Positions 1 to 64,000 of a DNA stretch of 64,000 nt are shown here, one piece after another. How positions within the stretch are numbered: the first letter of the stretch is position 1; the number at the start of each line of letters is the position of its first letter. The stretch lies in the sequence record OZ413489.1, one strand, 5' to 3'. Source of the DNA: a phage. Made by a program: the position numbers and the translations under genes. The notes below the pieces were generated by a model that saw only the letters and a program-made list of their open reading frames with translations, had not been told where the DNA came from and ran no database searches.

Positions 1-1119
1 AAAACAGCGCTGGATGCTACAATTTCCGATACCAATAAAGCCACTGTGGACCTTATCAACGGCACAGCGTCAGCTATTCGTCAAGAACTTGCTGTTGCTA
101 AGCAGGAGATCATTGATGATGTTGGGGATGTGTCTGAGATCAGGGCTGCAGTAGCTACAACATCTAAGGCTGTAACCGACTTAGAGGGTAAAGTAAATGC
201 TCAATGGGGCACAAAAATACAGGTAGACTCCGCAGGGAATAAATATGTTGCAGGTATTCAGTTGGGGATGGAAGGGTCTGGAGGCCAAGTTCAATCCTAC
301 TTCATGGTTAGCGCAAACAATTTTGCGGTATACAACCCTGGCAATGGAACAGCAACCCTTGCTTTCGCAATCAAGAACAACCAAGCGTTCTTGAAAGACG
401 CTTTTATAGAGAATGGCACGATCTCCTCTGCCAAGATTGCACAAGAAATTTCGTCAAACAACTACGATGGCAACGGGTACCATAAATACGGTTGGTATAT
501 TAACAAGAACGGGCACGCCCAATTTATGGATGTGTGGGTGAAAGGCAACATCAACGCCAGTTCTGGTAACTTCACAGGGGCAGTTAACGCCACTAGTGGT
601 ACCTTCCGTGGGGATGTTTATGCCAATAATGGTAGCTTTAGAGGCACCATAGATGCAACCGGAGGTACCTTCCGTGGTCGTGTAGAAGCTTCTGTTATCC
701 GCGCTAACCAGTTCGAAGGTGCAATTGTTGCACACAGGACTTACGGAGATTGTGCTCCAGTATATAACTCCCAGCAAAGGGTTTGCCGTTGGAGGTGGAG
801 ATACGTAGATAACGTTTCAGGTCAGGGTAAGAACGTAACATTCTTCTTTAAACTGAATGGTACTCTTGCCAGCTCCCAACTGAATGCATGGATAGCTGGT
901 CATCAGATCCTTGCTGGCAAGAAGTATTTTAACGACAACAACGGCATGTGCGCGGTAGGGATAACAGGTCTTGGTGAACAAACTATAGACATTGTTATCG
1001 AGATTTACACACCGTGGTCAACGTCGAGCGTGACAGGTGTCACAATTTCCTGTCCTACTGTGATAGTAAGTCGTTCAAACTCTAGCTTCCAGGGACCTTG
1101 GAACGAGTCTCACGACTAA
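1..1119 (+). CDS. Tail fibre / host-specificity protein, C-terminal part (5' end lies outside the window)
   Basis: Frame is open from position 1 to the stop at 1119. Contains a lambda J/side-fibre-like motif (SYFMVSANNFAVYNPGNG) and short G-x-F-x-G repeats (GNFTGAV, GTFRGDV, GSFRGTI, GTFRGRV). Terminator follows. Confidence 0.7.
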   Translation, partial: KTALDATISDTNKATVDLINGTASAIRQELAVAKQEIIDDVGDVSEIRAAVATTSKAVTDLEGKVNAQWGTKIQVDSAGNKYVAGIQLGMEGSGGQVQSYFMVSANNFAVYNPGNGTATLAFAIKNNQAFLKDAFIENGTISSAKIAQEISSNNYDGNGYHKYGWYINKNGHAQFMDVWVKGNINASSGNFTGAVNATSGTFRGDVYANNGSFRGTIDATGGTFRGRVEASVIRANQFEGAIVAHRTYGDCAPVYNSQQRVCRWRWRYVDNVSGQGKNVTFFFKLNGTLASSQLNAWIAGHQILAGKKYFNDNNGMCAVGITGLGEQTIDIVIEIYTPWSTSSVTGVTISCPTVIVSRSNSSFQGPWNESHD

Positions 1120-1127
1120 CCTTTAAA

Positions 1128-1154
1128 GCCCCGCTTCGGCGGGGTTTATTTTTA
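1128..1154 (+). terminator. Rho-independent terminator
   Basis: GC hairpin gccccgcttcggcgggg followed by tttattttta, directly after the stop at 1119. Confidence 0.7.
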
Positions 1155-1224
1155 TGCTCAGATTGACTATTGTTACAAAATTTGGTAAAATACCTTGTAG
1201 AGATTTTCATACCGGAGGAGTGAC

Positions 1225-2715
1225 GTGGCTAAGTATGGATTGACAGAGGCTGGTTTCGTTATACCAACCCTAAATGACCTAATCGTTGAAACTAAGCAAA
1301 GCCTGATCCGTGCTTTTGGCGAAAACTTCAACGTACAGAGTAACTCCGTTGCAGATAAGCTGACCACTATCTTCAACGAGCGAGAGTATCAACTTATTCT
1401 TATGGCAGCATCTGTATACGCATCACAGACGCTGTATGGGGCAGAAGGTATTTACCTAGATGAGCTTCTTGGAAGACAGGGTATTTACCGAAGAGGCCGT
1501 TCTAAATCATCAGGTACCTGCCAGTTGACAATCAACACAACTGTGCCGTACAATATGATTTATGATTCCAAAACTTATACACTGGATAGTGGCAACTTTG
1601 TTCTTAGCAATGATGTGCAGGTGGCAGGGAATCTTATTGCCCACAGAATAAATGCTCCAGACCTAAGGATTGGTAAATACAACTTTCAAATCACCAACCA
1701 GACAGATGGAAGTATCAAAACAAAAAGTCTGGTTTTAACAGATAAGTCTCTGGACTCTTCTGATCTGCCAAGCTTTTACGGAGAGATTAAGCAGTTCATT
1801 GTCGATAATACAACCCTGTTGAACGACGATTTGATTCAGATCGATATGTTGACAGGAACGTTGTGGATAGGGTACAATTCGAATCTTGATCAAGTTGGAC
1901 TTAATAGTAGGGTAGATTTCAGAGTATCCCCGATTGTAGGGGAAAGAACTATCACACTGGATGTTATCGCTAACGAGGCTGGTGAGCTGTCAAGAGAAGC
2001 AGAAACCGTGACAACAATGTCACCTACTCCTAGTGGATTTATCAAGCTTACCAACCGAGAAAGATTCAATGAGGGCAGGGATGTTGAGAAAGACTCAGAG
2101 TATCGCTTAAGAGCTTCCAGCACAAAACAGTTAACATCTAAGGCTACCCGTCCTGCAATCCTTAGCGCTGTAAGCGAGGTGAAAGGTGTTGAGAAAGTGA
2201 GAGTGTTCTCCAACAACACCGATAAAACTGATGCTAAAGGTATACCTCCTTACAAGTTCCAAGTGGTTGTGTTTGGTGGTGCAACGGAAGACATTTGCCA
2301 AGCACTTTACCAAACTATAGCCTGTACGAACAGGACTTATGGTAATATTTTCTACGATGTCACTACATCTGATGGTCAAACTGAAAGAATTTATTACTCC
2401 AAGGCAAATACCTACCGCCTAGATGTAAGAATTACCTACTCCGGTGCCGCACTTTCCACAACCGAAAAAGATGCCATTGTAGAGGCTCTTTTGCAGGTTG
2501 TTAACGGACTGGATGTTGCAGATACGTTGTATAATATCCAATTGGTCGGCGCTGCATCTGCTGCTGTATCAATAGGCAGATTTAATAGACTGGTAATTCA
2601 AGTTAAACCAGTAGGAGCTTCTGATGAAGCTTACACTACAAACGATATTGTTGCGAACATGACCGAGGTGTTTGACCTCGACGAAAGTAATATAACTTTC
2701 CAACAAACTATTTAA
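1225..2715 (+). CDS. Baseplate J-like protein (putative)
   Basis: 496 aa; RBS ggagg before the GTG start; N- and C-terminal residue patterns resemble P2 gpJ-type baseplate proteins; sits in a tail gene cluster. Confidence 0.5.
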   Translation: MAKYGLTEAGFVIPTLNDLIVETKQSLIRAFGENFNVQSNSVADKLTTIFNEREYQLILMAASVYASQTLYGAEGIYLDELLGRQGIYRRGRSKSSGTCQLTINTTVPYNMIYDSKTYTLDSGNFVLSNDVQVAGNLIAHRINAPDLRIGKYNFQITNQTDGSIKTKSLVLTDKSLDSSDLPSFYGEIKQFIVDNTTLLNDDLIQIDMLTGTLWIGYNSNLDQVGLNSRVDFRVSPIVGERTITLDVIANEAGELSREAETVTTMSPTPSGFIKLTNRERFNEGRDVEKDSEYRLRASSTKQLTSKATRPAILSAVSEVKGVEKVRVFSNNTDKTDAKGIPPYKFQVVVFGGATEDICQALYQTIACTNRTYGNIFYDVTTSDGQTERIYYSKANTYRLDVRITYSGAALSTTEKDAIVEALLQVVNGLDVADTLYNIQLVGAASAAVSIGRFNRLVIQVKPVGASDEAYTTNDIVANMTEVFDLDESNITFQQTI

Positions 2716-2726
2716 GGCGGCGAGAT

Positions 2727-3413
2727 ATGGCAGAGATTAAGTCGGATGTTAACCACATCCACACTCTGCCAGATTTTGTTCAGGGAGGTCTTGACTACCT
2801 GCCTGGAGATTTTCTGGCTGAGAAGGTTAATTTGGTCACATTCTTAACCGTGTACCTTAAAAGGTTGGAGGATGTTGATAAGATGCTGGTAGGTTTGGCT
2901 GAAGGAAGATTGCTTAACAATGCCAGCGGAAGATACCTTGACGAAGTTGGTAATCAACTTGGTATTCTTAGGAATGGACTTTCAGATGCTGATTTTCGTG
3001 CCACACTAATTATTCAGCAGGCCGCAGCATCAAGGGGCGGGACTCGCGAAGATGTCATCTCCACCTTGCGACAATTGTTCGGAAGAAACAATTTCGATAC
3101 GTGGAAAGGAGACAACTTCAGGTTTGACATAAATATTAGAAAAACTTGCTTTGACATATTGCAGTCTATCGATCAGATCTTAGATATGCTACCATTGCCT
3201 TGTCATTTGCGTCTTACAGAATCGCAAGGGCAAGCTTTTGGTTTTGAAGGGGACCATACAGCTCTTGGCTTCGGATCAGTGTGGGAAGAAAACCAATTCG
3301 GAGTTGGTGGGCTGGCTACTTTGCTGTATGTTCCTGACGTAAGACCTGATTGGGACACCACAACCATTTATTGTGAAAGTATTACAGTAAACGCAACTAG
3401 ACAGGAGGGTTAA
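2727..3413 (+). CDS. Baseplate/tail protein, gpI-like (putative)
   Basis: 228 aa; tightly coupled to flanking genes (stop/start overlap at 3413); position after the J-like gene. Confidence 0.4.
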   Translation: MAEIKSDVNHIHTLPDFVQGGLDYLPGDFLAEKVNLVTFLTVYLKRLEDVDKMLVGLAEGRLLNNASGRYLDEVGNQLGILRNGLSDADFRATLIIQQAAASRGGTREDVISTLRQLFGRNNFDTWKGDNFRFDINIRKTCFDILQSIDQILDMLPLPCHLRLTESQGQAFGFEGDHTALGFGSVWEENQFGVGGLATLLYVPDVRPDWDTTTIYCESITVNATRQEG

Positions 3414-5485
3414 TGGCAACAGCTATTTTTAAACCTTACCGTGATTACTCTACAATGGCTGCACGGTTTCATTACCGCACAGTTCAGGATACTGCAGTTC
3501 CTGGTAGGGATTATAATCATGTTGAGGGTGATGTAACTATCCCAATTGGGGCAACCAGTATTGAGATCCCAGTGGAAATTGTTGACAAATTACCCAACAG
3601 GTTGCCAAGAAGCTTCTTTATGGAGTTTTCATCAAAATCTCAAGGGGTGATGATTGGAACACAAAGGGCGAAATGTACAATAGTTTCAGATGAGAATCTT
3701 GACAGGATATCTTGGGATACTGTCGAGGAGAGAATGTTTCACCCAAGATATTGGGTTACATCTACCCAGCAGACTGAAAGCACCTGTATTGTTGCAGATA
3801 ATAACTGTTGTATTAACCGTTTAGTGTCAAGAACATATGGAGGTATGGCTGGGTGCATTTGGGAAACAGTTGACAAGTATGACCATTTCGGTATTGGGTT
3901 TGATGATCATTATGAGATGAGAAATACCAAGCTTTGGTTCAGAATGTCAATAACCAACGCCAGCAACTTCTCCACTCCTGAAAAGATGATTATGACTGTA
4001 GACCTTGTTGATGGCACAATCATCTATGTTCCTTTAGCTCAATATGCTGTCAGCATCTCAGAGGATAAGAATGTTGCAGAAATTCATATTGATTTCGAGG
4101 ACTGCGTCGGGATGGACCAGAACAACAATATGATGGGTGTTGATCCTCGACAGGTGAGAAGGATTTTAATACCGCTTATGCCTAAAGATTGGGTAAGCAA
4201 TAGCACAAACCCAAGAACGGAAAATGTAGAGTGTGAGTTGCGCCTAGATCTGCTTCAGCCAGACACAGGCTGGAAAATGATGCAACTTAACAATATTCAG
4301 GTGAAAGAACACGACGTTGGGATCTGCACAGCATATGACGATATGTGGAACGTGTCTCCTTTAAGGGTGTTGAACAATATCAAGCGTCTGGGCTATACCG
4401 GAACCATAAACCATTATGTTGGTATGAGTCATTATTATGACTACACATGGTCAGGAACTCAATGGTCTATAAACAGAACAGGAGCGCTAAACGCTGCAGC
4501 TTATAAATGGCATGATGATTTTATGTACAATGCCAAACGACATAACTTCGACGTTATGCAATCTGTAAGTTTTGAGCTTTTCAGCGATGCCTGCCCGTTG
4601 GAATGGACCCAAAGAGACTGGAACGATAACTACGCTAAAACAGGGTATACACCTTGTAGCTACCTCCTGTCTCCAACCATTGAAGAGGGTATGAATTTCC
4701 TTACTGCAGTATTTAAGAATTTTGCATCAGCCGCTATGAGAAACAACCTGCCAGTGATTATGCAGGTTGGTGAACCGTGGTGGTGGTACAATACCGATAC
4801 TCGTAGACCTTGTATTTATGATTACCCTACAAAGCAGGCGTTTTATGATGAGACAGGTGAGTATGCATTAGATATTGGGACTATTGACGATCCTAAAACT
4901 GGCGGTGTTTACGACAAGTATGTAGCATTTTGTCGTGGTAAGCTTGGCGCTCGTATTGCGGCTATTTCAAAGGCAATAAAGGCACACGCTGCATCAGCTC
5001 AGATGACAGCTCTACTGTTTTTCCCAACCATTATGGAAACCGAGCTTACGCAAAAGCTTAACCTTGCTGACCAATATAAAAAGGAAGCAGGTGCTCTTGA
5101 TTTCTTCTGCACCGAGTGCTACGATTGGGTGATGCAGGGAGGTATTGAAAAGGCAAAAGAGTCTGTAAACATACCTATCGTTAAGTTAGGTTGGCAACCG
5201 TCTGAAATACAATACCTTGCAGGGTTCGTTCCTAGTAAAGAGCTTGCTCCGGTATATGGTTACGACCCAACCAGGAATTACCAAGAATTTTTATGGAGAT
5301 GTATTTGCGGAAACATGGCAACTATAGAGTATAGATATCCTGAGGTAAAACAGTATGTGTGGGCATACCCGCAAGTAATGTCTGACAGCATCACTGTTAC
5401 CGCTAGAGATTCTACCGTGCTTCATATGGGGCAGGTTGCTCTGAAAGGGTATGTAGAAGATGTTGTCCCGCCAGACTTCTCATAA
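3413..5485 (+). CDS. Tail fibre / baseplate structural protein
   Basis: 690 aa ORF, start overlaps upstream stop (ATGG); within tail module; no recognisable enzymatic motif. Confidence 0.55.
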   Translation: MATAIFKPYRDYSTMAARFHYRTVQDTAVPGRDYNHVEGDVTIPIGATSIEIPVEIVDKLPNRLPRSFFMEFSSKSQGVMIGTQRAKCTIVSDENLDRISWDTVEERMFHPRYWVTSTQQTESTCIVADNNCCINRLVSRTYGGMAGCIWETVDKYDHFGIGFDDHYEMRNTKLWFRMSITNASNFSTPEKMIMTVDLVDGTIIYVPLAQYAVSISEDKNVAEIHIDFEDCVGMDQNNNMMGVDPRQVRRILIPLMPKDWVSNSTNPRTENVECELRLDLLQPDTGWKMMQLNNIQVKEHDVGICTAYDDMWNVSPLRVLNNIKRLGYTGTINHYVGMSHYYDYTWSGTQWSINRTGALNAAAYKWHDDFMYNAKRHNFDVMQSVSFELFSDACPLEWTQRDWNDNYAKTGYTPCSYLLSPTIEEGMNFLTAVFKNFASAAMRNNLPVIMQVGEPWWWYNTDTRRPCIYDYPTKQAFYDETGEYALDIGTIDDPKTGGVYDKYVAFCRGKLGARIAAISKAIKAHAASAQMTALLFFPTIMETELTQKLNLADQYKKEAGALDFFCTECYDWVMQGGIEKAKESVNIPIVKLGWQPSEIQYLAGFVPSKELAPVYGYDPTRNYQEFLWRCICGNMATIEYRYPEVKQYVWAYPQVMSDSITVTARDSTVLHMGQVALKGYVEDVVPPDFS

Positions 5486-5497
5486 TCAGGAGATAAA

Positions 5498-6538
5498 ATG
5501 TCAAAACCTAGTTTTCCATTAGAGATTTGGGCAGAGGAGGATCAGGTTCTGCCTAACACCCACAGACAGAACAGGCTACGCCCGATTGATGATTTGTGGA
5601 GAAAAGGTTGGGATCTTGGTCAAAAGCCCTCATGTGAAGAACTTAACTATATTTTCAATATGCTCGGGACTTGGGCAAAATACATCGCTGACGAGCAGAT
5701 CCCCGCTCAAGAAGGCCGTTATCTGGTACGTGATAATAACTTGAGTGATCTTTTGAACATTCCTGTTGCCCGTAGAAACCTTGGGATTATTACTAAGGAA
5801 GAGGCAGACGCCAGGTATGTAAAAGTTACAGGTGATACAATGACAGGCCCATTGGGTTTGCAACGTATCAACTTTAAAGCTGCCGAGTCAGATAAGGCTT
5901 GGATAGAGACAACTATTGGCCCAGATAAGACAACTCTCGACTTTGGGTTAAGTGATAATACCGGGTCGTTTGATGATGGTGGTACATCTACAGTGGATGC
6001 GTTCCGTTGGAGATTCCAGCCAACTCAGCCGGATATTAATCCAGAGTTCACTTTGATGTACCTTAACGCGATCACGGCTAACCGTGCGCTGTTGAAAGTG
6101 GTAGGCAATGTTGAAGTTGTCGATAACATGAGGTGCAATAACCTTACTATCAGCAATACAGCGACATTCACCAACTGTAATGTGGCTAGTCAGTTGACGG
6201 CTGGGTCAGTGTATGTTAATGGTGGTGCAAGTTGTGACAGTATGGTTGTAAGAAGCCAGCACTGTGTTGTCGGTAACAGAAATGTGGTTCGCTCTGTGAA
6301 CGGAGTGACGGCTAACGGTAACGGTGATGTAACGATCACTATCCCGCAGACAGGTGTGCAAGACATCAGAATCGGTGCAAGACTTGTTGACGGCGTTTCC
6401 GAATCTCCAATTCGCAACGGCTACGTTGTCACAGGCTGGCATTTCGGTGACAAAAAAGAGATGCGTGGTTCAACCTACTGGGCAGGACCTTTACAAAAAC
6501 TTGTAAACGGTCAATGGATCACTGTTAATTATGCATAG
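5498..6538 (+). CDS. Tail fibre protein (receptor-binding candidate), paralogue 1
   Basis: 346 aa; homologous over its full length to 7553-8596; shared C-terminus QKLVNGQWITVNYA; GDTMTGPLGLQRI motif common in tail fibres. Confidence 0.7.
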   Translation: MSKPSFPLEIWAEEDQVLPNTHRQNRLRPIDDLWRKGWDLGQKPSCEELNYIFNMLGTWAKYIADEQIPAQEGRYLVRDNNLSDLLNIPVARRNLGIITKEEADARYVKVTGDTMTGPLGLQRINFKAAESDKAWIETTIGPDKTTLDFGLSDNTGSFDDGGTSTVDAFRWRFQPTQPDINPEFTLMYLNAITANRALLKVVGNVEVVDNMRCNNLTISNTATFTNCNVASQLTAGSVYVNGGASCDSMVVRSQHCVVGNRNVVRSVNGVTANGNGDVTITIPQTGVQDIRIGARLVDGVSESPIRNGYVVTGWHFGDKKEMRGSTYWAGPLQKLVNGQWITVNYA

Positions 6539-6552
6539 ATCGGAGGACTAGC

Positions 6553-7137
6553 ATGAAAATACTTCAAGAGTTTAAACTTTACCAACCGGGATCTGGCGAA
6601 TACCACTCCAACAAGGAAACCAAGGAGCTGACCCCTCAAGAGGTTGAGGATTACACCGCATACACTGGGTATTTTTTACGTAATGATGATGGCGATTGGT
6701 ATGTGCAGTCACGAACATTACGACAAGAAAATCCGGGTTGTATCTTCCTACTTGTTGACGAGAAGGGAATTCTTAAGACATCTACAGAAGAACCTGATGC
6801 CTTATGGCCTGCTCCAGGTCTTCGTGTGGTTATCGCCAAAAAAGAAGAGGTACCAGAAAACATTATGCTTCACCACGACGCTTTGCGTTTAGTTGGTGAT
6901 GAATTTGTCACAGATAATGAATTCTTTGTTCAACAGGCAGAGGGTGTCATAGAGACAGAACTTGCTTGGGCTACTGCTAGAATTGGTGCCTATCAAGACA
7001 TGATTGACCTTGAATATGATCTTACTGATGACCAGAAACGTAACATCAGAGATTTGAAAATGTACAGGGTAAAACTTCTTGAAATAGATACATCTAAAGC
7101 CCCTGACATTTTCTTCCCGGAGCGACCTACCCTCTAA
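6553..7137 (+). CDS. Tail fibre assembly chaperone (Tfa-like)
   Basis: 194 aa; C-terminal motif MYRVKLLEIDTSKAPDIFFPERP matches the conserved Tfa C-terminus (YR..L..iD.S.APDI.WP..P). Confidence 0.75.
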   Translation: MKILQEFKLYQPGSGEYHSNKETKELTPQEVEDYTAYTGYFLRNDDGDWYVQSRTLRQENPGCIFLLVDEKGILKTSTEEPDALWPAPGLRVVIAKKEEVPENIMLHHDALRLVGDEFVTDNEFFVQQAEGVIETELAWATARIGAYQDMIDLEYDLTDDQKRNIRDLKMYRVKLLEIDTSKAPDIFFPERPTL

Positions 7138-7148
7138 GAGGAGGTGTT

Positions 7149-7463
7149 GTGGAGTTGGATTTGGCGGCATTGTACGGTATCTGCATGGGTACCGTTGTCC
7201 CGATCTGTGTATGGGCTTTCAACCAGTGGCACACCAAATGGAAAGGCATTTCCAAGAGGTTGGATGAACTGGAGAAAGACCTCATCTTAGTGAAAAACAG
7301 TATGGTTACAAAAGATAAACTTGATTCCGTTATCGAGACCCGGTTAAGCAAGCTAGAGGCCGATATTAACGACCTTAAGCAGGATGTCAGGACAGATGTC
7401 TCCGGCATCCGAGCTGATGTACAAAAGATTTTGCACATGCTCGTAGAGCATAGTAAAAGGTAA
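7149..7463 (+). CDS. Membrane-anchored coiled-coil protein
   Basis: 104 aa; RBS aagaggagg + GTG start; N-terminal hydrophobic helix (LAALYGICMGTVVPICVWAF) then a heptad-like charged region. Confidence 0.45.
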   Translation: MELDLAALYGICMGTVVPICVWAFNQWHTKWKGISKRLDELEKDLILVKNSMVTKDKLDSVIETRLSKLEADINDLKQDVRTDVSGIRADVQKILHMLVEHSKR

Positions 7464-7552
7464 ACAAAGGTCAGAACGGAAAGGACTCCGTTCTTGCATT
7501 TTGTTCTCTAAAGTGTTAAAATAGTCCTAAGGAATTTTCTCAGGAGAACGTG

Positions 7553-8596
7553 ATGACTAAACCAGTTATCCCTCTTGATATTTGGGCCAATCAGGATGTT
7601 GTGCTTGAAAATACGGGAGAGTTGAATAAATCTCAACCAAAAAAAGAAGAGAGATTGAAAGGTTGGGATATGACACAAAGAGTGGCATGTGAAGTTGTTA
7701 ACTTTGAACTCCACATGCTTTCTGCGTGGTTAAAGCATTTAACAGAAGATGTTGTCCCAGGATGGGATAATAGATTCTTAAGGGTCACTAATAATCTAGC
7801 AGACGTTCCAGACAAAGCTGCTGCACGTCAAGTTCTCAATGTATACTCGCCTGAAGAAATGGACGATCTGTATGTTGACAAGTCTGGAGACATAATGACT
7901 CAGACTCAAACTTTAGGCCTTCAAAGAATCGAGTTTGCATCTGCGTCAACAGACAATGCGGCAATATATACCACCATAACTCCAGACAAGACGACGATGG
8001 ATTTCTGGATTATGGACAACATCGGTGGTGCTGACGGCACAGACCTTGATGATCCTTCTCACCAAATAGACGGGTTCCGTTGGAGATTTCAACCTTCTGG
8101 TGGGCAGCCTGTGTTTTCGGCTATGAAGCTCAATGCTATAACTGCCAACCGTGCAAGACTGGCCATCCAAGGAAATCTTGAATGCAACGATGCAAAAAGT
8201 TCCTCTGCAAATGCCAATGCGGTCACGATACCAAGAGCCACTGTTAACGGACAACAATCCTGCGGAATCGCTCAAATAGGTGGAAGAGTTGATTGTAACG
8301 ATGAAACAGTCAGGGGTCAATATGCAACAGTTGGTGGAAGAAACGTGGTCCGCAGGGTAAATGGTAACGGCGCAGACAGTAGTGGTAACCTTACTATCCC
8401 TATGCCCAGCAGAGGGGTTGATGATGTAAGGATAGCAAACCGTTTCAAAACCACCTACAGAGAGTCAAGAGTCTACCCTGGACATGTGATGTGCTCTGGT
8501 AACTACGCTTATAAACACCCTTATCAAGGTGATTACTGGACAGGTGCTATCCAAAAACTTGTAAATGGTCAATGGATCACTATATCTTATGCTTAA
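7553..8596 (+). CDS. Tail fibre protein (receptor-binding candidate), paralogue 2
   Basis: About 347 aa from the ATG at 7553 (RBS caggag); homologous to 5498-6538; C-terminus QKLVNGQWITISYA. Confidence 0.7.
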   Translation: MTKPVIPLDIWANQDVVLENTGELNKSQPKKEERLKGWDMTQRVACEVVNFELHMLSAWLKHLTEDVVPGWDNRFLRVTNNLADVPDKAAARQVLNVYSPEEMDDLYVDKSGDIMTQTQTLGLQRIEFASASTDNAAIYTTITPDKTTMDFWIMDNIGGADGTDLDDPSHQIDGFRWRFQPSGGQPVFSAMKLNAITANRARLAIQGNLECNDAKSSSANANAVTIPRATVNGQQSCGIAQIGGRVDCNDETVRGQYATVGGRNVVRRVNGNGADSSGNLTIPMPSRGVDDVRIANRFKTTYRESRVYPGHVMCSGNYAYKHPYQGDYWTGAIQKLVNGQWITISYA

Positions 8597-8607
8597 AAAG
8601 AGGGTAA

Positions 8608-8874
8608 ATGAAACTAACTCAGTTTTTATGGGGACTGGTTGCGGCATCTGATGACCCTACGAAAGTGTCCCAAACTAAGCTATGGTCGAACATAGGCATG
8701 GCGGTGATGACTGGGGTGTTTATTCATATGGGGTATAATGATACGCTTCCTGAATGGTATGCGTGGATATACGCGCCTTCAGTAGCTTGCCCCCAGCTTA
8801 TTAGCAAATTCATCTCGCTCCGGTGGGGTTGCCAGCACCCTGACCACGTTAAAAACGAAGAGCAAAAAGCTTAA
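8608..8874 (+). CDS. Small membrane protein
   Basis: 88 aa; hydrophobic segment NIGMAVMTGVFIHMGY; RBS agagggtaa. Confidence 0.4.
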   Translation: MKLTQFLWGLVAASDDPTKVSQTKLWSNIGMAVMTGVFIHMGYNDTLPEWYAWIYAPSVACPQLISKFISLRWGCQHPDHVKNEEQKA

Positions 8875-8883
8875 GGAGAAATC

Positions 8884-10629
8884 ATGGCGCAAGACATGAC
8901 AAGCTTTGAGCAGGCGGTAGATCAAGTAATTGTTGATTCTGAACGTTTGCACCTGATTGTCAACGGTAACGCTGTGGATGAAGTTGTCGTAGAGGATGGG
9001 ACCACCATCCCTACGGTACGAAAAGCCATGCTTGACACCCTTTATTTTAAAACGCCACCGATCCCTTGGGCGTATGGTGCATCCACAACAGTTTTTAACC
9101 AGCTGTACGAGTTTAAAGGGGACACAGGCCCTCAGTGGTGGTACGCTCCCGCAGCATCAAAATCTAACCCGGTTAGAATGCCAGCAGATCCTTCACAATC
9201 TCCAAACTGGAGATTATATACCGATTCTGCAGTAATGGCAAAATACTACGCAAAACTTAACAGTCCGAGGTTCGAAGGTGACCCGCGAGTACCTACGCCT
9301 CCAATGGACGACAAATCCGAGTCTATAGCAAACACAGAGTTTGTTGTTGACTATGTGGATAGCATATTTGAAGCCATGGAGGGAATGAAAGTTACTGTAG
9401 GGTCTTTGGTGGTAAAAGGTCTTACAGAACTTGCTAACACTATAGTTGGTGGCACACTCACCTTACATGGGCCTGTTAATGGAGCAGATTCTACTGCACG
9501 CTTCAGGAACCTAATCCTCACGGCAAATACTTCTACACTTACTTTTGCGTGGAGTGATCCTAAGCATGCAGACTGGAGAAGCACAGAGCTGCAACCTCAT
9601 GAAGTGTCCACCCACAGGGTTATAGCTGACACTATAACTTCTGGGAAACCAGTGGCTAATAATAACGATGTGCATTTTGATGGTCTAGGTAATAACTTTT
9701 TTGACTACGTGTACATTCGTGGTAATGCCATGAAGGCAGCAACCGAACCGACATTGCAGGTAGATGGAACCACCAGGGTTAAGAACCTTGAGGTGACAGG
9801 CACTGTTACAGGGATAACCTACTCTGTCGATGGCACCATGATTTACCCTAGCTATATTGAAAGCACGGGGGACGCATTAATAAATGGTGATTTAGAAGTT
9901 GGCGGATCTGTAGTTATTCGAGGTACAGCCTCTATCCAAAACATAGCTCTGAATACCCTAAGAGTCAATGAGCGTGCAACTTTTGAAGGGGAAGGGCTTA
10001 CAGCCAACAAAGGTGTAATTACCGAGCTGACAACCACTACTTTAACTGCAACAACTGCAAACTCTGAAAACTGCAACGTTACCAGAAACTTGCAGGTAAA
10101 TGGAGATGTTAGTTTAAACGCAGCAGGGACGGGCACCACCTACCTTCACAACCTTGAAATATCCGGCACAGTGACTGGGTGGCTGCCAGACTTCTCTAAT
10201 GTCAACTTTGTTTGTAATGGCATTAACTCCAGTGGCAAGATAACCACCTCTCAAGAAATTGAGGCGGGTAAAACCATTACTGCCCCTACTTTCCACGCAG
10301 GAAAGGTAGATTTTGATTTAGAGGAGGTTGACGCGTCCAGTGGGACATGGACACCTAACGGGCAGGCCAGTATGTATGTTGTCCACGCGAAAGGGGATTT
10401 TACAATAGGACAATGGCCTGGTACATCAGCGGAAGATAAACCTTATCCATTCACTGCGGTTATCTATGTCATTCAGGATGCTGTAGGTCACAACGTGACT
10501 TTGCACGATAAGTATGCTATCCTGTCGGCAACGCCTGTTATTAATAACAAGGCTAATAGTGTTACCTTGCTGCAATTAACATATTGTGGTGTTGGTGATA
10601 TCGTAGACGTAGTAATTGCACAACGTTAA
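8884..10629 (+). CDS. Tail fibre / tailspike-like structural protein
   Basis: 581 aa; RBS aaggagaaatc; T/G/N-rich repetitive beta-type composition; terminator immediately downstream. Confidence 0.55.
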   Translation: MAQDMTSFEQAVDQVIVDSERLHLIVNGNAVDEVVVEDGTTIPTVRKAMLDTLYFKTPPIPWAYGASTTVFNQLYEFKGDTGPQWWYAPAASKSNPVRMPADPSQSPNWRLYTDSAVMAKYYAKLNSPRFEGDPRVPTPPMDDKSESIANTEFVVDYVDSIFEAMEGMKVTVGSLVVKGLTELANTIVGGTLTLHGPVNGADSTARFRNLILTANTSTLTFAWSDPKHADWRSTELQPHEVSTHRVIADTITSGKPVANNNDVHFDGLGNNFFDYVYIRGNAMKAATEPTLQVDGTTRVKNLEVTGTVTGITYSVDGTMIYPSYIESTGDALINGDLEVGGSVVIRGTASIQNIALNTLRVNERATFEGEGLTANKGVITELTTTTLTATTANSENCNVTRNLQVNGDVSLNAAGTGTTYLHNLEISGTVTGWLPDFSNVNFVCNGINSSGKITTSQEIEAGKTITAPTFHAGKVDFDLEEVDASSGTWTPNGQASMYVVHAKGDFTIGQWPGTSAEDKPYPFTAVIYVIQDAVGHNVTLHDKYAILSATPVINNKANSVTLLQLTYCGVGDIVDVVIAQR

Positions 10630-10638
10630 TATATATCT

Positions 10639-10668
10639 AACCGCTCCTGACGGGGCGGTTTTCTTATC
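10639..10668 (+). terminator. Rho-independent terminator
   Basis: Hairpin accgctcc-tgac-ggggcggt followed by tttcttatct. Confidence 0.65.
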
Positions 10669-10679
10669 TGGAGAACACA

Positions 10680-13600
10680 ATGCTTCCAATCCCTTTGCTA
10701 AAACTTGGTCGTCATTTCCTCGATAAGAGGGGTGGAATTAAGGAACTTGCTGTTCTGTCATACCCAATAGACAACAGTGATGGTACAAGCAACACAGTAT
10801 CCTATGTAAATAGCTTAGCTATACTTTTTGATGATGGTCAGCTTAATATTACTGGCTATAATAGGTTCGGAGAGTGTCGGACTGGAGATCTTGATACAAT
10901 AAACTATCCTAATGAGGCAGCTTGGAACGTAGACCATGTTTGGAGAGCTGACCGTGCATTTGTAATCCGCACATTCGATAATAAATTTTTCTATATTGGT
11001 TGCACAGCTGGTCTTATCGGATCGGAGGCAGCAGGTGGAAACGATGTTTGTGTCAGAGAGTGGACACCTTTGCCGGAACAGATCGTAACAGGGTTGCATT
11101 TGGACACCCATCCTGAGAGACTTGTTGAAGTAATGGGTGGCGTAAACAATACAGTGTGGGTAATTGCTGCACCAGAGGCTGATGGTATGCTTCACCTGTA
11201 CGGCTCTGGCAATAATACTTACGGCTCTCTTCATGTTGACAAAAGTCAACACGCTACTCCAGTTAAGATCGGTGAAACATCTGAAAGTCCAGAGACAGGT
11301 CCTTGGAAAAATCCAAGAATTAATTGTGAAGTTCATGACAACTCGGTTATTTTTGGTGGTCCTAACGGATTCTGGATTGCAGGTTACGATTTCTTAAGAA
11401 ATAACAGCAAAAACACACTAGTTTATCCAGCCGAGCATGTGACTCTTGACCAGTTTAAAGGCATCCCGGTGGGCGAGACATGGAAAGGGTTCATGTGTGG
11501 ACCTAATGGTGCAATTATAGCCACAGAAAGGATGCACAAACCTGATGACCAACAGCTTGTTAACGTATTCTACGGGCAAGACGTCTGGGGAGATGACACA
11601 TGGCGTTCCTTAAATATCACCTACACCCATGAGGTGATAATGGCTCGTGGATACGGCACAAGTGGCATTTTCTTCAATAATGGCACTAAACAGTATCGTG
11701 GATTCTCTCGCAACTTGTGTAATGATATTGGTGCACAATCTGCAAACAATAGCCCTAGGGCTAATTTTATCCACTATCAGGCTCTTGCTACAGCTAAATA
11801 TGTTGAGCAACGCCTGCCAGTTAGCTGGACAGAGAGTGTTTATTTCCAAGGCATCCACAGGGAAGGTTTCTTAGGAACCTTTACTGTTGTTAATGGCAAA
11901 CTTTGGTGGTCAGGCATCCCAAGGGGGAGTTTTGCAGGATCTAACAACCTCTTTGGCGGCAGACTTAACAGCCAAGGGTTCACAGAGATTCCGGAGAATT
12001 GGTATAAAAATGTCCCGGTAGATAGCTGGGGTATCGAAGACATCTTTGATGTCAATGGTGTGAGCAATGTTAGCAACATTTACATCGGAGATACTGTCAA
12101 GATGAAATTGAAACCTCAGCCGGAGGGTGCTACGTTCATTATTGACAAGATTGAGTTGGTAAATGCTGCAGGCACTGTTGTTACAGATGCAAACTATCAG
12201 TTCTCCACTAACTGGAACCATGGTGGTGCTAACGAAGTTGTGGTCACCCAGTATAACCGTAACATCAACAGACGTGGTTTGTATTCTATCAAGATCACCT
12301 ACCATGACAAGCATGGCACTGGAAGAACCTGTACGACAAGGACTTTGAACTGGAACACTATAGTTCCTGCGTATCCGTCCAACGGCAAGTGGCATACCGT
12401 TGGTAGAAACAAGCAGTTCCATGTTAACGATACTGTATACTTTGGGCTGAATGGGACCCAGCCTGCAGTAGAAGGGGATACATCGTATATGGTCAGACTC
12501 CACAGAATGGATGCTGGATCAGTCACTTATGATGTGACCCAAGAGATCTACGATCAAAGACGCGCCACGTATGACAATATTGTGAAAACACAAGCCTTGT
12601 GGAAGTTCAATCCTAATGGCAAGGGTGGTAAAATGTTGCAGGTTAATGAGCAGAACGGAACGTCGTTGACTGTTCACGAACACCCAGACCCTTGGCCTGA
12701 TCCTGGAAAACCTCACCCGGGAGCTCGTACACTGAAAATTGTCAGCCATGATGCAGGGTATTTCGGAATACGCTGGGAAGCTACAGTAAGATATGTCGAC
12801 GGGACAACAAACAACATAGGGATTACACTTGGCGGCACTAGTGAAGATAACTCGCTGAAAATTGCCTACACGCCTAGAGGTATCTCTATTGATAATATGG
12901 ATGTTGTTCGCAATGGTTACGGCGATGTGAATGTCAAAGTTACTCTTGGCGAACATCTTGGTGGGGAAAGGATCATCATGTATGCCTTTGATCATGATCC
13001 ACGCACCAATGGAACTTATGCAAATCAGGCATGGAGTTACCTGATAAATGCACCTGAGCCGAATACTAAAGAGTTCTACTATGGTATGAAGCGAGATGTG
13101 TGCAAGAAAACAGGAACACATGACTGGATTGCTATCTGCGTTAAAGATGAGCGCACAGCTTGGGATGAGCCTGTTAACAGATGGTTCATAGGTATTCCTA
13201 CCAGAAGTGATAAGTATGTCGCAGAATATATTGTATGCATGGGCGGTACCAACCTAAACATGTGTTGGAACGAAGATGTAAACAAATACTCTGATTATGA
13301 CTATATGAGGGATTACTCTTGTAATTTGTGGTTTAACCAAACTACAGGTTACCCTCCGCGTCAGGCAAGGGTAAATCCTGCAATCTTTACAGATACGCAG
13401 GTTTTCTTGACAAAACAGGCCAACGAGGTTCAGACCTTCAAGAATAACTATGACCCTAACAAGTGGTTCTACAACTGTTACGGCGCATTTTTCTGGGGAC
13501 CTGGTGAGTTACCTGGTGGAGGATCTTGCTTGAATGAGGCAACTTACGCCAGTGACTACATCATGGGGCAGGTCAAGAAGTATAAGATAATCCCCGGTCC

Positions 13601-16316
13601 TGAGACTCTGGGCAATGCCGTTGACCCTTATATCATCATGACTGCACTGAGATCAAACATGGACGGGACATCCATGTCTATGCAAATTCCGGTAACAAAC
13701 GGGTACAAACGTGTTGTGATGATCATTAAGTGCGATCTGATCGGGAAGCAAGTTCTTGCAGAAAACGGGACATCCACACATCCTTTTGAGATCGCTCTGC
13801 ACTATCAGTTTGCTGACTCACCTTTTGCAGGGGATAAGAGAATATCTGATACAGACGCACAGCGTTGTAAGAAAGTATTGTTGGGTGCAGGTTGGTGGTG
13901 GTATGAGTTTGATTTAACAGACAAATTCACCGACACGTCTAAAGTTGTAACAGGACTTCGTCTAGACCTTGGCGAGAACATGCACAAAGCTGTTTGTGAT
14001 GGCACCTATGGTGACCCTACAATATACCTAAAATATGTTTCTTTTGAGCATCCGGAAGATGTTGTCTACGGTCCAAAACTGAGATTGTTTGGCAGCTGGA
14101 TTGCAAAAGATAGGGTAGGCATGGGTAAGAAGGTAAGAGGGCTCTTGGTTGATGCAGGAACAGAAGACATGCTGGTTAATGCAGTGTGGCCTGAATTACC
14201 TGGGACTCAGTGGGACAACTCAGCCAAATCTATAAACTGGTTTAACATTCATAGGGCCATGTGGACCACTAACTGCTACTTGTGGAGAGAGCTTAACGAT
14301 CAGGCCTTTGGATTCAGCGATGGTAGAAGGATGGCGATCATTTGCTGGACAACACTGCAAAGATGTTATGACCATGACTATGAGATTGGGGGCAGGGCAT
14401 GGAAAAATATCAGGGATAGAATCATAACCAATTTTGCAGACGACAACGGTGGTGGAGCACATAACTTTGGCACAAGCCGACTCATCCATTTGAACGGATC
14501 CTCAGCCTACAAGAAAGAAGGTTACTCTGGGTCTATGATCGAGTGGGGTCTGGTGAAAGATGCTCGCGTATTGATGGGCCAGCAACTTGCTGCCGCAATA
14601 GGTCCCAGCGCAGTGCAGTCGGTTAAACCAGCGTGGTTCGATATTCCATTGTGGTCACCCGGAACACCGGGAACTGCTGCAATCAACCCTACCACTGGGG
14701 ATCTAGAAATCTCCTGGGAGGACTTGAAGCAGGTCGGTGGTTGGGACAAAACAGGGTACCAGGTTCAGTGGTGGAGAGCTGATGGATCTTTAGCTGCTGA
14801 TGAGTTTGTTAAGGACAATTTCTACACTATGTCCTCTGCAAAAGCACAGCAATTATTTGGTCAGGCAACTCCGTCAACGATCACCATGTCTATGTGCTGT
14901 AAAGACAACAGGACTGGAGCTTTGGGGCCAAGGGTTGCTAAAGTTTTCTCAGGTATTAAATGGAATCTACCTGTCCAAAGTATTTCATGGAAGCAAATAG
15001 GTGATAACAAGCTGCTGGTTACCCCTGCCTGTCAGTTCAACGCAACTCTTAACGTTGATCCTGCTGTTGCGGCAAACTCAGCTAAAGCTTCTGACTTCTC
15101 TGTGTCTAACACTGCTATGGCAGATGTGAGGAAGATTGACACGCTGAACGCCAGAATTACCTGTAAAAACACTTATGGCACATTCCAGATCATCAACAAC
15201 TTCACAGATGCTGATTCTAAGGTAGTGAGGACAGCAAGCCAGACTTTGAGTTTAGGAACTCTGGCCTATGCGGCCCTGATCACTGAACAGTCGGCAACAC
15301 TCCAAGGAGGTGGTGTAGGCAAGTCCATTACAACACCTGTGTGGAAGCCAAATGAGTGGGTTGTGTTTGATTTGACTGTGGACTTCTCCAGCGATAATAA
15401 CTGGACATGGGTAAGGAATTGTTTGTCACAGTTGATGGGCGGTCCAAGCTCCGTTAGTGATAGTCACGACTCTACTGACCCGAGTGTGTTCCAGGTAGGT
15501 AAAACTCACCCAGAGACTGGAGAAACGTTGCCTGACAGGAAGTATGCTTTGGTTTGCATCTCTTACGGGAAGGCAGATGTCACCTTCTCAGGGACACACA
15601 CTTATAACGGAACCTACAACTTCTCAAGGAAGTATAGTCTCAAAGCAGGGAACATTATAGACGAGGTTGGTGTGCTGTATAATCCGGGCAACGGCATAGG
15701 GATTGTTGGTGGTAAACTGCAGATGCAGGAACCTTCTATTACCCCTTCCAACGTATCCGGGATTAGAAAGACTTGGGAAAGTAGTAATACCAACATTGCA
15801 ACAGTGGATGCCACCACAGGACTGGTAACATTTAAAGCTACTGGGAATGTCACCATAAAGTTTGTAGTTACAGATGATGCAGGGCGCAAAACGTCTTCAA
15901 CATCTTTTACTGTCAAACAGATGGCACCACAGTGGAGAATGTGGATAGGTACAGCAACAAACGGGGCATACCCTAATCCGGCAGGTACTTCTGGTATGAA
16001 GACTTTCTCTACAAGCAAACCGATGGAGTACGGCAGCGGTCCTAAGGTAGGGCAGATGGTGTACTTTGGTGCGTATATTCCTGAAATTATAGGGCTTCCG
16101 AGAAGTCAGCTTCAGTTGCTGTTTGGGGCTGGTGTTGACGATCTTGCCACTTTCGGGTATAGCGACAACATCGAGGCTGCAAGGAGTTCAGGATGGGTAG
16201 GGTTCAGAATGGAGTCTGGAAAGGAAGGCAGGATTCTAGGGACAGCCTCTATAGGTGTTATGTTCCCTGGTGACCAGCAGTATCGTCTAGAAGCCTACGC
16301 AACCTTTTCTCGTTAA
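10680..16316 (+). CDS. Large virion-associated protein with bacterial Ig-like (Big_2-type) repeat
   Basis: 1878 aa single ORF; near the C-terminus a segment (SNVSGIRKTWESSNTNIATVDATTGLVTFKATGNVTIKFVVTDDAGRKT) has the Big_2 pattern; last gene of the late block. Confidence 0.65.
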   Translation: MLPIPLLKLGRHFLDKRGGIKELAVLSYPIDNSDGTSNTVSYVNSLAILFDDGQLNITGYNRFGECRTGDLDTINYPNEAAWNVDHVWRADRAFVIRTFDNKFFYIGCTAGLIGSEAAGGNDVCVREWTPLPEQIVTGLHLDTHPERLVEVMGGVNNTVWVIAAPEADGMLHLYGSGNNTYGSLHVDKSQHATPVKIGETSESPETGPWKNPRINCEVHDNSVIFGGPNGFWIAGYDFLRNNSKNTLVYPAEHVTLDQFKGIPVGETWKGFMCGPNGAIIATERMHKPDDQQLVNVFYGQDVWGDDTWRSLNITYTHEVIMARGYGTSGIFFNNGTKQYRGFSRNLCNDIGAQSANNSPRANFIHYQALATAKYVEQRLPVSWTESVYFQGIHREGFLGTFTVVNGKLWWSGIPRGSFAGSNNLFGGRLNSQGFTEIPENWYKNVPVDSWGIEDIFDVNGVSNVSNIYIGDTVKMKLKPQPEGATFIIDKIELVNAAGTVVTDANYQFSTNWNHGGANEVVVTQYNRNINRRGLYSIKITYHDKHGTGRTCTTRTLNWNTIVPAYPSNGKWHTVGRNKQFHVNDTVYFGLNGTQPAVEGDTSYMVRLHRMDAGSVTYDVTQEIYDQRRATYDNIVKTQALWKFNPNGKGGKMLQVNEQNGTSLTVHEHPDPWPDPGKPHPGARTLKIVSHDAGYFGIRWEATVRYVDGTTNNIGITLGGTSEDNSLKIAYTPRGISIDNMDVVRNGYGDVNVKVTLGEHLGGERIIMYAFDHDPRTNGTYANQAWSYLINAPEPNTKEFYYGMKRDVCKKTGTHDWIAICVKDERTAWDEPVNRWFIGIPTRSDKYVAEYIVCMGGTNLNMCWNEDVNKYSDYDYMRDYSCNLWFNQTTGYPPRQARVNPAIFTDTQVFLTKQANEVQTFKNNYDPNKWFYNCYGAFFWGPGELPGGGSCLNEATYASDYIMGQVKKYKIIPGPETLGNAVDPYIIMTALRSNMDGTSMSMQIPVTNGYKRVVMIIKCDLIGKQVLAENGTSTHPFEIALHYQFADSPFAGDKRISDTDAQRCKKVLLGAGWWWYEFDLTDKFTDTSKVVTGLRLDLGENMHKAVCDGTYGDPTIYLKYVSFEHPEDVVYGPKLRLFGSWIAKDRVGMGKKVRGLLVDAGTEDMLVNAVWPELPGTQWDNSAKSINWFNIHRAMWTTNCYLWRELNDQAFGFSDGRRMAIICWTTLQRCYDHDYEIGGRAWKNIRDRIITNFADDNGGGAHNFGTSRLIHLNGSSAYKKEGYSGSMIEWGLVKDARVLMGQQLAAAIGPSAVQSVKPAWFDIPLWSPGTPGTAAINPTTGDLEISWEDLKQVGGWDKTGYQVQWWRADGSLAADEFVKDNFYTMSSAKAQQLFGQATPSTITMSMCCKDNRTGALGPRVAKVFSGIKWNLPVQSISWKQIGDNKLLVTPACQFNATLNVDPAVAANSAKASDFSVSNTAMADVRKIDTLNARITCKNTYGTFQIINNFTDADSKVVRTASQTLSLGTLAYAALITEQSATLQGGGVGKSITTPVWKPNEWVVFDLTVDFSSDNNWTWVRNCLSQLMGGPSSVSDSHDSTDPSVFQVGKTHPETGETLPDRKYALVCISYGKADVTFSGTHTYNGTYNFSRKYSLKAGNIIDEVGVLYNPGNGIGIVGGKLQMQEPSITPSNVSGIRKTWESSNTNIATVDATTGLVTFKATGNVTIKFVVTDDAGRKTSSTSFTVKQMAPQWRMWIGTATNGAYPNPAGTSGMKTFSTSKPMEYGSGPKVGQMVYFGAYIPEIIGLPRSQLQLLFGAGVDDLATFGYSDNIEAARSSGWVGFRMESGKEGRILGTASIGVMFPGDQQYRLEAYATFSR

Positions 16317-16328
16317 CAAGGGGGTAAA

Positions 16329-16360
16329 TAAAAAGGGGCCAAACGGCCCCTTTCTTTTTA
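16329..16360. terminator. Bidirectional rho-independent terminator
   Basis: aaaaa-ggggcc-aaac-ggcccc-tttcttttta: hairpin flanked by A-tract and T-tract, between convergent genes ending at 16316 (+) and 16364 (-). Confidence 0.75.
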
Positions 16361-16363
16361 TAG

Positions 16364-16564
16364 TTAGTAATACTCCCAACATGCCCCATCTTCAGACGGC
16401 TTGACGCGCTTACCTTTATGGTCAACATAGGTATAGCCACAACCTTCACAAATAACAGGTGCTGCATAACCTTCCTTCCACTGCTTCTCCGTGATCAATC
16501 CTTTCAGATCTCCGCAGTCACGACCAAACAACTCTTCAGAACAGTCTTTACAAAAATCAGCCAT
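16364..16564 (-). CDS. Small zinc-ribbon protein
   Basis: 66 aa with CxxC ... CxxC pairs (CKDC, CEGC). Confidence 0.5.
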   Translation of the reverse strand: MADFCKDCSEELFGRDCGDLKGLITEKQWKEGYAAPVICEGCGYTYVDHKGKRVKPSEDGACWEYY

Positions 16565-16633
16565 CTCTATCAGTCTCCATATTTAACCAATCTATATTAC
16601 ATATTGCCGAAGAAACAGTATTTCATTTCATTA

Positions 16634-16852
16634 TCACAGATCTCCAACAACTTCCCAAATACCCCAGTGAGCATCTATATCCTTGATAAAGTATCTTTCT
16701 CCACGGTTTGTCCACACACCTATCCCAACTTTACCATCTATCCCATTGTATACATCTGCCTCATACTCTTTGCCCGGTGTAAAGTGTACACCCATCATAA
16801 GGGCTGTTATTCCATTAGGATTTTTAAATTTAACAAATTTTACTTTGCTCAT
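16634..16852 (-). CDS. Hypothetical protein
   Basis: 72 aa ORF; adjacent to the next gene (stop/start 1 bp apart). Confidence 0.45.
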   Translation of the reverse strand: MSKVKFVKFKNPNGITALMMGVHFTPGKEYEADVYNGIDGKVGIGVWTNRGERYFIKDIDAHWGIWEVVGDL

Positions 16853-16853
16853 A

Positions 16854-17183
16854 TTACTTAATCCTTGCAGTTACAGTAGCGCTATACCCCATGTAGTTAT
16901 GAGACATAAAGAATGTAAGCCCTTTAAGTTCAGGATTCTTTCTAAGAAATCGTTTCAATTTTCGAATGCAATTAACACCATGATCATAGTTTGAGAAATT
17001 AAATTTAATACCCTGCTCCATCATAGTGCACACTTCTTCATGGGTATGCCATTGTCTATCGTGGTCACAAAACCAGTAACCAATACCTTCTTTTTCTTGG
17101 ATATGCAATCCCCAAAATACTTTATGCATTGGATATTTTGGTTTTCTACCATGATAATGTAGTTTAATATTCACATGTGCCAT
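16854..17183 (-). CDS. Hypothetical protein (His-rich)
   Basis: 109 aa ORF in a co-directional array. Confidence 0.45.
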   Translation of the reverse strand: MAHVNIKLHYHGRKPKYPMHKVFWGLHIQEKEGIGYWFCDHDRQWHTHEEVCTMMEQGIKFNFSNYDHGVNCIRKLKRFLRKNPELKGLTFFMSHNYMGYSATVTARIK

Positions 17184-17351
17184 TTTTTGTTACTCCGTTC
17201 TGTATCTGTGATAATGAGAATAGCAAACTGGGGTGTGTGCTGTCAACAACATTTTTAAGCGTTTTGGGGAAGTTTTTTGAAAGGTGGGTGTAATCACAAG
17301 AGAGGGTGGAGTTATTGAAGGCACAGGCCTCTTTTGAGGCCTTAAAGTCGA

Positions 17352-17732
17352 TTATGACACTTTGACGTAGCGCTCTGACAGAGCTGGAAAGCCAAAAGCA
17401 GTACCTATACTACCGTATGCTACCCACCATTGAAGTTCATCGTGACACCATTTTCCGATCAGGAAGGTGCTGGGGTAGCGGGTCAGTATTTTGGCATAAG
17501 CTTTAGGGTCTGCATCTTCTGGGATAATGATACTTGGAACATCTTTGTTATGGCCACAGCAGCAGTTTAGAGTTTTCAATCCTGCCGCCCATAGACTCAT
17601 GATAGGCTTAGCCATGCACTTATCAAGGCACACACGTTTTTTGCCGTCACGGAGCTTTTTAGGCACATCAACGATAACATTTTGATGCTTGGCACCTTTC
17701 ACTTTCCAATTATAGGATTTACACTTGCACAT
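17352..17732 (-). CDS. Hypothetical Cys-rich protein
   Basis: 126 aa; several Cys clusters (CKC, CLDKC, CCCGHN) suggest metal binding; function not assignable. Confidence 0.45.
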   Translation of the reverse strand: MCKCKSYNWKVKGAKHQNVIVDVPKKLRDGKKRVCLDKCMAKPIMSLWAAGLKTLNCCCGHNKDVPSIIIPEDADPKAYAKILTRYPSTFLIGKWCHDELQWWVAYGSIGTAFGFPALSERYVKVS

Positions 17733-17762
17733 TTAATCAGTCTCCATCTAGAAAGCAATACT

Positions 17763-17933
17763 TTACTTAAAATCTTTGTCACCTATTACGATTGCACGAA
17801 TCCACTCATTGTGATGTTCAATGGCGGTAAGGTGTAACATAATGCAGTGATTGTCATTACCAAACACGGTGCGGTAAGCTTTAGCAGCACCATGATATAA
17901 CTTCCACATCAGGTAATGATATCTTCGCCTCAT
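17763..17933 (-). CDS. Small hypothetical protein (56 aa)
   Basis: Not in the >=60 aa track; ATG overlaps the upstream TGA stop (ATGA coupling) of the HAD gene. Confidence 0.35.
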   Translation of the reverse strand: MRRRYHYLMWKLYHGAAKAYRTVFGNDNHCIMLHLTAIEHHNEWIRAIVIGDKDFK

Positions 17934-18409
17934 GGCTCTTTCTCCGGTTCAGGATCTGGGTAATCTTCAATAATAAAGGGCCATCCGTTCCGCTTAGCCT
18001 CAGACTTGTACTCAATCTCCTTCATTGCAAACTCTAACTGATTTTTAGCCGGAATACATGCCGGAGAATCATCAACCCAGATATCTGGGTAGATATCAAA
18101 CTGCGCCAGGTAGGCTGCCTTCTGAACACCGCCAGTATAAAACACACCAACATCGAGCTCCTTGCGCCAATACTCAATGTCCACATTGTCTTGAGTAATG
18201 AATCGGAAAGTCACAAGGTATACTGTCCACCCCTCCTTCTTCAGGTCCCTGATCAGGCGGGAGAAGATGAAAGGGCTCGCATTAAACGTTCCATCAAAGT
18301 CAATGGCAATGATGTGCGTGCCGTGGCGAGTCTCATATGGATTGCTTGTGGTAAGATTGCTGTAGTTAAAAGGGACCTCTTCCCCGCAGTAGCTGTAGTC
18401 CATATTCAC
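17930..18409 (-). CDS. HAD-superfamily phosphatase (candidate nucleotidase)
   Basis: 159 aa; HAD motif I IAIDFDGTF (DxDGT) near the N-terminus. Confidence 0.65.
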   Translation of the reverse strand: MNMDYSYCGEEVPFNYSNLTTSNPYETRHGTHIIAIDFDGTFNASPFIFSRLIRDLKKEGWTVYLVTFRFITQDNVDIEYWRKELDVGVFYTGGVQKAAYLAQFDIYPDIWVDDSPACIPAKNQLEFAMKEIEYKSEAKRNGWPFIIEDYPDPEPEKEP

Positions 18410-18681
18410 ACCTTCTCGTTGATAAATTTACGGGCGGTTTGGTGAGTTGTTTCTGCTGTCTTCAGAATAATATTAATTTTATCGTCAAGATCATTCATCT
18501 CAGCAGTTAATTCAGGAATCTCTCCGGCATGCATAGTGAAATCATACATAGACATGCCAAGAATCTCATTGATTCGGCGGTTGCATTCTGCAGCACGCTG
18601 GTTCATTTTCCAAGCTAACACCAGAGCCTCTTGCGTAGCCTCCAGTGCAAAGTCTAATACGTCAGCTTCTTCTTTCGTCAT
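18406..18681 (-). CDS. Hypothetical protein (helical)
   Basis: 91 aa ORF, stop overlaps the next start. Confidence 0.45.
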   Translation of the reverse strand: MTKEEADVLDFALEATQEALVLAWKMNQRAAECNRRINEILGMSMYDFTMHAGEIPELTAEMNDLDDKINIILKTAETTHQTARKFINEKV

Positions 18682-18736
18682 CTCAGTCTCTCTTGTTGTA
18701 TTGTTGGTAGGTGCATGAACACCTTATATCTCACTT

Positions 18737-19303
18737 TTATTCAAACTGCAATAGTAAGTCCACCACCGCGCTAGGTCTGTCAACAAATTCCCCAGGTCCA
18801 CATGCCCACAGAGGGTATCCGTCTACATACCGCCAAATCCAACCTGCGGTGTGGAGTTCGAGCAGGGCAGTGCCGTCCTTACTGTCAACCACTCTTTCCC
18901 ACAGTGTCGGGCAGCGAAGCTTGAGGATCGGATCCCCTCCCTTATACCCATCCATGTAGATACCCATTGCAAAGTTCAGCATCATCTTTTTGTGCACTGA
19001 TCTTTTACTGAGGGTACTCATCACTTCCTCTTTGTGAATGTTTGTAAGCTTCTCCTTGGCTACCCGCAGATCGTTGCAACCATTGTTCAGCAGATCTTCC
19101 AGACACTTGATCCGAAGGTCGTGAATGTCTTTGTCGTGTACCGTTGGCACAGGGTCGTAGCGGTATAGCACTGTTGATACAAGGTTGCTCGGGTGTGGGT
19201 CTGACAGCAACCCATAACCCCAATACTCTTCTGTATCTGAAAGGACAAGACACCCAATGTCTCTGTCAAGCTTTCCTGTGTTGTAAGCCACATTGACCGC
19301 CAT
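18737..19303 (-). CDS. Hypothetical protein
   Basis: 188 aa ORF in the co-directional array. Confidence 0.5.
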   Translation of the reverse strand: MAVNVAYNTGKLDRDIGCLVLSDTEEYWGYGLLSDPHPSNLVSTVLYRYDPVPTVHDKDIHDLRIKCLEDLLNNGCNDLRVAKEKLTNIHKEEVMSTLSKRSVHKKMMLNFAMGIYMDGYKGGDPILKLRCPTLWERVVDSKDGTALLELHTAGWIWRYVDGYPLWACGPGEFVDRPSAVVDLLLQFE

Positions 19304-19305
19304 GA

Positions 19306-19551
19306 CTATAGCTCCACTAGCAAAGTGCTTTCAAAGTGCCGTTCATGCAAACCGTTGTAAGGGACCACTTCTACAACGCCATCACGGACATATGGGGCCA
19401 TCATGGTGGTATAATCTCCAAACGGGTTGGTATTGTCACTAACCACAACCACCTTCTGCCCTTCCTTGGCAGAGTGCCAAATAGATCTGCACTTCATCAG
19501 GTGTTCGAGAGCTCCAGGTAAAATTTTGTTACGTTCTTTACGGGTCTTCAT
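19306..19551 (-). CDS. Hypothetical protein
   Basis: 81 aa ORF, tightly packed. Confidence 0.45.
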   Translation of the reverse strand: MKTRKERNKILPGALEHLMKCRSIWHSAKEGQKVVVVSDNTNPFGDYTTMMAPYVRDGVVEVVPYNGLHERHFESTLLVEL

Positions 19552-19997
19552 AACAGATATAGCTCCTTATGAAAGTGGTCTTTTAATTTCTCACTGAGAA
19601 ACTTCTTGATACCTTCCTCTAAAGTGTTTTCGATGTAGTCCAGCTTAACTGCTTCGATGGACATATCATAGATTGCCAGCTCTAAGCTGTCAAGTCCCAT
19701 CATAGCATGAACCATAAGATTTTCATCTTCAGATACATTCAGGGGACTTCCTATAACATCTGGAGGCAGAATAGTTTCCCAATTATTCTGGGTGGTAGTT
19801 CTCCCGCCATCTACTTTACGGCGCAGTTCGAATGTGTTCTTAGTGTAGAACACTTCATAAGAAACGATACGACTGTCACTCTCATAATAAACGAAGTTCA
19901 GGTAGGAGCCTAGCCGCAGTCGGCAAACTTCCACCCCAAACCATTGTTTCTTATAAGAATTCAGGCTAATGCTGTCGCATTCACGTTTGCTCAACAC
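19548..19997 (-). CDS. Hypothetical protein
   Basis: 149 aa ORF; start overlaps the downstream gene (ATGA). Confidence 0.5.
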   Translation of the reverse strand: MLSKRECDSISLNSYKKQWFGVEVCRLRLGSYLNFVYYESDSRIVSYEVFYTKNTFELRRKVDGGRTTTQNNWETILPPDVIGSPLNVSEDENLMVHAMMGLDSLELAIYDMSIEAVKLDYIENTLEEGIKKFLSEKLKDHFHKELYLL

Positions 19998-20013
19998 GGC
20001 TATCTCCTTTTTG

Positions 20014-20247
20014 TTAATCTTCGTAAATCAGGATTTCTGCTTTAGGTTTTCGTGCTTTCAGATCCAGCTCTATCCAATGCACCATGGCTGTTTCAAGAAA
20101 AACAGCCTGGATGCATCCGTCCTCAGCGTGCCCTACCAACATAACAAGATCTTCACCTTCGTCATCTGCATCACGAACATACAGAATCTCTCCAGATTCA
20201 AAGTCTTTCACAACCTGATTGCTGGATAATTTACGAATTTTTGCCAT
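20014..20247 (-). CDS. Hypothetical small protein
   Basis: 77 aa ORF. Confidence 0.45.
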   Translation of the reverse strand: MAKIRKLSSNQVVKDFESGEILYVRDADDEGEDLVMLVGHAEDGCIQAVFLETAMVHWIELDLKARKPKAEILIYED

Positions 20248-20248
20248 A

Positions 20249-20512
20249 TCAGAAACCCTCTAAAAAGCTCTTGTAGAAAACAATCTCAGTATCCACACCA
20301 GTCACAATCTTGTCGTTCCTGATTTCATCAGTAAGATAGGTGTCAAAACGCAGAACCTGTGTGGTATTGTCGCACATCCACTCAGCTGTGACCATGGCGA
20401 AAATCTTAGCATCCTCATTATCTGGTGTAAATGTTACCACCTCACCACATTTAAATTTTTCGATAGGTTGCGTGTTAGCTTTCGGTTCTGCAATAGTGAT
20501 TTTCGTGGTCAT
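20249..20512 (-). CDS. Hypothetical small protein
   Basis: 87 aa ORF, adjacent to neighbours. Confidence 0.45.
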   Translation of the reverse strand: MTTKITIAEPKANTQPIEKFKCGEVVTFTPDNEDAKIFAMVTAEWMCDNTTQVLRFDTYLTDEIRNDKIVTGVDTEIVFYKSFLEGF

Positions 20513-20769
20513 TACTCTTCCTCCATAGTTTCACCAAATACTTCGATACGAGCATCGAGCTCTGTTGCTTTCAGCTCCCCAACAAAATCTTTTAGTTCTT
20601 TCTCGTCCAGATCGTAAGCCCACACACAAGAAGAACATGCAGATTTCACAATCAGCAGCGTAGATACACGGCCTGACTCTGTGATCATGCTCACAATGGT
20701 TCCCACAGGGAACGTGTTGATAGCTTTTTTAACTGGGCGTTCAGATTTGATTACTACTTCTGTTGCCAT
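20512..20769 (-). CDS. Hypothetical small protein
   Basis: 85 aa ORF. Confidence 0.45.
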   Translation of the reverse strand: MATEVVIKSERPVKKAINTFPVGTIVSMITESGRVSTLLIVKSACSSCVWAYDLDEKELKDFVGELKATELDARIEVFGETMEEE

Positions 20770-20784
20770 AAATAACGTCCTCTC

Positions 20785-22266
20785 TTACTTAGCGTACTCG
20801 ATTAATTCCACAGTTTTCCCAAAGCTCGGGATATAATTTTTATTATACCCTTCGGTGAGAACCCATAAAGTATCGTACTTTTTCCACTTGTTGTCAACAG
20901 CCTTTTGTTCAAAGTTATGCTCAAAGTATAGGTCGGTCAGGACGATGACATCTTTTGCATTTGGTATGTTGGCATCCAGATACTCGAACACGCAAGCAGC
21001 TGTTGTGCCCCATGTTGAGTGGACCTCATAGTTAATCATCTCATCGATGTTACCGCGAGTGTATACTTTAACCTCTCCAACCTCCGTTGACCAACAGAAC
21101 ATAGTAACCTTAAACTCTTTATACAAATTGCACAACCCGGTGATCTCATTGAACATTTTCTTTAAAGTTCTTTGTGAGATCGACCCAGAAACGTCTAAAG
21201 CCACTACAATATCTATAGTGTTTTCCGGATTACGACCAGGAACAATAACGTGTTGATTCTTGTTTATAGCTCCAACTTTTCGCATTGTGGTGGTCAAAGA
21301 CCCAGATCGGCGACCAGGTTTTCTGTAGGTTAACTCAGCCTTTCTTTTAGATAACATACGTTGCTTAATAATATCTATATAATTGATTACAGGCTTGCCT
21401 CTGTTTTTGACAAACTCGCGCACCGCCTCGGGGCAACGACCTCCTGAAGCTTGCATTGCTGCTTCCAACATGTCACCAGAGTCCTGCATGGCCTGATCTT
21501 TGTCAGATTGACTGATTACTGGTTGCGGCTGATCATACCCCATAGCCTTTCCAAGATCATCACTAGTGCCACCGTTCCCGCTCATGTGATCATCGGTTTG
21601 TCGTTTATCTCCTTGGGAGTTCTCACCTTTACCGTTCTTACTTTTACCGTTATTCTGATCTCTTTGCTTATCAAGAACTGCATAGACGTTCTCAGCAATC
21701 CATCCATGAAACCTCATGTCGCAGTAGCAATTAGCTAAGAAGCCAAAAGGCTTACCTTTTACGAACTCAGTGCTTTTCCCCTTCGGGAAGAAAACACAAG
21801 GAGGCTTACTAAAGTCAACCACAAGACCTGTGTTGATAACGTGATCACAAGCAATATTGAACAGTTCCGGCTCAAAGCTTTTACCACGGACCAGATGATC
21901 ACAGATAATATGCCCCACCTCATGTGACAGAAGAAAGGCCACCTCTTTCACAGATTTTGGGGAATAGAAAACCTCAGCCATCTCAAACTGCTTGTCAGTC
22001 AGAGATGCTTTAAGAATGGTTTTACGCTCATCCGCCAACCCCATAATGAACTCAGGGCTGTAGTAGATGCGTTTATGGTCGGTTGCCATGGTGGAGCACC
22101 ATGTGTGGTTTTCTACGAACTGCAACCCTGACAGTAGTGTGCCATAAAACGGCAGCTTTTCAAGGAGATACATACGTGCAGCCTGCAACATTCTCAGGGC
22201 ATCATCTTTCTGTGAGGCAATGATTTCTGAACTTCTGCTATCCATTAAAACTCCAGAAGGGGCCAT
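20785..22266 (-). CDS. VWA-domain protein with N-terminal metallopeptidase-like domain
   Basis: 493 aa; zincin-like motif HEVGHIICDH in the N-terminal half; MIDAS-like VVALDVSGSIS (DxSxS) in the C-terminal half. Confidence 0.7.
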   Translation of the reverse strand: MAPSGVLMDSRSSEIIASQKDDALRMLQAARMYLLEKLPFYGTLLSGLQFVENHTWCSTMATDHKRIYYSPEFIMGLADERKTILKASLTDKQFEMAEVFYSPKSVKEVAFLLSHEVGHIICDHLVRGKSFEPELFNIACDHVINTGLVVDFSKPPCVFFPKGKSTEFVKGKPFGFLANCYCDMRFHGWIAENVYAVLDKQRDQNNGKSKNGKGENSQGDKRQTDDHMSGNGGTSDDLGKAMGYDQPQPVISQSDKDQAMQDSGDMLEAAMQASGGRCPEAVREFVKNRGKPVINYIDIIKQRMLSKRKAELTYRKPGRRSGSLTTTMRKVGAINKNQHVIVPGRNPENTIDIVVALDVSGSISQRTLKKMFNEITGLCNLYKEFKVTMFCWSTEVGEVKVYTRGNIDEMINYEVHSTWGTTAACVFEYLDANIPNAKDVIVLTDLYFEHNFEQKAVDNKWKKYDTLWVLTEGYNKNYIPSFGKTVELIEYAK

Positions 22267-22278
22267 TGGCCCCTGTCA

Positions 22279-23256
22279 TTATTTAACGTGTTTGAAAATA
22301 CCTGCCAACTCGGTCATTGTCATGCGGGTGGTCTTCATAAGATCTGTCATAGCTTTCTCCATAATTGGAGATACTACCATAAAGTTTCCTTTAGTGAAAC
22401 CTTTATTCCAGTCGGTCACCAACAGTGGTTTAAGTCCAGCTCTGAGACGTTCACCAGTTAAAGCACAGCATTTGCGAATATACGAACTCTTAAATTGGCT
22501 GAACGACAGATCAACTTTCATACCTGCATCGTAGAACGTTTGACAATAGAAAGTGTAAGCCTTAGCAATCTCAACATCATCAGGCAGTGCAGGAACCTCT
22601 TCTGCAATCCCCTCTTCGACCTCCTGAGGCTCTTTTTCCTCTTCAGAGTTCTGTTCTTCAACTTCTTCTGTCACAGTCTCGTTCACGATGTCTGAAATGT
22701 GTTTGTTGGCTGCACGATCAGCCATGAAATTTTTAAAGTCCTGCATTGGTGACATATCTTCTTCCTCTTCGTCAAATAGTGCTAGTTTATCTTCTTCTGT
22801 CCCGTATTGCAAGATGAAATCTTCAAAAGTATAATAACCTTTCAATTTCTCCATACGCTCTTCGCTCAGGTGGAGCATCATCTGCTGGACAATTTTTCGA
22901 TCAGTTTTGTCTTTAATCAGGATTGCAGTCTTTTTATCTACCAGACAGTCTTTCAGAGCATTGCACCTCAACCCTACCACACAACAATTGTCAATTGCGT
23001 AAGGACCTTCATCATCTATACGCTCCAAAGATGGGTAGAAAGGATTCCCCAGCCCGTTTTCATCTGTGTGCATGTCAAAAGGTATAAGGGTATAGTCGCA
23101 TACTCCATCTCCTAAAAGTTTTTTACCAAATAGGAGGTATTCTTCCCATGACAGGTCGAACTCTATATCTCGTTTCCGTGCGTTATTCTGTTTGCGTCTA
23201 TATTTTTTGAGCAAGCGCTCTAACTCTTCTGGTGTATAATATTTTTCAAGATTCAT
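22279..23256 (-). CDS. Hypothetical protein with possible HNH-like motif and acidic linker
   Basis: Track ORF runs to 23322, but a minus-strand promoter sits inside its first 60 nt, so the start is more likely the Met of MNLEKYY (about 23256). Segment ERIDDEGPYAIDNCCVVGLRCNALK resembles an HNH core; long E-rich stretch. Confidence 0.45.
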   Translation of the reverse strand: MNLEKYYTPEELERLLKKYRRKQNNARKRDIEFDLSWEEYLLFGKKLLGDGVCDYTLIPFDMHTDENGLGNPFYPSLERIDDEGPYAIDNCCVVGLRCNALKDCLVDKKTAILIKDKTDRKIVQQMMLHLSEERMEKLKGYYTFEDFILQYGTEEDKLALFDEEEEDMSPMQDFKNFMADRAANKHISDIVNETVTEEVEEQNSEEEKEPQEVEEGIAEEVPALPDDVEIAKAYTFYCQTFYDAGMKVDLSFSQFKSSYIRKCCALTGERLRAGLKPLLVTDWNKGFTKGNFMVVSPIMEKAMTDLMKTTRMTMTELAGIFKHVK

Positions 23257-23287
23257 GAGTCGTCTCTCGTGCTCTGTAAGTGAAGAA

Positions 23288-23316
23288 ATCGTATCAATTG
23301 TCTCAACAGATGTCAA
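23288..23316 (-). promoter_or_regulatory. sigma70-type promoter (minus strand)
   Basis: Minus-strand reading TTGACA-17 bp-TACGAT, heading the minus block. Confidence 0.45.
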
Positions 23317-23329
23317 CATCAAAAACGTG

Positions 23330-23358
23330 TTGACTTTACTCTAACTCTACAATATAGT
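23330..23358 (+). promoter_or_regulatory. sigma70-type promoter (plus strand)
   Basis: TTGACT-17 bp-TATAGT, about 40 bp before the ATG at 23399; back-to-back with the minus promoter. Confidence 0.55.
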
Positions 23359-23398
23359 GCACCCATTCGAAAGAAAACTAACATAGGAGCACTTACTT

Positions 23399-24298
23399 AT
23401 GGCAAATCTTAACAGTTTTAGTACGCGGTGGAAACAGGACATAACAACCAATCTTTCAGCTGGGGACATCCTTTCTGCAATTTACGAGGCTTTAGATGAT
23501 AAAGCTACTTCAAAAGCGGTTTGTACCAACCCGCTAATTCCTGTAGTGATGAAGGTTATTGAGCGTAGATTGGTATCTGGGTCTGATAAGTGGACATATT
23601 TAGATAATGAAGGACACACCTATTCCAATGGGTACGTCGATATAAAAGTAGAATACGCGGTATCATACCGCCGGAGCGGTTCTGTAACTTTCAACTTCTC
23701 TGGAGGTTTTCGATCTCTGGCTACCTCACCTTTTGTTTCCTCAGAGGAGAAGTATGAGCTGCCATTTCTTTGGATGATGGCTAACGCGACAGGAAAAACC
23801 CCCGTTAGCATCCGAGTAAAATACAACTACAACGGATCTAGTAAGATCTATGCCGAAAGTGTCTCAGCAAGTTTTTATTTTGTGATGGGGGATGGAATCC
23901 TCAAACATATAAAGATGTGCGATATGCATGATGTTATAAATGAAGTGACTGATAAGAATGTTCTAGTGAAAGACCTCAACAATTTTTATACACCCGGAGA
24001 CTATTACGTCAGCCGTCCACTGTGCATCTTTAATGCCGCACACCCTCTAGGTGAGTATTTGATCGCCAATAGCGATATTGCCAATAACCGCTTCGAGGTA
24101 GCAAGAGTTCAGAATGAGGTATTGACATCTTGCAAGAGCGGTGATAAGTTTACCGAAGAAGAGATGGGTGTTTTAGAAATGATGGGATATAAGTGTAGCC
24201 TTTGGGTAGATGAGGTGTTTAATGATTGCATCTATGGACAGGATATTTACCCATTAAAGAAGTATACTGATACAAGTTTAATTTATGCAAGGGTTTGA
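23399..24298 (+). CDS. Hypothetical protein
   Basis: 299 aa; RBS ataggag; first gene after the divergent promoters. Confidence 0.55.
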   Translation: MANLNSFSTRWKQDITTNLSAGDILSAIYEALDDKATSKAVCTNPLIPVVMKVIERRLVSGSDKWTYLDNEGHTYSNGYVDIKVEYAVSYRRSGSVTFNFSGGFRSLATSPFVSSEEKYELPFLWMMANATGKTPVSIRVKYNYNGSSKIYAESVSASFYFVMGDGILKHIKMCDMHDVINEVTDKNVLVKDLNNFYTPGDYYVSRPLCIFNAAHPLGEYLIANSDIANNRFEVARVQNEVLTSCKSGDKFTEEEMGVLEMMGYKCSLWVDEVFNDCIYGQDIYPLKKYTDTSLIYARV

Positions 24299-24573
24299 CT
24301 ATGATGAAGGCATGTGGTAATGTATATTACGTCGGTGAACATGTTCAGGCAGACAGTGTGTGGAAATCTATTAAGTCCACCACTGACGATGCCTTTCTGA
24401 GTGGACTATGTTTCCCCAATCCGGGAGACATCCTCCCTCATCCTGGAGATTTTGTTGTCAACAAGATGGACGGTTATACCGTGTGCCTGATGGTTGAAAA
24501 AATCTTTTTAGACACTAGACACAATCACCGTCTTGTGTTAAAATTTCAAGAATGTAAAATGACAATTGCCTAA
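24295..24573 (+). CDS. Hypothetical protein
   Basis: 92 aa; start overlaps upstream stop (ATGA). Confidence 0.45.
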   Translation: MTMMKACGNVYYVGEHVQADSVWKSIKSTTDDAFLSGLCFPNPGDILPHPGDFVVNKMDGYTVCLMVEKIFLDTRHNHRLVLKFQECKMTIA

Positions 24574-24586
24574 GGAGACCTTACCG

Positions 24587-24943
24587 ATGTCTAAAGTTAC
24601 TTATCGTGCAGCTATTTACTGCAATGAACACCCAATCAACAATGATGGTCACTGCCTTTTTAAAGAAAATCAGTTGGGATGTATTGTCCTCCCTGATGAA
24701 GGGAAAGGTTATCTGATTGCATTGACAGGGTTTGAACCTGAAGCTCTGGAAGCCAATCTGGACTACCTGGTAGAAGAGGGTGCTGCAGACCTGGTTGCCA
24801 ATGGCTTCTCCATAAGCCTTGACGAAGTGGAGCGCTTCATGGGCAATTACCGTGTAGTGCGTGAGTTTACTATCGAGGTGGAAACTCCAGAGTGGGGTAG
24901 CCATGAAACTAATGCCGAAGAAAAAGAAGAGGAGGTAGAATAA
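24587..24943 (+). CDS. Hypothetical acidic protein
   Basis: Track ORF from 24566; the ATG at 24587 is preceded by RBS aaggag. Confidence 0.45.
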   Translation: MSKVTYRAAIYCNEHPINNDGHCLFKENQLGCIVLPDEGKGYLIALTGFEPEALEANLDYLVEEGAADLVANGFSISLDEVERFMGNYRVVREFTIEVETPEWGSHETNAEEKEEEVE

Positions 24944-25200
24944 TGAAAGTGCAGATCTTGACTAATGCCGAGAAGATGTTTATTGAAGATACACCTTTTG
25001 AAGCTGGTGAGCTCCAGTTCATTTATTTTGTTGACTTAGATAAGGTGTTCCCTGCACTGAATCTTGGTCTGGATGAAGTTCCTCATAAGGTTTTGTGCCA
25101 AGTTGTTCGTGCATTAGCGGCAGATGGGGAGTTCCACACCCTTGAAGATGTCCAGACCTACGGGTATCTTGAACTACAACGAGAAGAAGAGGTGGACTGA
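24943..25200 (+). CDS. Hypothetical protein
   Basis: 85 aa; coupled start (ATGA). Confidence 0.45.
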   Translation: MKVQILTNAEKMFIEDTPFEAGELQFIYFVDLDKVFPALNLGLDEVPHKVLCQVVRALAADGEFHTLEDVQTYGYLELQREEEVD

Positions 25201-25202
25201 TA

Positions 25203-25583
25203 ATGGCCCGGTGGAAGACAACAGTTGACCTTCATGATCAGTGGTTAGGACGCATCACTGAAGACGGGAAGCTAGTGGAGTGGGACAATAAGCATGTTAG
25301 CGAGTTGGCAAGTATTGTGGCTGGCAAGTTACGCTCCAAGTTCCCTGAACAACTGGATCCTGATAGTTCAAAGTTCGATCCTGAGTTGGAGGATGTTGTA
25401 TACTACTTCGACACCGTTGATGACTACGACGCGTGGTTTGCAGCACGGGAGCTTTACCCACAAGGCTCTGCTATGCGTCAGATGGAAGAAGATTATCCTC
25501 CGTGTGAGCAATTCAATAGTGCAATGACTTGCCTCTATGATTGGGCAGATAAGAACCTTGTCTGGATTCGGACTGCATTTTAG
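25203..25583 (+). CDS. Hypothetical protein
   Basis: 126 aa ORF. Confidence 0.45.
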   Translation: MARWKTTVDLHDQWLGRITEDGKLVEWDNKHVSELASIVAGKLRSKFPEQLDPDSSKFDPELEDVVYYFDTVDDYDAWFAARELYPQGSAMRQMEEDYPPCEQFNSAMTCLYDWADKNLVWIRTAF

Positions 25584-25627
25584 TGGGCAGGAATGGCGGC
25601 AAGGATGCTGCTTAAGGAGTAGTAGAG

Positions 25628-25897
25628 ATGTTATACCAGCAATATGAACTTCGTGCAGAAAAAGAGTTAAATTTTGACAAAGATATTCACAGATATTATT
25701 ATGGGAAAGTTAGAGGGCAAGCAAGAAAGTGTACTCCAACACTCTTTTATGCCAGCAGACGACTAGCGCCAGAAGAGGCAACAGCAGAAAGGGTTGCGTA
25801 CAACTGGAGAGTCACGTATGATATTGACAGATCCGATGTGATATCTGTTTTGGAAAACTTTGAAAACACTTACACACAAGTAGAGGACTTTTACTAA
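25628..25897 (+). CDS. Hypothetical protein
   Basis: 89 aa; stop overlaps the ATPase start. Confidence 0.45.
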   Translation: MLYQQYELRAEKELNFDKDIHRYYYGKVRGQARKCTPTLFYASRRLAPEEATAERVAYNWRVTYDIDRSDVISVLENFENTYTQVEDFY

Positions 25898-27081
25898 TGT
25901 CAAGAAACGTATTCGAAAGTGGTCAAATCACTGTCCGTGAGTTGCCAGCTATTATTCAGTTTGCCCAACGTCATAGCCGATCTGTCCTAATTTTGGGACC
26001 AATGGGTGTGGGTAAAAGTCAGGTGATGAAGCAGATCGCTGATAATATGTTCGGTGAGCGAGATGACAACCTTGTTGACGTGCGACTGTCAGATAAAGAT
26101 CCTGCCGACTTATCTGGGCTACCTATCCCTGTAGAGGCGGATGGAACTACACGTACAGTGTTTGCAATTCCAGAATTTTGGCCTGCGGATCCTGACTGGA
26201 GCGGAATTATCTTTCTGGATGAGCTCACTCATGCAGATAACTACCTGCAAAAGGTTGCAATGCAAATTATGCTTGACCACAAGTGCGGTACCTATGCATT
26301 CCCTAAGGGTTCTGTTTTTGTGGCTGCTGGTAACCGTTCTACAGATGGTGCGGTTCTTTCGGCGCTCGAAGCCCCTCTGGCTAACCGTTTTATCATTGTA
26401 GAGGTTACAAGCAATGCAGAGGTGTTTATTGAGGACTACGCATTCCTTAATGGGGTGCACTCCTCTGTAATTGGATATCTGAAAAGAGTTCCATCAGCTA
26501 TCGATAATTATGAGGCCATGGCTGAGATTAATTGTCCATCTTTTGCCACACCGCGATCTTGGGTTGCTGCATCTGATATCTTGCACGATTTTGACAGCGG
26601 TATTATTTCTGACGCTATGGCCCGTGTTCTTCTGCAAGGTGCTATTGGTCACACTGCAGCGGTAGAGATCTGGACATACCACACCAAGAAACGCAATTTA
26701 CCTGAAATCGGTCGGATTATGGCAGGTGGTTGCAAAGAATACGTAGGTCCTAAGCAGCCAGACATTTTGTGGATTCTTGGATCTGAAGGTTGTATCGCTA
26801 TTCGTAATATGATGGAAAATGCAAGTATCTCAGACGAAGATCTTGTCAGCTGCGTGGCAAACTTCCTCGATTTCCTTTGGGAAAACTTCAAGGACGAGAA
26901 CCGAGATTTTGTATTCTCAGTCTTTATGGCGATGATGAAACCTAATGCCTTAGGAAATGCCTTGCTTATCGGCAAAGGGCGTGACAAGATTGTTGCTCAG
27001 CTGATCAAAGCATACCCAAACCTGATGAAGATTGTAAAAGAGTTTGGTGAAGAGTTTAGCGCCATTTTGGCTAAAGCTTAA
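25897..27081 (+). CDS. MoxR-like AAA+ ATPase
   Basis: 394 aa; Walker A LILGPMGVGKSQ, Walker B IIFLDELTHA, and the short single-AAA architecture typical of MoxR/CbbQ-type ATPases. Confidence 0.75.
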   Translation: MSRNVFESGQITVRELPAIIQFAQRHSRSVLILGPMGVGKSQVMKQIADNMFGERDDNLVDVRLSDKDPADLSGLPIPVEADGTTRTVFAIPEFWPADPDWSGIIFLDELTHADNYLQKVAMQIMLDHKCGTYAFPKGSVFVAAGNRSTDGAVLSALEAPLANRFIIVEVTSNAEVFIEDYAFLNGVHSSVIGYLKRVPSAIDNYEAMAEINCPSFATPRSWVAASDILHDFDSGIISDAMARVLLQGAIGHTAAVEIWTYHTKKRNLPEIGRIMAGGCKEYVGPKQPDILWILGSEGCIAIRNMMENASISDEDLVSCVANFLDFLWENFKDENRDFVFSVFMAMMKPNALGNALLIGKGRDKIVAQLIKAYPNLMKIVKEFGEEFSAILAKA

Positions 27082-27090
27082 GGGGGTTGT

Positions 27091-27471
27091 ATGGCTAAAG
27101 TAGGTAAGCGGGGAAACTGCCTGGTGGTATTGACCGAGGAGCCGGAGAAGGAGTACGAATGCAGCTCCACTTGCGTGATCGATATCCGAGAAAAAGATGT
27201 AGATGAAATCTGGTTTAAAATATTGGACGCTTGCGACAGCAGTGATTATTTCTTCATCTATGTCAACGATAAGGCTGGGTTCTTCCATGACGACGGAGAG
27301 TTGCCGTATGAAATCTATGAACTTGTAGAGGCTTGCCATCGTGGAGATGCGGAGTTGTTTGGCTTACGGCTGAAAAGCGGTAAATTCTTCTATCAAGATG
27401 AGTGCATGAATCTTCATAACTTTGTAGAGGGAACTTGCAACGATGGAGAGATTTTGGCACACTATGATTAA
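27091..27471 (+). CDS. Hypothetical protein
   Basis: 126 aa; followed by a terminator. Confidence 0.45.
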   Translation: MAKVGKRGNCLVVLTEEPEKEYECSSTCVIDIREKDVDEIWFKILDACDSSDYFFIYVNDKAGFFHDDGELPYEIYELVEACHRGDAELFGLRLKSGKFFYQDECMNLHNFVEGTCNDGEILAHYD

Positions 27472-27477
27472 TTTCTA

Positions 27478-27512
27478 AGACCTCCCCCGCTTCGGCGGGG
27501 ATTTTCTATTTG
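27478..27512 (+). terminator. Rho-independent terminator
   Basis: Hairpin cccccgcttcggcgggg followed by attttctattt. Confidence 0.7.
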
Positions 27513-27520
27513 GAGTTATT

Positions 27521-28021
27521 GTGAAAATTAAGATCTTTGCTATTATTTTGAGCGCATTTTTATCGCTGCCTGTTGTTGCAGCACCAAAACAAAAAGTATA
27601 CCATACTTGCAAGCCATCAGATACTAAGGAAAACATTCTAGCATGCAATATCTACAGGGAAGCTAGAGGGGATGGCACGATGGGTATGCTGGCATCTGGG
27701 TTTGCCACCCTAAACAGGAAATCTCACCCCAAATACCCAGACACCATAAGAAAGATTGTCTACCAACCTAACCAGTTTTCGTGGACAAACCACGGCAAAA
27801 CTTTTAAGGTGACAGAAAAAGATTCATGGGATCACGCTAAAAGTCTTGCAAAGATGCTTCTAAAGGTCTATAATAACAACCATGTTGCATACATGGCTAT
27901 GGACATAACAGGTGGAGCAACACACTACCATACAACCAAAGTACGACCGAAATGGGCAAAAAAGATGCAGAGGACAGCTCAATTCGGGAGTCATATCTAC
28001 TACAAGGAGCGCAATAAATGA
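27521..28021 (+). CDS. Secreted SleB-like cell-wall hydrolase (candidate lysin)
   Basis: 166 aa; GTG start after RBS tggag; N-terminal signal-like peptide MKIKIFAIILSAFLSLPVVAAP; core residue pattern (YREARGDG ... NQFSW) resembles the SleB/Hydrolase_2 family. Confidence 0.6.
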   Translation: MKIKIFAIILSAFLSLPVVAAPKQKVYHTCKPSDTKENILACNIYREARGDGTMGMLASGFATLNRKSHPKYPDTIRKIVYQPNQFSWTNHGKTFKVTEKDSWDHAKSLAKMLLKVYNNNHVAYMAMDITGGATHYHTTKVRPKWAKKMQRTAQFGSHIYYKERNK

Positions 28022-28563
28022 TTGTAAACAGTAATGAAACTAAAGCAGTACTAACCGGAAATATGGAGGTCACCAGGGGCTCAATTTCTCTGAACAAAGA
28101 GACTTTTGGGCTAATCATTAAAGGGATTTACGAAGATAAGGTGCTGGCAAGCTGCCGTGAACCAATCTTCAATGCTGTGGACTCTCATGTTGAGTCTGGA
28201 CGGGGTGATGTACCGATCATCATTCACTCCCCTACAGACCTTGAACCATACTTCTTTGTGCAGGACGTTGGATTGGGTATGTCAGAAGAGATGGTCCGCA
28301 ACACTTTCATGAACCTCGGGGAGTCAACCAAGCGCAACAGCAACGCTCTGGTAGGTAATAAAGGTGTAGGTTCAAAGGCCCCGTTCAGCATGGTTGACCC
28401 TGCAGATGTGGTTAGTGTGCCATACCAACACAATAGCGCCAAGTGCCGTGCATGCCGCTATGAGATTGTGGTAGCTCCGGAAGCACGCAAAGATGGAGAC
28501 CCTATTGAATATGTAGTTGATCGTGACGGTAACACTATCGACATTCTTTACGAGGAGGCGTAA
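28018..28563 (+). CDS. Short GHKL-superfamily ATPase-domain protein
   Basis: 181 aa; Bergerat-fold motifs: N-box EPIFNAVDS, G1 box VQDVGLGM, G2-like GNKGVGSKAPF; too short to carry a transducer or dimerisation domain. Confidence 0.6.
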   Translation: MIVNSNETKAVLTGNMEVTRGSISLNKETFGLIIKGIYEDKVLASCREPIFNAVDSHVESGRGDVPIIIHSPTDLEPYFFVQDVGLGMSEEMVRNTFMNLGESTKRNSNALVGNKGVGSKAPFSMVDPADVVSVPYQHNSAKCRACRYEIVVAPEARKDGDPIEYVVDRDGNTIDILYEEA

Positions 28564-29933
28564 TGGAAAAAGGGCAGTATGATGTAGGCACAGATGCTGC
28601 CCTCGTTGCAATCATGAGCGGTGAGAATGTCTTCGTTTCAGGACCTGCAGGTTGTGGGAAGACGTATCTCATCAACATGATCCAGTCGATGTATGGAGAC
28701 TCTTGCATAACGGTTGCCCCGACAGGGGTAGCCGCTTTAAACGTTAATGGAGCAACAGCACACCGAACCTTCGATCTTGCAGCAGGTGTGAGCATGGAGT
28801 CAGACTGGACCGCAATAAGGGCAAAAACAGCAAAGCCTTTGAAAAGCAAGGCATTTACCATCCTAATTATCGATGAAATCTCTATGATCCGTGCTGATAA
28901 GTTTATAGAGATGGATAGGAAACTCCGCTTCCTTCGAAAAAATGACAAACCTTTCGGAGGCATACAGGTCATATTGTTTGGCGATTTTTACCAGGCACCT
29001 CCTGTTGTCTCTTCTATGGAGAAGGAAGCCTACTTCAACTTCTACCATACGGACCTGTGTTGCTATACCGAATCTTGGAAAGAGCTTGACCTCCACAACA
29101 TAGCCCTAATAGATCAGTTCCGACAGGAGTCTATTCGATTTGCCACAATGCTCAACTGTGTTCGTGAGGGTCGTCGCATAAAAGAGGTTGTAGCAGAACT
29201 TAATGCTCGCTGTTACAAAGGAGGTGTACCAACAGATGCTCTCACAATTTGCGCCACCAACAAACAAGCAGAGGAAGTGAACAGAAGGTTCTATGATGCC
29301 ATCAACGCCCCAGAGAAGGTATACACTGGTGAAATGAAGGGTAAGTTTCCCTCCACCCTGCCAGTTGAGCAGGAGATGAAGTTGAAAATTGGCATGAAAG
29401 TTATGATAACCGCCAACGATGTTGACCCGACGCACAAAGTACCTTATTATGTTAACGGAACACGTGCCACAATTGTTAAATTTAAGAACAAGGCGGTGGT
29501 GGTAGAGCTTGAAGATGGAACACAGGTTGACATAGAGCAGAGGTTGTGGGAGAATAACGAGTATAAGCCATCTCAGAGATACAACATTGCAGAAAGGAAG
29601 ATGGAGAAGTTTATAGAGAGGGTAGTGATTGGGTCATACAGGCAACTTCCTCTGAAATCTGGGTATGCCGTAACATCTCATAAAAGTCAAGGACTTACGC
29701 TAGATTGTTACAACCTGGACCTTGGAAAGAACGGAGCTTTCTCTCCTGGGATGACGTATGTTGCTTTGAGTCGGGTTAAGACAATACAAGGAATAAACTT
29801 GTTGCGTCCACTAAGAGAAGTTGACATTATTGTTGACCCGCGAGTCGTAGAGTTTTACAATACAACATTCCCTGACTTAGACAAAATTGTCAGGAAAGAT
29901 TTTGAAACCAGAGCCGAAGAGGGGGACGTATGA
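28563..29933 (+). CDS. Dda/RecD/Pif1-like SF1 DNA helicase
   Basis: 456 aa; Walker A GPAGCGKT, Walker B ILIIDEISM, C-terminal SH3-like fold motifs (YAVTSHKSQGLT). Confidence 0.8.
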   Translation: MEKGQYDVGTDAALVAIMSGENVFVSGPAGCGKTYLINMIQSMYGDSCITVAPTGVAALNVNGATAHRTFDLAAGVSMESDWTAIRAKTAKPLKSKAFTILIIDEISMIRADKFIEMDRKLRFLRKNDKPFGGIQVILFGDFYQAPPVVSSMEKEAYFNFYHTDLCCYTESWKELDLHNIALIDQFRQESIRFATMLNCVREGRRIKEVVAELNARCYKGGVPTDALTICATNKQAEEVNRRFYDAINAPEKVYTGEMKGKFPSTLPVEQEMKLKIGMKVMITANDVDPTHKVPYYVNGTRATIVKFKNKAVVVELEDGTQVDIEQRLWENNEYKPSQRYNIAERKMEKFIERVVIGSYRQLPLKSGYAVTSHKSQGLTLDCYNLDLGKNGAFSPGMTYVALSRVKTIQGINLLRPLREVDIIVDPRVVEFYNTTFPDLDKIVRKDFETRAEEGDV

Positions 29934-30271
29934 GTTTGTGGAGAAATATCGTTAACTACGTGTGCGGCAATCCAACTCCTGAAGAGAAGGATGTTGTGAT
30001 TCACGATTTTACTAAAAGATCTCGTGAAAAAGATCTACTGCTAACAAAGGTGACTGATAAAGATCCTGCAGTAGGGGACTGGGCAGGTTTTGCGTTTACA
30101 TCGGACAAATACACCTTTAACAAAGGTGACTACCTTGTTGTGGATTTTAACGAAGACATTGAGGGTGCTGAACCTTACTATCAAACCCTTATTGTTGCAG
30201 GGTGTGTTGATCTCTCTGCAGGCATGCACAGTTTGATTCTTTTTGAGCTTGACTCTGAAGACCTTGAGTAG
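29930..30271 (+). CDS. Hypothetical protein
   Basis: 113 aa; ATGA overlap with the helicase stop. Confidence 0.45.
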   Translation: MSLWRNIVNYVCGNPTPEEKDVVIHDFTKRSREKDLLLTKVTDKDPAVGDWAGFAFTSDKYTFNKGDYLVVDFNEDIEGAEPYYQTLIVAGCVDLSAGMHSLILFELDSEDLE

Positions 30272-30331
30272 TAAGATGTGAGTATAAAGGGGAGGCACTC
30301 CTCCCCACAAAAACTAAGGAAGCACTAAACG

Positions 30332-30634
30332 ATGAAACGTTATAAACCATACACTTTTGAAATCGATTTCGAACTTGACGATATGTTTACTGTGGAAGCT
30401 CAGGCAGTAGTTCAGTTGCCAGATCCGGAGTGCCGGGATTCTGATGTTGACTGTTACGGATTTAGACAAATCACCGATGTGCATGTTTACCACAACGGTG
30501 AAGAGGTGGACTTCCACCAACTGCCAAACGATATGCGCCACTCAATTTACAAACGTGCAGCCCGTGAACTAGAGTCCTATCTGGATGCAGCGACGACAGC
30601 AGCTGCATTTGCTGAAGAAGTGGGAGGTTTCTGA
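30332..30634 (+). CDS. Hypothetical protein
   Basis: 100 aa; RBS aaggaag. Confidence 0.45.
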   Translation: MKRYKPYTFEIDFELDDMFTVEAQAVVQLPDPECRDSDVDCYGFRQITDVHVYHNGEEVDFHQLPNDMRHSIYKRAARELESYLDAATTAAAFAEEVGGF

Positions 30635-31029
30635 TGATTACAGGTGTGAAGATTATCCAATACCACTTAACCAAATTGGAAGATGCTGAAAAAGAGCTTG
30701 CAGAAGTTCTGAATAGTGGATATACTTTACTATCATGCGCCTGCTCAGACACATACGCTGTGTGGACACTTATCCGGAAGGAAGAGCCTGCGTGGATCTT
30801 GGTGCCAAACCCTAAGATCATTAGTGAGGTGGATGACTACGCTCAGGACGGCCTGCCAGAAGGCTGGGAAGTATGGGAAGGTGGTGAAAACCCTGCACCA
30901 GGTAAGTGGGTAAAATACAAACTACGTAGCGGTGCACAGTACGCTGACTACTCTGATGACCTGGACTGGAGTCATTCTTCACCAGGATCATCTGCAAGTT
31001 CATATGATATCGTAGCTTTTCAGGAATAA
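30634..31029 (+). CDS. Hypothetical protein
   Basis: 131 aa; coupled start. Confidence 0.45.
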   Translation: MITGVKIIQYHLTKLEDAEKELAEVLNSGYTLLSCACSDTYAVWTLIRKEEPAWILVPNPKIISEVDDYAQDGLPEGWEVWEGGENPAPGKWVKYKLRSGAQYADYSDDLDWSHSSPGSSASSYDIVAFQE

Positions 31030-31041
31030 GGAGAAGAAGGT

Positions 31042-31524
31042 ATGTCAGATTTTATGTGGAAAGTAGGTTACGCAACCCCTGAAATGTGTGAGGCTTGCTT
31101 TGTTAAAATAGGCCGCGAGGATATCGACAAAGTGATCCTTAAGTTTCGTGATGTGGCTGTAATCGGCAACCGAGTGCTTAAGCACTTAAAGAATCTGAAG
31201 CTCACCAAAAAGAAGTTCTTTGGACTTTTCGAAGAGAAGGTTGATGCTTGGACCCATTGCATTCAGGAAGCTAAATCTCACTACAGTGCCATCGTTACTC
31301 CAGAACGGGTAGCAAAGATGGAAGGATTCATCAACAGCACAGAATTTGAGTGCCTAAAGGCTGCCCTTGATAGCTATCCAAAGTGCCTCAAACACCTTGA
31401 CAAGTATGCAGAAAAGGATGGTGAAATGTATCTCACCCTGGACGCATATTATGAGATGCAAGAAATTTTAAATTTAGATTTGACATTGGTATCCACCGAG
31501 TATACAATAGGTATCCGGGTTTAA
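31042..31524 (+). CDS. Hypothetical protein
   Basis: 160 aa; RBS aaggagaag; terminator follows. Confidence 0.5.
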   Translation: MSDFMWKVGYATPEMCEACFVKIGREDIDKVILKFRDVAVIGNRVLKHLKNLKLTKKKFFGLFEEKVDAWTHCIQEAKSHYSAIVTPERVAKMEGFINSTEFECLKAALDSYPKCLKHLDKYAEKDGEMYLTLDAYYEMQEILNLDLTLVSTEYTIGIRV

Positions 31525-31530
31525 CACTAG

Positions 31531-31557
31531 GCCCTGCCCGAAAGGGTGGGGCTTTTT
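31531..31557 (+). terminator. Rho-independent terminator (repeated hairpin, copy 1)
   Basis: gccctgcccgaaagggtggggc + ttttt; the same hairpin recurs at 42528. Confidence 0.65.
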
Positions 31558-32340
31558 GCATTAGGAGACAGCAAATTGAAATTTATCTACAAAGAACACT
31601 ACCACAAAGGTGTTGTGTGGAGTCTATTTGACGGGTCTGGTGGTGCAGTCATTGACTGGGCAAAAGCTGGGTACCTGTGCCTGTGCTTTAATGCAGAAGG
31701 TGCTGATCACGGCAGTTATGCAGAGGTTATAACCGATCATCCCAACATTCACTATGTGGATTATTGGATTGACCCATGGTTCCCTCAGGAAACTTTTTGC
31801 ATGTACCCAGCTCCAGACTTTATTCTTGCATTTCCTCCGTGCACGCATTTAGCGGTATCAGGTGCTGCACATTTTAAGAAAAAGCTGGCTAAGGACCCCA
31901 TGATCCAAATTAATGCTGTAAAGGATGCTCGGGTTGCGGAAGAGCTGGGAGAGATTTACGATTGCCCGTGGCATGTAGAGAATCCTGTGGGTGTTATGTC
32001 CACACTGTGGCGTAAACCTGATTACCGTTTTCATCCTTCTGACTATGGTGGGTATTTACCGGAGGATGATGTAAACCCTTGGTTTCCTGAATTTATAGCT
32101 CCACGTGATGCCTATCCAAAAATAACTTGCGGCTGGATAGGTAATGGATTTATAATCCCGCCCACAAAACCTGTCCCGCAAATAGTTGACGCGGTTAGCG
32201 GGTATTCCATGCAACACGCCAAGCTGGGTGGAAAGAGTGCAAGAACGAAGATGATTCGAAGCCTCACACCACGTGGCTGGGCAAAAGCCGTATTCTTAGC
32301 AAACGAGCCTGTAGTAAGGAGCAGAATTAATGGGAAGTAA
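31546..32340 (+). CDS. DNA (cytosine-5)-methyltransferase
   Basis: About 260 aa; motif I LFDGSGG, motif IV FPPC (catalytic PC), motif VI HVENPVG (ENV). Track start at 31546 lies in the terminator hairpin; a TTG at 31576 after RBS aggaga is the more likely start. Confidence 0.7.
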   Translation: MGLFALGDSKLKFIYKEHYHKGVVWSLFDGSGGAVIDWAKAGYLCLCFNAEGADHGSYAEVITDHPNIHYVDYWIDPWFPQETFCMYPAPDFILAFPPCTHLAVSGAAHFKKKLAKDPMIQINAVKDARVAEELGEIYDCPWHVENPVGVMSTLWRKPDYRFHPSDYGGYLPEDDVNPWFPEFIAPRDAYPKITCGWIGNGFIIPPTKPVPQIVDAVSGYSMQHAKLGGKSARTKMIRSLTPRGWAKAVFLANEPVVRSRINGK

Positions 32341-34408
32341 ATTTATGGCATCTGCATACAACCGTTTCGGTGAGCCAAACCCGAAAGCAACTAAGTATAA
32401 AAGTGGGGGAAGTGTGAAACGAGACTATCGTGATGAAAAAGAGATTGAAACTGTAGAGACTGTTTTAGAAAATACTAAAATCGTCCCTGTCCCACAACAA
32501 AATATCGGTCTGATGGCTGCACAATATTTTGGTGTGCGATCAGCATTGTCCCAAGAAGACGGTGTGACAGTTACTGCAACATATTTCCCATATTACGACC
32601 GCTACGGGAATCTGTCCGGTTTCAAAAAGCGTGACTGGACGATTCCTAAAGAGCAAAGGGGCCATTTCTCCGTTGTTGGCATAGTAAAGGCCAACTCCCA
32701 GATGTTTGGTCAAAAGCTGTGTGCATCTTCCAACAACCGTAAGCAGATTAACGTTTGTGAGGGGGAAGGTGATGTTATTGCAGCATGGCAGGCTGCATAT
32801 CAGATACAAGTAAAAGGGATTCTCACCAACGCTAAAGCCCCGGCAAAGGTGAAGCAGTGGGCTAAAGAAGTCCAGGACGGGATCGATGCAGTTATCAACG
32901 GTGGTGATCTGGCAGGAAAACCATGCCTGCCTTTTGTTGGAATTAACTGTGGATGTGCAAACGCAGTAGATACTTTTGCAAACAATGAGAAGTTTATCCG
33001 TAGCTATGGAACAGTTGTGCTGGCAATGGATAACGATGCAGCTAACGAGGTAGAGAAGCAAAAACACGTCATTAAAGGTGTTGAGGCCACGCACAATATC
33101 GCAGCATTTTTGATGGCTGATAACGTTTACCACGTAGAATACCCTGGTGAAGTAAACGACCCTGACGGTGTAAAAGATATCCGAGACATGCTGAAGGCTA
33201 AAAAGCTGGAAGATATTGTCAACATGTTCCGGCATCCTGTTAAATATGTGCCTGATGCGGTGTCGGATTTAGAAGACTTCTCTATCGAGTCTTTGCGGAA
33301 AAAGACTTCCAACGGGGTAGATATCAGCGCAGAGTTCCCAAAACTGCAAAAAATGCTAAAAGGCTTGCACAAAGGGACACTCGTAATGCTTACAGGTCCA
33401 TCAGGTGGCGGTAAAACAACCGTAGCTAAAAAACTGGAACACTGTATTGCAAGATACCTAATGGACCCGACATGCCCGAAGGCTGATGACTATGAAGAGG
33501 ATGATCGTCTATGTATGATCCATCTTGAGGAGGACCCAGAGGAAGCAATTAACTCCTTGTATGCAAACCAGTTAGGGTTTGATGTTAAAGAGTTTGTTGA
33601 AGATCCTAGCCAGTTTTTAACTGATCAAGAACACGCAGAGATTCACCAATCATGGGCAAAAGCTGGAAAAATCAAAGTGTTCAAACATTTCGGGTCTATT
33701 CCGGTGGATGAGTTGATTACCAAGCTTAAGCAAATGGTTTGCCTGTACCATTGCCGTTATATTGTGCTGGATCACCTGTCCATGGTAATTTCAGGGCTTA
33801 ATGTTAAGGATGAGCGAAAAGAACTGGACATGGCTATGACTCAGCTGGCTGCGTTTTGTAAGCAGTTTAACGTGTTTATCTTGGTGATCGCTCACCTCAA
33901 ACGTACAGAGATTGTGCCTCCTAAGGACAAGGATGGTAACCCGTTACCTTTCTGGTATCCTGTGCGAAAAGAGAATTTGCGAGGATCGGCGGGGCTTGAA
34001 CAGTTGAGTTGGGTAGTCATAGGTGTCGAGGCCGAAGAAATGGTGGATCGTTCTCGTGGACGTGTCCGTCTGGTAGGTCTTAAAAACCGTCCAGCAAAAA
34101 CTCTAGGTATTGCTGACACTTTGGTTATGGACCCGCACACAGGTAAGTTCCATGATGCCAGTAATTGGTACTGGGACAAAGAAATGCAGATGTTTACAGA
34201 CGGAGAAGGTGGGGAGGTTGTTTGGAGACCTCAGGCCATGTTTGAGGACCAAGAGCATGCAGTTGTAGAAACACCTATGGGCAAGGTTGTAGCCGATAAG
34301 GTTGTAACTCCTACTATTAAGCCTGTTGACACGCAGGAAGACCTCCAGTACGATGATCCATCCTCTGATCCGGTCCCCGGTTTTGAGGATGATGAAACAC
34401 CTTTTTAA
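32330..34408 (+). CDS. Primase-helicase (TOPRIM + DnaB-like)
   Basis: 692 aa; TOPRIM-like VLAMDNDAANE; Walker A LTGPSGGGKTT; Walker B-like VLDHLS in the C-terminal half. Confidence 0.8.
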   Translation: MGSKFMASAYNRFGEPNPKATKYKSGGSVKRDYRDEKEIETVETVLENTKIVPVPQQNIGLMAAQYFGVRSALSQEDGVTVTATYFPYYDRYGNLSGFKKRDWTIPKEQRGHFSVVGIVKANSQMFGQKLCASSNNRKQINVCEGEGDVIAAWQAAYQIQVKGILTNAKAPAKVKQWAKEVQDGIDAVINGGDLAGKPCLPFVGINCGCANAVDTFANNEKFIRSYGTVVLAMDNDAANEVEKQKHVIKGVEATHNIAAFLMADNVYHVEYPGEVNDPDGVKDIRDMLKAKKLEDIVNMFRHPVKYVPDAVSDLEDFSIESLRKKTSNGVDISAEFPKLQKMLKGLHKGTLVMLTGPSGGGKTTVAKKLEHCIARYLMDPTCPKADDYEEDDRLCMIHLEEDPEEAINSLYANQLGFDVKEFVEDPSQFLTDQEHAEIHQSWAKAGKIKVFKHFGSIPVDELITKLKQMVCLYHCRYIVLDHLSMVISGLNVKDERKELDMAMTQLAAFCKQFNVFILVIAHLKRTEIVPPKDKDGNPLPFWYPVRKENLRGSAGLEQLSWVVIGVEAEEMVDRSRGRVRLVGLKNRPAKTLGIADTLVMDPHTGKFHDASNWYWDKEMQMFTDGEGGEVVWRPQAMFEDQEHAVVETPMGKVVADKVVTPTIKPVDTQEDLQYDDPSSDPVPGFEDDETPF

Positions 34409-34423
34409 TGTTTAACAAAGAGT

Positions 34424-34452
34424 GGGAGGGGTAGTACAACCGCCTCCCCTTT
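34424..34452 (+). terminator. Possible weak terminator / hairpin
   Basis: gggagg...cctccc hairpin followed by a short T run; weak. Confidence 0.3.
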
Positions 34453-34466
34453 AAGGAGAACTGTAT

Positions 34467-36896
34467 ATGAGCATGTGGTCGTTCGACTTTGAGTCATCCG
34501 GTTTGCTGGAAGACCCAGATCTTTATTATCACTGCGGCCTGTTTAAAGAGCTGAATAAGAACCGTTTTATGCTGTTCCTTCCTCTAAATGACCGCACACA
34601 CTACTCCGAGGAGGATATAGAAAAGGCTAAGAACTTCATTCTGGCAAAGAAAACTCTTTATAAAGATTTTGAAGTTCGCATAGCAGATTTTTCAGAGTTG
34701 GAAGGTTGGCTTACAGGAAATTCTGACTGGTCACCAACAGCTTTGAACTGCCATAACTGCTACAGTTATGACTTTATGCTGATGGAAAGATTATCTGGTA
34801 TTCATTTTGATATGTTCCGTGATCCTAAATGTATGGGGACTATCAACGATCACCAGGTTAACCTGTTTGATACGTTGGCGATGAGCCGAATCTTGTGGCC
34901 TGATCGCCCTTTACCAAAAGGTTGTCCGGACTCTGTATTCAACCCGGTTACTAAGAAAATGCAGCCTGTTGGTCCTCACGGCCTTATGGCATGGGGCTAC
35001 GCCCTTGGTAACCAGAAAGTTCAAATTGATGACTGGCGCGATCTTCCGTTGTGGAAGTATGTGGATCGTGTATTCGAGGACGTTATCATCCAGGAGCTGC
35101 TCTGGAAAGAGCTGGTAGCGGAATCAAAAGGTGTATTCTACGGCAAATCTGACATGCAGAACTTTATGTACGATCCGGCCAAAGAGAAGCCGAAAGGGTT
35201 CAAGAAGATCACCTGGAAGAACGCATTACGTCGAGGCATGCTGCAGCACTTCCTGATGGAGCTGCAGGCCCGTCAGGGTGTATACTTCGACATAGATGGA
35301 GCTATTGCTTTACGTGACCGTTGCGATGCGTGGATGAAAGAAATCGCTGATCGTGTTGAACCACAACTACCTTTAAAAGAGCTGTCAATGTCTCAGCGGC
35401 CCAAGTTCCCTGAAAAGCCGTTTAACCAAGACGGGACAATCTCTAATAATGGTTGGAAATGGTTAAAAGATAAGCTTGGCTATCCTGTAGACATGAGTGC
35501 TTTAGAGTTCAAAGCCCTGCCTAAGCGAGCATTTACCTCTACAGGAGATGTCAGCAAGATGGGGATAAAATGGTGTGAAGAGATGGGCTGCAAAGACCCC
35601 GATAAGATGGCTGATTTCTTGAGAGGCTATATTAAGGGCACCTCCACACCACAACCCTTACCTAAAGAGCTGATGGATCAGGCAATAAGTGATCTGCAGC
35701 AGAAGCGAATGCCTGACTGCAAGATACCTATGAAAATCAGCAATCAGGACGACATCAAGCGATACCTAATCAGTGCTGGTTGGCTCCCAACAATGTGGAG
35801 AACTAAAGATGTAACTAAAGACAGCAAGAAGAAAGCTTTACCTGATGCAGATGTTGATGCACGAGTATATGCATATATGGACGAGCTTTTGGAGTCAGAG
35901 TATTGTGACCTAATTATCAACTTCTGGAACAAAACTGATGCTAAGTTCCAGACAACCGTGCACAAGTTCCGAAGCTTTCCTAACTCCGAAAGGATTAAAA
36001 AGGAAGTATTCGGGAAAATACGTAGAAAAGCCAGGGCACTTATTACTTCTCCGCAACTGAAAGATACGTTTGGACACCTATGCCCAAATCTTGAAAAATT
36101 GAACGGAGAGATGGCTAAAGATATCGTCTTGTGGTTATCATTGCGAAACCGCAGATCGGTCCTTGATCCAATCAAGGAGGATAAGGTTGATACTGGTCTT
36201 CTTAATCACCCACGTTTGAAGATTGACCATAAGCTTCCTGCTAAAAGCTCTGGATTAACAAACACTTCCAGACAGAAACACAGTATTTGTGCAAACATGC
36301 CTAAACCATCTCCTAAAGTAGTTATGGGTAAAGAGATGCGTAGTCTGTGGGGTGTTCCTCCAGGATACTTTGAGATCGGTATTGACGGGTCCAACTTAGA
36401 GCAGCTCATCGGGGCTTGGGGTGCCTTTGAGTTCGACAACGGCTTGTATTATGATGTTGTAAGTAACGGAGACGCACACCAAAACAATGCTGAGGCATAT
36501 ACAAAAGTGGCAGGCAGAGAGGTGTCCCGTAACGACGGTAAACCTATCACGTATGGGGTTATGTACGGGGCACAAAAAGATAAAGTTGCAGATATGCTGG
36601 ACATCTCCCCAGAGTTGGGACAAAGGGTAATCGATGCACTCTGGGATGCCAACCCAGGTCTTAAGGGGCGCAAAGAGGATCTGGAGAAATTCTGGGAAGC
36701 AACAGGTAAGAAGTTTATCTACTCTTTTGATGGTCATGCTATCTGGACCCGATCTAAACACTCTTTACTTAATGCATACCAACAAAATGGCGGTGCATCG
36801 TTGTGTGACTTAGTTGGAATACTCATGCACCACCAGATGGTGAAGCGTGGGTGGTACGATGAAGGTGTTCGTCGTATTATTTATTACCATAAATAA
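34467..36896 (+). CDS. Family A DNA polymerase
   Basis: 809 aa; RBS aaggagaac; exonuclease-like segment (LFDTLAMSR); palm motifs DGSNLEQL (motif A-like) and KPITYGVMYG (motif B-like). Confidence 0.8.
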   Translation: MSMWSFDFESSGLLEDPDLYYHCGLFKELNKNRFMLFLPLNDRTHYSEEDIEKAKNFILAKKTLYKDFEVRIADFSELEGWLTGNSDWSPTALNCHNCYSYDFMLMERLSGIHFDMFRDPKCMGTINDHQVNLFDTLAMSRILWPDRPLPKGCPDSVFNPVTKKMQPVGPHGLMAWGYALGNQKVQIDDWRDLPLWKYVDRVFEDVIIQELLWKELVAESKGVFYGKSDMQNFMYDPAKEKPKGFKKITWKNALRRGMLQHFLMELQARQGVYFDIDGAIALRDRCDAWMKEIADRVEPQLPLKELSMSQRPKFPEKPFNQDGTISNNGWKWLKDKLGYPVDMSALEFKALPKRAFTSTGDVSKMGIKWCEEMGCKDPDKMADFLRGYIKGTSTPQPLPKELMDQAISDLQQKRMPDCKIPMKISNQDDIKRYLISAGWLPTMWRTKDVTKDSKKKALPDADVDARVYAYMDELLESEYCDLIINFWNKTDAKFQTTVHKFRSFPNSERIKKEVFGKIRRKARALITSPQLKDTFGHLCPNLEKLNGEMAKDIVLWLSLRNRRSVLDPIKEDKVDTGLLNHPRLKIDHKLPAKSSGLTNTSRQKHSICANMPKPSPKVVMGKEMRSLWGVPPGYFEIGIDGSNLEQLIGAWGAFEFDNGLYYDVVSNGDAHQNNAEAYTKVAGREVSRNDGKPITYGVMYGAQKDKVADMLDISPELGQRVIDALWDANPGLKGRKEDLEKFWEATGKKFIYSFDGHAIWTRSKHSLLNAYQQNGGASLCDLVGILMHHQMVKRGWYDEGVRRIIYYHK

Positions 36897-37163
36897 CATT
36901 GTGGCTTCATAGAGTAATCTATGTCGAATAACCTCTTTAACTGCGGGAAGCCTAAACCTTATGGCAAGGTAATCCGCAACGAAGCGCTCAAAAGAGCGAA
37001 CGCTCAGAGGCCATTCCGAAAGGAAGTAGACCAGCAAGTGCGGTCGAAATGGGAGGATTCCTGTGGTTGCTTATCATAGGAATATGAGATGGTCCGATCC
37101 TACGTGAAAACGTATGGCTATGCACGTAATGGTGCGGGGTAGCTTAACGACCTACCTGAACTA

Positions 37164-37520
37164 TTGGATGAGTACCAACTTCAAGTGCCTGACACACCGA
37201 AGTATAAGACTGTGTACACCTTCGACACAATTGAAGAACTGGAAGCATTTAAGGCAGAGCAGGAAGCCAAACTTCATGTGTTCGACGGTCATAAGTACAA
37301 AAAGGCACGCAAGGATGAGGACGGAAACGAAGTGGTTGACAGAGACGGAAACACGGTGTACGATCCTATCCTGAACGATGACGGAAAGCTTGAACTTATC
37401 TGGAGCCCTGTGGGTGAAATGGTGGTACATTGCTTCTGGCAAGCTTCTAAAATGATGGGAGTCCCGTTCCAGATCACAGGTGAATACTTGTGTGGTCGTA
37501 ATTGGGGTGATTGTCACTAA
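37164..37520 (+). CDS. Hypothetical acidic protein
   Basis: 118 aa; TTG start in the track with a weak RBS, start uncertain; preferred over the overlapping 37114-37374 frame on composition. Confidence 0.4.
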   Translation: MDEYQLQVPDTPKYKTVYTFDTIEELEAFKAEQEAKLHVFDGHKYKKARKDEDGNEVVDRDGNTVYDPILNDDGKLELIWSPVGEMVVHCFWQASKMMGVPFQITGEYLCGRNWGDCH

Positions 37521-37569
37521 TGTAAACTATCAACACATGGAAGTGTTGTTGAGCAAAGAGGAGACTTTT

Positions 37570-37854
37570 ATGGTAGTAGAACCAACAAAAACATTTACAT
37601 CCATGACTATCCCTGTTATTATGCAGGTGGAGTGTGTTCAGGTATCTCAAGTGTGGCCTGGCACCAAAATCCCAACAGGGCCTGATTTCTTTCAGGTTGG
37701 GAAAGTGTACAATGTCTGGAAGGCACCAGATTGTTACCCTTTCATTAAAGATGACCGTGGGATGCTGTGGTACCTTGGAAATGACTTGACACTGCACCTT
37801 GGGAATACTATTATTGCAGTATTCAGACTTAACAAGAAGGAGACCGATCAATGA
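37570..37854 (+). CDS. Small protein, KDD-G-x-W paralogue family
   Basis: Track ORF from 37480; strong RBS aagaggag before the in-frame ATG at 37570; motif FIKDDRGMLWYL. Confidence 0.5.
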   Translation: MVVEPTKTFTSMTIPVIMQVECVQVSQVWPGTKIPTGPDFFQVGKVYNVWKAPDCYPFIKDDRGMLWYLGNDLTLHLGNTIIAVFRLNKKETDQ

Positions 37855-38078
37855 CGACTTTGGTTAAAGCTACCTTTGTAGAAGAAAAGATGACAGACCT
37901 GTCATTCTTTAAAGAAGGAAAGACCTACGAGGTTTATTACGATAAAGCTCGTGCAAACAAAATGATTAAAGACGAGGAAGGGGTTGCCTGGTATATCTCT
38001 CACCTGGCAAACGGTGAGTATCATATCTACGGAACCACTTTGCTTGCCAAGTTTGTAGTTGTTGAAGAGGACCTATGA
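37851..38078 (+). CDS. Small protein, KDD-G-x-W paralogue family
   Basis: 75 aa; motif IKDEEGVAWYI; ATGA overlap. Confidence 0.5.
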   Translation: MTTLVKATFVEEKMTDLSFFKEGKTYEVYYDKARANKMIKDEEGVAWYISHLANGEYHIYGTTLLAKFVVVEEDL

Positions 38079-38269
38079 AAGTAAAGTATCTTGCTGAAGG
38101 TATGAATAGGTATTTTACCCTTGGTGAAGAATATTGGCCCTTTACAAACAACGGCGATGTCTACGTGAAAGATAATTTCGGCACGCCGTGGTTTCTGCAC
38201 TCTAATGGGCTGGGATACTCCATTTACTGCGGTGCAGTGAACAACACAACTCTTGCAGAGTTCGTTTAG
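38075..38269 (+). CDS. Small protein, KDD-G-x-W paralogue family
   Basis: 64 aa; motif VKDNFGTPWFL; ATGA overlap. Confidence 0.5.
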   Translation: MKVKYLAEGMNRYFTLGEEYWPFTNNGDVYVKDNFGTPWFLHSNGLGYSIYCGAVNNTTLAEFV

Positions 38270-38279
38270 AGGAGGTAGG

Positions 38280-38651
38280 ATGTTAGTAAAAGGTACCCAC
38301 ACAGTCAAACAACGTATTGAAGTTGAGATTGATGATTGTGAGCTGAAGCATATTTTACGGTCATGCTCCAACGTTTTGCTCCTTAGTATTCTTCAGGAGC
38401 GAGCGGAGAACGAGTTCTTAAATGCATTGGCAGGCCGTCCCGGTGACTTCTGTGTGCGTAAGCGTGGTGACAACAAGTCGTGGTTGTGGGAGATCGATGC
38501 CGACTGGGATTACCACAAAAATGAGGGTATAGATGAGCCTATTCGTGAACTGACGGACAAAGAGATTCAGATGTACAATGAAGTTTGTCATTGGGCAACA
38601 CGCCAACAAATTTACCTAGACCCTGTGTGGCTGATTGAAAATAGTCGTTGA
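38280..38651 (+). CDS. Hypothetical protein
   Basis: Track ORF from 38253; ATG at 38280 after RBS agaggaggtagg. Confidence 0.5.
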   Translation: MLVKGTHTVKQRIEVEIDDCELKHILRSCSNVLLLSILQERAENEFLNALAGRPGDFCVRKRGDNKSWLWEIDADWDYHKNEGIDEPIRELTDKEIQMYNEVCHWATRQQIYLDPVWLIENSR

Positions 38652-38676
38652 CAAGAAGTAAGGCTAGATGTAAGAT
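38648..38676 (+). promoter_or_regulatory. sigma70-type promoter
   Basis: TTGACA-17 bp-TAAGAT upstream of 38728. Confidence 0.55.
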
Positions 38677-38727
38677 ACTCCCCACAAACAGAGTATTGAT
38701 TGTTAAATAATTAAGGAGACCTCTAAG

Positions 38728-38982
38728 ATGAAAATCATGTTGAAACCAGAATGCGTTGCAAACGACCGAGCTTTTAAAGATTGCACACTTGGCGCTACTT
38801 ATGAAGCAGAGTTTTGTGAGAACCCTTTGGTAAAAGCCCTTTTGGAAGAAGGGGCCCCTCTATCACAAGAAGAGCTTGATGAGCTGGAAAACTCAGCACA
38901 GTGCCTTACCTTTAAAGATGATGAAGGAGACTCTGTCTGGTGCACTGTTAATGAAGTAGTTTTTGTAAAACCTGAACATTAA
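38728..38982 (+). CDS. Small protein, KDD-G-x-W paralogue family
   Basis: 84 aa; RBS taaggagac; motif FKDDEGDSVWC. Confidence 0.5.
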   Translation: MKIMLKPECVANDRAFKDCTLGATYEAEFCENPLVKALLEEGAPLSQEELDELENSAQCLTFKDDEGDSVWCTVNEVVFVKPEH

Positions 38983-38985
38983 TAC

Positions 38986-39014
38986 TTGACAACAGTGATG
39001 GGGCCTAATATAAT
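38986..39014 (+). promoter_or_regulatory. sigma70-type promoter
   Basis: TTGACA-17 bp-TATAAT; falls inside the track ORF 38986-39306, which argues for a downstream start. Confidence 0.55.
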
Positions 39015-39045
39015 GGCCCTATCAAAACGAAAGGGGACCACAGCA

Positions 39046-39306
39046 ATGACCAAACAATATCAACGAATTAAAGCCAAGGTTAAGCCAGACTATCTGGAGA
39101 AAGACTCTGCTTTTCGGGACTGCACAGCCGACAAAGTTTACACAGGGGCTGTCCTGTTGAACGATAAACTTGAAGTAGATGTGCTGGGTAAAGAGGCCGT
39201 TATCGAGGATGACAACGGTGACTGGGTTTTCTGCACCACACGAGAGCTAGAAGTCTTAGAATATTTCGGTGAAATCTTCAACTCCTTAGACGACGAGGAA
39301 GCGTGA
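39046..39306 (+). CDS. Small protein, KDD-G-x-W paralogue family
   Basis: ATG at 39046 with RBS aaagggga; motif IEDDNGDWVFC; homologous to 38728-38982. Confidence 0.5.
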   Translation: MTKQYQRIKAKVKPDYLEKDSAFRDCTADKVYTGAVLLNDKLEVDVLGKEAVIEDDNGDWVFCTTRELEVLEYFGEIFNSLDDEEA

Positions 39307-39695
39307 TGAAAAATATTTGGGATATCGATATCTTTGAAGCCTCTAAGCTTGACGGTGCTGATGGAGTGATTATGGTGTCTGATGGCAAGGCAACACTAAC
39401 TTCCGGAGATATCATCTATGCCTTGGACGAGCTGGCGCTTCTGAAATCTACCGGTAACACTTTGGAGGAGCGTCTTCAAGGATTCGCTTTCAAAGAAGGT
39501 ACAAATACAGCCATGATGTGCACCACACGGACAGTTCAGGTTGGTAACGGTGTCTATATGATTATTGCTGTGTGTCCTAAATTCAGCAACGTCAACAAAG
39601 ATGATGCTGACGCGGTCAACGATGTGGTTGTTCTCTTCGTGGGTGACGCTATGGCAGATCTGATGAATGCAGGAGAAGCAGCAAATGAAGACTGA
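39303..39695 (+). CDS. Hypothetical protein
   Basis: 130 aa; ATGA overlap. Confidence 0.45.
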   Translation: MMKNIWDIDIFEASKLDGADGVIMVSDGKATLTSGDIIYALDELALLKSTGNTLEERLQGFAFKEGTNTAMMCTTRTVQVGNGVYMIIAVCPKFSNVNKDDADAVNDVVVLFVGDAMADLMNAGEAANED

Positions 39696-39987
39696 AAACA
39701 TCACCCCAGCAGGGTTCTTAAAAGTATACCGTGAACTGCTATATACTACAGAGGACAGTGTTCTAGAGTATCCAGAATATCTTTTGCTGTATAAGTATCT
39801 GCAGGAGGCTGGTGAAAATCTGCCAGTTAGTGCAGAAGGTGGTCCAAACTGGATATACAGCGCATGGAGAAAGGTTGACATTCTCCCAGACCCAGGTAAA
39901 GATATGGTAGTTTGGCAGCTTATCAACAACATCGGGATTCCAATCTTTGATGAAGCTGTTAAAATCTATTTTGAACTTGACGATTAA
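39685..39987 (+). CDS. Hypothetical protein
   Basis: Track ORF from 39667; ATG at 39685 follows RBS aggagaag. Confidence 0.45.
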   Translation: MKTENITPAGFLKVYRELLYTTEDSVLEYPEYLLLYKYLQEAGENLPVSAEGGPNWIYSAWRKVDILPDPGKDMVVWQLINNIGIPIFDEAVKIYFELDD

Positions 39988-40004
39988 TATCAGGAGACCT
40001 TAAG

Positions 40005-40250
40005 ATGACTGAAGCAGTTGCTCGCGCAGGACAGAAAGTACGTTGTGTTGAAGTAGGTTTTGGTGGCAAAGGGTGTCAAAACTTGACTCAAGGTAAGGAA
40101 TACGCTGTTATCTCTGGGGGTGGAGACGAAAGTATTGTGTTCGAGGGCCACATCCTGGATGCTGAAAACTTTGAAATCTTTGACGACGATGGGGACCCGA
40201 TCACCTGCCTGCTGGACGGGAATTGGGGAACTTTCGAAGTGATTGGCTAA
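40005..40250 (+). CDS. Small protein, KDD-G-x-W paralogue family
   Basis: 81 aa; RBS caggagac; motif FDDDGDPITC. Confidence 0.5.
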   Translation: MTEAVARAGQKVRCVEVGFGGKGCQNLTQGKEYAVISGGGDESIVFEGHILDAENFEIFDDDGDPITCLLDGNWGTFEVIG

Positions 40251-40333
40251 CAAATACCTATTGTAATTTACAGAAGGGGATGCTAAAATAGTGTCTCCTT
40301 CTATGTTGTTCAAATAAAATCGGAGATTCCATA

Positions 40334-40699
40334 ATGGAACAAATGAACGATCAAGCGTCGGTTGCGATGAACGAGCAAGAACAACCTCAAGAATTTTTCT
40401 TAGGGTTAAGTAAAGATCAAGTGTCTCTTCTGCTAGTGCTTTCTTCTTTCATGGGAAGACTTCAGGAGCTTACACAACAGCCAGAGGCTGAACAATTATT
40501 CCAGGCTCTGCGTGAAGAAGAAAAATATCGTCGTTTGGACTATGCCTTAGGTTGGGTAGCTCAACAACGAGATATGCTGATGGCCCTCTCTGGGACCACA
40601 AGTTTTGCAATGGGCCTGTTGGCTCAAGTTCAGGACAAATTAATTCAAGCAGGGTTTGCACACACGGCAAACACTAACGAAGAACAAGGAGATAAATAA
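40334..40699 (+). CDS. Hypothetical helical protein
   Basis: 121 aa; RBS ggagatt; stop overlaps the next ATG. Confidence 0.45.
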   Translation: MEQMNDQASVAMNEQEQPQEFFLGLSKDQVSLLLVLSSFMGRLQELTQQPEAEQLFQALREEEKYRRLDYALGWVAQQRDMLMALSGTTSFAMGLLAQVQDKLIQAGFAHTANTNEEQGDK

Positions 40700-41925
40700 T
40701 GAGCGTTATTCAACAATTCGCTAACCCGATGAATCCGCGTGAAACTGTTTTACTAGCTCACGGCATGATTAAACGTGTCAGCATCAAGCCTATCAAAGGT
40801 GCTGATCCTACAACAGGTATTAAAACCACTGTGTGGCAAGGTAAGAAAATTGAATCCAGCCACACCATCTCTTTACTGATTTCTGAACTGGATTCCTCTG
40901 ATAACCTACTTCAAGGTGGTGAAGAAGTTTGGATCAGTATGGGCGATAAGCTGCTTAAACCAGGTCATCAAGACTCTGTCTCTGTTAAAATTGATGACAA
41001 GTGGGAAACCGTAACGCCAGGATGGATCGTAAATATCCCTTTGAAGGCAAACGAGCATAACGGTAAGACCTACTACAAAGGCTCACTGGCTAAGATGGTT
41101 AAGCTGGGTGCAGGAGAGGCTCCAGCAGCGACTCAGCAGCAAAAACAGCAACAAGGTGCACAATCACAAGGCCAGAAGCAGAAACCTCAGCAGAATGCCA
41201 ATCAGGACGTTTTACGCATCTATGGTGATGTGACTCAGATTGTTGGCAACGTGGTTACTGTTAATGACCACAAGATTGGCGAAGGTGCTATGGTTGTCAC
41301 TGATGAGCAGCTTAAAGACCTGGTGGTAGGTGGTCGTGTTGCAGCCATTGTTGACAAAGACACCGGAAACATTATCAGTGGCTTCAAGGCCTATCCTCCT
41401 AAGGCAGAGAACGGCACTCAAGGCTCTGGTGGCAAGCGTAAATCCTCTTACGACCCTATCGGTGTGGAGACGGGACATAGCATCAATGCGTTGCAGATCA
41501 TCCTGGATCGCGGGTTTAAGGTGGACGACCCACTAGGCGTGGCTAAAACACTGCACGTAGTCACCATTGAGCTTAAGAAAGAGTATGCTCAAGCCACCAA
41601 CCGAACTGAAGATGAAGTAGGTGCCAGTGTCGGCAATGCGGTGTTGAACGCTTGTCGCCGTATTGACAAGAAAACGAAAGTTGATGATTTTGCAGCGGCA
41701 ATTACTGCAGAAGCAAAAGATGTCTTGACTAATCTGGCTGAGCCGTTGTACGATTGGATCAAGAACGGTGCTGGGTCCACTGACCATCAAGAACCTCAAG
41801 CTGCCAAACAGGAAGCAGCTCCACAGCAAAACACTGTAGACGCTCCTCCTGTAAATGACGAGGAAGATGACCCGATGGATCAGAATCCAGCACAGTATGA
41901 GTTCGATGACTCGATCCCTTTCTGA
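40699..41925 (+). CDS. Single-stranded DNA-binding protein-like
   Basis: 408 aa; Q-rich low-complexity linker (QQQKQQQGAQSQGQKQKPQQ) and an acidic C-terminal tip ...YEFDDSIPF resembling the SSB C-terminal interaction motif (DDDIPF). Confidence 0.55.
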   Translation: MSVIQQFANPMNPRETVLLAHGMIKRVSIKPIKGADPTTGIKTTVWQGKKIESSHTISLLISELDSSDNLLQGGEEVWISMGDKLLKPGHQDSVSVKIDDKWETVTPGWIVNIPLKANEHNGKTYYKGSLAKMVKLGAGEAPAATQQQKQQQGAQSQGQKQKPQQNANQDVLRIYGDVTQIVGNVVTVNDHKIGEGAMVVTDEQLKDLVVGGRVAAIVDKDTGNIISGFKAYPPKAENGTQGSGGKRKSSYDPIGVETGHSINALQIILDRGFKVDDPLGVAKTLHVVTIELKKEYAQATNRTEDEVGASVGNAVLNACRRIDKKTKVDDFAAAITAEAKDVLTNLAEPLYDWIKNGAGSTDHQEPQAAKQEAAPQQNTVDAPPVNDEEDDPMDQNPAQYEFDDSIPF

Positions 41926-41933
41926 GGTCAGTT

Positions 41934-42512
41934 ATGAAATGCAAACGTTGTGGAGAGGACAAGGAGGCCTCCGACTTCTACACCAGTAACAAATCAACGT
42001 GCAAAGAGTGTTGCAAGAAGGCCAGCAGGGAGGCTGACCAATTTGCTAAAGACTCTTCAGAAAAAGGTGTAATACGTGTGTTGTACAAGGCTCAAAAGTG
42101 CAACAGCAAGCAAAGAGGTCACCCTCCTCCGACTTACACCAAAAAAGAGTTTAAGGAGTGGCTATACCTTAACGGTTACAAAGAGTTGTATGATCAGTGG
42201 GTAGCCAGCGGATACGACAAAAGGAAAAAGCCTTCTTGTGACAGGATAGATGATTTCAAAGGGTACTCTTTTGATAATATCCGTTTAACGACTTGGGGAG
42301 AAAATAAAGACAAGCAGACAGAGGATATTCTGTTACATAGAAGCACCAGCGGTAGACGGTGCAAAAATGTAAGGAGGTTGGACATGAATGGTAACGTTCT
42401 TAAAGAATGGGTATCTCACAACTCTTGTAGCAGAGAAACCGGAATATATATTGGTTACTACATTCATGAAAAAATTCCAGCTCCAGATGGATACTTATAC
42501 GAATACTTTTAA
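41934..42512 (+). CDS. HNH-family homing endonuclease
   Basis: 192 aa; N-terminal CxxC...F...CxxCC zinc motif (KCKRCGEDKEASDFY...CKECCK) and an HNH-like core (SCDRIDDFKGYSFDNIRLTTWGEN). Confidence 0.6.
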   Translation: MKCKRCGEDKEASDFYTSNKSTCKECCKKASREADQFAKDSSEKGVIRVLYKAQKCNSKQRGHPPPTYTKKEFKEWLYLNGYKELYDQWVASGYDKRKKPSCDRIDDFKGYSFDNIRLTTWGENKDKQTEDILLHRSTSGRRCKNVRRLDMNGNVLKEWVSHNSCSRETGIYIGYYIHEKIPAPDGYLYEYF

Positions 42513-42527
42513 CACATAACTAACATA

Positions 42528-42556
42528 GCCCTGCCCGAAAGGGTGGGGCATTTTTG
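42528..42556 (+). terminator. Rho-independent terminator (repeated hairpin, copy 2)
   Basis: gccctgcccgaaagggtggggc + atttttgtat; same hairpin as at 31531. Confidence 0.65.
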
Positions 42557-42574
42557 TATAAGGAGATCTGAAAA

Positions 42575-42991
42575 ATGACATTAGAAGATATCATTGTTAA
42601 ACCTGAGAACTATGACCAATACAACCTGTCAACTCAATCTGTAGACCTTGGATGCGCCACAGTTAGTGCGTGGCTGGTTAATGGAAAAGAGCTGGACAAG
42701 TGCTTAGAAGCTCACATGTCTGTTAACAAGTTTCTGGATGAAAATACTCACTGGCTTGAGGGTGCTGGAGTATATGCTTCATGGTTGGAGAGCATGGGCT
42801 TTGACTATCAATCTGATGAAGGGTGGTGGAGCTATCTGGCTATCTGTCCAGAAACACTGCAATGCTTCATGAAATACTCTGAAGATCTTGAGTACCGAGC
42901 GGTGGTTGATAGTGCTATTGCCCGTTATAGCCGTAAACCTTTTTCCCATGACATTAAAACTGTGGAAGAATTTGTTGAAGTTTTCTGTTGA
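42575..42991 (+). CDS. Hypothetical protein
   Basis: 138 aa; RBS taaggagatc. Confidence 0.5.
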   Translation: MTLEDIIVKPENYDQYNLSTQSVDLGCATVSAWLVNGKELDKCLEAHMSVNKFLDENTHWLEGAGVYASWLESMGFDYQSDEGWWSYLAICPETLQCFMKYSEDLEYRAVVDSAIARYSRKPFSHDIKTVEEFVEVFC

Positions 42992-43087
42992 CACAGGTTG
43001 AAAGGTGTGCAATTATAACTTCATAAAACGGGAGGACGCGATGAACGAAGAAAACTGGGATGTATAACTAACAGGAGACCACTGCCC

Positions 43088-43285
43088 ATGATTTATCGAA
43101 TCCGTGTAAGAGAAGATGCACCAGGCTGTTACTTTGACTGGCGTGGGTGGTGGTTTCTCCACCCGATGGATGGACTCACAGATAGAATGCTGGATGCTGC
43201 CCTTTATACAGATACCGACATAGAATATAATCTTTATCTGAAGGACGGTATAGATAACGGCCTATTTGAAGCAATTCCTGTGTAA
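43088..43285 (+). CDS. Hypothetical small protein
   Basis: 65 aa; RBS caggagacc. Confidence 0.45.
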   Translation: MIYRIRVREDAPGCYFDWRGWWFLHPMDGLTDRMLDAALYTDTDIEYNLYLKDGIDNGLFEAIPV

Positions 43286-43353
43286 GAGACTGCGATAGCC
43301 ATGTTTTATGATCTTCCTGTAGCACCACCACCTATTGAACCCGGAGAACCAAG

Positions 43354-43773
43354 ATGATCTATGAAATGCCAAAATTGATCCGTGACGATGCCCAAAACCA
43401 CACCATTATTATGGGTAAACGCATGAATATCCTTTGCCGTAACGATTTCTGTGGTGGAGAATACGTTGCAGACTACTTCGGTGAGAATGGTAAACACCCT
43501 GTTCAGTTCTTCCTTGACCATGAGGATAACATTATCTGGGAGTTTGAAACTGAAGATATCCGCAACCTCTTCATCTTCCTCGGTGTCAAGGTTAAGGCCA
43601 ATTTCGCAGAAGGTGAGTGCGACGATTGTGGATTTTATGAGGTGACAGACTTTTATCTCCCGAGTGGCAAGAACCTTTACTATGAGAGTCACTTCGGAAA
43701 CACCAACATGCCTCAAAGCTGGGAAGAATTTTTCAGTATCGTAGAAGAGGAGCTGGCATACCGTGATTATTGA
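43354..43773 (+). CDS. Hypothetical Cys-containing protein (coupled to macro-domain gene)
   Basis: 139 aa; RBS ggagaacc; Cys pairs (CRNDFC, CDDC); 3' end overlaps the macro-domain start. Confidence 0.5.
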   Translation: MIYEMPKLIRDDAQNHTIIMGKRMNILCRNDFCGGEYVADYFGENGKHPVQFFLDHEDNIIWEFETEDIRNLFIFLGVKVKANFAEGECDDCGFYEVTDFYLPSGKNLYYESHFGNTNMPQSWEEFFSIVEEELAYRDY

Positions 43774-44221
43774 TACTGTAAAGGGAGATTTAATCTCCCT
43801 TTTTAAGAGCGGTGCTGGTCACCTGATCCACGGTTGTAACTGCTTCCACACAATGGGTAAAGGTATAGCAAAACAGATTGCCCGTGAGTTCCCTCAAGCA
43901 TTGGCAGCCGACAAAGAGACGAGACACGGTTGCCTAAGTAAACTGGGTGCGTTCTCCCGATGGGAGCACTTATCTCCGATAGGTATTGTCTACGGAATCA
44001 ATCTGTATACTCAGTTCTACCCAGGGCCTAATGCTGAATATTTCTCAATCCTGAAAGGCTTTGAGCTAGTCAATGAGGTATTCAAGGGATCGACTTTACC
44101 ATTCTACATCCCTAAGATCGGGTGCGGCATAGGCGGTTTGAAGTGGGAGCACGTAGAGGACGTTATTAACCTCGCCACTTTTGATATAGATATTATCGTG
44201 GTGGAGTACAAAGAGTGTTGA
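43763..44221 (+). CDS. Macro-domain (ADP-ribose-binding/processing) protein
   Basis: 152 aa; GTG start overlapping the upstream gene; macro signatures HGCNCFHTMGKGIA and IPKIGCGIGGL. Confidence 0.65.
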   Translation: MIIDTVKGDLISLFKSGAGHLIHGCNCFHTMGKGIAKQIAREFPQALAADKETRHGCLSKLGAFSRWEHLSPIGIVYGINLYTQFYPGPNAEYFSILKGFELVNEVFKGSTLPFYIPKIGCGIGGLKWEHVEDVINLATFDIDIIVVEYKEC

Positions 44222-44246
44222 CAGCTGGCTTTTGAGATGGTATAGT
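44218..44246 (+). promoter_or_regulatory. sigma70-type promoter
   Basis: TTGACA-17 bp-TATAGT overlapping the macro gene stop. Confidence 0.5.
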
Positions 44247-44274
44247 CACCACAACGATTGAGAGAGGGAGCACT

Positions 44275-44475
44275 ATGGAGACTAAAATCTTAATTCTGGC
44301 TGTGATAGATACGACCGAAGGGGCCGTGTTCGAATCTGCAGGAGGGTATTTCTACCTGCCCTACGGAAAAAGAACTTCCGAACCGAGTAAAGATTCAATC
44401 CTTAAAGTGTTCCCTTGTGCTTTCTGGCTGGAGATTCTGGTAGAAGATTGCAGAGGATTGGGGAGAGAATTATGA
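44275..44475 (+). CDS. Hypothetical small protein
   Basis: 66 aa; RBS gagggag. Confidence 0.45.
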   Translation: METKILILAVIDTTEGAVFESAGGYFYLPYGKRTSEPSKDSILKVFPCAFWLEILVEDCRGLGREL

Positions 44476-44666
44476 GAAACAAGAAAGAGCTTTACTCTGG
44501 CGAGTGGATCAACGATCAACAGGTCGGAGAGGTAACCTGCTTCCGATGTTTTACCAGGTACAATCTTAAAACTGCACCAAAAAGTGTTCCAAAGACTGAT
44601 GGTTATTATATAAAAGAACCTCATTGCCCAAAATGTAAATGCCGATTGTACTGGAGCAATCTGTAA
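44472..44666 (+). CDS. Small zinc-ribbon protein
   Basis: Track ORF from 44415; ATG at 44472 with RBS ggggagag and ATGA coupling; CxxC...CxxC (CFRC, CPKC). Confidence 0.45.
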   Translation: MRNKKELYSGEWINDQQVGEVTCFRCFTRYNLKTAPKSVPKTDGYYIKEPHCPKCKCRLYWSNL

Positions 44667-44670
44667 GAGG

Positions 44671-44698
44671 TTGACATCTGAAAACTGCAGTGTATAAT
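44671..44698 (+). promoter_or_regulatory. sigma70-type promoter (extended -10)
   Basis: TTGACA-16 bp-TGtTATAAT. Confidence 0.55.
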
Positions 44699-44729
44699 AT
44701 ACGCATAAACTAACAGAGAGCGATGTATT

Positions 44730-44921
44730 ATGGTAATTTTTAACCGGGATGGTATCATAGTTAGACAGCACCCGTTCCTTGAATACTATCAAATTGAGCA
44801 ATGGTGCTACGGGGATTGCAGTCACTCCTATGGGCAAAGTTGGGGATACCGTACAGTTTTTGAATCCACAGACCTTGACAAAGTAAGACAGAAAGTTTTA
44901 GAACTTATTAACAACAAGTGA
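44730..44921 (+). CDS. Hypothetical small protein
   Basis: 63 aa ORF downstream of the promoter. Confidence 0.4.
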   Translation: MVIFNRDGIIVRQHPFLEYYQIEQWCYGDCSHSYGQSWGYRTVFESTDLDKVRQKVLELINNK

Positions 44922-44928
44922 GTATGAT

Positions 44929-45261
44929 ATGGTAACATTAGAAAGACGTAAAGCTATTGCCGCCACACTGGCAGACATCTTTTGGGATTGTAATTTAAAA
45001 TCTACCCGAAATTGTGGCGCATCTGTAGATGTATTATTCCCACGGCCTACTATTGTTGCAATGGGCAACCTTCTTGATGTGGTATATGGAGCATGGGACA
45101 AGGAAGGTGGATTCTATATCTGGCAACCTGACTACGGGACTTGGAAAGAGGTTAGTGGTTCTACGGACTTCACTCCTGCAGTGGCTAAAATGGATGGCTG
45201 GAAAATCTATGTCGGTAACGACATGGAACTGAAAGGCGAAATTGTTTACTGGTTACCTTAA
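44929..45261 (+). CDS. Hypothetical protein
   Basis: 110 aa. Confidence 0.45.
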   Translation: MVTLERRKAIAATLADIFWDCNLKSTRNCGASVDVLFPRPTIVAMGNLLDVVYGAWDKEGGFYIWQPDYGTWKEVSGSTDFTPAVAKMDGWKIYVGNDMELKGEIVYWLP

Positions 45262-45282
45262 GAGAATGCAGGAGATAAAGTT

Positions 45283-45528
45283 ATGAACAAAGGGTGGACA
45301 TTTGTAGACGGCGTTAAAAACATGCCTCTAGGAAAGTATATTGTAGCCATGGCTGATGAGGATGGCAATGTGGATTTCGGAGCTTGCGAGGTTGTTCTTG
45401 CAGGATCTGGTAACTATGTGGACAAAACCGGGATAATTAACGGTCAGTTCTACTTTGATCACAACCCTGTTGTAGCGTATATGGCTATGCCAGAGTTTAA
45501 GTTCCCAAAGGATGGTGCTGATGTTTAA
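45283..45528 (+). CDS. Hypothetical protein
   Basis: 81 aa; RBS caggagat. Confidence 0.45.
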   Translation: MNKGWTFVDGVKNMPLGKYIVAMADEDGNVDFGACEVVLAGSGNYVDKTGIINGQFYFDHNPVVAYMAMPEFKFPKDGADV

Positions 45529-45718
45529 GCTTAAATCCGCATGGAGCATTGCTGTGGGTGATGAGATCCGTATCCCCGGTGGGAAGACCATTATGAAGAT
45601 ATCTCGTATTGAGTACGAAGGTGACCGTGTATTCCACATCTTCGCAGAAGATGGTCGAGAAATTTATATACAGGCAGGTTCTCACATTTATATCCGTAAG
45701 AAAGGGGACGACAAATGA
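45512..45718 (+). CDS. Hypothetical small protein
   Basis: 68 aa; overlaps neighbours at both ends. Confidence 0.4.
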   Translation: MVLMFKLKSAWSIAVGDEIRIPGGKTIMKISRIEYEGDRVFHIFAEDGREIYIQAGSHIYIRKKGDDK

Positions 45719-46044
45719 CAGAAATCATCATTTCAACTGCAGGGTATGTGTTCCTGACAATCATTGCACTGACTATTTTGGTGACAGTGTATGGGTTTGT
45801 TATCCTTCCTATCCTTGAGACATTTAGTTTGTGTCGGTGTTGGAGAAAAGCTTACGGTCCACAACCATGGAAGGACTGGCCCCACCTGGTGCGCTTAGCG
45901 TTCTCTTATGCTTACGATCACTCCAGTAGTGCATGCATAACCGGATACCACGCCCACAACTGGAGCTGGGAAGGGTTGAGGAAATGGAATGTTACAAAGA
46001 CCATACCTCTGCGCATGTACAAACCTAAAAACAAAGACAACTGA
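45715..46044 (+). CDS. Membrane protein
   Basis: 109 aa; N-terminal hydrophobic helix (GYVFLTIIALTILVTVYGFVILPIL). Confidence 0.5.
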   Translation: MTEIIISTAGYVFLTIIALTILVTVYGFVILPILETFSLCRCWRKAYGPQPWKDWPHLVRLAFSYAYDHSSSACITGYHAHNWSWEGLRKWNVTKTIPLRMYKPKNKDN

Positions 46045-46079
46045 TACTTGAAAATTCTTGGCATATCAAGTATAAGGGG

Positions 46080-46560
46080 GATTTCTAAAATGGATTTCCT
46101 CCTTTTGATATTTCACCGGGCCGGATATTTTAAAATTCTTAGAAAATCAGAAAATGGATCGAAAACTAAAATGGATTTTTCAGAGTAGGCGCGACAAGCT
46201 GAATAACTCATCCTATCGTTTGCACCATATTCCAGGCCACCATTATAGATTTCCCACACATGCTAACCTCCCTCTACTAGAACTTCCTCCACTTACCCTT
46301 GACCTTCTATGGTAACAATCTAACCGCTATCTTGAAGTTGCTGTGCAGCTTTCCAGGTACTCGATCTACTTTTCATTTCAGGGCTTGGATTTTCTGAAAA
46401 TTTTTCTCGATAAATTTCTCAGTACTCGATCTGTTTTTCGTTTTCTGAATCGGATTTTCTGGAAATCGTTCCGGCTCTCGACCTGAAATTTTTGGGGACG
46501 AAATCGATTTTTCGTTTTCAGAAATGGATTTTTAAAATTTCTATATGGGAATATTTTATG
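46080..46560. repeat. Iteron-rich AT-rich non-coding region (candidate origin / protein-binding array)
   Basis: Repeated words: aaaatggat(t/c) x4, gtactcgatct x2, ggattttctg(a/g)aaat x2, tttcgttttc x2; no convincing ORF. Confidence 0.5.
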
Positions 46561-46646
46561 GGATACTGTTTTATAGGAAATTGTTACGGAGGGTAATTAG
46601 CGTGCTAATTAAATTTATTAAATGCGAGGAGTTCTCATTTAGAATT

Positions 46647-46665
46647 TTGAATGATAATCATTCTC
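46647..46665. promoter_or_regulatory. Fur-box-like operator, copy A
   Basis: ttgAATGATAATCATTcTC: 15/19 to the Fur consensus GATAATGATAATCATTATC (15/16 over the core). Confidence 0.5.
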
Positions 46666-46677
46666 GTTTGCAGAATA

Positions 46678-46722
46678 ACGGGCAGGCCCGGTGATTGTCT
46701 CCCGGCCCCTACTGCCCCGGCT
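46678..46722 (+). other. Conserved hairpin element, copy A (core ggcaggcccggtgattgtctccc)
   Basis: GGGCAG-GCCCGG-loop-CCGGCCC-CTGCCC hairpin followed by ttgttatt; the 23-nt core recurs at 46822 and, inverted, at 54121. Confidence 0.4.
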
Positions 46723-46782
46723 TGTTATTATAGTATCACACAGGACAAAGAAAGCAAGGATTTTTTGCATAAATTTTTAAAT

Positions 46783-46801
46783 GATAATGATAACCGTTCT
46801 C
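46783..46801. promoter_or_regulatory. Fur-box-like operator, copy B
   Basis: GATAATGATAAcCgTTcTC: 16/19 to the Fur consensus; TTGCAT lies 16 bp upstream. Confidence 0.5.
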
Positions 46802-46807
46802 ATTTTA

Positions 46808-46858
46808 TGCAGCGCCCATCCCCGGTGGTTGTCTCCCCCGTCACCGGTGCCTGCCGTC
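46808..46858 (+). other. Conserved hairpin element, copy B (core ccggtggttgtctccc)
   Basis: CCGGTG...CACCGG stem around the loop gttgtctccccc; same core motif as copy A. Confidence 0.4.
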
Positions 46859-47060
46859 CTTTCGATAGGTATATCGTGCCACCTGGCGGGGCCGCTGTCA
46901 ACACTTTTCAAAAAATTTTTCTAACCTGATGCGCTAACCGCTGCAACCTGGCGGGGTCAGCCTGGCAGGACCTAACTGACCGGGTAGGAGAGAATGAAGG
47001 CTTGTAAACCTGGTGGGCCTATGCTACAGGATAGGTAACAATTGAAGAGGAGGTACAAAA

Positions 47061-47228
47061 ATGAAAGGTAATATGATCCCCCTAGAAAATGTAGCTATTA
47101 ATGACGCTGAGGCTATCGCCCTGGTTGAAAAGGCTATGGCGGGAGCGTTGGAACATAAAGAAGAGTACGAAAAATGGTGGTTAACCTGGCGGGGGCGGCA
47201 GGTGGATTCTATCATAAAAATAATTTAA
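47061..47228 (+). CDS. Small hypothetical protein (55 aa)
   Basis: Strong RBS gaagaggaggt, 7 nt before the ATG; not in the >=60 aa track. Confidence 0.45.
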   Translation: MKGNMIPLENVAINDAEAIALVEKAMAGALEHKEEYEKWWLTWRGRQVDSIIKII

Positions 47229-47235
47229 AATAGTC

Positions 47236-47265
47236 GTTGACAACAAGGTTAATCATGGTATTATT
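47236..47265 (+). promoter_or_regulatory. sigma70-type promoter
   Basis: TTGACA-17 bp-ATTATT (or TATTAT at an 18-bp spacer). Confidence 0.5.
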
Positions 47266-47314
47266 ACCCTACAAGGTGAACAACACCGCACTAACCAGTA
47301 AAGAGGATAAATTT

Positions 47315-47512
47315 ATGAACGCATACGGGATCAAAGTACGTCGCAACACTCGCCAGGTGGTCACCAATCAAGTGATTTGCCGGGTGGATGTAACCATCAA
47401 CAACGGGCAAGGCCTTTATAAATTTCGTCGCGGTCATAGCTATACCCTGCAACAGCTTAATCGTTGCGCCCTGACAAAAGGTCAGATCAACCATTGGTTT
47501 AATAAAAAATAA
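47315..47512 (+). CDS. Hypothetical small basic protein
   Basis: Track ORF 47237-47512 begins inside the promoter; ATG at 47315 with RBS aaagaggat. Confidence 0.45.
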   Translation: MNAYGIKVRRNTRQVVTNQVICRVDVTINNGQGLYKFRRGHSYTLQQLNRCALTKGQINHWFNKK

Positions 47513-47515
47513 GTA

Positions 47516-47544
47516 TTGACATACAGTCCGACACCAAATACACT
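47516..47544 (+). promoter_or_regulatory. sigma70-type promoter
   Basis: TTGACA-17 bp-TACACT. Confidence 0.5.
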
Positions 47545-47576
47545 AAAAGCACAAAAGACACTAAGAGGATAAAATC

Positions 47577-47975
47577 ATGAAAACCACTACCTTTAATTTT
47601 GATAATGCAGACTTTTCTTTTTCTGATGTCAAGAACTGCCGCCGTGATCGTGGATTTTACAAGGCTTATAATCTGGTGGGCCTGGACGATGACAATAATT
47701 TGCACGAAGTAGCTGAGATCCGGTATTATGCCGCCGCCAGCGGTAACACTAACTACTGCGTTTTTTGGATACACGACAACAAGAACAATAAGTACGGTTA
47801 TACTGGTGGCAAGGCTAGCGGTCACGGTTATGATAAAGCCAACGCTGCACTTGAAAGCGCATTAAATGCCATGGGAATCACTGCCGACGGCTGGATCTAT
47901 GAAGAAGAGTTTTTGGCGGCACTTGCTGCCCACCTGGGCTATAAAAAGCACATTGTAACATGCGCCCACGAATAA
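47577..47975 (+). CDS. Hypothetical protein
   Basis: 132 aa; RBS taagaggat. Confidence 0.5.
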   Translation: MKTTTFNFDNADFSFSDVKNCRRDRGFYKAYNLVGLDDDNNLHEVAEIRYYAAASGNTNYCVFWIHDNKNNKYGYTGGKASGHGYDKANAALESALNAMGITADGWIYEEEFLAALAAHLGYKKHIVTCAHE

Positions 47976-47986
47976 AAAAAAAATTA

Positions 47987-48014
47987 TTGACACGCTGCAA
48001 AATTCAAGTAAACT
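47987..48014 (+). promoter_or_regulatory. sigma70-type promoter
   Basis: TTGACA-16 bp-TAAACT, followed by a 5'-UTR hairpin. Confidence 0.5.
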
Positions 48015-48024
48015 AGGCACAAAA

Positions 48025-48043
48025 GGCGGGAATGTTTCCCGCC
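48025..48043 (+). promoter_or_regulatory. 5'-UTR stem-loop
   Basis: ggcggg-aatgttt-cccgcc between the promoter and the RBS of 48063. Confidence 0.45.
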
Positions 48044-48062
48044 AACACGAAGGAAAAAGATC

Positions 48063-48458
48063 ATGAATAAAAACGTACGCCGCATCATGAACGAACTGGC
48101 AAACGATGAAAAAATTATTGATATGCATTTGGTCAACATTTGCCGCCGTTGTGTAACATATAACAACCGCGCCGCAAAAGCGCGTGAGATGAACGCAAAA
48201 GGCACCTTAAAGCCCTTTCAGGTGGTTGTAAAATCTATGACCAGTGCAGCAGGCCAGGCGCATGACCACAACAACGGGAGCACTAATATTGATCCATCTT
48301 ACGTAATGAAACGGATCCGGACTTGCAAGAATAAAGAGCAGGTGTATAACGTCATAGATTGGCTGGACTCCCTGGGTGACGTGGTTTACAATAGGTTTTC
48401 TGCAGCTATTGAAATTCAGTTAGACAGGTTGGACGGGAAAGTACTGAAAACTTACTGA
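48063..48458 (+). CDS. Hypothetical protein
   Basis: 131 aa; RBS aaggaaaaag. Confidence 0.5.
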   Translation: MNKNVRRIMNELANDEKIIDMHLVNICRRCVTYNNRAAKAREMNAKGTLKPFQVVVKSMTSAAGQAHDHNNGSTNIDPSYVMKRIRTCKNKEQVYNVIDWLDSLGDVVYNRFSAAIEIQLDRLDGKVLKTY

Positions 48459-48460
48459 GT

Positions 48461-48506
48461 TTATTTTTAGATGGCCTTGACTCCAGGGCCATCAATAAAG
48501 TAAACT
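48461..48506 (+). promoter_or_regulatory. Repeated 46-bp promoter/palindrome element, copy 1
   Basis: ttatttttaGATGGCCttgactccaGGGCCATCaataaagtaaact: a TTGACT -35 inside an inverted repeat, TAAACT at -10 spacing; near-identical copies at 49089 and 52803. Confidence 0.5.
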
Positions 48507-48538
48507 AATCCCAGTTAAGCGAAAAAGGAGGCTTGAAG

Positions 48539-48658
48539 ATGAGCACTACACGCCAGCACACAAAGGTAACTATTATCGTTTGCATCATTGGTTATATCCT
48601 GGCGCAAATGTTGATGGGTAGCGCTAACGGTGTCGCAAAATTTTTCTTAAACTTTTAA
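48539..48658 (+). CDS. Small hydrophobic peptide (39 aa)
   Basis: RBS aaaggagg, 8 nt before the ATG; one predicted TM helix (TIIVCIIGYILAQMLMG). Confidence 0.45.
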   Translation: MSTTRQHTKVTIIVCIIGYILAQMLMGSANGVAKFFLNF

Positions 48659-48686
48659 TTGACAAGCTAACTTAGATCAGTATACT
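48659..48686 (+). promoter_or_regulatory. sigma70-type promoter
   Basis: TTGACA-16 bp-TATACT. Confidence 0.55.
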
Positions 48687-48698
48687 AAACACATAAAC

Positions 48699-48711
48699 GG
48701 GAAAACTTCCC
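48699..48711 (+). promoter_or_regulatory. 5'-UTR stem-loop
   Basis: ggg-aaaactt-ccc between the promoter and RBS aaaggagaaaac. Confidence 0.4.
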
Positions 48712-48735
48712 AGAACACCAAAAGGAGAAAACATT

Positions 48736-49086
48736 ATGAATACTTCCATCACTATGACCGCCGAAGAAAAAGCCCTGCAGATCGCCGCTCTGAAAAAACA
48801 GATTGCAGAACTTGAAGACAAGATCGACAATTTTGAAATCGACGAAGACAAATACGACGATAAATATGATGAATGGTTGGACGAGATCTACGGCGAAATT
48901 ATGATCGGAAACATTTCTTTTCTTCCGTCGCGTATCCTCAAGGAGCTAGATCCTATCGCTTACCGCTGCGGATTTAGCGACTACATCGACAGCCTGGATA
49001 TTGAGGACGATGAAGAATACCAGGAATTGCAGACAGAGCTTGAAGAAGTGAAAGAAGAGCTTGCAGAACTGGAAGAAAACGAGTAA
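48736..49086 (+). CDS. Hypothetical acidic coiled-coil protein
   Basis: 116 aa; heptad-like N and C termini; very acidic. Confidence 0.5.
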   Translation: MNTSITMTAEEKALQIAALKKQIAELEDKIDNFEIDEDKYDDKYDEWLDEIYGEIMIGNISFLPSRILKELDPIAYRCGFSDYIDSLDIEDDEEYQELQTELEEVKEELAELEENE

Positions 49087-49088
49087 GA

Positions 49089-49134
49089 TTATTTTTAGAT
49101 GGCCTTGACTCCAGGGCCATCAATAAAGTAAACT
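49089..49134 (+). promoter_or_regulatory. Repeated 46-bp promoter/palindrome element, copy 2
   Basis: Identical core to copy 1, directly after the stop at 49086. Confidence 0.5.
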
Positions 49135-49175
49135 TTATACTGTTAACACTGAACTAATGCATAGGAGTTAAAACC

Positions 49176-49421
49176 ATGGCAGCACTAATCACCAAATATT
49201 ATGCCCCTACCAACACCAAAAGCGCCCGTATCATGGTAAAAGGCTTCGGACGTAAAAAGGTTTACACTTGGGATTATTCCCTAGACATGGAAGACAACTA
49301 CACCAACGCGATGACCGATTTTATTAATGAACTAAATAAGCAGATCTTAACCAATTATAAGGTGACCGACATCGCCTATGTTGGGGAAGGTGGGATCTGT
49401 TTTGTCGGTATTGTCAAATAA
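49176..49421 (+). CDS. Hypothetical protein
   Basis: 81 aa; RBS ataggagtt. Confidence 0.5.
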   Translation: MAALITKYYAPTNTKSARIMVKGFGRKKVYTWDYSLDMEDNYTNAMTDFINELNKQILTNYKVTDIAYVGEGGICFVGIVK

Positions 49422-49496
49422 GCTGTTTTTTCGGTGGTCCTGGTGGCAGGGCCATCTATAAAGATAGTTTATTAACACCATGAAAGGAGAAAGTAC

Positions 49497-49850
49497 ATGA
49501 TCAGCGGGGCTAGTTTTATTATTGGCGCTATTGCTACAGCTTTAATTGTAAACAAGATCCAGGATAAAAAGGAAAGAGGAAGTACCGCCCTTGCAGAATA
49601 TCCATTTTGGACATTCAACGATAACGAAGATTATATTATAAAGTATAAAAATAAAGAAGGTGACCAAGTAACACCGCGACCGATCCCGGCTTACAAGATG
49701 CAGGAAACACTATACCGCTTGGAGGCAGGGGGCGCAAAAATTGTGGACTTTTGGGGATACGATCACACAGATCAGGAAGTTATAAAGCGCCGTATCCGGG
49801 CTATTCAGGCCAATATTGAAGTTAGCAAGGGGGGAATATATGAAGATTAA
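49497..49850 (+). CDS. Hypothetical protein with N-terminal hydrophobic segment
   Basis: 117 aa; RBS aaaggagaaag; N-terminal TM-like helix. Confidence 0.5.
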   Translation: MISGASFIIGAIATALIVNKIQDKKERGSTALAEYPFWTFNDNEDYIIKYKNKEGDQVTPRPIPAYKMQETLYRLEAGGAKIVDFWGYDHTDQEVIKRRIRAIQANIEVSKGGIYED

Positions 49851-50037
49851 TTTTGAGAAAATTGTAAAGCGATCTCATGATTCCGAAGAGCTGCCGGAAC
49901 GCCGCCAGCGTAACAATAAACTGAATAAGCCAAAAAGATTTGGGAAGATCTGGCGGAATCATTATGATCGTAAATTGCCGGGCCTCCTTTTGGAACGTGA
50001 ACGGCAGGCGGAACGATACCGCCACAAAGGCAACTAA
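49840..50037 (+). CDS. Hypothetical small basic protein
   Basis: Track ORF from 49816; ATG at 49840 after RBS aagggggg. Confidence 0.4.
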   Translation: MKINFEKIVKRSHDSEELPERRQRNNKLNKPKRFGKIWRNHYDRKLPGLLLERERQAERYRHKGN

Positions 50038-50044
50038 CAACCAA

Positions 50045-50073
50045 CGCCCCGCCATCGTGCGGGGCTTTTTATT
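50045..50073 (+). terminator. Rho-independent terminator
   Basis: gccccgc-catcgt-gcggggc + tttttattt. Confidence 0.75.
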
Positions 50074-50195
50074 TCTACCCTACGAATAGCGCCCCTGGTT
50101 GGCCCCACAACGCCCTAAAAGCCCCCTACCCATGCAATCCCATTTCTTAACCTGAAAACATCGTCAAAGGCTGTTTTAAAGCGTTAAAAATATTG

Positions 50196-50223
50196 TTGAC
50201 ATCTAAAATATTCTAGATATACT
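50196..50223 (+). promoter_or_regulatory. sigma70-type promoter
   Basis: TTGACA-16 bp-TATACT. Confidence 0.55.
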
Positions 50224-50258
50224 AATCACATCAAAGCGAGAAGTAAGGAGTAAACGCC

Positions 50259-50519
50259 ATGCGTAAATTAAAAAATTTTGATAAAGTTGATATTGTCCTG
50301 AATAATTTTTACTACTGCAATAACAAGGCCGTTTGGTGGCGTGATAGTTCCACCGATAAAGTCAAGGCGCGCTTTCTCCAGGGGCACTGGCAAGGCCGCC
50401 CAGTGATTAAAATCATGGGGCAATTGGTAGCGTTTAAAAATTGCCGCCGTGTTGATGACGTTGAAGAGATTTTAAACATTTTGCGCCACAATAATTTAAA
50501 AAATAGTGTTGACAAGTAA
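50259..50519 (+). CDS. Hypothetical protein
   Basis: 86 aa; RBS taaggagtaaac. Confidence 0.5.
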   Translation: MRKLKNFDKVDIVLNNFYYCNNKAVWWRDSSTDKVKARFLQGHWQGRPVIKIMGQLVAFKNCRRVDDVEEILNILRHNNLKNSVDK

Positions 50520-50536
50520 ATCTCAATAAGTATAAT
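50509..50536 (+). promoter_or_regulatory. sigma70-type promoter
   Basis: TTGACA-16 bp-TATAAT overlapping the stop of 50259-50519. Confidence 0.6.
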
Positions 50537-50546
50537 TAAAAACACA

Positions 50547-50565
50547 GGCGGGAAAACTTCCCGCC
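50547..50565 (+). promoter_or_regulatory. 5'-UTR stem-loop
   Basis: ggcggg-aaaactt-cccgcc, then RBS acaggagaaaat. Confidence 0.45.
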
Positions 50566-50593
50566 ACTAACAAAGAAAACAGGAGAAAATATC

Positions 50594-51217
50594 ATGACCA
50601 CCGTTAACATTACCACAGGTTACAATTTATCTTTCGACGTGCTGACCGACGAACAAAAAGAAAAAGCCGTGGAAATGGTCCGCGAAAGAGAAGAACACAG
50701 CGGGGATAACTTTTTTGCAGAAAGTGTAATTGAGTACTATAAAGAATATGTTTTTCCAGAGTACGGCCTTGAAGATACCGATGTACATTGGTCAGGCTTT
50801 TGGTGCCAGGGTGACGGCGCGTCAATCAGTGCGGAAAACGTGGATTTAGAAAAATTCTTGCGTAAAGTCAAGTCTCTGACTAAATTCCGCTCAATTCGTC
50901 ACTTGTTCGGCACAATGCACGATGGCGAGTTATCCGCAAGTGTTGAGCGTGATCCATATAGCCGCTATAGTCACGAAAACACTGTAAACGGATACATCGA
51001 TACTACATGGCTAGACCTGACCACCAAACAAGAAAACAAAGTGGAAGATCTGGAAGAGCTGATCACCGAGACGGTACGGGAGTTATCCCGCAAGGTTTAC
51101 GTAGACCTGGAGGAGGCCTATCTTGAACAATTCACCGCCGAAAACTTGATCGGCCTTATCGAGGCCAATGATTGGCGGTTTGATGTCGATGAACACGGTA
51201 AGATGACTTTTTCATAA
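50594..51217 (+). CDS. Hypothetical protein
   Basis: 207 aa. Confidence 0.55.
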   Translation: MTTVNITTGYNLSFDVLTDEQKEKAVEMVREREEHSGDNFFAESVIEYYKEYVFPEYGLEDTDVHWSGFWCQGDGASISAENVDLEKFLRKVKSLTKFRSIRHLFGTMHDGELSASVERDPYSRYSHENTVNGYIDTTWLDLTTKQENKVEDLEELITETVRELSRKVYVDLEEAYLEQFTAENLIGLIEANDWRFDVDEHGKMTFS

Positions 51218-51225
51218 ATAAAGTG

Positions 51226-51253
51226 TTGCAATAACCTAAAAACCTGCTATATT
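51226..51253 (+). promoter_or_regulatory. sigma70-type promoter
   Basis: TTGCAA-16 bp-TATATT, followed by a 5'-UTR hairpin. Confidence 0.45.
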
Positions 51254-51262
51254 AAAACTCAA

Positions 51263-51281
51263 GGGGCAAGACGTTTGCCCC
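51263..51281 (+). promoter_or_regulatory. 5'-UTR stem-loop
   Basis: ggggcaa-gacgt-ttgcccc, then RBS aaagaggtaaac. Confidence 0.45.
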
Positions 51282-51305
51282 ACACAAAACAAAGAGGTAA
51301 ACATT

Positions 51306-51686
51306 ATGAAAAACACTACTAAAGCTATTGACACCGTTATGTTTAACCTGGTTACATTCCGTGAAGATATGAAAGATCTTCCACGTGAAACAGTGTGCGA
51401 TCACATTGAAAACTATCGCAAACTAATCAAAGAGTTGCCTTTAAAACGTGACCAGTATGCGGCTAACGCTATGCTTAACGCCATGATCAAAAAGATGATT
51501 CAGTGTGATTTAACTCTGGCCTATGATTATGCAGGTGGTCGTTTTGCAGTATACAATCAGCCCGTGCCTGGTATGAGCACCACCGAAGAATTGCACGCGT
51601 TAAATCTGAAACAAGATGTATGGGATAACATGCCCCGCGTGGTGGTGTGGGCAGAAAGCGGAAAGATTTACGGCGATAATTTTTAA
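51306..51686 (+). CDS. Hypothetical protein
   Basis: 126 aa. Confidence 0.5.
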   Translation: MKNTTKAIDTVMFNLVTFREDMKDLPRETVCDHIENYRKLIKELPLKRDQYAANAMLNAMIKKMIQCDLTLAYDYAGGRFAVYNQPVPGMSTTEELHALNLKQDVWDNMPRVVVWAESGKIYGDNF

Positions 51687-51696
51687 TCAGGTAACA

Positions 51697-51722
51697 GGCG
51701 GCATATTTGCCGCCTTATTGTT
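51697..51722 (+). terminator. Rho-independent terminator
   Basis: ggcggc-atattt-gccgcc + ttattg. Confidence 0.55.
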
Positions 51723-51750
51723 AAACAGAACTGCAAAAGAGGTACATAGA

Positions 51751-52122
51751 ATGGAATTTATTATTTTGGCTGTAGTAGTTGCCTTGTTCAACGCCTGGAT
51801 CGCTGGCAAGATAGGTAGATCCGCTTTTCTATGGTTTGTTATATCTATTTTCCTGGGAGTGGTTGCAACTATTGTATTGGTTATCCTTGCAATTGTTGAC
51901 AAGGGCGATAATAGAAAGGGTAAAGTGTTTTCCGACCTGTATGACGCACAAACGTTTGTCAACGCCTATTATAGTGATCTTCCAGTCTCCCTACGCTGCA
52001 GCCTGGCACAACAGGTTTTTGATGAGGCTAAAACCAGAGACCAAGCCCATGAGATATGTTTAACTGAAGCGGATCGCCTATTTGAGAGGAATAGAAAATA
52101 TGTGGACCAGCCGTTTAAATAA
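51751..52122 (+). CDS. Membrane protein (two predicted TM helices)
   Basis: Track ORF from 51616 overlaps the upstream gene and terminator; ATG at 51751 follows RBS aaaagaggtac; begins MEFIILAVVVALFNAWIAG. Confidence 0.5.
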   Translation: MEFIILAVVVALFNAWIAGKIGRSAFLWFVISIFLGVVATIVLVILAIVDKGDNRKGKVFSDLYDAQTFVNAYYSDLPVSLRCSLAQQVFDEAKTRDQAHEICLTEADRLFERNRKYVDQPFK

Positions 52123-52321
52123 CGCCACGTTAATTAATCCCTTTAGTGAAGATTTGAAGCCAGCCGCCTGGCGTGACGGATTCAATAACGAACGCTTTAT
52201 TTTCAGGCCTGATCTTGAGGAATTTTATAACAATGGATCGAACAACAGCGGAGATAATTTTTCTTGTGGTGTGCGTGGTGATAGGACTCCTGGGGGCCAT
52301 TGTAAACCACGTCACTACTAA
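52100..52321 (+). CDS. Hypothetical small protein (uncertain frame)
   Basis: ATG with RBS gagaggaa; overlaps an alternative-frame peptide (52233-52358) that has a clear TM helix, so one of the two is probably spurious. Confidence 0.3.
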   Translation: MWTSRLNNATLINPFSEDLKPAAWRDGFNNERFIFRPDLEEFYNNGSNNSGDNFSCGVRGDRTPGGHCKPRHY

Positions 52322-52341
52322 CAGGAGGGAAGGGGGAGACG

Positions 52342-52461
52342 ATGACAACCAAAGATAAGCCATGCGCTGATAAGGTGCGCCGTGTTATGGTATGGCTTGA
52401 GATTATCGCCCTTGAAATATTGTTAGGCGTAGGGATGTACTTTATCGCTGTAAGTAACTAA
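52342..52461 (+). CDS. Small hydrophobic peptide (39 aa)
   Basis: RBS gggggaga before the ATG; TM helix VMVWLEIIALEILLGVGMYFIAV; terminator follows. Confidence 0.45.
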   Translation: MTTKDKPCADKVRRVMVWLEIIALEILLGVGMYFIAVSN

Positions 52462-52463
52462 GA

Positions 52464-52496
52464 GCGGCCCCCGATCATGGGGGCCTATCTTTTAAA
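52464..52496 (+). terminator. Rho-independent terminator
   Basis: ggccccc-gatcat-gggggcc + tatcttttaaaaaattttt. Confidence 0.65.
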
Positions 52497-52515
52497 AAAT
52501 TTTTCTTCCGGGGTG

Positions 52516-52544
52516 TTGCAATCCGGTCCGGAATGTGGATAATA
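52516..52544 (+). promoter_or_regulatory. sigma70-type promoter
   Basis: TTGCAA-17 bp-ATAATA; the -10 region contains TGTGGATAA. Confidence 0.5.
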
Positions 52545-52599
52545 ACAATCAACGGGGAGCTAATCCCCACCACCACAAAAACCAGAAAGGAGAAACAAA

Positions 52600-52800
52600 A
52601 TGAGCAACAATATCCGCGTTATTAACTTCAAAAAAGAAGAAAAAATTGCCGTGCTGATTGACGGTCAAGAAATCTTCAAGGGCGACTATGAAGATCATCA
52701 AACGGCGATTAGTATCACTCGCGTGATTGGTTATCATAATTTCTACCCCCAAGGCGCTGAGGCAGCAGTTAAACGAATCAAAGAGATTGTAGGCCTGTAA
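52600..52800 (+). CDS. Hypothetical small protein
   Basis: 66 aa; RBS aaaggagaaac. Confidence 0.5.
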   Translation: MSNNIRVINFKKEEKIAVLIDGQEIFKGDYEDHQTAISITRVIGYHNFYPQGAEAAVKRIKEIVGL

Positions 52801-52802
52801 AA

Positions 52803-52848
52803 TTTATTTTTAGATGGCCTTGACTTCAGGGCCATCGATAAAGTAAAT
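52803..52848 (+). promoter_or_regulatory. Repeated 46-bp promoter/palindrome element, copy 3
   Basis: aatttatttttagatggccttgacttcagggccatcgataaagtaaatt; two substitutions relative to copies 1 and 2. Confidence 0.5.
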
Positions 52849-52893
52849 TTAAACCCTGTTAAAATACCACGCAGTTAACAAGGAGTGATAGAC

Positions 52894-53193
52894 ATGTTTA
52901 TCCAGGCTAATAATCTTTATTTCTTTGATGGTCAGATCGTAGATGGTGTGGAAGTGGAGATCACCGGGTGCCCTGGCGGTCAGGCTATGACTTTTCGGAA
53001 TAATGCCTTTGATGATTCTCATATCGTTATAAGAATGGAAGTTACGAAGCTGGACGACAAGAAAACACTTATTGACTATTCTGTGAAAGATCATCCAGAC
53101 TACCGCATGATCCATGGTGATTTGTGCATTGTTGACCGTGACAAGGTGGGCGGCATTGTGATCGCTATTGTGAACGATGTTTTCTCAAACTAA
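52894..53193 (+). CDS. Hypothetical protein
   Basis: Track ORF from 52885; in-frame ATG about 9 nt in, after RBS aacaaggagtg. Confidence 0.5.
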   Translation: MFIQANNLYFFDGQIVDGVEVEITGCPGGQAMTFRNNAFDDSHIVIRMEVTKLDDKKTLIDYSVKDHPDYRMIHGDLCIVDRDKVGGIVIAIVNDVFSN

Positions 53194-53210
53194 TTTCAGC
53201 AGGCGATTTT

Positions 53211-53561
53211 ATGAAAGTCAAACTATATTACCTTAATGAGCTTAACCCCCTTGCCCAGGTCCGCGCCCTAGCTAATACCTTGATTTGTGAGAAATCTGTA
53301 TATTGTGTTGAGCTTAACGCCATGCGTGAACGTCTCAAAGGTGGTTACTTTGACATCCATGCTGCAATCAACGGCCTGAATATGGAATTTATACGCTTAC
53401 GTAACAGCCGCCGGAATCTGGCAAGAATGGAACAAGATCCGGCCCACCTTCGTAAACTGGTTATTGAAAATCATCTGATGTTTAATGCCGAGGGGGATTA
53501 TTACCATTTTCACCGCAAACGCTGGTACCGTGGCGGCAATACAGGCAAGAATGCAAAATAA
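53211..53561 (+). CDS. Hypothetical basic protein
   Basis: 116 aa ORF. Confidence 0.5.
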   Translation: MKVKLYYLNELNPLAQVRALANTLICEKSVYCVELNAMRERLKGGYFDIHAAINGLNMEFIRLRNSRRNLARMEQDPAHLRKLVIENHLMFNAEGDYYHFHRKRWYRGGNTGKNAK

Positions 53562-53597
53562 GGCCCCTAGCAGGGCCTGCAGCAATATAATCACATA

Positions 53598-53631
53598 AAG
53601 GCCATGCGGTTGCATGGCCTTTATTATTTTG
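53598..53631 (+). terminator. Rho-independent terminator
   Basis: aaaggccatgc-ggtt-gcatggccttt + attatttt. Confidence 0.7.
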
Positions 53632-53678
53632 GCGTTACAACGGCATACGGGGCGCTTAAAAAATTTTTAAAGAAGTAC

Positions 53679-53707
53679 TTGCATCATTCCCGACAATATG
53701 GATAATA
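53679..53707 (+). promoter_or_regulatory. sigma70-type promoter
   Basis: TTGCAT-17 bp-ATAATA; same -10 context (tgGATAATAa) as the promoter at 52516. Confidence 0.5.
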
Positions 53708-53770
53708 AGAGTTGTCGAGGGGGAGGCCCCCAATCGTTGACCAGATAGATAGGAGTTAAAATCATGGCTA

Positions 53771-54034
53771 TTGTTACCGCTGGCTATCTTCAAAGATGCG
53801 GAAGCAAAACAACGCCGGATCTCAATACATGAGATCATCAACCTTAACGCTGGAGGCACACCATACCGCCCAGGACCTGGCCGTGAGATGGACAATACGC
53901 TAGCGATCCTGAAGATACGCCGTAAACGGTCCTCCCTTACTCTGGACTCATTACACACAATGCAGCCTCCGTTCCAGGTGACCGGGAAACGGATCGCCAG
54001 GTCCTGGACAAAGGCCAATGATCGGACCGTATAA
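53771..54034 (+). CDS. Possible gene with aberrant start (candidate frameshifted gene or non-coding transcript)
   Basis: 87-codon ORF with only a TTG start; a well-placed RBS (taggagttaaaatc) precedes an ATG at about 53764 in another frame that stops after 22 codons. Confidence 0.25.
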   Translation: MLPLAIFKDAEAKQRRISIHEIINLNAGGTPYRPGPGREMDNTLAILKIRRKRSSLTLDSLHTMQPPFQVTGKRIARSWTKANDRTV

Positions 54035-54120
54035 ATAAAAGTGTTTTGGTACTGATTTTGGGGTTGACTTGTTCGGCCCCTTTTGCTATTCTTATTAAAC
54101 GGGCGGCACTTGGGAACAGG

Positions 54121-54143
54121 GGGAGACAATCACCGGGCCTGCC
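54121..54143 (-). other. Conserved hairpin-core motif, copy C (inverted)
   Basis: Minus-strand ggcaggcccggtgattgtctccc, identical over 23 nt to copy A at 46681. Confidence 0.4.
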
Positions 54144-54168
54144 TGTCATATAAGAACTATAAAAACCG

Positions 54169-54197
54169 TTGACATCTGCCATGGGGTGGGGTAACAT
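54169..54197 (+). promoter_or_regulatory. sigma70-type promoter
   Basis: TTGACA-17 bp-TAACAT upstream of 54252. Confidence 0.45.
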
Positions 54198-54251
54198 TTA
54201 TCTTGAAGGGGCAAAAGTGCCCACACAACAACCAAGAGAGAGGAAAACACT

Positions 54252-54524
54252 ATGTCAAACTGGATTAATCAAGAAGTCGAATCACGTTTTAATGCTATTT
54301 GGGATCTCATCGAAAAAGAAGACGGCACATCAAGCCCCTACCTCAACAATTTGGAATTCCATTTTGTGGAAGCGATGAACGCAGAACATGATCACGAAGG
54401 TGGCGCGGATGAGTTCGCTAAAGGTTATGGCTTTAACAATGCCAACGAAATGATCGAGGCGGTAGTACTCCAGGCTGAGGAAGATTATCAACTAAAAACG
54501 CTTGAATTCTGCCGCCGCAAGTAA
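54252..54524 (+). CDS. Hypothetical acidic protein
   Basis: 90 aa; RBS agagagaggaaaac. Confidence 0.5.
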   Translation: MSNWINQEVESRFNAIWDLIEKEDGTSSPYLNNLEFHFVEAMNAEHDHEGGADEFAKGYGFNNANEMIEAVVLQAEEDYQLKTLEFCRRK

Positions 54525-54530
54525 TAAGAT
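54502..54530 (+). promoter_or_regulatory. sigma70-type promoter
   Basis: TTGAAT-17 bp-TAAGAT at the end of the upstream gene; a 5'-UTR hairpin gggccaaaaggccc (about 54539-54552) follows. Confidence 0.45.
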
Positions 54531-54584
54531 AATGACACGGGCCAAAAGGCCCACTAATCAGAACCGCACAAAGAGGTAAACATC

Positions 54585-54848
54585 ATGAAACGTCTTGATC
54601 AGCTCAAATTAGTTCAATATATGGCTTATCGTGTTCTTGAAGTCCAGAAAGGTAGCAAAAAAGAGGTTTGCGAGAAAGCTTATAAGATCTTCACTCGCAA
54701 AAAAGATGACTGGATGCTACGCCAGACTAAAAAGGCTGACATCTTGGGGTACCTGGAAGAAGAGATCCGCCTTGAAGAGCAAGAAGAGATCCGCCGTAGT
54801 GAGGCAGATTATCAGGCAGCTTGGGAAAACTGGATGAGCAACAAATAA
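54585..54848 (+). CDS. Hypothetical protein
   Basis: 87 aa; RBS aaagaggtaaac; last plus-strand gene before the non-coding region. Confidence 0.5.
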   Translation: MKRLDQLKLVQYMAYRVLEVQKGSKKEVCEKAYKIFTRKKDDWMLRQTKKADILGYLEEEIRLEEQEEIRRSEADYQAAWENWMSNK

Positions 54849-54867
54849 TACAACAAGGTGCACGGTC

Positions 54868-54893
54868 AGGGGCTTAAAGCCCCTTTCTTTTTG
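54868..54893 (+). terminator. Rho-independent terminator
   Basis: aggggc-ttaa-agcccct + ttctttttgtct. Confidence 0.75.
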
Positions 54894-55770
54894 TCTCCTC
54901 TTTTCCTACCACAAATGGCCCCGCCTGGCAAATGGAATAATCAACAAGCCAGCAATTAACCCCACTGTACAAACATACATATAAAATAACTATTGCATAA
55001 TTTTTCATTGTGTGGTAGCAGTGCCATTTTTACACGTTTTTCCTTCCAAAATTGCACGTAATGCAGCATTTGCACAAAATTTAACCTGATGCATATCTTC
55101 AATAGCTTGTCAACAACTAAAAATCTTTATAAGTCATACACTTACATAACTACAAAAACGTTTTCTACGTGAAAAATCGAGTATAACTATAGCCGCCAGA
55201 TCTCAGAATTTACGTACGCTCGCCATTCTATAGCCTGCTAAGCATTTATTCCAACCATAGAATAACGGAATAGTCAATACCTGCATAAAATAATTATTCG
55301 TGTAAACTGCATAACATAAATCGGCCCAGGTGTCAACATTTTTCGTAAACAGTCTGGAATTGTCACGTTAGGTTACCATAAGCAGAGAAATCTTTAGTCG
55401 TCTAATGTTTACTGTACATTACTATACTGACTGGAATCATTAGATGACTAAGAGAAAGATAAGAAATAATTAATAATGTAATTATTTTACCTGTAACAAT
55501 AAGGCAACTATGCAAACGAATGGCATGGCGCGACGGAGTCGCGACATAATATAAAAGCAGTAACCATCACCCCCGTGATAGTTTGTCTGCAAACTATTAA
55601 TCAGATCATAGTTGCCTTGTATTTAGTTAATCATGACATGACAAGCAAGGCAACTATAGATCTGCTAATAGTTGCCCTGCTTTTATATTATGTCATGCTA
55701 ATTATAATCAGTGCGATTATTGTCATGTATAATTATTGTCATGCAAACGAATGGCATGGCTGATTATCGG

Positions 55771-55860
55771 TGTGTAAACAGTCAATCATGTAAATGGTTA
55801 GCATGTGAACAATCAGGAATGTAAACAATCCAGTGTGTAAACTAATAGGTGTGTAAAAGT
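55771..55860. repeat. TGTAAAC-type iteron cluster
   Basis: gtgtaaaca, atgtaaatg, atgtaaaca, gtgtaaact, gtgtaaaag within about 90 bp. Confidence 0.45.
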
Positions 55861-56001
55861 GTCATGTTGTGTCAGTTAGGTCACATTATGTCAGACAAGT
55901 TTTTCTCCTCTTTGTCAAGTGCTGCATGAAAAATTTACAAGCTTGTATGGTAGCATTTTTGCGGCCCTGTTTACATTCAGTAATGTATGTATAATCCTTG
56001 T

Positions 56002-56165
56002 TGTGTGGGCGTTTAGACGTCTAGACGGTTGGAAGTCCACAGGTCAATATCTAATCTATCGGCTGCTAACTATATCCCACACATGTGTGGGCGTTTAGAC
56101 GTCTAGACGGTTGGAAGTCCACAGGTCAATATCTAATCTATCGGCTGCTAACTATATCCCACACA
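56002..56165. repeat. Perfect tandem duplication, 2 x 82 bp
   Basis: The unit tgtgtgggcgtttagacgtctagacggttggaagtccacaggtcaatatctaatctatcggctgctaactatatcccaca occurs twice head-to-tail with no mismatch seen; each copy contains the palindrome TAGACGTCTA; the junction forms CCCACACATGTGTGGG. Confidence 0.8.
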
Positions 56166-57461
56166 AATAGTAAGAAATATGATTGTTATATGCGTAAACT
56201 GTAACTCATGTTATCAATCCCTGTATGGATCGCCAGTGGTGCGCATAATAGGTATTATGTTAAATTGCCCGTAATGATAACAGTTCTCACAATGATAGGT
56301 ATTCTCATTCATCCACACAAAATAGGTTGCAAATGTTGTGCCACTGTGTGAACGGCCTGGCCTATTAATTTCTCTCACTGCCTCGATATTTGAGAATTGT
56401 TATAAGAATGAGAAGTATTCCCATTCCGTCCGCCTGGCAGCACTCCTGTAGGTCCTGCAAGGACTCTAGCTGAAAGCTAGACCCTTCGGGCCTCCCTGTA
56501 GGTCAGGTCAAAATCGTGGTAGAATTGGGCCTGTTCAGATATTTCTGGCTGACTCTTCAGGTCTGTGTGGGAAAAGCCAACCTCTCCGGCGGGGCAGGGG
56601 GTCATGACGGGAAAATTGCAGGTCAATTAAAAAATTTACGTGGTGTATGAAGCGCTCTTCAGGTAAGGCATGTATTATGGGATGAAACCCTCTTCAGGCA
56701 ATGATATTTGTGGGTGTGATATTTGCTGGAAAGCCAGATATGACGGGACTCCCGGCGGGGATGGGGTAGTACAGACAGGGAAAATATGAGAATGTAGTTG
56801 GGGAAATTGATCAGACAGGTAGAGTATGGAATATGTTACAAGTATGTTAAATATGGAGGTTGAATATCTGTAGGATTTGTGTGTAAAATCAAAGACTTAA
56901 GGGGTGTTGTGGTATTTTCTATAAATAATTCAAGTTTAATAGGCAATATTTGTCTCTATCCGCTTTGTGTGGTAAACAGATTCAGATTAGATTGGTTTAC
57001 AAGTGTATACATAATATACAAATTAAAGATACAAGAAACCCCCCTCCCCCTTCGGCTACCATTCACCTTTTCCTCTGACTGGTACTTAAACACTTATTCA
57101 GACTCTTCAGGTTATCACCCATATATCATATGGCAGTGACTGGTGTCCTCCGGCCCCTCTTTCGTCACCCGTCCGCTTCGCCATGCTAATGCCATAGCCA
57201 ATGGTTCGGTTGTTCACTCTGTTCACTCAGGTGTATCTCCATACCCCTTCAAACCGAAGAGAACAGAAAACCCGAATTACTCGGTAAAAGAAAAGAGAAG
57301 AACTTAATTTTATCAGGATAGGCAAGAATGTCAAGGCATGACTGCTCACTAAACAAGCAAACAGTCATGTGTGGAAGGTAAGTGATTGTGGTGGTGGGAA
57401 ATTTAGTTGAAAGATGTGTTATAGGTGCTCCCAGCACTTTAGCCGGGTAGCTAATTGTGTG

Positions 57462-57743
57462 TCAGTCCAGTGGTTCATCACCTACTTCACTGAAATCAAT
57501 GTTCATGGTCTCCTCCCAACCATCAATCTCAGCACCAGAGTAGAGATCTTTAGGACTTACTCCCAAAGCATCAGCAACAGAGTCCATATTTAACACCTCT
57601 GGCAGGTATGATTCATCGAATTCAAGGTAAATCAGGCCACGAGTGTTGTCAGCTCCACCAAATATTTCTATCTTCATGAAATCTCCTCTGGGAATGAGAG
57701 TGTGAACAGGGTTTATACGTTCCAATGCGCTGGAATTATGCAC
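57462..57743 (-). CDS. Hypothetical acidic protein
   Basis: 93-aa track ORF; possible true start at the internal Met (MKIEIFGG). Confidence 0.45.
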   Translation of the reverse strand: MHNSSALERINPVHTLIPRGDFMKIEIFGGADNTRGLIYLEFDESYLPEVLNMDSVADALGVSPKDLYSGAEIDGWEETMNIDFSEVGDEPLD

Positions 57744-57797
57744 GTTTGCCTCTTCAGGCCATGCTTCAGCATGAGGAACCTGTGTGGGCTCGGTGCT

Positions 57798-58010
57798 TCA
57801 TAGTCTACCACCCCTGAACTCTTCGTGCTCAGGCATAATAGAGAACCAGATATCTACGATGTCTTCCCACGTCAGGTCATCAGCCTCAGGATCTACCTGG
57901 AGCGAAGATGAAGAATCTTCAGAATCGAAGTTTTCCTCTTGCACTGGCTCAGTCAAGGGACATATAGTCACTCCTTTGGATGTCTCTTCAGATGCATGTG
58001 TGTTTATCAT
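57798..58010 (-). CDS. Hypothetical acidic protein
   Basis: 70 aa; ATG overlaps the stop of the upstream micro-ORF. Confidence 0.45.
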   Translation of the reverse strand: MINTHASEETSKGVTICPLTEPVQEENFDSEDSSSSLQVDPEADDLTWEDIVDIWFSIMPEHEEFRGGRL

Positions 58011-58096
58011 GTTCCACCCGTGAGTATTCCGGCAACAGCTGCTATGGACGTAATGATCATCAGGATCACCACTAAAACTTCGGACAATGTTCTCAT
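58007..58096 (-). CDS. Small hydrophobic peptide (29 aa)
   Basis: Minus-strand ATG after RBS tggag; MRTLSEVLVVILMIITSIAAVAGILTGGT; sits downstream of the minus-strand promoter at 58129-58158. Confidence 0.4.
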   Translation of the reverse strand: MRTLSEVLVVILMIITSIAAVAGILTGGT

Positions 58097-58128
58097 TGTG
58101 TACTCCATATTCTACAAACTATGTGTGG

Positions 58129-58158
58129 ATACTATCACTGGATCGGTAATGTGTCAAC
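58129..58158 (-). promoter_or_regulatory. sigma70-type promoter (minus strand)
   Basis: Minus-strand reading TTGACA-17 bp-TAGTAT. Confidence 0.5.
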
Positions 58159-58312
58159 AGAAACGCCGCGAGGGTTTGGTTAAAATCCGAGCGTATGGTG
58201 ATTTGGGTCAAAACGGACGTGCGTTCTCGCTACGCTCGAAATATGGAGTTGTTTGTAGGGAGCTCTTAAACGCTCTGTAATGAAATTAACTACCCAAGGT
58301 ATGCAATCGTGC

Positions 58313-58346
58313 ACCAGACAAAGAAAAGGACGCCACAGAGCGTCCT
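58313..58346 (-). terminator. Rho-independent terminator (minus strand)
   Basis: Minus-strand hairpin ggacgctctgtggcgtcc followed by ttttctttgtct, downstream of the gene ending at 58371. Confidence 0.65.
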
Positions 58347-58370
58347 AGGTGTCTTAAATTTGATATTTTG

Positions 58371-58682
58371 CTATACCCACGAGGGCTTATCAAGGTTGGA
58401 GTAGCTGAAAGGTGTCAAAAGGTGACTGTCAAAATCTCTCAAACTATCCAAATCTTTTTCCTCGTCCTGACACCATCTGTGCCTACATTTGTTGTTGTAG
58501 TGCATGGAATGCATAGCGTTCTGCAACTTAACAGGCACAAGTGATTCAGGAGTAGATAGTATTGTTGGGTATGCCAGAACCACCTCAAACAGTGGAAACA
58601 CATCGAAACTAAAGTCTACCTCTGCAGAGGTTGATGGCATATAGGAGTATTTAGCCGCCTTTGTAGACATAATCCACCTCAC
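58371..58682 (-). CDS. Hypothetical protein
   Basis: 103 aa; start overlaps the upstream stop. Confidence 0.5.
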   Translation of the reverse strand: MRWIMSTKAAKYSYMPSTSAEVDFSFDVFPLFEVVLAYPTILSTPESLVPVKLQNAMHSMHYNNKCRHRWCQDEEKDLDSLRDFDSHLLTPFSYSNLDKPSWV

Positions 58683-59011
58683 ACAGGTTTGATAATACCT
58701 TCACCGAATAGCTCTTCGTATCTAATCTTGTCCGGATCCCACTCCTGTATAATTTCGAAGACAATATCCAACCCAGGAACAATCACTTCTCCAGTGTCAA
58801 GCTTAGCAAGAACAAAACCGGAAGGTTGAATGGTTTCCCAGTTACGGCGATCAGAATAAAATACTTCGAAAATATCACCAACCTCAATCCGTTTCTGTTG
58901 CTCAAGATGCTGAAGGTTCTCTTTCATACGGATGCAGCGTATTTTTCGTGCAGGCCATAGACCACCTGCATCACGTTCATTCAATTCTTTTACAGTGATC
59001 GGTATACCCAT
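58679..59011 (-). CDS. Hypothetical protein
   Basis: 110 aa; RBS gaaggagac. Confidence 0.5.
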   Translation of the reverse strand: MGIPITVKELNERDAGGLWPARKIRCIRMKENLQHLEQQKRIEVGDIFEVFYSDRRNWETIQPSGFVLAKLDTGEVIVPGLDIVFEIIQEWDPDKIRYEELFGEGIIKPV

Positions 59012-59023
59012 CTCAAGTCTCCT

Positions 59024-59056
59024 TCATGGATAGTAAAAAGAGGGGCCTAAGCCCCC
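59024..59056. terminator. Hairpin terminator (functional on minus strand, possibly bidirectional)
   Basis: agaggggcctaagcccccctct flanked by aaaa / ttt tracts; lies after the minus gene ending at 59067. Confidence 0.55.
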
Positions 59057-59066
59057 CTCTTTGTCA

Positions 59067-59372
59067 TTATTCTACAGAGCGTTTGAACAGAATGTCTGCC
59101 TCAGACATGTGCTCAACCTCTTCTTCGATTTTAGCTCGACGTTTTTCAGCCTCATATCGAATATCGAACTCGGTAGCCACCAGAGATTTGATGAATTTAG
59201 GAGAATACAGATGATCCTGCTTCTCAACAAGAATGATATCCTTGATGGCATCTTTCAAATCTTTAATCTGAAGCTGGAGTTCCACCAGTTCTTCAATTGT
59301 TTTGCGAAGGCGATCACGTTCTGCAGTGTCAGAAGGAAGAGAGGTGAACAGTTCAACTTTAGATTTAGCCAT
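59067..59372 (-). CDS. Hypothetical coiled-coil protein
   Basis: 101 aa; RBS taaggagac; charged heptad-like sequence. Confidence 0.5.
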   Translation of the reverse strand: MAKSKVELFTSLPSDTAERDRLRKTIEELVELQLQIKDLKDAIKDIILVEKQDHLYSPKFIKSLVATEFDIRYEAEKRRAKIEEEVEHMSEADILFKRSVE

Positions 59373-59400
59373 AGTAAGAGTCTCCTTATGTTGTTTTAAA

Positions 59401-59652
59401 TTAACGTTCTACAAAAATACCGTTCAGTTCAATAACCAGGAATTTCTGGTCTTCACTATCGTCTCGTGCCAGCACCTCACAGACGTATCGGTCATCCCCA
59501 TCATCATCGCAGTCAAATACAAGACTGAGGACTTTATCATGGTAAACCTTCGCCACTACCGCCTCGTAAGTATTGCCGATTGTGAATCCAAGATAATCTC
59601 CGATGCATTTGACAACAACATGGTCTCCAGCATTTAAGTCAATCTTCGTCAT
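59401..59652 (-). CDS. Hypothetical protein
   Basis: Track ORF to 59718; RBS aaggag precedes the internal Met (MTKIDLNAGDHVV) at about 59652. Confidence 0.45.
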   Translation of the reverse strand: MTKIDLNAGDHVVVKCIGDYLGFTIGNTYEAVVAKVYHDKVLSLVFDCDDDGDDRYVCEVLARDDSEDQKFLVIELNGIFVER

Positions 59653-59779
59653 TACTGCGCTCCTTGGGTAATAATACTGTATGTAAAACTTTAACCAGAG
59701 ATGTGAATAACGCCCCAAAACACACCGATAGCGCTAAAACAGACAAGGCCATCATTAAAGCTTCAGTAAAATCCGTCAT
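59642..59779 (-). CDS. Small membrane peptide (45 aa)
   Basis: Minus-strand ATG after RBS gaggtgagga; TM helix ALMMALSVLALSVCFGALF; overlaps the next start. Confidence 0.4.
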
Positions 59780-59807
59780 TCCTCACCTCTTGTTAGTCAC
59801 TATACTA

Positions 59808-60071
59808 TCATTTATCCTTGTCGTCAAGAACTTTTTTAAATCTTTCAGGGATATCTCCCGTTCTTAGATAGTTCATGACCTCGCAAGGTTCCCACTTGAA
59901 TTTCTTACAGAGCAGGGCGGCTGAGATTGTTTCATTGCGAAAAGAAAGGATATTAATATCCCACTCTGAGAACCCCAACTTCCGAAGGGTAGCTACAGAA
60001 ATCCTCACCGCAACCCAGCAGCAAAAACATGCAACAAACGCCACTGCTACAACCCACATCAGGATGTTCAT
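59808..60071 (-). CDS. Membrane protein
   Basis: 87 aa; N-terminal TM helix ILMWVVAVAFVACFCCWVAV. Confidence 0.5.
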   Translation of the reverse strand: MNILMWVVAVAFVACFCCWVAVRISVATLRKLGFSEWDINILSFRNETISAALLCKKFKWEPCEVMNYLRTGDIPERFKKVLDDKDK

Positions 60072-60160
60072 ATAAGCACCTTACTGAAATACAAGACACA
60101 GTGTTAAGGTTACTGACCAGCAAATAATTAACAGTGCCGTTGCAACCTTGGCAAGATTTA

Positions 60161-60448
60161 TCATAGTGCCTCTAAGATTTCATATCCTTCGGGTCGGAAT
60201 ACAAGCCACTCCGTGGCTCCGTTTGGTCGATACGCTTTATACAGAACAACCTGATCTCGGCACATGCACATGGCTACATAGTTTTCATCCACACCTGCAG
60301 CCTGCATTGCATCTTCTTCTCCGGCAACCGCTTTGCTTACAACTTCCTTGGTAGGCAGGTGTGCGATCAGCTCGTCACCATCATTAATTCCAAAATGGCT
60401 GAGTTCTCCATTGGTATCTTTGATCTTAATCTTAACCAGATCTTTCAT
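60161..60448 (-). CDS. Hypothetical protein
   Basis: 95 aa; start overlaps the upstream stop. Confidence 0.5.
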   Translation of the reverse strand: MKDLVKIKIKDTNGELSHFGINDGDELIAHLPTKEVVSKAVAGEEDAMQAAGVDENYVAMCMCRDQVVLYKAYRPNGATEWLVFRPEGYEILEAL

Positions 60449-60777
60449 TAGTCTTTCTCCAGGTTCAAAGGTCCTAAGATTTCATATGCCAGATTAGAAG
60501 TTACAAGAGGGTCTTCTGCGTCTTTAGTATTATACCACCCGTGAATAACCAGAGTCCCACTTTGTTTCATGTCCAACTGTAACTCTTCTGCCGTTTCCTC
60601 ATCCAGCTCCAAGATTTCCATAAGGTATTTGATGTTAGGGAGGTATGCAGCTGTTACAGTCCCCTCTACCAGACCTTCAGGCCAACCTACATCTGGATGA
60701 CAAGTAGGAACCAGGTTGGTCAGCTTAATGGTGTACGCTTTTTCTGCACGAGCCTTCAGTAACGGGTCAATCTTCAT
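60448..60777 (-). CDS. Hypothetical acidic protein
   Basis: 109 aa; ATGA coupling. Confidence 0.5.
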   Translation of the reverse strand: MKIDPLLKARAEKAYTIKLTNLVPTCHPDVGWPEGLVEGTVTAAYLPNIKYLMEILELDEETAEELQLDMKQSGTLVIHGWYNTKDAEDPLVTSNLAYEILGPLNLEKD

Positions 60778-61127
60778 TATTCGTCCTCCTCTTCGGTACC
60801 TGCTTCCAGTAATAAGTTAAGAATATCTTCTGCACAAGGCTCATAGAACTCTTGGCCTTCATTATCGATGATTTTATAGTCATCTCCACGAATAATCAGG
60901 GGATCACTCTCAAAATTATCGAGACCTTTAACAACGACAACACGATCGATTGCCATCATTGTAAGAACTTTATCGACATCTTCCTCTGCTACACCATACT
61001 GCAGCAGAATGTCTTTGGTAGGAGGAACAGCATCCACCACAACGCCGTTACCAAAACCTTCTGGAAGTTTAGCTAAAATATCTTCCGGAACCACATTCAC
61101 ATCAAAACCGGTAATTTCTACTTTCAT
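60777..61127 (-). CDS. Small acidic protein, tandem paralogue family
   Basis: 116 aa; begins MKVEITGF; Asp/Glu-rich; resembles 61128-61388 and 62552-62821 in start and composition. Confidence 0.5.
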   Translation of the reverse strand: MKVEITGFDVNVVPEDILAKLPEGFGNGVVVDAVPPTKDILLQYGVAEEDVDKVLTMMAIDRVVVVKGLDNFESDPLIIRGDDYKIIDNEGQEFYEPCAEDILNLLLEAGTEEEDE

Positions 61128-61388
61128 TTACAGCACCTCTTCGTCAACTACTTCATAAAAATGGCCTGGGATTGCAATAGCGTTCTCACCTTCACCTACA
61201 AACACAGTTCCGTCAAGAATCAACATCATAAGAATTTCTGTAATATCCTCTTCCGGAACGTTGCCAAAACCTTTAATCAGCTCGTAGGTTGGAATATTTA
61301 CCTCTAAGATGTCACCATCTTTAGAACGGAAATCAACACCGTCCTGAATCTCTGCCGTTTCAAGGTTTTTCAATTTAATCTTCATCAA
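61128..61388 (-). CDS. Small acidic protein, tandem paralogue family
   Basis: 86 aa; begins MMKIKLKNLETAEI. Confidence 0.5.
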   Translation of the reverse strand: MMKIKLKNLETAEIQDGVDFRSKDGDILEVNIPTYELIKGFGNVPEEDITEILMMLILDGTVFVGEGENAIAIPGHFYEVVDEEVL

Positions 61389-61464
61389 TCGGTCTCCTGT
61401 CTTGTTAAGATGAAGGTATTATTTCACACAGGGTTGGCGTTGTCAACACCTGTGTGCAAGAAAA

Positions 61465-61860
61465 TTACTGAAACAGTGCGGATAAATTACCTTCTGGTGG
61501 GAACTTATCTGCCAAAAACGGTGTTAGCACAGTAGCCCTCTGAAGATCTGGGGTCCACTCGTTGTTCAGAACATCCCAGTAGTACGCAATGTTGCTGTGT
61601 GGGTGCCGCATTACGAACTTTTTCCCTTCGTAGTCATCTGAAACCTCTACAGAAGAAATAACAACAGAATCTTCAAGGGTTTCTTCATAGAAAGATCCAC
61701 CTTCAAATTTCCAACGAGATGCAAGAGCCCCTGCCTTGAACGCTGCAGATAACGGACTGTCGGCAAGAACATACATTTCTTGCACTCTGTCGCTGCGATC
61801 TTTGCTTCTTACGTTGTATACAGTATCTGAGCTATACTCAACACGGTATAGGCTTACCAT
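61465..61860 (-). CDS. Hypothetical protein (paralogue of 63667-64000)
   Basis: 131 aa; shares KKFVMRHPHSNIAYYWDVLNNEWTP with KVFVIVHPDSRVKHYWNARTKTWTP of the gene at 63667. Confidence 0.5.
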   Translation of the reverse strand: MVSLYRVEYSSDTVYNVRSKDRSDRVQEMYVLADSPLSAAFKAGALASRWKFEGGSFYEETLEDSVVISSVEVSDDYEGKKFVMRHPHSNIAYYWDVLNNEWTPDLQRATVLTPFLADKFPPEGNLSALFQ

Positions 61861-62192
61861 TACCGAACCTCCTCAATAACTTCCACATCTGAACCTACCA
61901 CAAATGCAAAAGGACAGGTTTCATGAAAGATATCCGGATCGCCGCCAAGCTTGCTAACAATTTCTCCACCACTAATAAACACAAGCTCACCGATATTCAT
62001 CAGATTGCTGAAATAGTACCCATAATGATTAAAGAATGCAGCAGGGTCAGGTAGACTAGTAGCCTCAAGCACTACATCGGTTGAGGTTACTTTCTTATCA
62101 TAACCTCTCGCCTTTTGAGATGCAAGATCTGCAGAATCCTCAGGCGACCGGAGATGCACAGGAATTGTTTCACCAATAAAGCGTACTTTCAT
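61860..62192 (-). CDS. Hypothetical protein
   Basis: Track ORF to 62219 overlaps the upstream gene by 22 nt; the internal Met (MKVRFIGE) at about 62192 is immediately after the upstream stop. Confidence 0.45.
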   Translation of the reverse strand: MKVRFIGETIPVHLRSPEDSADLASQKARGYDKKVTSTDVVLEATSLPDPAAFFNHYGYYFSNLMNIGELVFISGGEIVSKLGGDPDIFHETCPFAFVVGSDVEVIEEVR

Positions 62193-62196
62193 ATTA

Positions 62197-62460
62197 TCAC
62201 CCAACAACCATAGCTTCAAAAGGAGTCATGAACGAATAAACGGCATCATCATCTGCTTCAGGGAATGCTCCCAAAGACTTCATATCTGAGCCCTTGACAA
62301 ATACAAGGTTTTGATCAAAGGCTTCTTGGGGGTCAATCCGATACATATTTCGTAAAATATCGCTTACCTCCTCATCAAGAGGTGAGTATGCTGTGCACGT
62401 TTTTCCGATCAAGCTTTGAGAATCAGGGTATCCACCTGAAGTTTTAAAATAAACAATCAT
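62197..62460 (-). CDS. Hypothetical protein
   Basis: 87 aa. Confidence 0.45.
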   Translation of the reverse strand: MIVYFKTSGGYPDSQSLIGKTCTAYSPLDEEVSDILRNMYRIDPQEAFDQNLVFVKGSDMKSLGAFPEADDDAVYSFMTPFEAMVVG

Positions 62461-62551
62461 ATAGTATCACCTCTGGTAAGAGATTGGGACTCCTTTCCCA
62501 CAAATAATTACAAATCTTCCTTAGCGAGGAAGTATGCTAATCCAAGCAGGA

Positions 62552-62821
62552 TTATTCCTCTACAATCTCATACACATCAGGAGTTACAATCAACTCTTCT
62601 CCGTTACCCGGTGCAACAAACACCACCAAACCTTCAGGTGTGTGCTTTTTAGCCATCTCGATAACATCTTCTCGCAGAGCTGGCTCCATCAGATCAAAAC
62701 CTTCACCTAGGGCATCACGAACCACCTTCATATAGTCCACTGGTTGTGCTTCAACAATCATGCCTTCAACCAGTCCACAATTTTTGTCTGCCAGCTCAGT
62801 TTGGAATAATTTAATTTTCAT
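62552..62821 (-). CDS. Small acidic protein, tandem paralogue family
   Basis: 89 aa; begins MKIKLFQTELADK. Confidence 0.5.
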   Translation of the reverse strand: MKIKLFQTELADKNCGLVEGMIVEAQPVDYMKVVRDALGEGFDLMEPALREDVIEMAKKHTPEGLVVFVAPGNGEELIVTPDVYEIVEE

Positions 62822-62958
62822 TTAGAGGTCTCCTCAATTATTTGATATTAATAGCCGTAACCTAACACATTAACTACAACTGCGATTGCAAACATAATTT
62901 CAAAGCATGCAATCTCTACATTTGGGACTAATTTCTTAATCACACCCATTGTAGCACC

Positions 62959-63276
62959 TCATTCTCCAAAGTCAATCTTTACTTTGCCTTTCCCCTTACC
63001 TTTCTTTCCACCGCATTTAGCCAGCTGACGTGCTGCAACATCTACCATACGGTCAGTTGCCTCGTAAGCATCACTGCCTTTAGCCTTGGCAATAACTTCT
63101 TTTCCAGAATTGTCAAAAATGAACGCCATAACTTCCTGGTGATCATTTTCAACTTTTACACTCACACGTGCATAGTTGGCAGAGGGATGCAAACGCTCCA
63201 ACTTAGACATTTTGTGGGAAATGAAAGACACCATACCTTCAGTGATTTCTACGTTGCCAGTGATTTCAATTTGCAT
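62959..63276 (-). CDS. hpf: Ribosome hibernation promoting factor / RaiA-like (short HPF family)
   Basis: 105 aa; aligns along its length with short HPF/YfiA proteins (MQIEITGNVEITEG ... VSVKVE ... AKAKGSDAYEATDRMVDVAARQLAK); Lys/Gly-rich tail. Confidence 0.7.
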   Translation of the reverse strand: MQIEITGNVEITEGMVSFISHKMSKLERLHPSANYARVSVKVENDHQEVMAFIFDNSGKEVIAKAKGSDAYEATDRMVDVAARQLAKCGGKKGKGKGKVKIDFGE

Positions 63277-63323
63277 AACGTGTTCCTTTTAAAGAAGAGG
63301 GAACCGAACCCTCTTTGAAAACA

Positions 63324-63353
63324 ATGATACTAAATCTGAAGCGTTGTGTCAAC
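63324..63353 (-). promoter_or_regulatory. sigma70-type promoter for the HPF-like gene
   Basis: Minus-strand reading TTGACA-17 bp-TATCAT, then 5'-UTR hairpin agagggttcggttccctct and RBS aaaaggaac. Confidence 0.55.
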
Positions 63354-63358
63354 AGTTT

Positions 63359-63649
63359 TTACAGATTGTTGTCGATAGTTTTTAAAATATCCACAGCAAG
63401 ATCTGCCATTTTTCGAACATACTCTGCAAACTCAACAGGATCCTTGATCAAAGAATTCACAGGGTCGTACCCTAGAGCGTTCAAAATGGCTGCAGCATCT
63501 ACAACCTTCTCATCATTTGCGAAGATCTCTCCATCAAACTTGTAGGTCCATTTTGAGTCAATCTTGGCAGGGAATGATTGGTCAACGCTTGTTACACCAT
63601 CCTTTTTAAACGCTCCGGTGTTATCAGTGTCTAGAACTAAATCCATCAT
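63359..63649 (-). CDS. Hypothetical protein
   Basis: 96 aa. Confidence 0.5.
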   Translation of the reverse strand: MMDLVLDTDNTGAFKKDGVTSVDQSFPAKIDSKWTYKFDGEIFANDEKVVDAAAILNALGYDPVNSLIKDPVEFAEYVRKMADLAVDILKTIDNNL

Positions 63650-63666
63650 GTTAGTACCTCACCGTT

Positions 63667-64000
63667 TCAGTTTAGCTTTTCTTCAACAACCCCATAGCTC
63701 GGGACAGAGTCAAGAGCTTTCTGGTTTAAAAGTGGTGTAGCAGAATCTGCAAACGGTGTCCAAGTTTTTGTTCTGGCGTTCCAGTAATGCTTCACTCTGG
63801 AATCTGGATGCACTATAACAAAAACTTTTTCACTTGTCAACACATTAATTTCTTCCACACCCCTGCTGATAATTTCTCCGTCATATCCCCCGGTCTGGTA
63901 TCCTTCGTACCAGGTTCTTGCATAGGCATAGCCAGCCTGCCAGCATGCAGCCTCCTCCGAGGTGGAGACTACGTAGAAGTCTTTCTCAAATTCTGGGATA
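63667..64000 (-). CDS. Hypothetical protein, 5' end outside window (paralogue of 61465-61860)
   Basis: Minus-strand frame stays open to the window edge beyond the GTG the track used at 63858; conserved HYWNARTKTWTP segment. Confidence 0.45.
   Translation of the reverse strand, partial: IPEFEKDFYVVSTSEEAACWQAGYAYARTWYEGYQTGGYDGEIISRGVEEINVLTSEKVFVIVHPDSRVKHYWNARTKTWTPFADSATPLLNQKALDSVPSYGVVEEKLN

Follow-up and report, generated by a model that had tools for sequence, protein, structure and literature searches.

One Tfa chaperone between two paralogous short tail fibre genes in an rV5-like phage

Composition and identity of the locus

We analyzed a stretch of phage DNA of 64,000 nucleotides (sequence record OZ413489.1), further referred to as the window. 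An earlier note, made from the sequence alone, had described in it two paralogous tail fibre genes with one Tfa-like chaperone and a small membrane-anchored coiled-coil protein between them. The reading frames were confirmed, and the presence of two paralogous fibres with one Tfa agrees with the published annotation. The four genes are:

5498..6538, + strand: STF1, ortholog of rV5 gp33, 346 aa (open reading frame just upstream of Tfa, a conserved position)
6553..7137, + strand: Tfa chaperone, ortholog of rV5 gp32, 194 aa (Pfam Caudo_TAP, PHROG 136)
7149..7463, + strand: ortholog of gp31, 104 aa, N-terminal membrane helix and helical tail (open reading frame with GTG start)
7553..8596, + strand: STF2, ortholog of rV5 gp30, 347 aa from ATG (open reading frame; the list of reading frames extends it to GTG at 7550)

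The window belongs to a Vequintavirus (rV5-like) phage and is 99.5% identical to phage HeinrichReichert. It shares 99.5% DNA identity over 4 kb with Bas58, and gene names agree. In the same nucleotide search with the locus, the rV5 variant rV5_ev146 showed 99.0% identity, and 114 records covered at least 80% of the query. Gene order, lengths, annotations and ORF numbers match the gp33-gp32-gp31-gp30 locus of rV5 and the BASEL phages. For the BASEL collection, Maffei et al. 2021 (PMC8594841, S5D Fig) presented it as the short tail fiber locus of Vequintavirinae sensu stricto, and gp33, gp32 and gp30 of rV5 were described earlier (Kropinski et al. 2013, PMC3606486). The 42.3% identity of the fibres, the single chaperone, the link to Mu GpS/GpU and the idea of 'two chemotypes of LPS' are already in print (PMC3606486, PMC8594841). 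Publications of 2013 and 2021 thus anticipate the finding of the fibre pair, the single chaperone and the Mu link, and the locus itself is textbook for Vequintavirus. The new detail is that the paralogs exchange short DNA stretches, and whole tips in uncultured relatives. In the literature that we searched we did not come across the replacement of a 157-aa gene, separate histories of anchor and tip, islands of gene conversion, or sister lineages whose tips are homogenised. A scan of IMG/VR with STF2 returned four near-identical loci only.

Both fibres are annotated as 'short tail fiber protein', STF1 in Bas58 (rV5 ORF 33) and STF2 likewise (ORF 30), and both match PHROG 4465 (E 2e-171 for STF1, E 2.9e-165 for STF2). 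A Pfam search gave no family for either. Residues 286-343 of STF1 matched residues 440-501 of Mu GpS (5yvq_A; phmmer E 2e-6), which indicates a GpS-type C-terminal domain; STF2 alone reached no sequence match to 5YVQ. We also obtained an AF2 monomer model of STF1 from an alignment of 26 sequences and used it for rough secondary structure and for Foldseek. This model was of low confidence (pLDDT 61, pTM 0.30), and its best Foldseek match was again 5yvq_A (E 1.1e-6). At the other end, both fibres resemble the short tail fibre of phage phiTE, in which residues 3-92 form the joint attaching it to the baseplate wedge. The N-terminus of STF1 matched phiTE residues 1-111 (9cuy_c; E 1.4e-19), residues 1-83 of STF2 matched the same protein (9CUY chain c; E 1.5e-8), and the N-terminus of PHROG 12846 was matched by both (E 2.3e-19 and 3.1e-11 for STF1 and STF2, respectively). 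This homology supports one further feature:

5498..5821, + strand: N-terminal domain of STF1, residues 1-108, putative baseplate anchor

The middle protein is a Tfa chaperone. Caudo_TAP (PF02413) was detected on residues 121-192 of Tfa (E 9e-12, 45.7 bits against a cut-off of 22.1), and PHROG 136 matched with E 2e-36. A sequence search of the PDB with Tfa gave no meaningful match and did not reach Mu GpU. The gene starts 15 nt past the stop codon of STF1. In a tblastn search Tfa was found at one place in each rV5-like record listed, and at 250 places in 248 records overall.

The gp31 protein belongs to PHROG 5345, a family of unassigned function. The membrane anchor proposed for it was borne out by a hydrophobic helix at approximately residues 5-23 (19-residue Kyte-Doolittle maximum 1.91), in line with its listing as a membrane protein with 1 TMD by Kropinski et al. 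(PMC3606486). For the coiled coil we found only weak matches to coiled-coil-type families. Homologs of gp31 align in Av-05, GAP31, NINP13076 and PaulScherrer, and in single-fibre relatives the gene also follows Tfa. We considered whether the small membrane proteins form a lysis cassette and dropped this idea: the rV5 lysin gp89 and putative holin gp129 lie elsewhere, and the PHROGs have no assigned function.

Gene-order comparison showed that STF2 occupies the place that a 157-aa membrane-protein gene has in single-fibre relatives. None of the 107 phage records with the 157-aa gene was rV5-like. The gene downstream of STF2 codes for an 88-aa membrane protein, and no Tfa follows. Two elements separate STF2 from gp31:

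7473..7494, + strand: terminator-like hairpin downstream of gp31, 8-bp stem followed by T-rich TGCATTTTGT (terminator scan, consensus match only)
7501..7537, + strand: predicted late promoter of STF2, equal to rV5 P030, with the core TGTTAAAATA at 7514-7523

The promoter was called by the published late-promoter motif, and it agrees letter for letter with P030 as given by Kropinski et al. 2013 (PMC3606486, Table S4C). The string TG(T/C)TAAAATA is conserved in the equivalent spacer of the related lineages L010 and L008. A scan for sigma-70 promoters on the + strand upstream of STF2 found none. STF2 is predicted to form a late transcription unit of its own.

Similarity and history of the two fibres

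Pairwise alignment agreed with the proposal that the fibres are homologous throughout: in BLASTP, STF1 and STF2 were 42% identical over the full length (E 7e-93), a similarity which in such an alignment is far beyond chance. They end, as had been noticed, with nearly the same peptide, exactly QKLVNGQWITVNYA and QKLVNGQWITISYA. The shared end is not special to the duplication; in the alignments it is family-wide and includes Mu GpS and the phiTE short fibre. The highest identity was found at residues 113-205 (57%) and in the last 14-16 residues (75-86%). The middle had been described as the most divergent part, and the minimum indeed lies at residues 206-255 (19-25%, with indels). This is not the full picture, as identity is also low at residues 291-332 (approximately 29%) and approximately 46-90 (25-30%).

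The difference between the tips lies in a loop of 14-15 residues, which is invariant across rV5-like genomes:

6431..6475, + strand: STF1 tip loop TGWHFGDKKEMRGST, residues 312-326, family-standard version (consensus GW.FGNKKELRG)
8492..8533, + strand: STF2-specific tip loop CSGNYAYKHPYQGD, residues 314-327, replacing the family-standard loop in alignments

The standard loop of STF1 is conserved in Av-05, NINP13076, PaulScherrer and P0031. The AF2 model places this loop between strands 309-315 and 326-336 (local pLDDT approximately 68-75), and these positions are approximate, since the monomer model is of low confidence. In eight rV5-clade genomes there were zero variable positions within the STF2 loop, and SGNYAYKHPYQGD is identical in the L010 lineage, diverged by approximately 20%, where C314 is replaced by L. 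The STF2 loop thus displaces a cross-genus motif and stays invariant over approximately 20% protein divergence, which points to a selected, distinct surface.

We then compared the paralogs in five lineages. Their lengths are near-constant (346 versus 347-354 aa), as against 323 to 412 aa for single-copy orthologs. When trees were built from residues 1-112, the S1 sequences of the five lineages formed one monophyletic clade and the S2 sequences another (91% and 96% bootstrap, respectively). In tip trees, clade-B S2 tips are nested in the S1 group (99%); the STF2 tip shares only 22-24% identity with them, as compared with 29% with STF1. Over residues 1-70, STF1 is 59-66% identical to single-copy orthologs versus 40% to STF2. 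The trees and alignments show that the duplication predates the split of the rV5-like phages from three uncultured lineages, and that the paralog anchors differ consistently in every lineage. By the same comparisons, the paralogs have differed longest and most consistently in the N-terminal baseplate anchor and not in the tip.

Identity islands and tips in relatives

Two short islands of nucleotide identity recur in the two fibre genes:

5996..6021, + strand: upstream identity island, codons D-A-FRWRFQP, STF1 copy (partner 8069-8094)
8069..8094, + strand: FRWRFQP identity island, STF2 copy (direct repeat D2)
6494..6523, + strand: 30-nt 3' motif QKLVNGQWIT, STF1 copy (partner 8552-8581; part of the 62-nt direct repeat D1)
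8552..8581, + strand: 30-nt 3' motif QKLVNGQWIT, STF2 copy (partner 6494-6523)

The 3' motif is identical between the paralogs at 29 of 30 positions in the window and at 30 of 30 in rV5 and Bas58. Its codons are the same at 8 of 9 informative sites (background 0.32, binomial P 7e-4), and at synonymous sites both rV5-clade copies carry CTT/GTA/CAA and both L010 copies CTG/GTC/CAG. Such near-complete identity, together with synonymous sites that change in both copies alike from lineage to lineage, indicates that short tracts have undergone gene conversion. In the upstream island (D2: 26 nt, 85% identity, spacing 2073), the first Arg codon of FRWRFQP is CGT in both rV5-clade paralogs and AGA in both L010 paralogs. 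The longest exact run between the paralogs is 15 nt in the window and 30 nt in rV5. In lineage L023 an exact run of 110 nt covers codons 289-325, across the tip, on a background of about 50-55% nucleotide identity in the N-terminal and middle segments. The earlier suggestion that the duplicated ends could support tip swapping therefore holds in part: the ends do recombine (30-nt motif, 110-nt tract), but the outcome is homogenisation and not diversification.

The same outcome was seen in the three uncultured sister lineages (L008, L022, L023), in which the paralog tips are 86-95% identical while the anchors (37-40%) are as different as in the window. A receptor difference is therefore no feature of such pairs in general. 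In cultured rV5-like genomes both paralogs were at least 94.5% identical in all 116-117, with no intermediates, and 116 such genomes contained no swapped or chimeric allele of either paralog and no horizontal replacement.

Single-fibre relatives behave differently from these phages. The fibres of Av-05 and L021 are 97-100% identical to approximately residue 270, 83% over the next 30 residues and 23-37% thereafter; their Tfa proteins are 29% identical and the flanking genes 96-100%. The junction of such horizontal exchanges lies at the conserved GRNVVR.VNG, and the downstream breakpoint is past Tfa, not at the 3' motif. Identity of the Tfa N-domain is 19-40% in relatives other than the closely related L010 (73%), and it tracks tip type: tip identity follows Tfa N-domain identity (rho 0.72) and not that of the first 200 fibre residues (rho 0.24). 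These comparisons indicate that in single-fibre relatives tip and Tfa are swapped as one cassette.

Function of the fibre pair and comparison with known systems

The earlier note had suggested a dual receptor-binding set, which, judging by sequence, is plausible for this phage. Published screens report one terminal receptor, GlcI of the LPS outer core, both for two-fibre Vequintavirus and for one-fibre Justusliebigvirus, and infection is fully blocked by waaG and waaC host mutants. Since mutants without GlcI fully block all tested Vequintavirus, no independent second-receptor role is visible on K-12. Together with the likeness of the sister-lineage tips, this single receptor weakens dual receptors as the reason for the duplication. 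On the presence of both fibres in virions, table and text of the rV5 paper differ: the 19 proteins of its mass-spectrometry table include none of 346, 347 or 194 aa, while the text names gp30, 32 and 33 as detected (PMC3606486). We searched the rV5 proteomics supplement by peptides, molecular weights and lengths and did not find gp30, gp32 or gp33.

We think it probable, by a modest degree, that this short tail fibre locus of an rV5-like myophage encodes two Mu-GpS-type fibres with different anchors and docking places and one shared Tfa, and that the fibre ends are kept in step by selection and conversion. In such a system gp33 and gp30 would each form their own homotrimer, and the single Tfa would start the folding of both from the common C-terminal hairpin. 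The different anchors would dock gp33 and gp30 at different baseplate places, giving two sets of short fibres. STF1 with its family-standard tip would bind the first outer-core glucose, GlcI, and the variant loop of STF2 may change or widen recognition of core sugars. The near-identical ends would be a family-wide element for folding and chaperone contact. Both fibres must fit one Tfa, so selection would keep their ends in step, and short-tract gene conversion between the copies would act in the same direction.

A wider form of this explanation, which we offer tentatively and at less than even confidence, is 'one chaperone, two fibres'. According to it, the shared Tfa ties the tips together and the functional split lies in the anchors, that is, in two docking positions. 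The FRWRFQP and QKLVNGQWIT islands would keep the copies recombinable, so that tips become homogenised (clade B; the 110-nt tract of L023) or, in rV5, a fixed two-tip state blocks horizontal swaps of tip plus Tfa. Since tip and Tfa normally travel together, the sharing of one Tfa may explain why cultured rV5-like phages exchange no tips. We infer this 'chaperone lock' from co-variation in a handful of lineages.

A simpler possibility is that both fibres bind the same receptor, GlcI, and that the diverged anchor adds a second ring or position of fibres, which would raise avidity or change the geometry of triggering, the STF2 loop being functionally minor. The near-identical tips on different anchors in L008, L022 and L023, the terminal receptor shared with Justusliebigvirus and the near-equal paralog lengths all fit this. 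However, the STF2 loop replaces GW.FGNKKELRG and has stayed invariant, and the STF2 tip is remote from both clade-B S2 and STF1 tips; we regard this reading as rather unlikely. Improbable, in our view, is that the two islands are kept as recombination handles, so that swaps of the distal half or tip between paralogs or co-infecting phages change host range. The variable distal part is indeed flanked by the islands, conversion tracts do occur between the paralogs, and single-fibre relatives do exchange tips at GRNVVR.VNG. Yet the 116 cultured genomes hold no swapped or chimeric allele, all observed paralog exchanges make the copies more alike, and the downstream breakpoint in relatives lies beyond Tfa. 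Moreover, a crossover at the 3' motif would exchange four codons only, and exact runs of 15-30 nt, the longest between these paralogs, just reach or fall short of the length that efficient homologous recombination usually requires.

The identical C-terminal motif, the one chaperone, the near-equal lengths in five lineages and the high similarity of residues 113-205, the most similar long stretch, would also suit a heterotrimer, in which gp33 and gp30 form one mixed fibre nucleated at the C-terminal hairpin with the single Tfa. We consider this very unlikely: residues 206-255, poorly conserved and with indels, are hard to fit into a shaft with regular threefold symmetry, the anchors are very different, the two genes lie in different predicted transcription units, and the solved fibres of the family (Mu GpS, phiTE STF) are homotrimers. 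Least credible of all is that only one paralog is a virion fibre and the other is non-structural or dispensable, as a spare copy or decoy. The lack of both in the rV5 table could be read in this way, but all cultured genomes have intact copies of both genes, which are under purifying selection, with 6 (STF1) and 19 (STF2) variable residues on approximately 100 variable nucleotides each, and both are kept in four further lineages. STF2 also has a predicted late promoter, as structural genes have, the rV5 text lists both proteins as detected, and W70 virions contain the homologous single fibre in abundance (659 spectra).

In practice, rV5-like phages are common candidates for E. coli therapy and biocontrol, and the last and irreversible step of contact with the cell falls to their short fibres. 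If one chaperone truly constrains both tips, this would matter for host-range engineering, which would need a Tfa-compatible tip, or replacement of Tfa and both tips together. Paralogs that differ first in their anchors raise a question for cryo-EM of the Vequintavirus baseplate, namely whether there are two docking sites. The conversion tracts illustrate, cleanly and on a small scale, concerted evolution within a lytic phage genome.

Compared with the rV5 and BASEL Vequintavirus locus, the locus in the window is the same and shows no difference in itself. As for T4 gp12, the fibres carry the name of short tail fibres and a presumed role of attaching irreversibly to the LPS core once the lateral fibres have engaged; the chaperone of T4 gp12 is gp57A, not Tfa. 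Kropinski et al. reported HHpred similarity to T4 gp12 (PMC3606486), and in our searches with both fibres there was no Pfam match and no gp12 chain among PDB matches at E up to 1. The homologous N-terminal part of approximately 100 residues links the fibres to phiTE STF (9CUY/9MJN) and the PHROG 12846 fibres (W70_112) of the same phage subfamily, and proteins of PF26221 and PF26208/PF26209 are common to the phiTE/W70 neighbourhood and this locus. The phiTE fibre, unlike those described here, occurs once per genome; it has 554 aa, with Ig-like domains in its distal part and a long coiled coil, and flagella are its presumed target.

Modules of tip plus Tfa are reportedly exchanged among P2, Mu, lambda-like and T-even phages. 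The likeness to that exchange is that variable tips lie between conserved segments and that tip and chaperone move together (Av-05 versus L021). The difference is that in rV5-like phages exchange occurs only between resident paralogs and homogenises them, with no horizontal replacement in 116 genomes. The closest parallel is Mu GpS/GpU (5YVQ), with which the locus shares a homologous C-terminal receptor-binding domain, a Caudo_TAP chaperone gene adjoining the fibre gene and two alternative fibre specificities per genome, which are putative here. In Mu, the N-domain of Tfa binds the fibre tip and remains on the virion. Tfa lies directly downstream of the fibre, as in Mu, for STF1 and not for STF2, with one Tfa per genome. 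The Mu G segment (S/U versus S'/U') joins one fibre N-terminus to either of two invertible C-terminal cassettes that carry a Tfa each, only one being expressed at a time. We rejected a Mu-like invertible switch here because there are no flanking inverted repeats (one 20-nt pair with 80% complementarity is chance-like) and both genes are on the + strand. Unlike Mu, this locus carries two complete fibre genes in direct orientation, presumably co-expressed to judge from the gene layout, with one Tfa for both.

Gene order of the locus

We compared region 5000-9000 of the window with phage records by megablast. There were 117 matching records, 114 of them with at least 80% query coverage and 111 at 95-99.5% identity. 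All matches were rV5-like phages of the genus Vequintavirus, the closest being Escherichia phage HeinrichReichert (Bas58) at 99.5%. Gene names given here follow the annotation of this phage and ORF numbers follow the rV5 record. At least 16 GenBank records (MG0656xx), titled 'Campylobacter phage' with Campylobacter jejuni as host, were approximately 99% identical to the rV5-like region; they look like mislabelled records, or E. coli phages co-carried in Campylobacter phage stocks.

Genes of the locus (Bas58 annotation)
3413-5485, lateral tail fibre with glycosidase and deacetylase domains (rV5 ORF 34)
5498-6538, + strand, short tail fiber protein, STF1 (rV5 ORF 33)
6553-7137, + strand, tail fiber chaperone, Tfa (rV5 ORF 32)
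7149-7463, + strand, hypothetical protein of 104 aa (rV5 ORF 31)
7553-8596, + strand, short tail fiber protein, STF2 (rV5 ORF 30)
8608-8874, hypothetical protein of 88 aa (rV5 ORF 29)
3' of the 8608-8874 gene, two more lateral fibre proteins (rV5 ORFs 28 and 27)

The earlier note had described this locus as two paralogous fibres with nearly the same ends, separated by one chaperone and a small membrane protein. We confirmed this observation, and the locus was already known. The ORFs were found at the positions claimed, and STF1 and STF2 were paralogous over their full length (42% identity, E 7e-93, pairwise alignment), with near-identical C-terminal peptides (STF1 ends QKLVNGQWITVNYA, STF2 ends QKLVNGQWITISYA). 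Tfa carries a Caudo_TAP domain with a score over the Pfam threshold. A single hydrophobic helix lies close to the N-terminus of the 104-aa protein, which belongs to a PHROG without assigned function. The claim that divergence is greatest in the middle of the proteins held in part: the minimum of identity was indeed at residues 206-255, yet divergence was nearly as high in the tip (residues 291-332) and at residues 46-90. The fibres were most similar at residues 113-205 and in the final 14-16 residues. Their genes in the window were 49% identical overall at the nucleotide level, the longest exact run being 15 nt.

In the gene at 3413-5485, upstream of STF1, we found a Calx-beta domain together with two domains of the N4-type 'non-contractile tail sheath protein', the N-terminal one and the TIM barrel; this agrees with the published NGR-glycan-binding fibre common to phage N4. 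GC and AT skew changed sign at about 16000-24000 and 58000-64000 of the window, consistent with minus-strand gene blocks (compare the Bas58 annotation downstream of the large fibre gene).

Further, we compared the gene order with that of five single-fibre relatives (Av-05, GAP31, NINP13076 and the uncultured loci L021 and L024). All five had the order fibre, Tfa, 104-aa protein (PHROG 5345), 157-aa multi-pass membrane protein (PF26221 / PHROG 7451), 87-89-aa membrane protein (PHROG 1322) and a fibre of approximately 584-602 aa. The window's own 104-aa and 88-aa proteins have homologs in these relatives, and STF2 fills the slot of the 157-aa gene. The latter was present in 107 phage records, with no rV5-like record in the organism and host summaries or among the matches listed. 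The small membrane-protein gene set 3' of Tfa is conserved across Vequintavirinae (window 7149-7463 and 8608-8874; Av-05 locus 6138-7201). The sole sizeable spacer of the gene cluster lies immediately upstream of STF2. It contains a terminator-like hairpin and the sequence of late promoter P030 as tabulated by Kropinski et al. (PMC3606486), the core of which is conserved in two uncultured lineages.

Anchors and tips of the two fibres

Both fibres resembled a known short tail fibre at their N-termini. In sequence searches STF1 residues 1-108 matched the phiTE short tail fibre (9cuy_c) at its N-terminal end (E 1.4e-19); STF2 residues 1-83 matched the phiTE fibre with E 1.5e-8. In the published phiTE structure this part is the joint fixing the fibre to the baseplate wedge. 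At the other end, STF1 residues 286-343 aligned with the C-terminal part of Mu protein S (5yvq_A), and the match took in the motif QKNINGTWYNV. The AF2 model of the STF1 monomer was poor (pLDDT 61), and its sole significant Foldseek match was again 5yvq_A.

By searching with the proteins and looking up contigs, we obtained four uncultured lineages that have the two-fibre layout of the window. One of them, L010, was approximately 78-89% identical to the window across the locus proteins. The other three (L008, L022 and L023, here clade B) were further away (STF1 about 73%, STF2 about 46% and Tfa about 45%, values from L008). In the tree of residues 1-112 all STF1 formed a single clade (91% bootstrap) and all STF2 another (96%); therefore the duplication predates these lineages, with anchors different throughout. 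The tip tree (residues 291-332) conflicted with this: clade-B STF2 tips grouped with STF1 tips (99%), and the STF2 tips of rV5 and L010 formed a separate long branch. Within clade-B genomes the paralog tips were 86-95% identical, compared with 29% in the window. From this comparison the anchor is the consistent difference between the paralogs, and a differing tip is confined to the branch of rV5 and L010. In every two-fibre lineage, Tfa (194-208 aa) had an extra N-terminal segment of approximately 17-25 residues (window Tfa residues ~13-33), absent from Av-05, NINP13076, PaulScherrer and GAP31.

Recombination between the paralogs and the single chaperone

The STF1 and STF2 genes shared two islands of nucleotide identity, both also found by an independent repeat search. 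Island 1 (30 nt, QKLVNGQWIT) was 29/30 identical in the window and between the L010 paralogs, and 30/30 in rV5, Bas58 and others; its two copies form direct repeats at a distance of 2,058 bp. CTG, GTC and CAG in both L010 copies correspond to CTT, GTA and CAA in both copies of the rV5 clade. The same codon was used at 8 of 9 paralog-identical residues of this motif versus 32% of upstream sites (binomial P ~7e-4, in each lineage). In island 2 (FRWRFQP) the first Arg codon was CGT in both rV5-clade copies and AGA in both L010 copies. The L023 paralogs shared an exact run of 110 nt (codons 289-325, spanning the tip loops; L023 2285-2394 and 4380-4489). Identical tip residues had the same codon in both paralogs at 32 of 36 positions in L023, 15 of 32 in L008 and 22 of 37 in L022. 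These patterns are best explained by gene conversion, with tracts that are short in rV5-like phages and span the whole tip in clade B. The L023 repeat appears to be a recent conversion tract. Its synonymous states resemble the STF2 type, which suggests a direction from STF2 to STF1.

We also observed that tip and chaperone travel together in relatives, clearly so for Av-05 and the Av-05-like contig L021. Their fibres were 97-100% identical up to about residue 270 and 83% over the next 30 residues, and the tips were then 23-37% identical; Tfa was 29% identical and the next three genes 96-100%. This was a clean replacement of the fibre tip and the whole Tfa gene in a background of 96-100% identity, with the upstream breakpoint at a conserved GRNIVRSVNG..ADGNGN junction. 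Another uncultured clade had three tip types on near-identical shafts. Among eight phages, tip identity correlated with Tfa N-domain identity (Spearman 0.72) and showed no such relation to identity over fibre residues 1-200 (0.24), the pairs being non-independent in both cases.

Published structures show the variable N-domain of Tfa bound to the fibre tip; in Mu it remains on the virion. We found one Tfa match per rV5-like genome among the matches listed. One Tfa would then have to fit both fibres. This would create pressure to keep the C-terminal hairpin and last residues of both in step, and would disfavour import of a foreign tip-plus-Tfa cassette. The fibre ends were VNYA and ISYA in rV5 and L010, and VQTL in clade B (IQTL in L022 STF1). 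Such a constraint fits the stability of both paralogs across cultured genomes: STF1 identity did not fall below 95% across 116 records, nor STF2 identity below 94.5% across 117, and no intermediate alleles of either occurred in these records. In eight rV5-clade genomes there were 6 variable residues in STF1 and 19 in STF2, at 101 and 105 variable nucleotide sites, i.e. approximately threefold amino-acid polymorphism in STF2 at equal nucleotide diversity. The STF2 polymorphisms include L336F within the conserved motif in FV3-like genomes; none of the eight genomes had variable residues in the STF2-specific loop.

Receptor use and known systems

Published screens (PMC8594841) gave the same terminal receptor, GlcI of the LPS outer core, for two-fibre Vequintavirus and single-fibre Justusliebigvirus, and in K-12 loss of GlcI by itself abolishes infection. 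Since this receptor is common to both genera, the STF1 tip probably carries the shared specificity. It is of the family-standard type (52-58% identity to Av-05, NINP13076 and phi92-like PaulScherrer, residues 291-330). The STF2 tip retains the STF1-type scaffold with GW.FG.KKE.RG swapped for SGNYAYKHPYQG, a replacement fixed over approximately 20% protein divergence. The tip loops are encoded at 6431-6475 in STF1 and 8492-8533 in STF2. Altered specificity of this tip is plausible. Dual receptor use, put forward in the earlier note, is a suggestion that had already been published. Tip swapping through the duplicated ends was also proposed there; recombination at the shared ends is real, but its observed effect is homogenisation of the copies. 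The interpretation is thus partly supported.

For rV5 virions, the main text of Kropinski et al. 2013 (PMC3606486) names gp30, 32 and 33 among the proteins detected by proteomics. The MS table of that paper (Table S5 / Additional file 5) disagrees: it lists 19 proteins, including gp34 (10.3% coverage) and none of 346, 347 or 194 aa or of matching mass. The annotation table gives gp30, gp32 and gp33 without the 'MS evidence' flag. A homolog whose anchor is of the same type is abundant in the virions of phage W70.

Our additions to the published locus are incremental. Kropinski et al. 2013 (PMC3606486) reported that gp30 (347 aa) and gp33 are of similar size, 42.3% identical and resemble short tail fibres. 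Maffei et al. 2021 (PMC8594841) described a pair of paralogous short tail fibres along with a chaperone in Vequintavirinae sensu stricto, without considerable allelic variation in the paralogs. In their account these genes are homologous to those of the phi92-like locus and, at the root, to GpS and GpU of Mu. Since the repeat search found no inverted repeats flanking the locus, a Mu-like invertible switch was ruled out. In this respect the rV5-like locus differs from the G segment of Mu, of which the invertible switch is a feature.

Follow-up and report, generated by a model that had tools for sequence, protein, structure and literature searches.

A gene of the rV5 gp27 type has been annotated in rV5-like phages since 2008-2013. 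GenBank holds more than 100 copies, labelled 'Ig-like domain protein' or 'lateral tail fiber protein with intimin domain'; the second name is that given to the gp27 orthologue by BASEL, which also independently reported allelic variation at the gene. The literature we examined demonstrates no function for a gp27 orthologue, and according to BASEL it is still unsettled which genes build the fibre sets of rV5-like phages. In the rV5 virion proteome, which lists only 19 proteins from purified virions, gp27 is represented by three peptides that are semi- or non-tryptic and score modestly (3.1% coverage). Host genetics on E. coli K-12 and TK001 indicate dependence on NGR/ECA and the LPS core only, and a comparative analysis of receptor-binding proteins likewise points only to these structures. 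This leaves no essential gp27 receptor on these hosts. Receptor binding on K-12 has been credited to the deacetylase fibre and the short fibres, and none of the receptor papers examined attributes a receptor to a gp27-type protein.

We analysed a gene of this type in a 64,000-nucleotide stretch of phage DNA (sequence record OZ413489.1; hereafter "the window"). The window is from an rV5-like Vequintavirus and is 98.4% identical to phage naam. The gene and its flanking signals are as follows.

10639..10668, + strand: terminator-like hairpin, 9-bp stem with 6 G-C pairs, loop TGAC, then a T-rich run
10670..10673, + strand: ribosome-binding site GGAG, 6 nt before the ATG
10680..16316, + strand: complete ORF of 1878 aa plus stop, uninterrupted from the ATG at 10680 to the stop codon at 16314-16316
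16332..16353, + strand: terminator-like hairpin with T-run, 9-bp stem, 16 nt past the stop codon

The ORF encodes a protein of 208 kDa. As the first-pass annotation had claimed, it is the largest gene in the window (1878 aa, versus 809 aa for the next-largest ORF) and the last of the tail block: baseplate, short-fibre and lateral-fibre genes lie upstream, and it is the final + strand gene before a strand switch. From 16.8 kb on, genes are on the - strand, and the GC skew flips at ~16 kb. The orthologue is rV5 gp27, with 93-99% protein identity, equal length and equal position. In a PHROG scan the protein matched phrog_15684 over positions 1-1878 of 1878 (4527.8 bits), and 108 records match the gene over 80% or more of its length with 87-98% nucleotide identity; in each case a gp28-type fibre gene lies upstream. 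The Pfam family PF26918.1, precomputed on a 94% identical relative (P0001), did not match the window protein in our Pfam scan, whose model set may lack it. The ORF is the catalogued but functionally uncharacterised rV5 gp27 gene of rV5-like E. coli phages.

The possibility that so long an ORF is a fusion artefact of two genes, raised by the first-pass annotation, was checked and is ruled out by three observations: over 100 phage genomes carry the ORF conserved along its full length, the match to phrog_15684 spans the whole protein, and dN/dS is ~0.07 along the gene (0.05-0.09 in every well-sampled segment). Strong purifying selection acts on the entire ORF. Split versions of gp27 are derived lesions of the conserved full-length ORF.

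The upstream hairpin sits between the stop of the preceding fibre gene (10629) and the ribosome-binding site. Its folding energy is -16.7 kcal/mol, and 8 other Vequintavirus copies have the same hairpin without a change. The counterparts in Phapecoctavirus and Seunavirus have a hairpin and T-run of different sequence at the equivalent place, and the record of phage Alma annotates the hairpin as 'terminator'. We infer that it may act as one. The hairpin at 16332..16353 marks the end of the rightward tail operon; a hairpin and T-run also follow the stop codon in the Phapecoctavirus and Seunavirus counterparts.

The protein can be divided into the following segments.

10680..12014, + strand: RCC1-like (beta-propeller-type) N-terminal module, aa 1-445, from sub-threshold matches and homologues
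12015..13199, + strand: family-specific, allele-variable beta-sandwich (Ig-like) domains, aa 446-840, all-beta in AF2
13200..14672, + strand: orphan core, aa 841-1331, with no relative outside the family
14673..14969, + strand: FN3-like beta-sandwich, aa 1332-1430, AF2 pLDDT 60-77, weak fn3 match (E 0.04)
14970..15449, + strand: most divergent segment between family branches, aa 1431-1590, 12-46% identity
15450..15935, + strand: two Ig-like domains, aa 1591-1752, AF2 pLDDT 80-92
15723-15878, + strand: Big_2 domain (PF02368), aa 1682-1733, 33.5 bits versus a cut-off of 22.8, E 4e-8
15936..16313, + strand: C-terminal beta-sandwich 'tip', aa 1753-1878, AF2 pLDDT ~55-70

Sequence comparison across genera identifies aa 1-~445 as a putative RCC1-like module that is common to the last tail-block genes of three genera and is newly described here. 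In the window protein itself, similarity covers aa 45-197 only and lies below the RCC1-like Pfam cut-offs, both for PF25390 (22.5 bits, E 8e-5; cut-off 150) and for RCC1_2 (16.4 bits versus a cut-off of 22, E 0.008); residues 200-445 have no Pfam match. PF25390 is matched in 12 of the 16 family members. Homologues of the module, by comparison, pass an RCC1 threshold or match solved RCC1-like propellers. The Seunavirus counterpart, from phage SalP219, scores 36.6 bits on PF00415 (cut-off 21.7), and the Phapecoctavirus counterpart, from phage tuntematon, matches the RPGR, UVR8 and HERC2 propellers in the PDB with E-values of 2e-4 to 5e-3. The N-terminus of the window protein aligns with the tuntematon protein (E 2e-29), and a further match, at 393-440, is collinear with the first. 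These positional counterparts (604 aa in Seunavirus and 890 aa in Phapecoctavirus), each the last tail gene of its phage, share the N-terminal module only. Across the family, aa 1-445 are the best-conserved part of the protein; they contain only four loose G-x-N-x-x-G-type motifs. AF2 pLDDT is 20-60 over these residues, a cross-genus profile of the N-terminus had no match in the PDB, and a seven-bladed propeller fold is not established. A word-indexed search with the N-terminus returned family fragments only, and the phiTE and CB7 papers mention no RCC1-type or gp27-type proteins.

Beyond the N-terminal module, the bulk of the protein looks like a string of beta-sandwich domains in the predicted structures. 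AF2 was run on aa 1-850 and 836-1878 with 10-sequence family alignments (mean pLDDT 42 and 52.5), and in these models only single beta-sandwich domains are usable; the domain count, the propeller and the helical block are not established. The overlapping segments yielded isolated beta-sandwich domains and no beta-helix. Residues ~735-850 (pLDDT ~80) match NCAM/PD-1-type Ig folds in the fold search, and 12 of the 16 family members have weak Bact_surface_Ig-like matches at ~506-558. Identity to a 75% identical relative (P0002) drops to 58-70% over most of aa 446-840. Weak fn3 matches to aa 1332-1430 recur in the family scan, and aa 1431-1590 have beta structure that is mostly of low AF2 confidence. 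Three fold searches with the confident parts (PDB twice, BFVD once) returned generic tandem Ig-like arrays only, the Foldseek matches being cadherins, the S-layer proteins Sap, SbsB and SbsC, NUP210, GhpA and Ig-decorated phage proteins. Sequence searches of the PDB with the protein, two family profiles and the cross-genus N-terminal profile found the Ig domain only. The term "Ig-like repeat" used in the first-pass annotation is a misnomer: neither a DNA scan nor a protein self-comparison revealed internal repeats, and a single Ig-like domain is recognisable by sequence, the remaining beta-sandwiches being seen in structure prediction only.

The orphan core consists of a Cys/Trp-rich stretch, a confident beta-sandwich at ~966-1125 (pLDDT 65-83) and a highly conserved block at ~1126-1331 (pLDDT <50) that is probably helical. 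Invariant motifs in this block include GTEDMLVN.VWP, SINWFN.HRAMW, EIGG and EGY..SMIEWG. The core has no Pfam match and no PDB match. When 1.84 billion representative proteins were searched with a HMMER profile, the 2 hits were both family members, and a word-indexed search with the middle region found family fragments and no match outside the family. With a dN/dS of ~0.05, the core is strongly constrained.

The first-pass annotation had correctly placed a Big_2-type Ig-like segment near the C-terminus; it is the sole domain above a curated Pfam threshold in the whole protein. The surrounding segment (aa 1591-1752) also matches phrog_215 and is the only one that resembles intimin or the S-layer protein Sap. 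A PDB match to intimin is restricted to aa 1687-1735, and the NCBIfam intimin model NF033627 aligns over 39 residues with 22.4 bits, versus a cut-off of 1400. The protein as a whole does not match intimin or invasin. The 'intimin domain' of the published label reflects one Ig domain only.

There are two alleles of the tip, which comprises the last 126 aa; they are set off from the rest of the gene by an abrupt recombination boundary at nt ~5256. In many genomes the match to the query ends there, covering nt 1-5256 only, and in phage magaca nucleotide identity falls from 95-99% to 52-71% at this boundary. When the last 294 aa are compared, ~72 records share 95% or more identity with the window protein and ~36 share ~80%, such that the window has the commoner of the two tip alleles. 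The dN/dS of the tip (0.16) is the highest in the gene, and the gene as a whole is a recombination mosaic at the nucleotide level.

Nonsense, frameshift or deletion lesions break the gene in at least 6-8 of ~110 isolates. Seven lesions were characterised, at seven different sites, and the copy in V18 is also fragmented.

ime: 2-bp deletion
naswa: -1 frameshift
Alma: -1 frameshift
magaca: Tyr617 to TAG
phita32: Gln1439 to TAA
YP-6: +1 frameshift
APECc02: +1 frameshift and 2,956-bp deletion

In a 60-row sample, 6 records have split or truncated CDSs for the gp27-type gene. Like-for-like samples gave 0 for the primase/helicase and DNA polymerase genes, 0 for the NGR-binding fibre gene and 1 for the adjacent fibre gene (Alma only). 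A binomial estimate of the enrichment over these controls is p ~0.02, the counts being those of CDSs as annotated by the depositors, in samples that take 60 of ~120 records and include some duplicates. Some lesions may be sequencing errors, since those in naswa and YP-6 lie in homopolymer runs and the neighbouring gene in Alma is also split. Phages with an inactivated gene, several of them independent isolates propagated in the laboratory, are nonetheless viable, as their deposited genomes come from plaque-forming isolates. Most likely, the gene is retained in nature, is often lost in laboratory propagation, and is conditionally dispensable.

What is the function of such a protein? We propose, with a probability of roughly 0.55, that it is a very large accessory adhesin fibre of the virion tail, present in few copies and dispensable under some conditions. 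Through its conserved N-terminal module, the protein would attach to a baseplate or fibre component that is itself conserved; the beta-sandwich domains would together make up a thin, flexible stalk, and the core, the swappable tip or both would bind a surface structure, be it glycan or protein. The bound structure would matter on natural hosts or in the gut and not on E. coli K-12, where the NGR glycan and the LPS core would suffice. The terminator-like hairpin upstream would limit read-through, such that few copies are made; a low copy number is suggested by the position of the hairpin and T-run, conserved in three genera, and by the 3.1% coverage of gp27 in rV5. By analogy with other fibres, we propose that the N-terminus is docked and the C-terminus distal, with the tip (aa 1753-1878) as the ligand-binding end. 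A more tentative idea, which we consider doubtful, is that the orphan core is a new ligand-binding or catalytic fold for a structure absent from laboratory E. coli; this structure could be, for example, a class of capsule or O-antigen, a glycan of the host animal's mucosa, or a surface protein. All functional steps of the adhesin model are proposals.

The first-pass annotation had suggested a long fibre, a decoration or adhesin protein, or a tail-associated depolymerase. A long, adhesin-type fibre fits the evidence best, but it is probably not a classical trimeric one. A canonical trimeric lateral tail fibre, one of three in the Vequintavirinae and the primary receptor-binding fibre, would suit a gene in the lateral tail fibre locus, its name in BASEL and its allelic variation; it would also suit the thin 70-nm fibres described in the rV5 paper and the three fibre sets of the related phage phi92, whose fibre II has no assigned gene. 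However, phi92 is absent among the matches listed by our protein searches of phage genomes, and receptor binding on K-12 is credited to the deacetylase and short fibres. Coiled-coil, triple beta-helix, collar and intramolecular-chaperone families were not detected in Pfam or PHROGs, which is negative evidence only. The block's only tail-fibre chaperone gene (6553-7137) sits with the short fibres, 3.5 kb upstream, and the next downstream gene is on the opposite strand. The predicted domains are globular beta-sandwiches as in monomeric adhesins, and the gene has been inactivated repeatedly in viable isolates. We therefore regard a trimeric primary fibre as unlikely. A Hoc-like decoration or whisker on the capsid or neck, whose Ig-like domains give weak adherence to glycans such as mucus, is less probable still. 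The C-terminal 290 aa do match phrog_215, a 'structural protein with Ig domain' in the head and packaging category, Hoc-like outer capsid proteins are among the fold neighbours, and Hoc is likewise dispensable. Yet in three genera the gene is the last of the tail/baseplate operon, its counterparts are annotated as tail proteins, the N-terminus matches phrog_11922 of the tail category, and rV5 already decorates its head with another protein, gp61, which was detected at 85% coverage.

An enzyme, such as a tail-associated polysaccharide depolymerase with its catalytic site in the orphan core, appears very improbable. The block at 1126-1331 is rich in invariant Glu, Asp, His and Arg and is strongly constrained, and neighbouring fibre genes of these phages carry glycan-active domains. 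Nonetheless, the core has no relatives outside the family, and the first-pass observation that the protein has no recognisable enzymatic motif holds: no enzyme family was matched in Pfam, NCBIfam or PHROGs, nor a solved enzyme among PDB sequences. No beta-helix, pectate-lyase, hydrolase or lyase family was found, no beta-helix was predicted, and fold searches pointed to Ig-like arrays only. The assignment as a virion protein is itself weaker than first claimed, since the direct evidence we found consists of the three rV5 peptides (3.1% coverage) only. This weak mass spectrometry signal, the hairpin upstream and the dispensability of the gene would all fit a protein that is produced late in infection and is either non-structural or secreted, but we give that explanation hardly any credence. 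In three genera the gene directly adjoins tail genes of the same orientation, the protein has the architecture usual for Ig-bearing phage structural proteins, it is one of so few proteins recovered from purified virions, and no signal peptide or membrane segment is evident on inspection of the N-terminus.

Newly described here are the RCC1-like module, the apparent string of beta-sandwich domains, the orphan core, the low dN/dS, the tip alleles, the lesion pattern and the presence of the upstream hairpin in three genera. The rV5-like phages are common therapy and biocontrol candidates with an unusually broad host range. If a conditionally dispensable adhesin is lost silently on K-12, passaging could alter clinical or gut performance while the laboratory titre is unchanged. 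If our reading of the N-terminus is correct, the RCC1-like module would be an adaptor, unrecognised until now and common to several genera, that docks exchangeable distal domains in rV5-like myoviruses, and the combination of a conserved docking module with varied distal domains in three genera would provide an engineering handle. If the orphan core does bind or act on a structure absent from laboratory strains, gp27 would be an environment-specific, conditionally essential determinant of host range or niche adherence.

Several known systems resemble gp27 in part. Stf of phage lambda and the L-shaped fibres (pb1) of T5, accessory side fibres that are lost by laboratory phages, behave alike: they belong to the tail, vary or are mosaic, serve the phage on natural hosts and can be dispensed with on K-12. 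Lambda PaPa carries an stf frameshift. Stf and pb1 are, however, trimeric fibres with shafts and chaperones, and such features were undetected in gp27. The behaviour of T5-like fibres on natural hosts and on K-12 has been stated by BASEL. Like gp27, Hoc of phage T4 has Ig domains on a non-essential structural protein with presumed weak adherence to glycans; in contrast, Hoc is a capsid-bound protein of ~40 kDa, whereas gp27 has a mass of 208 kDa, comes from the tail operon and includes an orphan core as well as a propeller-type module. Phage Ig-like decoration proteins are reportedly covered by Fraser et al. 2006, 'Ig-like domains on bacteriophages'.

The bacterial Ig-array adhesins intimin/invasin and the S-layer proteins Sap and SbsB share with gp27 a tandem beta-sandwich stalk and a distinct distal domain, and the Big_2 domain of gp27 is directly similar to intimin D1/D2 and to Sap. 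Unlike gp27, intimin and invasin have a beta-barrel anchor and a lectin-like D3 domain. RCC1 domains are found in W70_237-239 (phrog_4219), proteins of ~40 kDa that have been detected by mass spectrometry in virions of Vequintavirinae, but these proteins stand alone, are encoded elsewhere and belong to another PHROG, with no direct similarity to the gp27 N-terminus in the PHROG scan. Tuntematon gp128 (Phapecoctavirus, 890 aa) and the SalP219 tail protein/PVP-SE1 gp40 (Seunavirus, 604 aa) occupy the same place as rV5 gp27, with a hairpin and T-run upstream. Tuntematon gp128 and the SalP219 protein are two to three times shorter than rV5 gp27, and have neither the orphan core nor the tip cassette. 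Like rV5 gp27, however, both begin with an RCC1-like module that is followed by Big_2, to which tuntematon gp128 alone adds an LRR-like end.

The window comes from an rV5-like Vequintavirus, and its gene at 10680-16316 is, judged by sequence, that for rV5 gp27 (1878 aa, 208,334 Da). The ORF begins with an ATG at 10680 and ends with a stop codon at 16314-16316. Phage naam is 98.4% identical to the gene at the nucleotide level, matches in 108 phage records span 80% or more of its length, and phrog_15684 matches the protein end to end. The existence, size and Ig domain of gp27 are already on record and the gene is catalogued; we found no demonstrated function in the available papers on these and related phages. 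The family, as found here, comprises 15 clusters that are 43–94% identical. Fifteen or 16 unannotated "Campylobacter phage" records (MG065635-MG065682, host C. jejuni) are 90–98% identical to E. coli vequintaviruses in gp27 and control genes, and are probably mislabelled or contaminant genomes. An NCBI entry (P0019) of 318 aa, labelled "hypothetical protein, partial [Eggerthella lenta]", shares 98% identity with a portion of the gp27 N-terminus, and probably represents phage contamination of a bacterial assembly.

The first-pass annotation correctly described gp27 as the largest gene of the window and the last of the tail block: the second largest ORF encodes 809 aa, and gp27 is the final gene on the + strand. 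Transcription then turns to the - strand, and GC skew reverses at ~16 kb. Upstream genes encode two baseplate proteins (one a wedge), a fibre with an N4-gp65-like TIM-barrel, a pair of paralogous short tail fibres and their chaperone, and a fibre of 581 aa.

Features of the fibre block in the window
3413-5485 (+): 690-aa fibre with PF23845, N4-gp65-like non-contractile tail sheath TIM-barrel (E 4e-80)
5498-6538 (+): short tail fibre gene, phrog_4465
6553-7137 (+): tail-fibre assembly chaperone gene, lying with a small ORF between the two short fibre genes
7550-8596 (+): paralogous short tail fibre gene, phrog_4465
8608-8874 (+): 88-aa ORF, phrog_1322, filed as membrane protein or moron
6 nt 5ʹ of the gp27 ATG (+): ribosome-binding site GGAG

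The 690-aa fibre also has an NCTSP_N domain and a weak Calx-beta match just below threshold (26.5 vs 27 bits). BASEL and a 2026 preprint tie the ECA/NGR glycan receptor of vequintaviruses to this fibre. A comparable arrangement of paired short fibres has been described for rV5 gp33 and gp30, and the phrog_1322 ORF is kept at the equivalent place in a Seunavirus (L010 3747-4016).

The architecture of gp27 is modular. Residues 1–1433 are alignable throughout the family, residues 1434–1585 are highly divergent, and residues 1585–1860 are about 37% identical. Big_2 (aa 1682–1733) is the single Pfam domain above threshold. Hence, of the "Ig-like repeat" annotated earlier, one Ig-like domain near the C-terminus stands, and the repeat does not, since comparisons of DNA and of protein found none. 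The earlier statement that there is no recognisable enzymatic motif agrees with our searches of Pfam and NCBIfam, in which no enzyme family matched.

PF25390, an RCC1-like domain, matches residues 45–197 (E 8e-5, far below the curated cut-off), as it does in 12 of 16 family members. The first ~207 aa are 39% identical (E 2e-29) to the 890-aa Phapecoctavirus "tail protein", with a second collinear match at 393–440. That protein matches PF25390 (7e-11) and the solved RCC1-like propellers RPGR, UVR8 and HERC2, and the 604-aa Seunavirus counterpart exceeds the PF00415 threshold (36.6 vs 21.7 bits). Because these counterparts match RCC1 families or propellers, transitive homology supports an RCC1-like module at aa 1–~445. 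AF2 confidence is low over this module and the seven-blade fold is not confirmed; residues 200–445 have no Pfam match, and a cross-genus N-terminal profile had no match in the PDB.

Residues 446–840 are modelled as all-beta, with weak Bact_surface_Ig-like matches and an Ig-like domain predicted with confidence at ~735–850. They are followed by an orphan core (aa 841–1331), whose HMMER profile matched only two of 1.84 billion representative proteins, both gp27 family members, and which matched nothing in a word-indexed search, the PDB or Pfam. It includes a confidently predicted beta-sandwich (~966–1125) and a helical block (~1126–1331) of low model confidence that is dense in invariant residues. 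An FN3-like sandwich (1332–1430), two Ig-like domains, Big_2 among them (1591–1752; pLDDT 80–92), and a C-terminal beta-sandwich "tip" (1753–1878) complete the protein. PF26918.1 is precomputed on P0001, a 94%-identical cluster representative, and did not match gp27 of the window in our Pfam scan, perhaps because the Pfam copy searched is without this model; it may correspond to one of the domains left unassigned here.

The N-terminal module and the position of the gene are conserved across genera. Three genera, Vequintavirus, Phapecoctavirus and Seunavirus, always carry the gene with the RCC1-like module at the end of the tail block, directly before the strand switch. The product ranges from 604 aa (Seunavirus) through 890 aa (Phapecoctavirus) to 1878 aa (Vequintavirus), a threefold span, because the distal parts differ; the Phapecoctavirus counterpart ends LRR-like. 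In all three, the RBS is preceded, within the spacer of ~45–50 nt 5ʹ of the gene, by a G+C-rich hairpin and then a T-run; the arrangement is shared, the sequences are not. A second such hairpin lies 3ʹ of the stop codon. We infer that the upstream hairpin and T-run attenuate read-through, which would keep gp27 expression low. In Escherichia phage W70, from another Vequintavirinae genus, three ~40-kDa stand-alone RCC1-domain proteins (W70_237-239) are abundant in the virion proteome; RCC1-type proteins seem to recur among the structural proteins of this subfamily.

Compared at the nucleotide level, close orthologues are mosaics, with near-identical (~100%) stretches directly beside stretches of 73–85% identity. 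There are two tip alleles: many genomes change to the second at nt ~5256 (aa 1752, where the Big_2-containing domain ends). In the final 294 aa, identity is at least 95% for about 72 records and ~80% for about 36. dN/dS is about 0.07 for the whole ORF, about 0.05 for the orphan core and 0.16 for the tip, values that show purifying selection on every part of gp27.

Several deposited genomes have at least two CDSs annotated across the gene. Seven lesions were characterised, all at different sites, and gp27 is also fragmented in V18.

Inactivating lesions in gp27
Small indels, with the codon at which the shifted frame stops: ime, 2-bp deletion (1056); naswa, 1-bp deletion in a G-run (788); Alma, 1-bp deletion (239); YP-6, 1-bp insertion (405)
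Nonsense substitutions: Tyr617 to TAG in magaca; Gln1439 to TAA in phita32
APECc02: 1-bp insertion and 2,956-bp internal deletion, frameshift with nt 1292-4247 lost

Split or truncated records among the 60 matches listed for each gene (equally sampled; counts from depositors' annotations, with some duplicate records)
gp27 (5.6 kb): 6
primase/helicase and DNA polymerase (4.6 kb): 0
NGR-binding fibre (2.1 kb): 0
adjacent fibre gene (1.75 kb): 1 (Alma)

Six of the seven split events thus fall within 40% of the sampled sequence (p ~0.02 by our own binomial estimate, which is annotation-based and includes some duplicates). At the primase/helicase-DNA polymerase junction, several related phages (FFH2, JES2013, navn, WalterGehring, Mangalyan and others) carry an inserted HNH or homing-endonuclease gene, which splits the match in two; the window has no such insert (~34408-34467).

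Could the lesions be sequencing artefacts? Two of the seven sit in homopolymer runs. In Alma, the adjacent fibre gene is likewise annotated as two CDSs (L005 1-252), so this genome may carry assembly errors and its gp27 frameshift may be one of them. An error is an unlikely explanation for the two nonsense substitutions, for the 2-bp deletion and for the 3-kb deletion. Inactivation of gp27 is tolerated, and lesions in isolates together with purifying selection indicate that natural conditions require the protein and that laboratory propagation can do without it. This fits host-genetic and comparative evidence, from BASEL among other sources, which for these phages points only to the NGR/ECA glycan and LPS core. 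P0017, a 557-aa truncated gp27 whose first 445 aa are 94% identical, represents 77 sequences in public read-set assemblies, on contigs of up to 61 kb; hence, truncated alleles circulate outside GenBank isolates too.

What does gp27 do? We propose that it is a low-copy accessory adhesin fibre, probably monomeric. In the orientation envisaged, the RCC1-like module would dock it to a conserved tail component and the beta-sandwich chain would form a thin, flexible stalk; a putative ligand, irrelevant on K-12, would be bound by the exchangeable tip, the orphan core or both. Foldseek with the C-terminal model retrieved strings of beta-sandwich domains: cadherins, NUP210, the grappling hook GhpA, three S-layer proteins (Sap, SbsB, SbsC) and phage proteins decorated with Ig domains, among them PVP-SE1 gp40 and Hoc-like proteins. 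Direct evidence from virions is limited to three gp27 peptides, semi- or non-tryptic, in the rV5 virion proteome. About a dozen small domains in a row could, speculatively, be of the same order of length as the thin 70-nm fibres noted in the rV5 paper.

Other identities fared less well. The tail-associated depolymerase suggested by the first-pass annotation found no support in domain searches, structure prediction and Foldseek, which gave no enzyme family and no beta-helix. A classical trimeric fibre also failed our tests, with no coiled-coil shaft among the fold matches, as did an intimin. The gene itself is known; the variant features of gp27 are its RCC1-like docking-type module, orphan core and conditional dispensability. 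In its behaviour gp27 resembles lambda Stf and T5 pb1, accessory side fibres lost by laboratory phages, and Ig-bearing decoration proteins (Hoc), and in its architecture it resembles bacterial Ig-array adhesins.

Follow-up and report, generated by a model that had tools for sequence, protein, structure and literature searches.

The window analysed here, a stretch of 64,000 nucleotides (sequence record OZ413489.1), is from an rV5-like Vequintavirus, a phage of E. coli, and encodes on opposite strands a MoxR-class AAA+ ATPase and a protein in which a zincin-like domain is fused to a VWA domain (Table 1). The VWA gene lies downstream of an Srd-like gene, the first gene of the leftward unit. On the rightward side the last of the six genes between the promoter and the ATPase gene (ORF 25628-25897, plus strand) overlaps the ATPase start at TAATG. 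An earlier note on this DNA, made from the letters alone, had placed the MoxR-type ORF at 25897-27081 on the plus strand, where it is present, and the two genes about 3.6 kb apart on opposite strands; the start codons are separated by 3,651 bp (3,630 bp if counted from 22266). The ORF with HEVGH and MIDAS motifs given in that note as 20785-22266 on the minus strand was also found, but its start is likely to be 22245. A GGAG lies 6 nt ahead of the ATG at 22245, which related records take as the start, and the ATG at 22266, which opens the longest ORF, falls within a GC hairpin. The module is real, but its annotation largely exists already.

The back-to-back promoters proposed at 23288-23358 correspond to a promoter-like pair, and bidirectional promoters at genes 10/11 have already been published in the rV5 paper. 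The two -35 elements, leftward and rightward, form the arms of an inverted repeat at 23312-23334. Promoter-like matches across the region numbered 20 against 17 expected, no excess over chance. Two other genera keep the leftward promoter in place (TTGACA-17-GATAAT, 11/12), as seen in PVP-SE1 and in the BIS47-type locus, and it is annotated as a promoter in the PVP-SE1 record. Support for the rightward site comes from rV5-like phages only, and the site is not conserved in PVP-SE1.

Table 1. Coordinates of genes, control elements and protein motifs in the window
Feature	Position	Strand	Remarks
Zincin-like + VWA protein gene	20785..22245	-	rV5 gp12 homolog; N4 gp25-like; 486 aa
Other MIDAS residue D438 (T-D)	20926-20940	-	invariant column
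Other MIDAS residue T414 (G-T)	21001-21012	-	invariant column
MIDAS DxSxS (DVSGS)	21181..21195	-	invariant columns, 24-sequence alignment
HEVGH (HExxH), putative zinc-binding/catalytic motif	21910..21924	-	24-sequence alignment
GC hairpin GGGGCC-AAT-GGCCCC	22258..22274	-	dG -14; between Srd-like stop and VWA Shine-Dalgarno
Srd-like 'anti-sigma factor' gene	22279..23256	-	rV5 gp11; PHROG matches to Srd/sigma70-decoy families; annotation; rV5 paper
Leftward sigma70-like promoter, TTGACA-17-TACGAT	23288..23316	-	promoter-like match; extended -10 TG
Rightward sigma70-like promoter, TTGACT-17-TATAGT	23330..23358	+	promoter-like match
Six small/unknown genes	23399..25897	+	rV5 gp10 to gp5; between promoter and ATPase
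MoxR-class AAA+ ATPase gene	25897..27081	+	rV5 gp4; N4 gp24-like; 394 aa
Walker A GPMGVGKS	25996-26019	+	conserved
Walker B IIFLDE	26206-26223	+	conserved
Sensor 1/Arg AAGNR	26323-26337	+	conserved
PLANRF	26374-26391	+	conserved

The two proteins and their relatives

Residues G37, G39, K40, S41, D108, E109, N146, R147 and R164 of the ATPase are invariant among 28 aligned sequences. The AAA_5/CbbQ profile search suggested by the earlier note left the window ATPase below the Pfam gathering thresholds (16.7 bits for AAA_5 against a cut-off of 22, with no AAA_3 match), but 12 of the 28 aligned relatives, at 31-35% identity, matched AAA_5 (2.4e-9), AAA_3 (3.1e-8) and bpMoxR. The Pfam family link is therefore transitive. 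When a predicted model of the ATPase (pLDDT 85) was compared with the PDB using Foldseek, ranks 1-19 were taken by NorQ and CbbQ2 (E 1e-8 to 2e-6, TM on target 0.58-0.65), with other AAA+ clades lower, and the best PDB match of the ATPase profile was to midasin AAA modules. In the predicted model alone, DSSP assigned strands 75-81 and 84-90 ahead of the Walker B strand (102-108) and, ahead of the sensor-1 strand, short strands near 129-134; these would be candidates for the helix-2 insert hairpin and the pre-sensor-1 hairpin, respectively, of the MoxR clade. At its C-terminus the model has a further helical domain of about 120 aa, which distinguishes the phage ATPase from NorQ and CbbQ. Assignment as a divergent MoxR-class AAA+ ATPase that groups with VWA-partnered MoxR ATPases, and not as another AAA+ clade without a VWA partner, is supported.

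The partner protein, for which a VWA or DUF2201-like profile had been anticipated, matched Pfam DUF2201_N (E=4e-28, 99.2 bits, gathering cut-off 23.2) followed by DUF2201 (E=3.6e-11, 43.7 bits, gathering cut-off 26.4), as did all members of the alignment (24/24). H108 and H112 of the HExxH motif are invariant among the 24 homologs and E109 is at least 90% conserved; beyond the motif, H117 is at least 90% conserved and D134 invariant (21832-21858 region). Matches to the zincin families M48 (9/24) and SprT-like (2/24), and to DUF5700 (1/24), were sub-threshold. Both fold searches were swamped by VWA matches, the only ones returned, and so did not place the N-terminal domain structurally. The protein has a complete MIDAS, intact and invariant, in a true VWA fold nearest to the CoxE type; the earlier note had allowed that a functional MIDAS might be lacking. 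It is annotated 'putative metallopeptidase'. Several RefSeq and PHROG labels give this VWA-zincin protein as 'HNH endonuclease', and correction of these labels is the main further use of the analysis.

The window carries both components of the phage MoxR-vWA module, homologous to N4-type (PEV2) and jumbo-phage members. PEV2 proteins annotated as homologs of N4 gp24 and gp25 (vWFA) matched both window proteins (E 1.7e-21 and 6e-20) at about 23-27% identity. These are core genes of N4-like phages (Schitoviridae), conserved as a pair in a non-structural genome region, on the same strand with 0-1 intervening gene and in a podovirus background. Iyer et al. 2021 (Viruses 13:63, PMC7824862) reported the same architecture and read it as a chaperone-cochaperone pair. 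Members of this homologous group 2.2 jumbo-phage MoxR AAA+/vWA-metallopeptidase pair were retrieved with both queries; its published function is a prediction only, and its genes are adjacent and often beside structural genes, whereas the window has them in an early region, one on each strand. Bacterial DUF2201_N/DUF2201 proteins encoded next to AAA_3/AAA_5 ATPases (a 1.25-Mb contig and a MAG) share the Pfam architecture and the ATPase-upstream order, but have a cellular context and about 22-26% identity. The bacterial MoxR ATPase and VWA adaptor pairs NorQ-NorD and CbbQ-CbbO, whose clients are the metalloenzymes NOR and Rubisco, show 17-21% identity, and NorD and CbbO lack the zincin-like domain. 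The p618 (MoxR) and p892 (VWA) proteins of Acidianus two-tailed virus, a cited precedent for a viral chaperone role, are likened to the window pair by description; they belong to an archaeal virus and are without a peptidase domain.

Two further candidate systems were rejected. The vWA-MoxR ternary conflict system (Kaur et al. 2020) was set aside as neighbouring window genes contained no VMAP, beta-propeller, FtsH-type or effector Pfam domains; PADLOC gave no matches above noise, and the bpMoxR model was touched by 5 distant relatives only. Chelatase-type pairs (BchI/BchD, CobS/CobT) gave no chelatase family match in Pfam or NCBIfam, and the BchD VWA domain was one among many generic VWA matches in the fold search.

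Gene order across lineages

The co-occurrence check proposed in the earlier note found near-identical genus distributions of the two proteins in 50,697 phage records, and the proteins diverge in parallel (ATPase/VWA identity 50/45% in PVP-SE1, 35/34% in CR8 and 27/23% in PEV2). Of 69 IMG/VR loci whose downstream sequence was usable, 68 have the VWA gene immediately after the ATPase gene on the same strand. The ATPase-to-VWA order is also seen in CR8, SSBI34, 2L372X, PEV2, S-TIM54 and phiYS40, in three jumbo-phage genera, a megaphage contig and bacterial contigs, and Certrevirus, N4-like phages (gp24/gp25) and a cyanophage likewise have the ATPase gene first, with the VWA gene following in the same orientation. 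Adjacent same-strand order is the rule in every other lineage sampled, which upholds the claim that the layout in the window is unusual. ATPase-upstream, same-strand order, present in most other lineages and absent from the window, is a typical rather than a definitional feature.

Only one Vequintavirinae clade has the opposite-strand layout; it comprises Vequintavirus, Seunavirus, Avunavirus, Henunavirus and a BIS47-type phage. Here the orientation of the VWA flank relative to the SleB-helicase flank is preserved and the central block alone is flipped, such that one inversion of the block running from the Srd-like gene and promoter to the ATPase gene explains the split. The module itself was already known; the split layout is the rV5-clade variation on it.

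It is highly improbable that the inversion ended the cooperation of the two rV5-like proteins, leaving each to act alone or with another partner. The genes are 3.65 kb apart on opposite strands in different transcription units, and the VWA gene of the original rV5 record is broken into 441-aa and 81-aa ORFs. However, all five split-type genera retain both genes with every catalytic and MIDAS residue intact, the divergence rates of the two proteins match, the region shows no further VWA or MoxR gene, and the pair is already transcriptionally insulated in genomes where its genes are adjacent.

The hairpin ahead of the VWA gene

The hairpin upstream of the VWA gene in the window corresponds to the terminator-like hairpin found before this gene in nearly all lineages, and it has no good T-run. 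Hairpins are present at the homologous position in PVP-SE1, the BIS47-type phage, Av-05, Hena1, CR8 and SSBI34. Among 64 environmental ATPase-VWA spacers, which are from one syntenic lineage and hence not independent, a hairpin with dG <= -12 was found in 62, compared with 2/57 and 7/35 control spacers; a T-run was present in 54/64 and a hairpin followed by a promoter in 47/64, and the hairpins comprise 55 distinct stem sequences. A terminator-like hairpin, usually with an adjoining promoter, is almost always located 5' of the VWA gene, split genomes included, and this is the new observation of the present work. Given these elements between the genes, the 'pair' is rarely a simple operon. The description of the window as 'not the usual operon arrangement' was therefore correct in that the layout is unusual but not quite in the word operon, as a terminator-like hairpin and a promoter normally stand between the genes where these are adjacent.

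Proposed function and dosing of the pair

The two genes probably encode two halves of one machine, a phage MoxR-vWA-metallopeptidase module of the N4 gp24/gp25 type that has been split by inversion. If NorQ-NorD, CbbQ-CbbO and Rea1-MIDAS are a guide, the ATPase would form a hexameric AAA+ ring onto which the VWA domain of the partner protein would dock. The MIDAS metal site would then take hold of a client protein through one of its acidic residues, remodelling of the client would be powered by ATP hydrolysis, and the fused HExxH domain may cut the client or the adaptor itself. In the rV5 clade an ancestral inversion of the segment holding the Srd-like gene, the divergent promoter and the ATPase gene would have carried the ATPase away from the VWA gene, and may have been tolerated because the pair was by then transcribed as two units. 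Its own upstream hairpin stays with the VWA gene, and both genes are presumably still driven by the same early, sigma70-driven divergent control region. No experiments on the module in any phage were found in the literature.

The nature of the client can be approached through genomic context, which differs between lineages. Iyer et al. 2021 (PMC7824862) drew on the ATV p618/p892 analogy to propose, for jumbo phages, a virion-assembly chaperone with proteolytic maturation, in which the pair would fold, assemble or trim structural proteins. Structural genes do adjoin the pair in some jumbo phages, and Hsp20/ClpP genes in others: in Eneladusvirus and Alcyoneusvirus it comes after the structural and head-completion genes. 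In cyanophage S-TIM54 the pair is closely followed by a gene for a virion structural protein. In rV5-like phages, however, the pair sits in the early region with Srd, rIIA/B, a Dda-like helicase and sigma70 promoters; in N4-like phages its neighbours encode RNAP, helicase and polymerase, with gp24/25 reported to be middle transcripts; and in the environmental lineage it is found among DNA metabolism genes (exonuclease, radical-SAM and thymidylate synthase). Neither rV5 gp4 nor gp12 carries an MS flag in the virion proteome table, although a chaperone need not be in virions. On balance a virion-assembly role appears unlikely.

The structural likeness to NorQ and CbbQ, together with the CoxE-type VWA domain, would also suit a chaperone for metal-cofactor insertion or enzyme activation, with precedents in NorQD (Fe into NOR), CbbQO (Rubisco reactivation) and CoxDE. 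In this case the pair would mature or reactivate a phage or host metalloenzyme, with the HExxH motif binding metal and not cutting protein. A metal-dependent phosphohydrolase gene opens the ATPase operon in CR8, SSBI34 and PVP-SE1, and nucleotide-metabolism enzymes are among the neighbours. However, the phosphohydrolase gene is absent from the rV5 region, and no one candidate client enzyme is conserved beside the pair across lineages. The catalytic Glu of the HExxH motif is near-invariant and therefore points to hydrolysis, and the cofactor-insertion or enzyme-activation role is considered improbable.

Slightly more doubtful is a host-takeover or counter-defence protease, which at an early stage of infection would extract and cleave a host factor concerned with defence, the stress response or the nucleoid. 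In several lineages the pair has an early or middle genomic context, consistent with such a role, Hsp20, ClpS and ClpP genes are co-located with the pair on the megaphage contig, and bacterial MoxR-vWA systems act in conflict systems (PMC7159879). Conversely, no PADLOC matches were obtained, although PADLOC models defence and not anti-defence proteins. The pair is core in N4-like phages and present in bacteria without obvious conflict context, which argues for a housekeeping rather than a host-specific role.

Returning to the preferred reading of one AAA+-driven protease common to many phages, an obligatory difference in dose or timing between motor and adaptor may underlie the near-universal insulation of its two genes, which the VWA gene keeps even after the inversion. 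The client would then be a non-virion protein of host or phage origin that is acted on early in infection, contrary to the current prediction; this proposal is speculative and rather unlikely in its full form. Host takeover, counter-defence and replisome-linked proteostasis are the client roles named under this dose and timing reading.

The module is widespread, being found in rV5-like therapeutic-candidate coliphages, all N4-like phages, jumbo phages, cyanophages and thousands of metagenomic viruses. The rV5 clade represents a natural experiment on the pair; because its genes are physically uncoupled, each could be deleted or mutated without a polar effect on the other. The conserved hairpin offers a handle on the dosing of the adaptor/protease relative to the motor, and the dose and timing reading would concern a pair that is core in N4-like phages and abundant in environmental viruses.

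The two components of the module

Both genes are present as intact open reading frames (ORFs) on the strands named in the earlier note (table below), with start codons 3,651 bp apart, in agreement with the spacing of about 3.6 kb claimed there. The claim for the VWA gene stood except for its start, which had been placed at 22266. The start codon is likely 22245, the position annotated by related records, as a GGAG lies 6 nt upstream of it and the ATG at 22266 is buried within a GC hairpin. Against Pfam, the VWA protein matched DUF2201_N ('putative metallopeptidase domain', E = 4e-28) and DUF2201 ('VWA-like domain', E = 3.6e-11), both exceeding the curated cut-offs. In an alignment of 24 homologs (23–82% identity), the MIDAS residues Asp351, Ser353, Ser355, Thr414 and Asp438 are invariant, as are His108 and His112 of the HExxH motif and Asp134, with Glu109 and His117 conserved in at least 90%. 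A single-sequence search of the PDB gave no matches for the VWA protein and its profile gave marginal matches to integrin I-domains only; an NCBIfam search gave nothing useful for either protein.

The Walker A, Walker B, sensor-1 and arginine motifs of the ATPase are canonical and do not vary among 28 sequences. Pfam AAA matches to the window protein alone were sub-threshold; AAA_3, AAA_5 and in some cases bpMoxR are found in relatives that share 31–35% identity with it (phmmer E about 1e-44). A single-sequence PDB search matched ClpB, ClpC and p97 at the level of the P-loop only, and the best PDB match of the family profile was to the AAA modules of midasin (E = 9e-10). The 19 best Foldseek matches of a structural model (pLDDT 85) were to NorQ and CbbQ, two MoxR ATPases whose partner is a VWA protein. 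From the domains of its relatives, the midasin match and the NorQ and CbbQ folds, the ATPase belongs with the MoxR/AAA_5 group. Together with the invariant MIDAS, these three lines therefore speak against both doubts raised in the earlier note, namely an ATPase of another AAA+ clade with no VWA partner and a VWA protein lacking a functional MIDAS.

Membership of a defence system was rejected, PADLOC having given no matches. An 89-aa ORF, its translation coupled to that of the ATPase gene (TAATG), was considered as a conserved third component; this was rejected, as no homolog was detectable beside the ATPase in PVP-SE1, the BIS47-type locus or CR8. The strongest σ70-like match of the region (TTGACA-17-TATTAT, 11/12) lies inside this ORF and is either an internal ATPase promoter or a chance match.

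Features of the module and its surroundings in the window
Feature	Position	Strand	Detail
VWA gene	20785-22245	-	486 aa
Hairpin	22258-22274		between Srd-like stop and VWA Shine-Dalgarno
Srd-like gene	22279-23256	-	'anti-sigma factor'
Srd-like gene, longest ORF	22279-23322	-	begins at TTG 23322
Leftward promoter-like site	23288-23316	-
Inverted repeat	23312-23334		perfect, 7-nt arms
Rightward promoter-like site	23330-23358	+
89-aa ORF	25628-25897
σ70-like match	25674-25702	+	within the 89-aa ORF
ATPase gene	25897-27081	+	394 aa
rIIA-rIIB fusion ORF	28018-28563		181 aa; junction about 28390-28420

Gene order and the origin of the split

A tblastn search with both proteins over 50,697 phage records, a form of the co-occurrence analysis proposed in the earlier note, gave almost the same distribution of genera for the ATPase and VWA proteins respectively (Escherichia, 216 and 214 records; Pseudomonas, 108 and 104; Pectobacterium, 26 and 26; Cronobacter, 17 and 17; Achromobacter, 17 and 17). 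When 80 IMG/VR loci around ATPase relatives were scanned with HMMs of both families, 68 had the VWA gene directly downstream of the ATPase in the same orientation (median gap between the two ORFs, 72 bp). A VWA match was absent from ten loci, nine of which end no more than 184 nt past the ATPase; the tenth, with 1,067 nt downstream, is an apparent exception to the adjacency. The divergent layout was found in just two of the 80, one rV5-like and one BIS47-type contig.

The same-strand order, ATPase then VWA, also occurs in Certrevirus CR8 and SSBI34, Aeromonas phage 2L372X, N4-like metagenomic contigs, cyanophage S-TIM54, jumbo phages of three genera, Thermus phage phiYS40, a 578-kb megaphage contig and two bacterial contigs. 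It is kept in N4-like PEV2, where one small gene separates the two (annotated as N4 gp24-like and gp25-like), and Callisto and one podovirus-like contig have both genes on one strand about 3 kb apart. The opposite-strand layout is limited to Vequintavirus, Seunavirus (PVP-SE1), Avunavirus (Av-05), Henunavirus (Hena1) and the BIS47-type phage, and the arrangement is as unusual as the earlier note held.

In the Certrevirus-like order, Srd-like and, further along, SleB and helicase genes run leftward from a divergent promoter, on whose other side ATPase and VWA genes run rightward. In the rV5-clade order, VWA and Srd-like genes run leftward from the promoter, and the rightward genes include ATPase, a gene x, SleB, rII and helicase. 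Inversion of the central block, from the Srd-like gene through the promoter to the ATPase, would turn either layout into the other, with one breakpoint falling within the ATPase-VWA spacer. A flip of the ATPase operon alone was dropped as an explanation, given that SSBI34 places the Srd-like gene within the inverted block. Because every outgroup has ATPase followed by VWA, the adjacency is ancestral and the split derived; the split would most simply have arisen once, before the five genera diverged. That an inversion confined to one clade split a gene order near-universal elsewhere is a result new from this analysis.

Transcription units and a hairpin ahead of the VWA gene

The promoter-like pair was recovered where the earlier note had positioned it, the two -35 boxes forming the arms of the inverted repeat. 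Consensus matches across the region were no more frequent than in shuffled sequence (20 versus 17). Despite this chance-level frequency, several independent lines support the leftward promoter: its position and sequence (TTGACA-17-GATAAT, 11/12) are kept in PVP-SE1 and the BIS47-type phage, the PVP-SE1 record annotates it as a promoter, and bidirectional promoters have been reported between rV5 genes 10 and 11 (PMC3606486). The VWA gene is the second leftward gene, behind the Srd-like anti-sigma gene, and the ATPase the seventh rightward gene; in the rV5 paper they fall in different transcription units, 11-26 and 10-1-238-164 (PMC3606486). GC and AT skews are negative over leftward-transcribed blocks (16000-24000 and 58000-64000) and positive elsewhere, tracking transcription direction, in keeping with the division of rV5 into four transcription units. 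The longest ORF of the Srd-like gene would overlap the leftward promoter; the start in related records is the ATG at 23256. Its product also matches PHROGs labelled HNH endonuclease and endonuclease VII.

A strong GC hairpin was found in 62 of 64 ATPase-VWA spacers of the environmental lineage (IMG/VR loci), with a median best ΔG of -16.7 kcal/mol against -6.7 in shuffles (median z -4.9) and 55 distinct stem-loop sequences. At least five T within 9 nt past the GC core make 54/64 terminator-like, and a σ70-like promoter follows the hairpin in 47/64. Such hairpins were present in 2/57 and 7/35 control spacers of the same loci. These loci form one syntenic lineage and are not independent of each other; the Vequintavirinae and 2L372X cases are independent of them. 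Among Vequintavirinae, a GC hairpin and T-run lie just 5' of the VWA Shine-Dalgarno both in adjacent-type genomes (CR8, SSBI34 and the locus L008) and in split-type PVP-SE1, BIS47-type, Av-05 and Hena1; the window hairpin (ΔG -14) has a poor T-run. On this distribution, the hairpin travels with the VWA gene. A terminator-like hairpin conserved ahead of this gene is a regularity without earlier mention, added by this analysis, and the hairpins and promoters in the spacers therefore suggest that the 'pair' is typically two insulated transcription units.

In CR8 (11356-11407 of its locus), SSBI34, Av-05 and 2L372X, a strong promoter-like site abuts the start of the terminator-like hairpin upstream of the VWA gene; that of CR8 (11/12 matches) ends exactly at the 5' arm. 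Transcripts from such a site would begin within this arm and could escape termination, with read-through from the ATPase gene stopped, making an overlapping terminator/promoter insulator possible. It is plausible that the adaptor/protease is dosed lower than the hexameric motor.

Annotation and role of the module

The 8 kb around both genes shares 96.6–98.5% identity with over 100 rV5-like phages of Escherichia (genus Vequintavirus), and between the ATPase and its phage V5 counterpart the identity is 100%. In BASEL phage JeffSchatz and other relatives the VWA gene is labelled 'putative metallopeptidase' or 'VWA-like domain containing protein' and the ATPase gene 'ATPase / MoxR ATPase'. In the 2013 rV5 paper (PMC3606486, Table S3), gene 4 appears as 'MoxR - ATPase', and gene 12 is given as a conserved hypothetical that contains DUF2201_N. 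The same table breaks the VWA gene into two overlapping ORFs of 441 and 81 aa (genes 12 and 13), whose combined span equals the length of the intact 486-aa ORF; this points to a frameshift or a sequencing error there that would have concealed the VWA domain.

Other labels need correction. PHROG phrog_1314 and many RefSeq phage records (NC_016071, NC_024134, NC_022323, NC_031063 and others) call the VWA-zincin protein 'HNH endonuclease', and no HNH domain was detectable in it; in SSBI34 the ATPase goes under 'ribosomal protein uS19', and in Bacillus phage Internexus under 'putative transcription factor'. These have the look of mis-annotations passed from record to record. Sixteen 'Campylobacter phage' records (MG065644-MG065682; stated host Campylobacter jejuni) are 96.6–97% identical to the window over 8 kb; such likeness to an E. 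coli rV5-like phage is unexpected with hosts so different and suggests mislabelling or coliphage contamination. In the window, an in-frame fusion joins the first ~126 aa of rIIA to the last ~55 aa of rIIB, with ~2.62 kb deleted relative to JeffSchatz across a 31-bp similarity stretch. None of 119 related phage records spans this junction, and it could be a natural rII deletion, comparable to T4 r1589, or the assembly could have collapsed at the short repeat.

The earlier note was right in both observation and interpretation, and the components, promoter pair and module type are already in the literature and GenBank annotation. The module has exactly the architecture described for group 2.2 jumbo phages, a MoxR AAA+ ATPase whose vWA cochaperone carries a fused metallopeptidase at its N terminus, for which virion assembly and proteolytic processing were proposed by analogy with ATV p618/p892 (Iyer et al. 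2021, PMC7824862). The 14 core genes shared by N4-like phages include N4 gp24 and gp25 (vWFA), both reported as middle transcripts (PMC4193335). A literature search found no experimental work on the module, nor functional or transcriptomic data on it in rV5-like or N4-like phages. By the mechanism favoured here, a hexameric MoxR motor would dock the VWA domain, whose MIDAS site would grip an acidic residue of a client; the client would be remodelled through ATP hydrolysis and cleaved by the HExxH domain.

An Hsp20 gene lies immediately upstream of the pair in S-TIM54 (4476-7108 of its locus), and Hsp20, ClpS and ClpP genes flank it in the megaphage contig (1592-8591), a proteostasis-gene link that recurs in two unrelated lineages. 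The genes around the pair are DNA-metabolism genes in the environmental lineage and N4-likes and structural genes in two jumbo genera, and in rV5-likes the pair lies in the early σ70-driven region. Neither rV5 gp4 nor gp12, the homologs of the ATPase and VWA protein, was flagged by MS as a virion protein. This mixed context and the lack of an MS flag therefore favour a general proteostasis or remodelling role for the pair, before or outside virion assembly.
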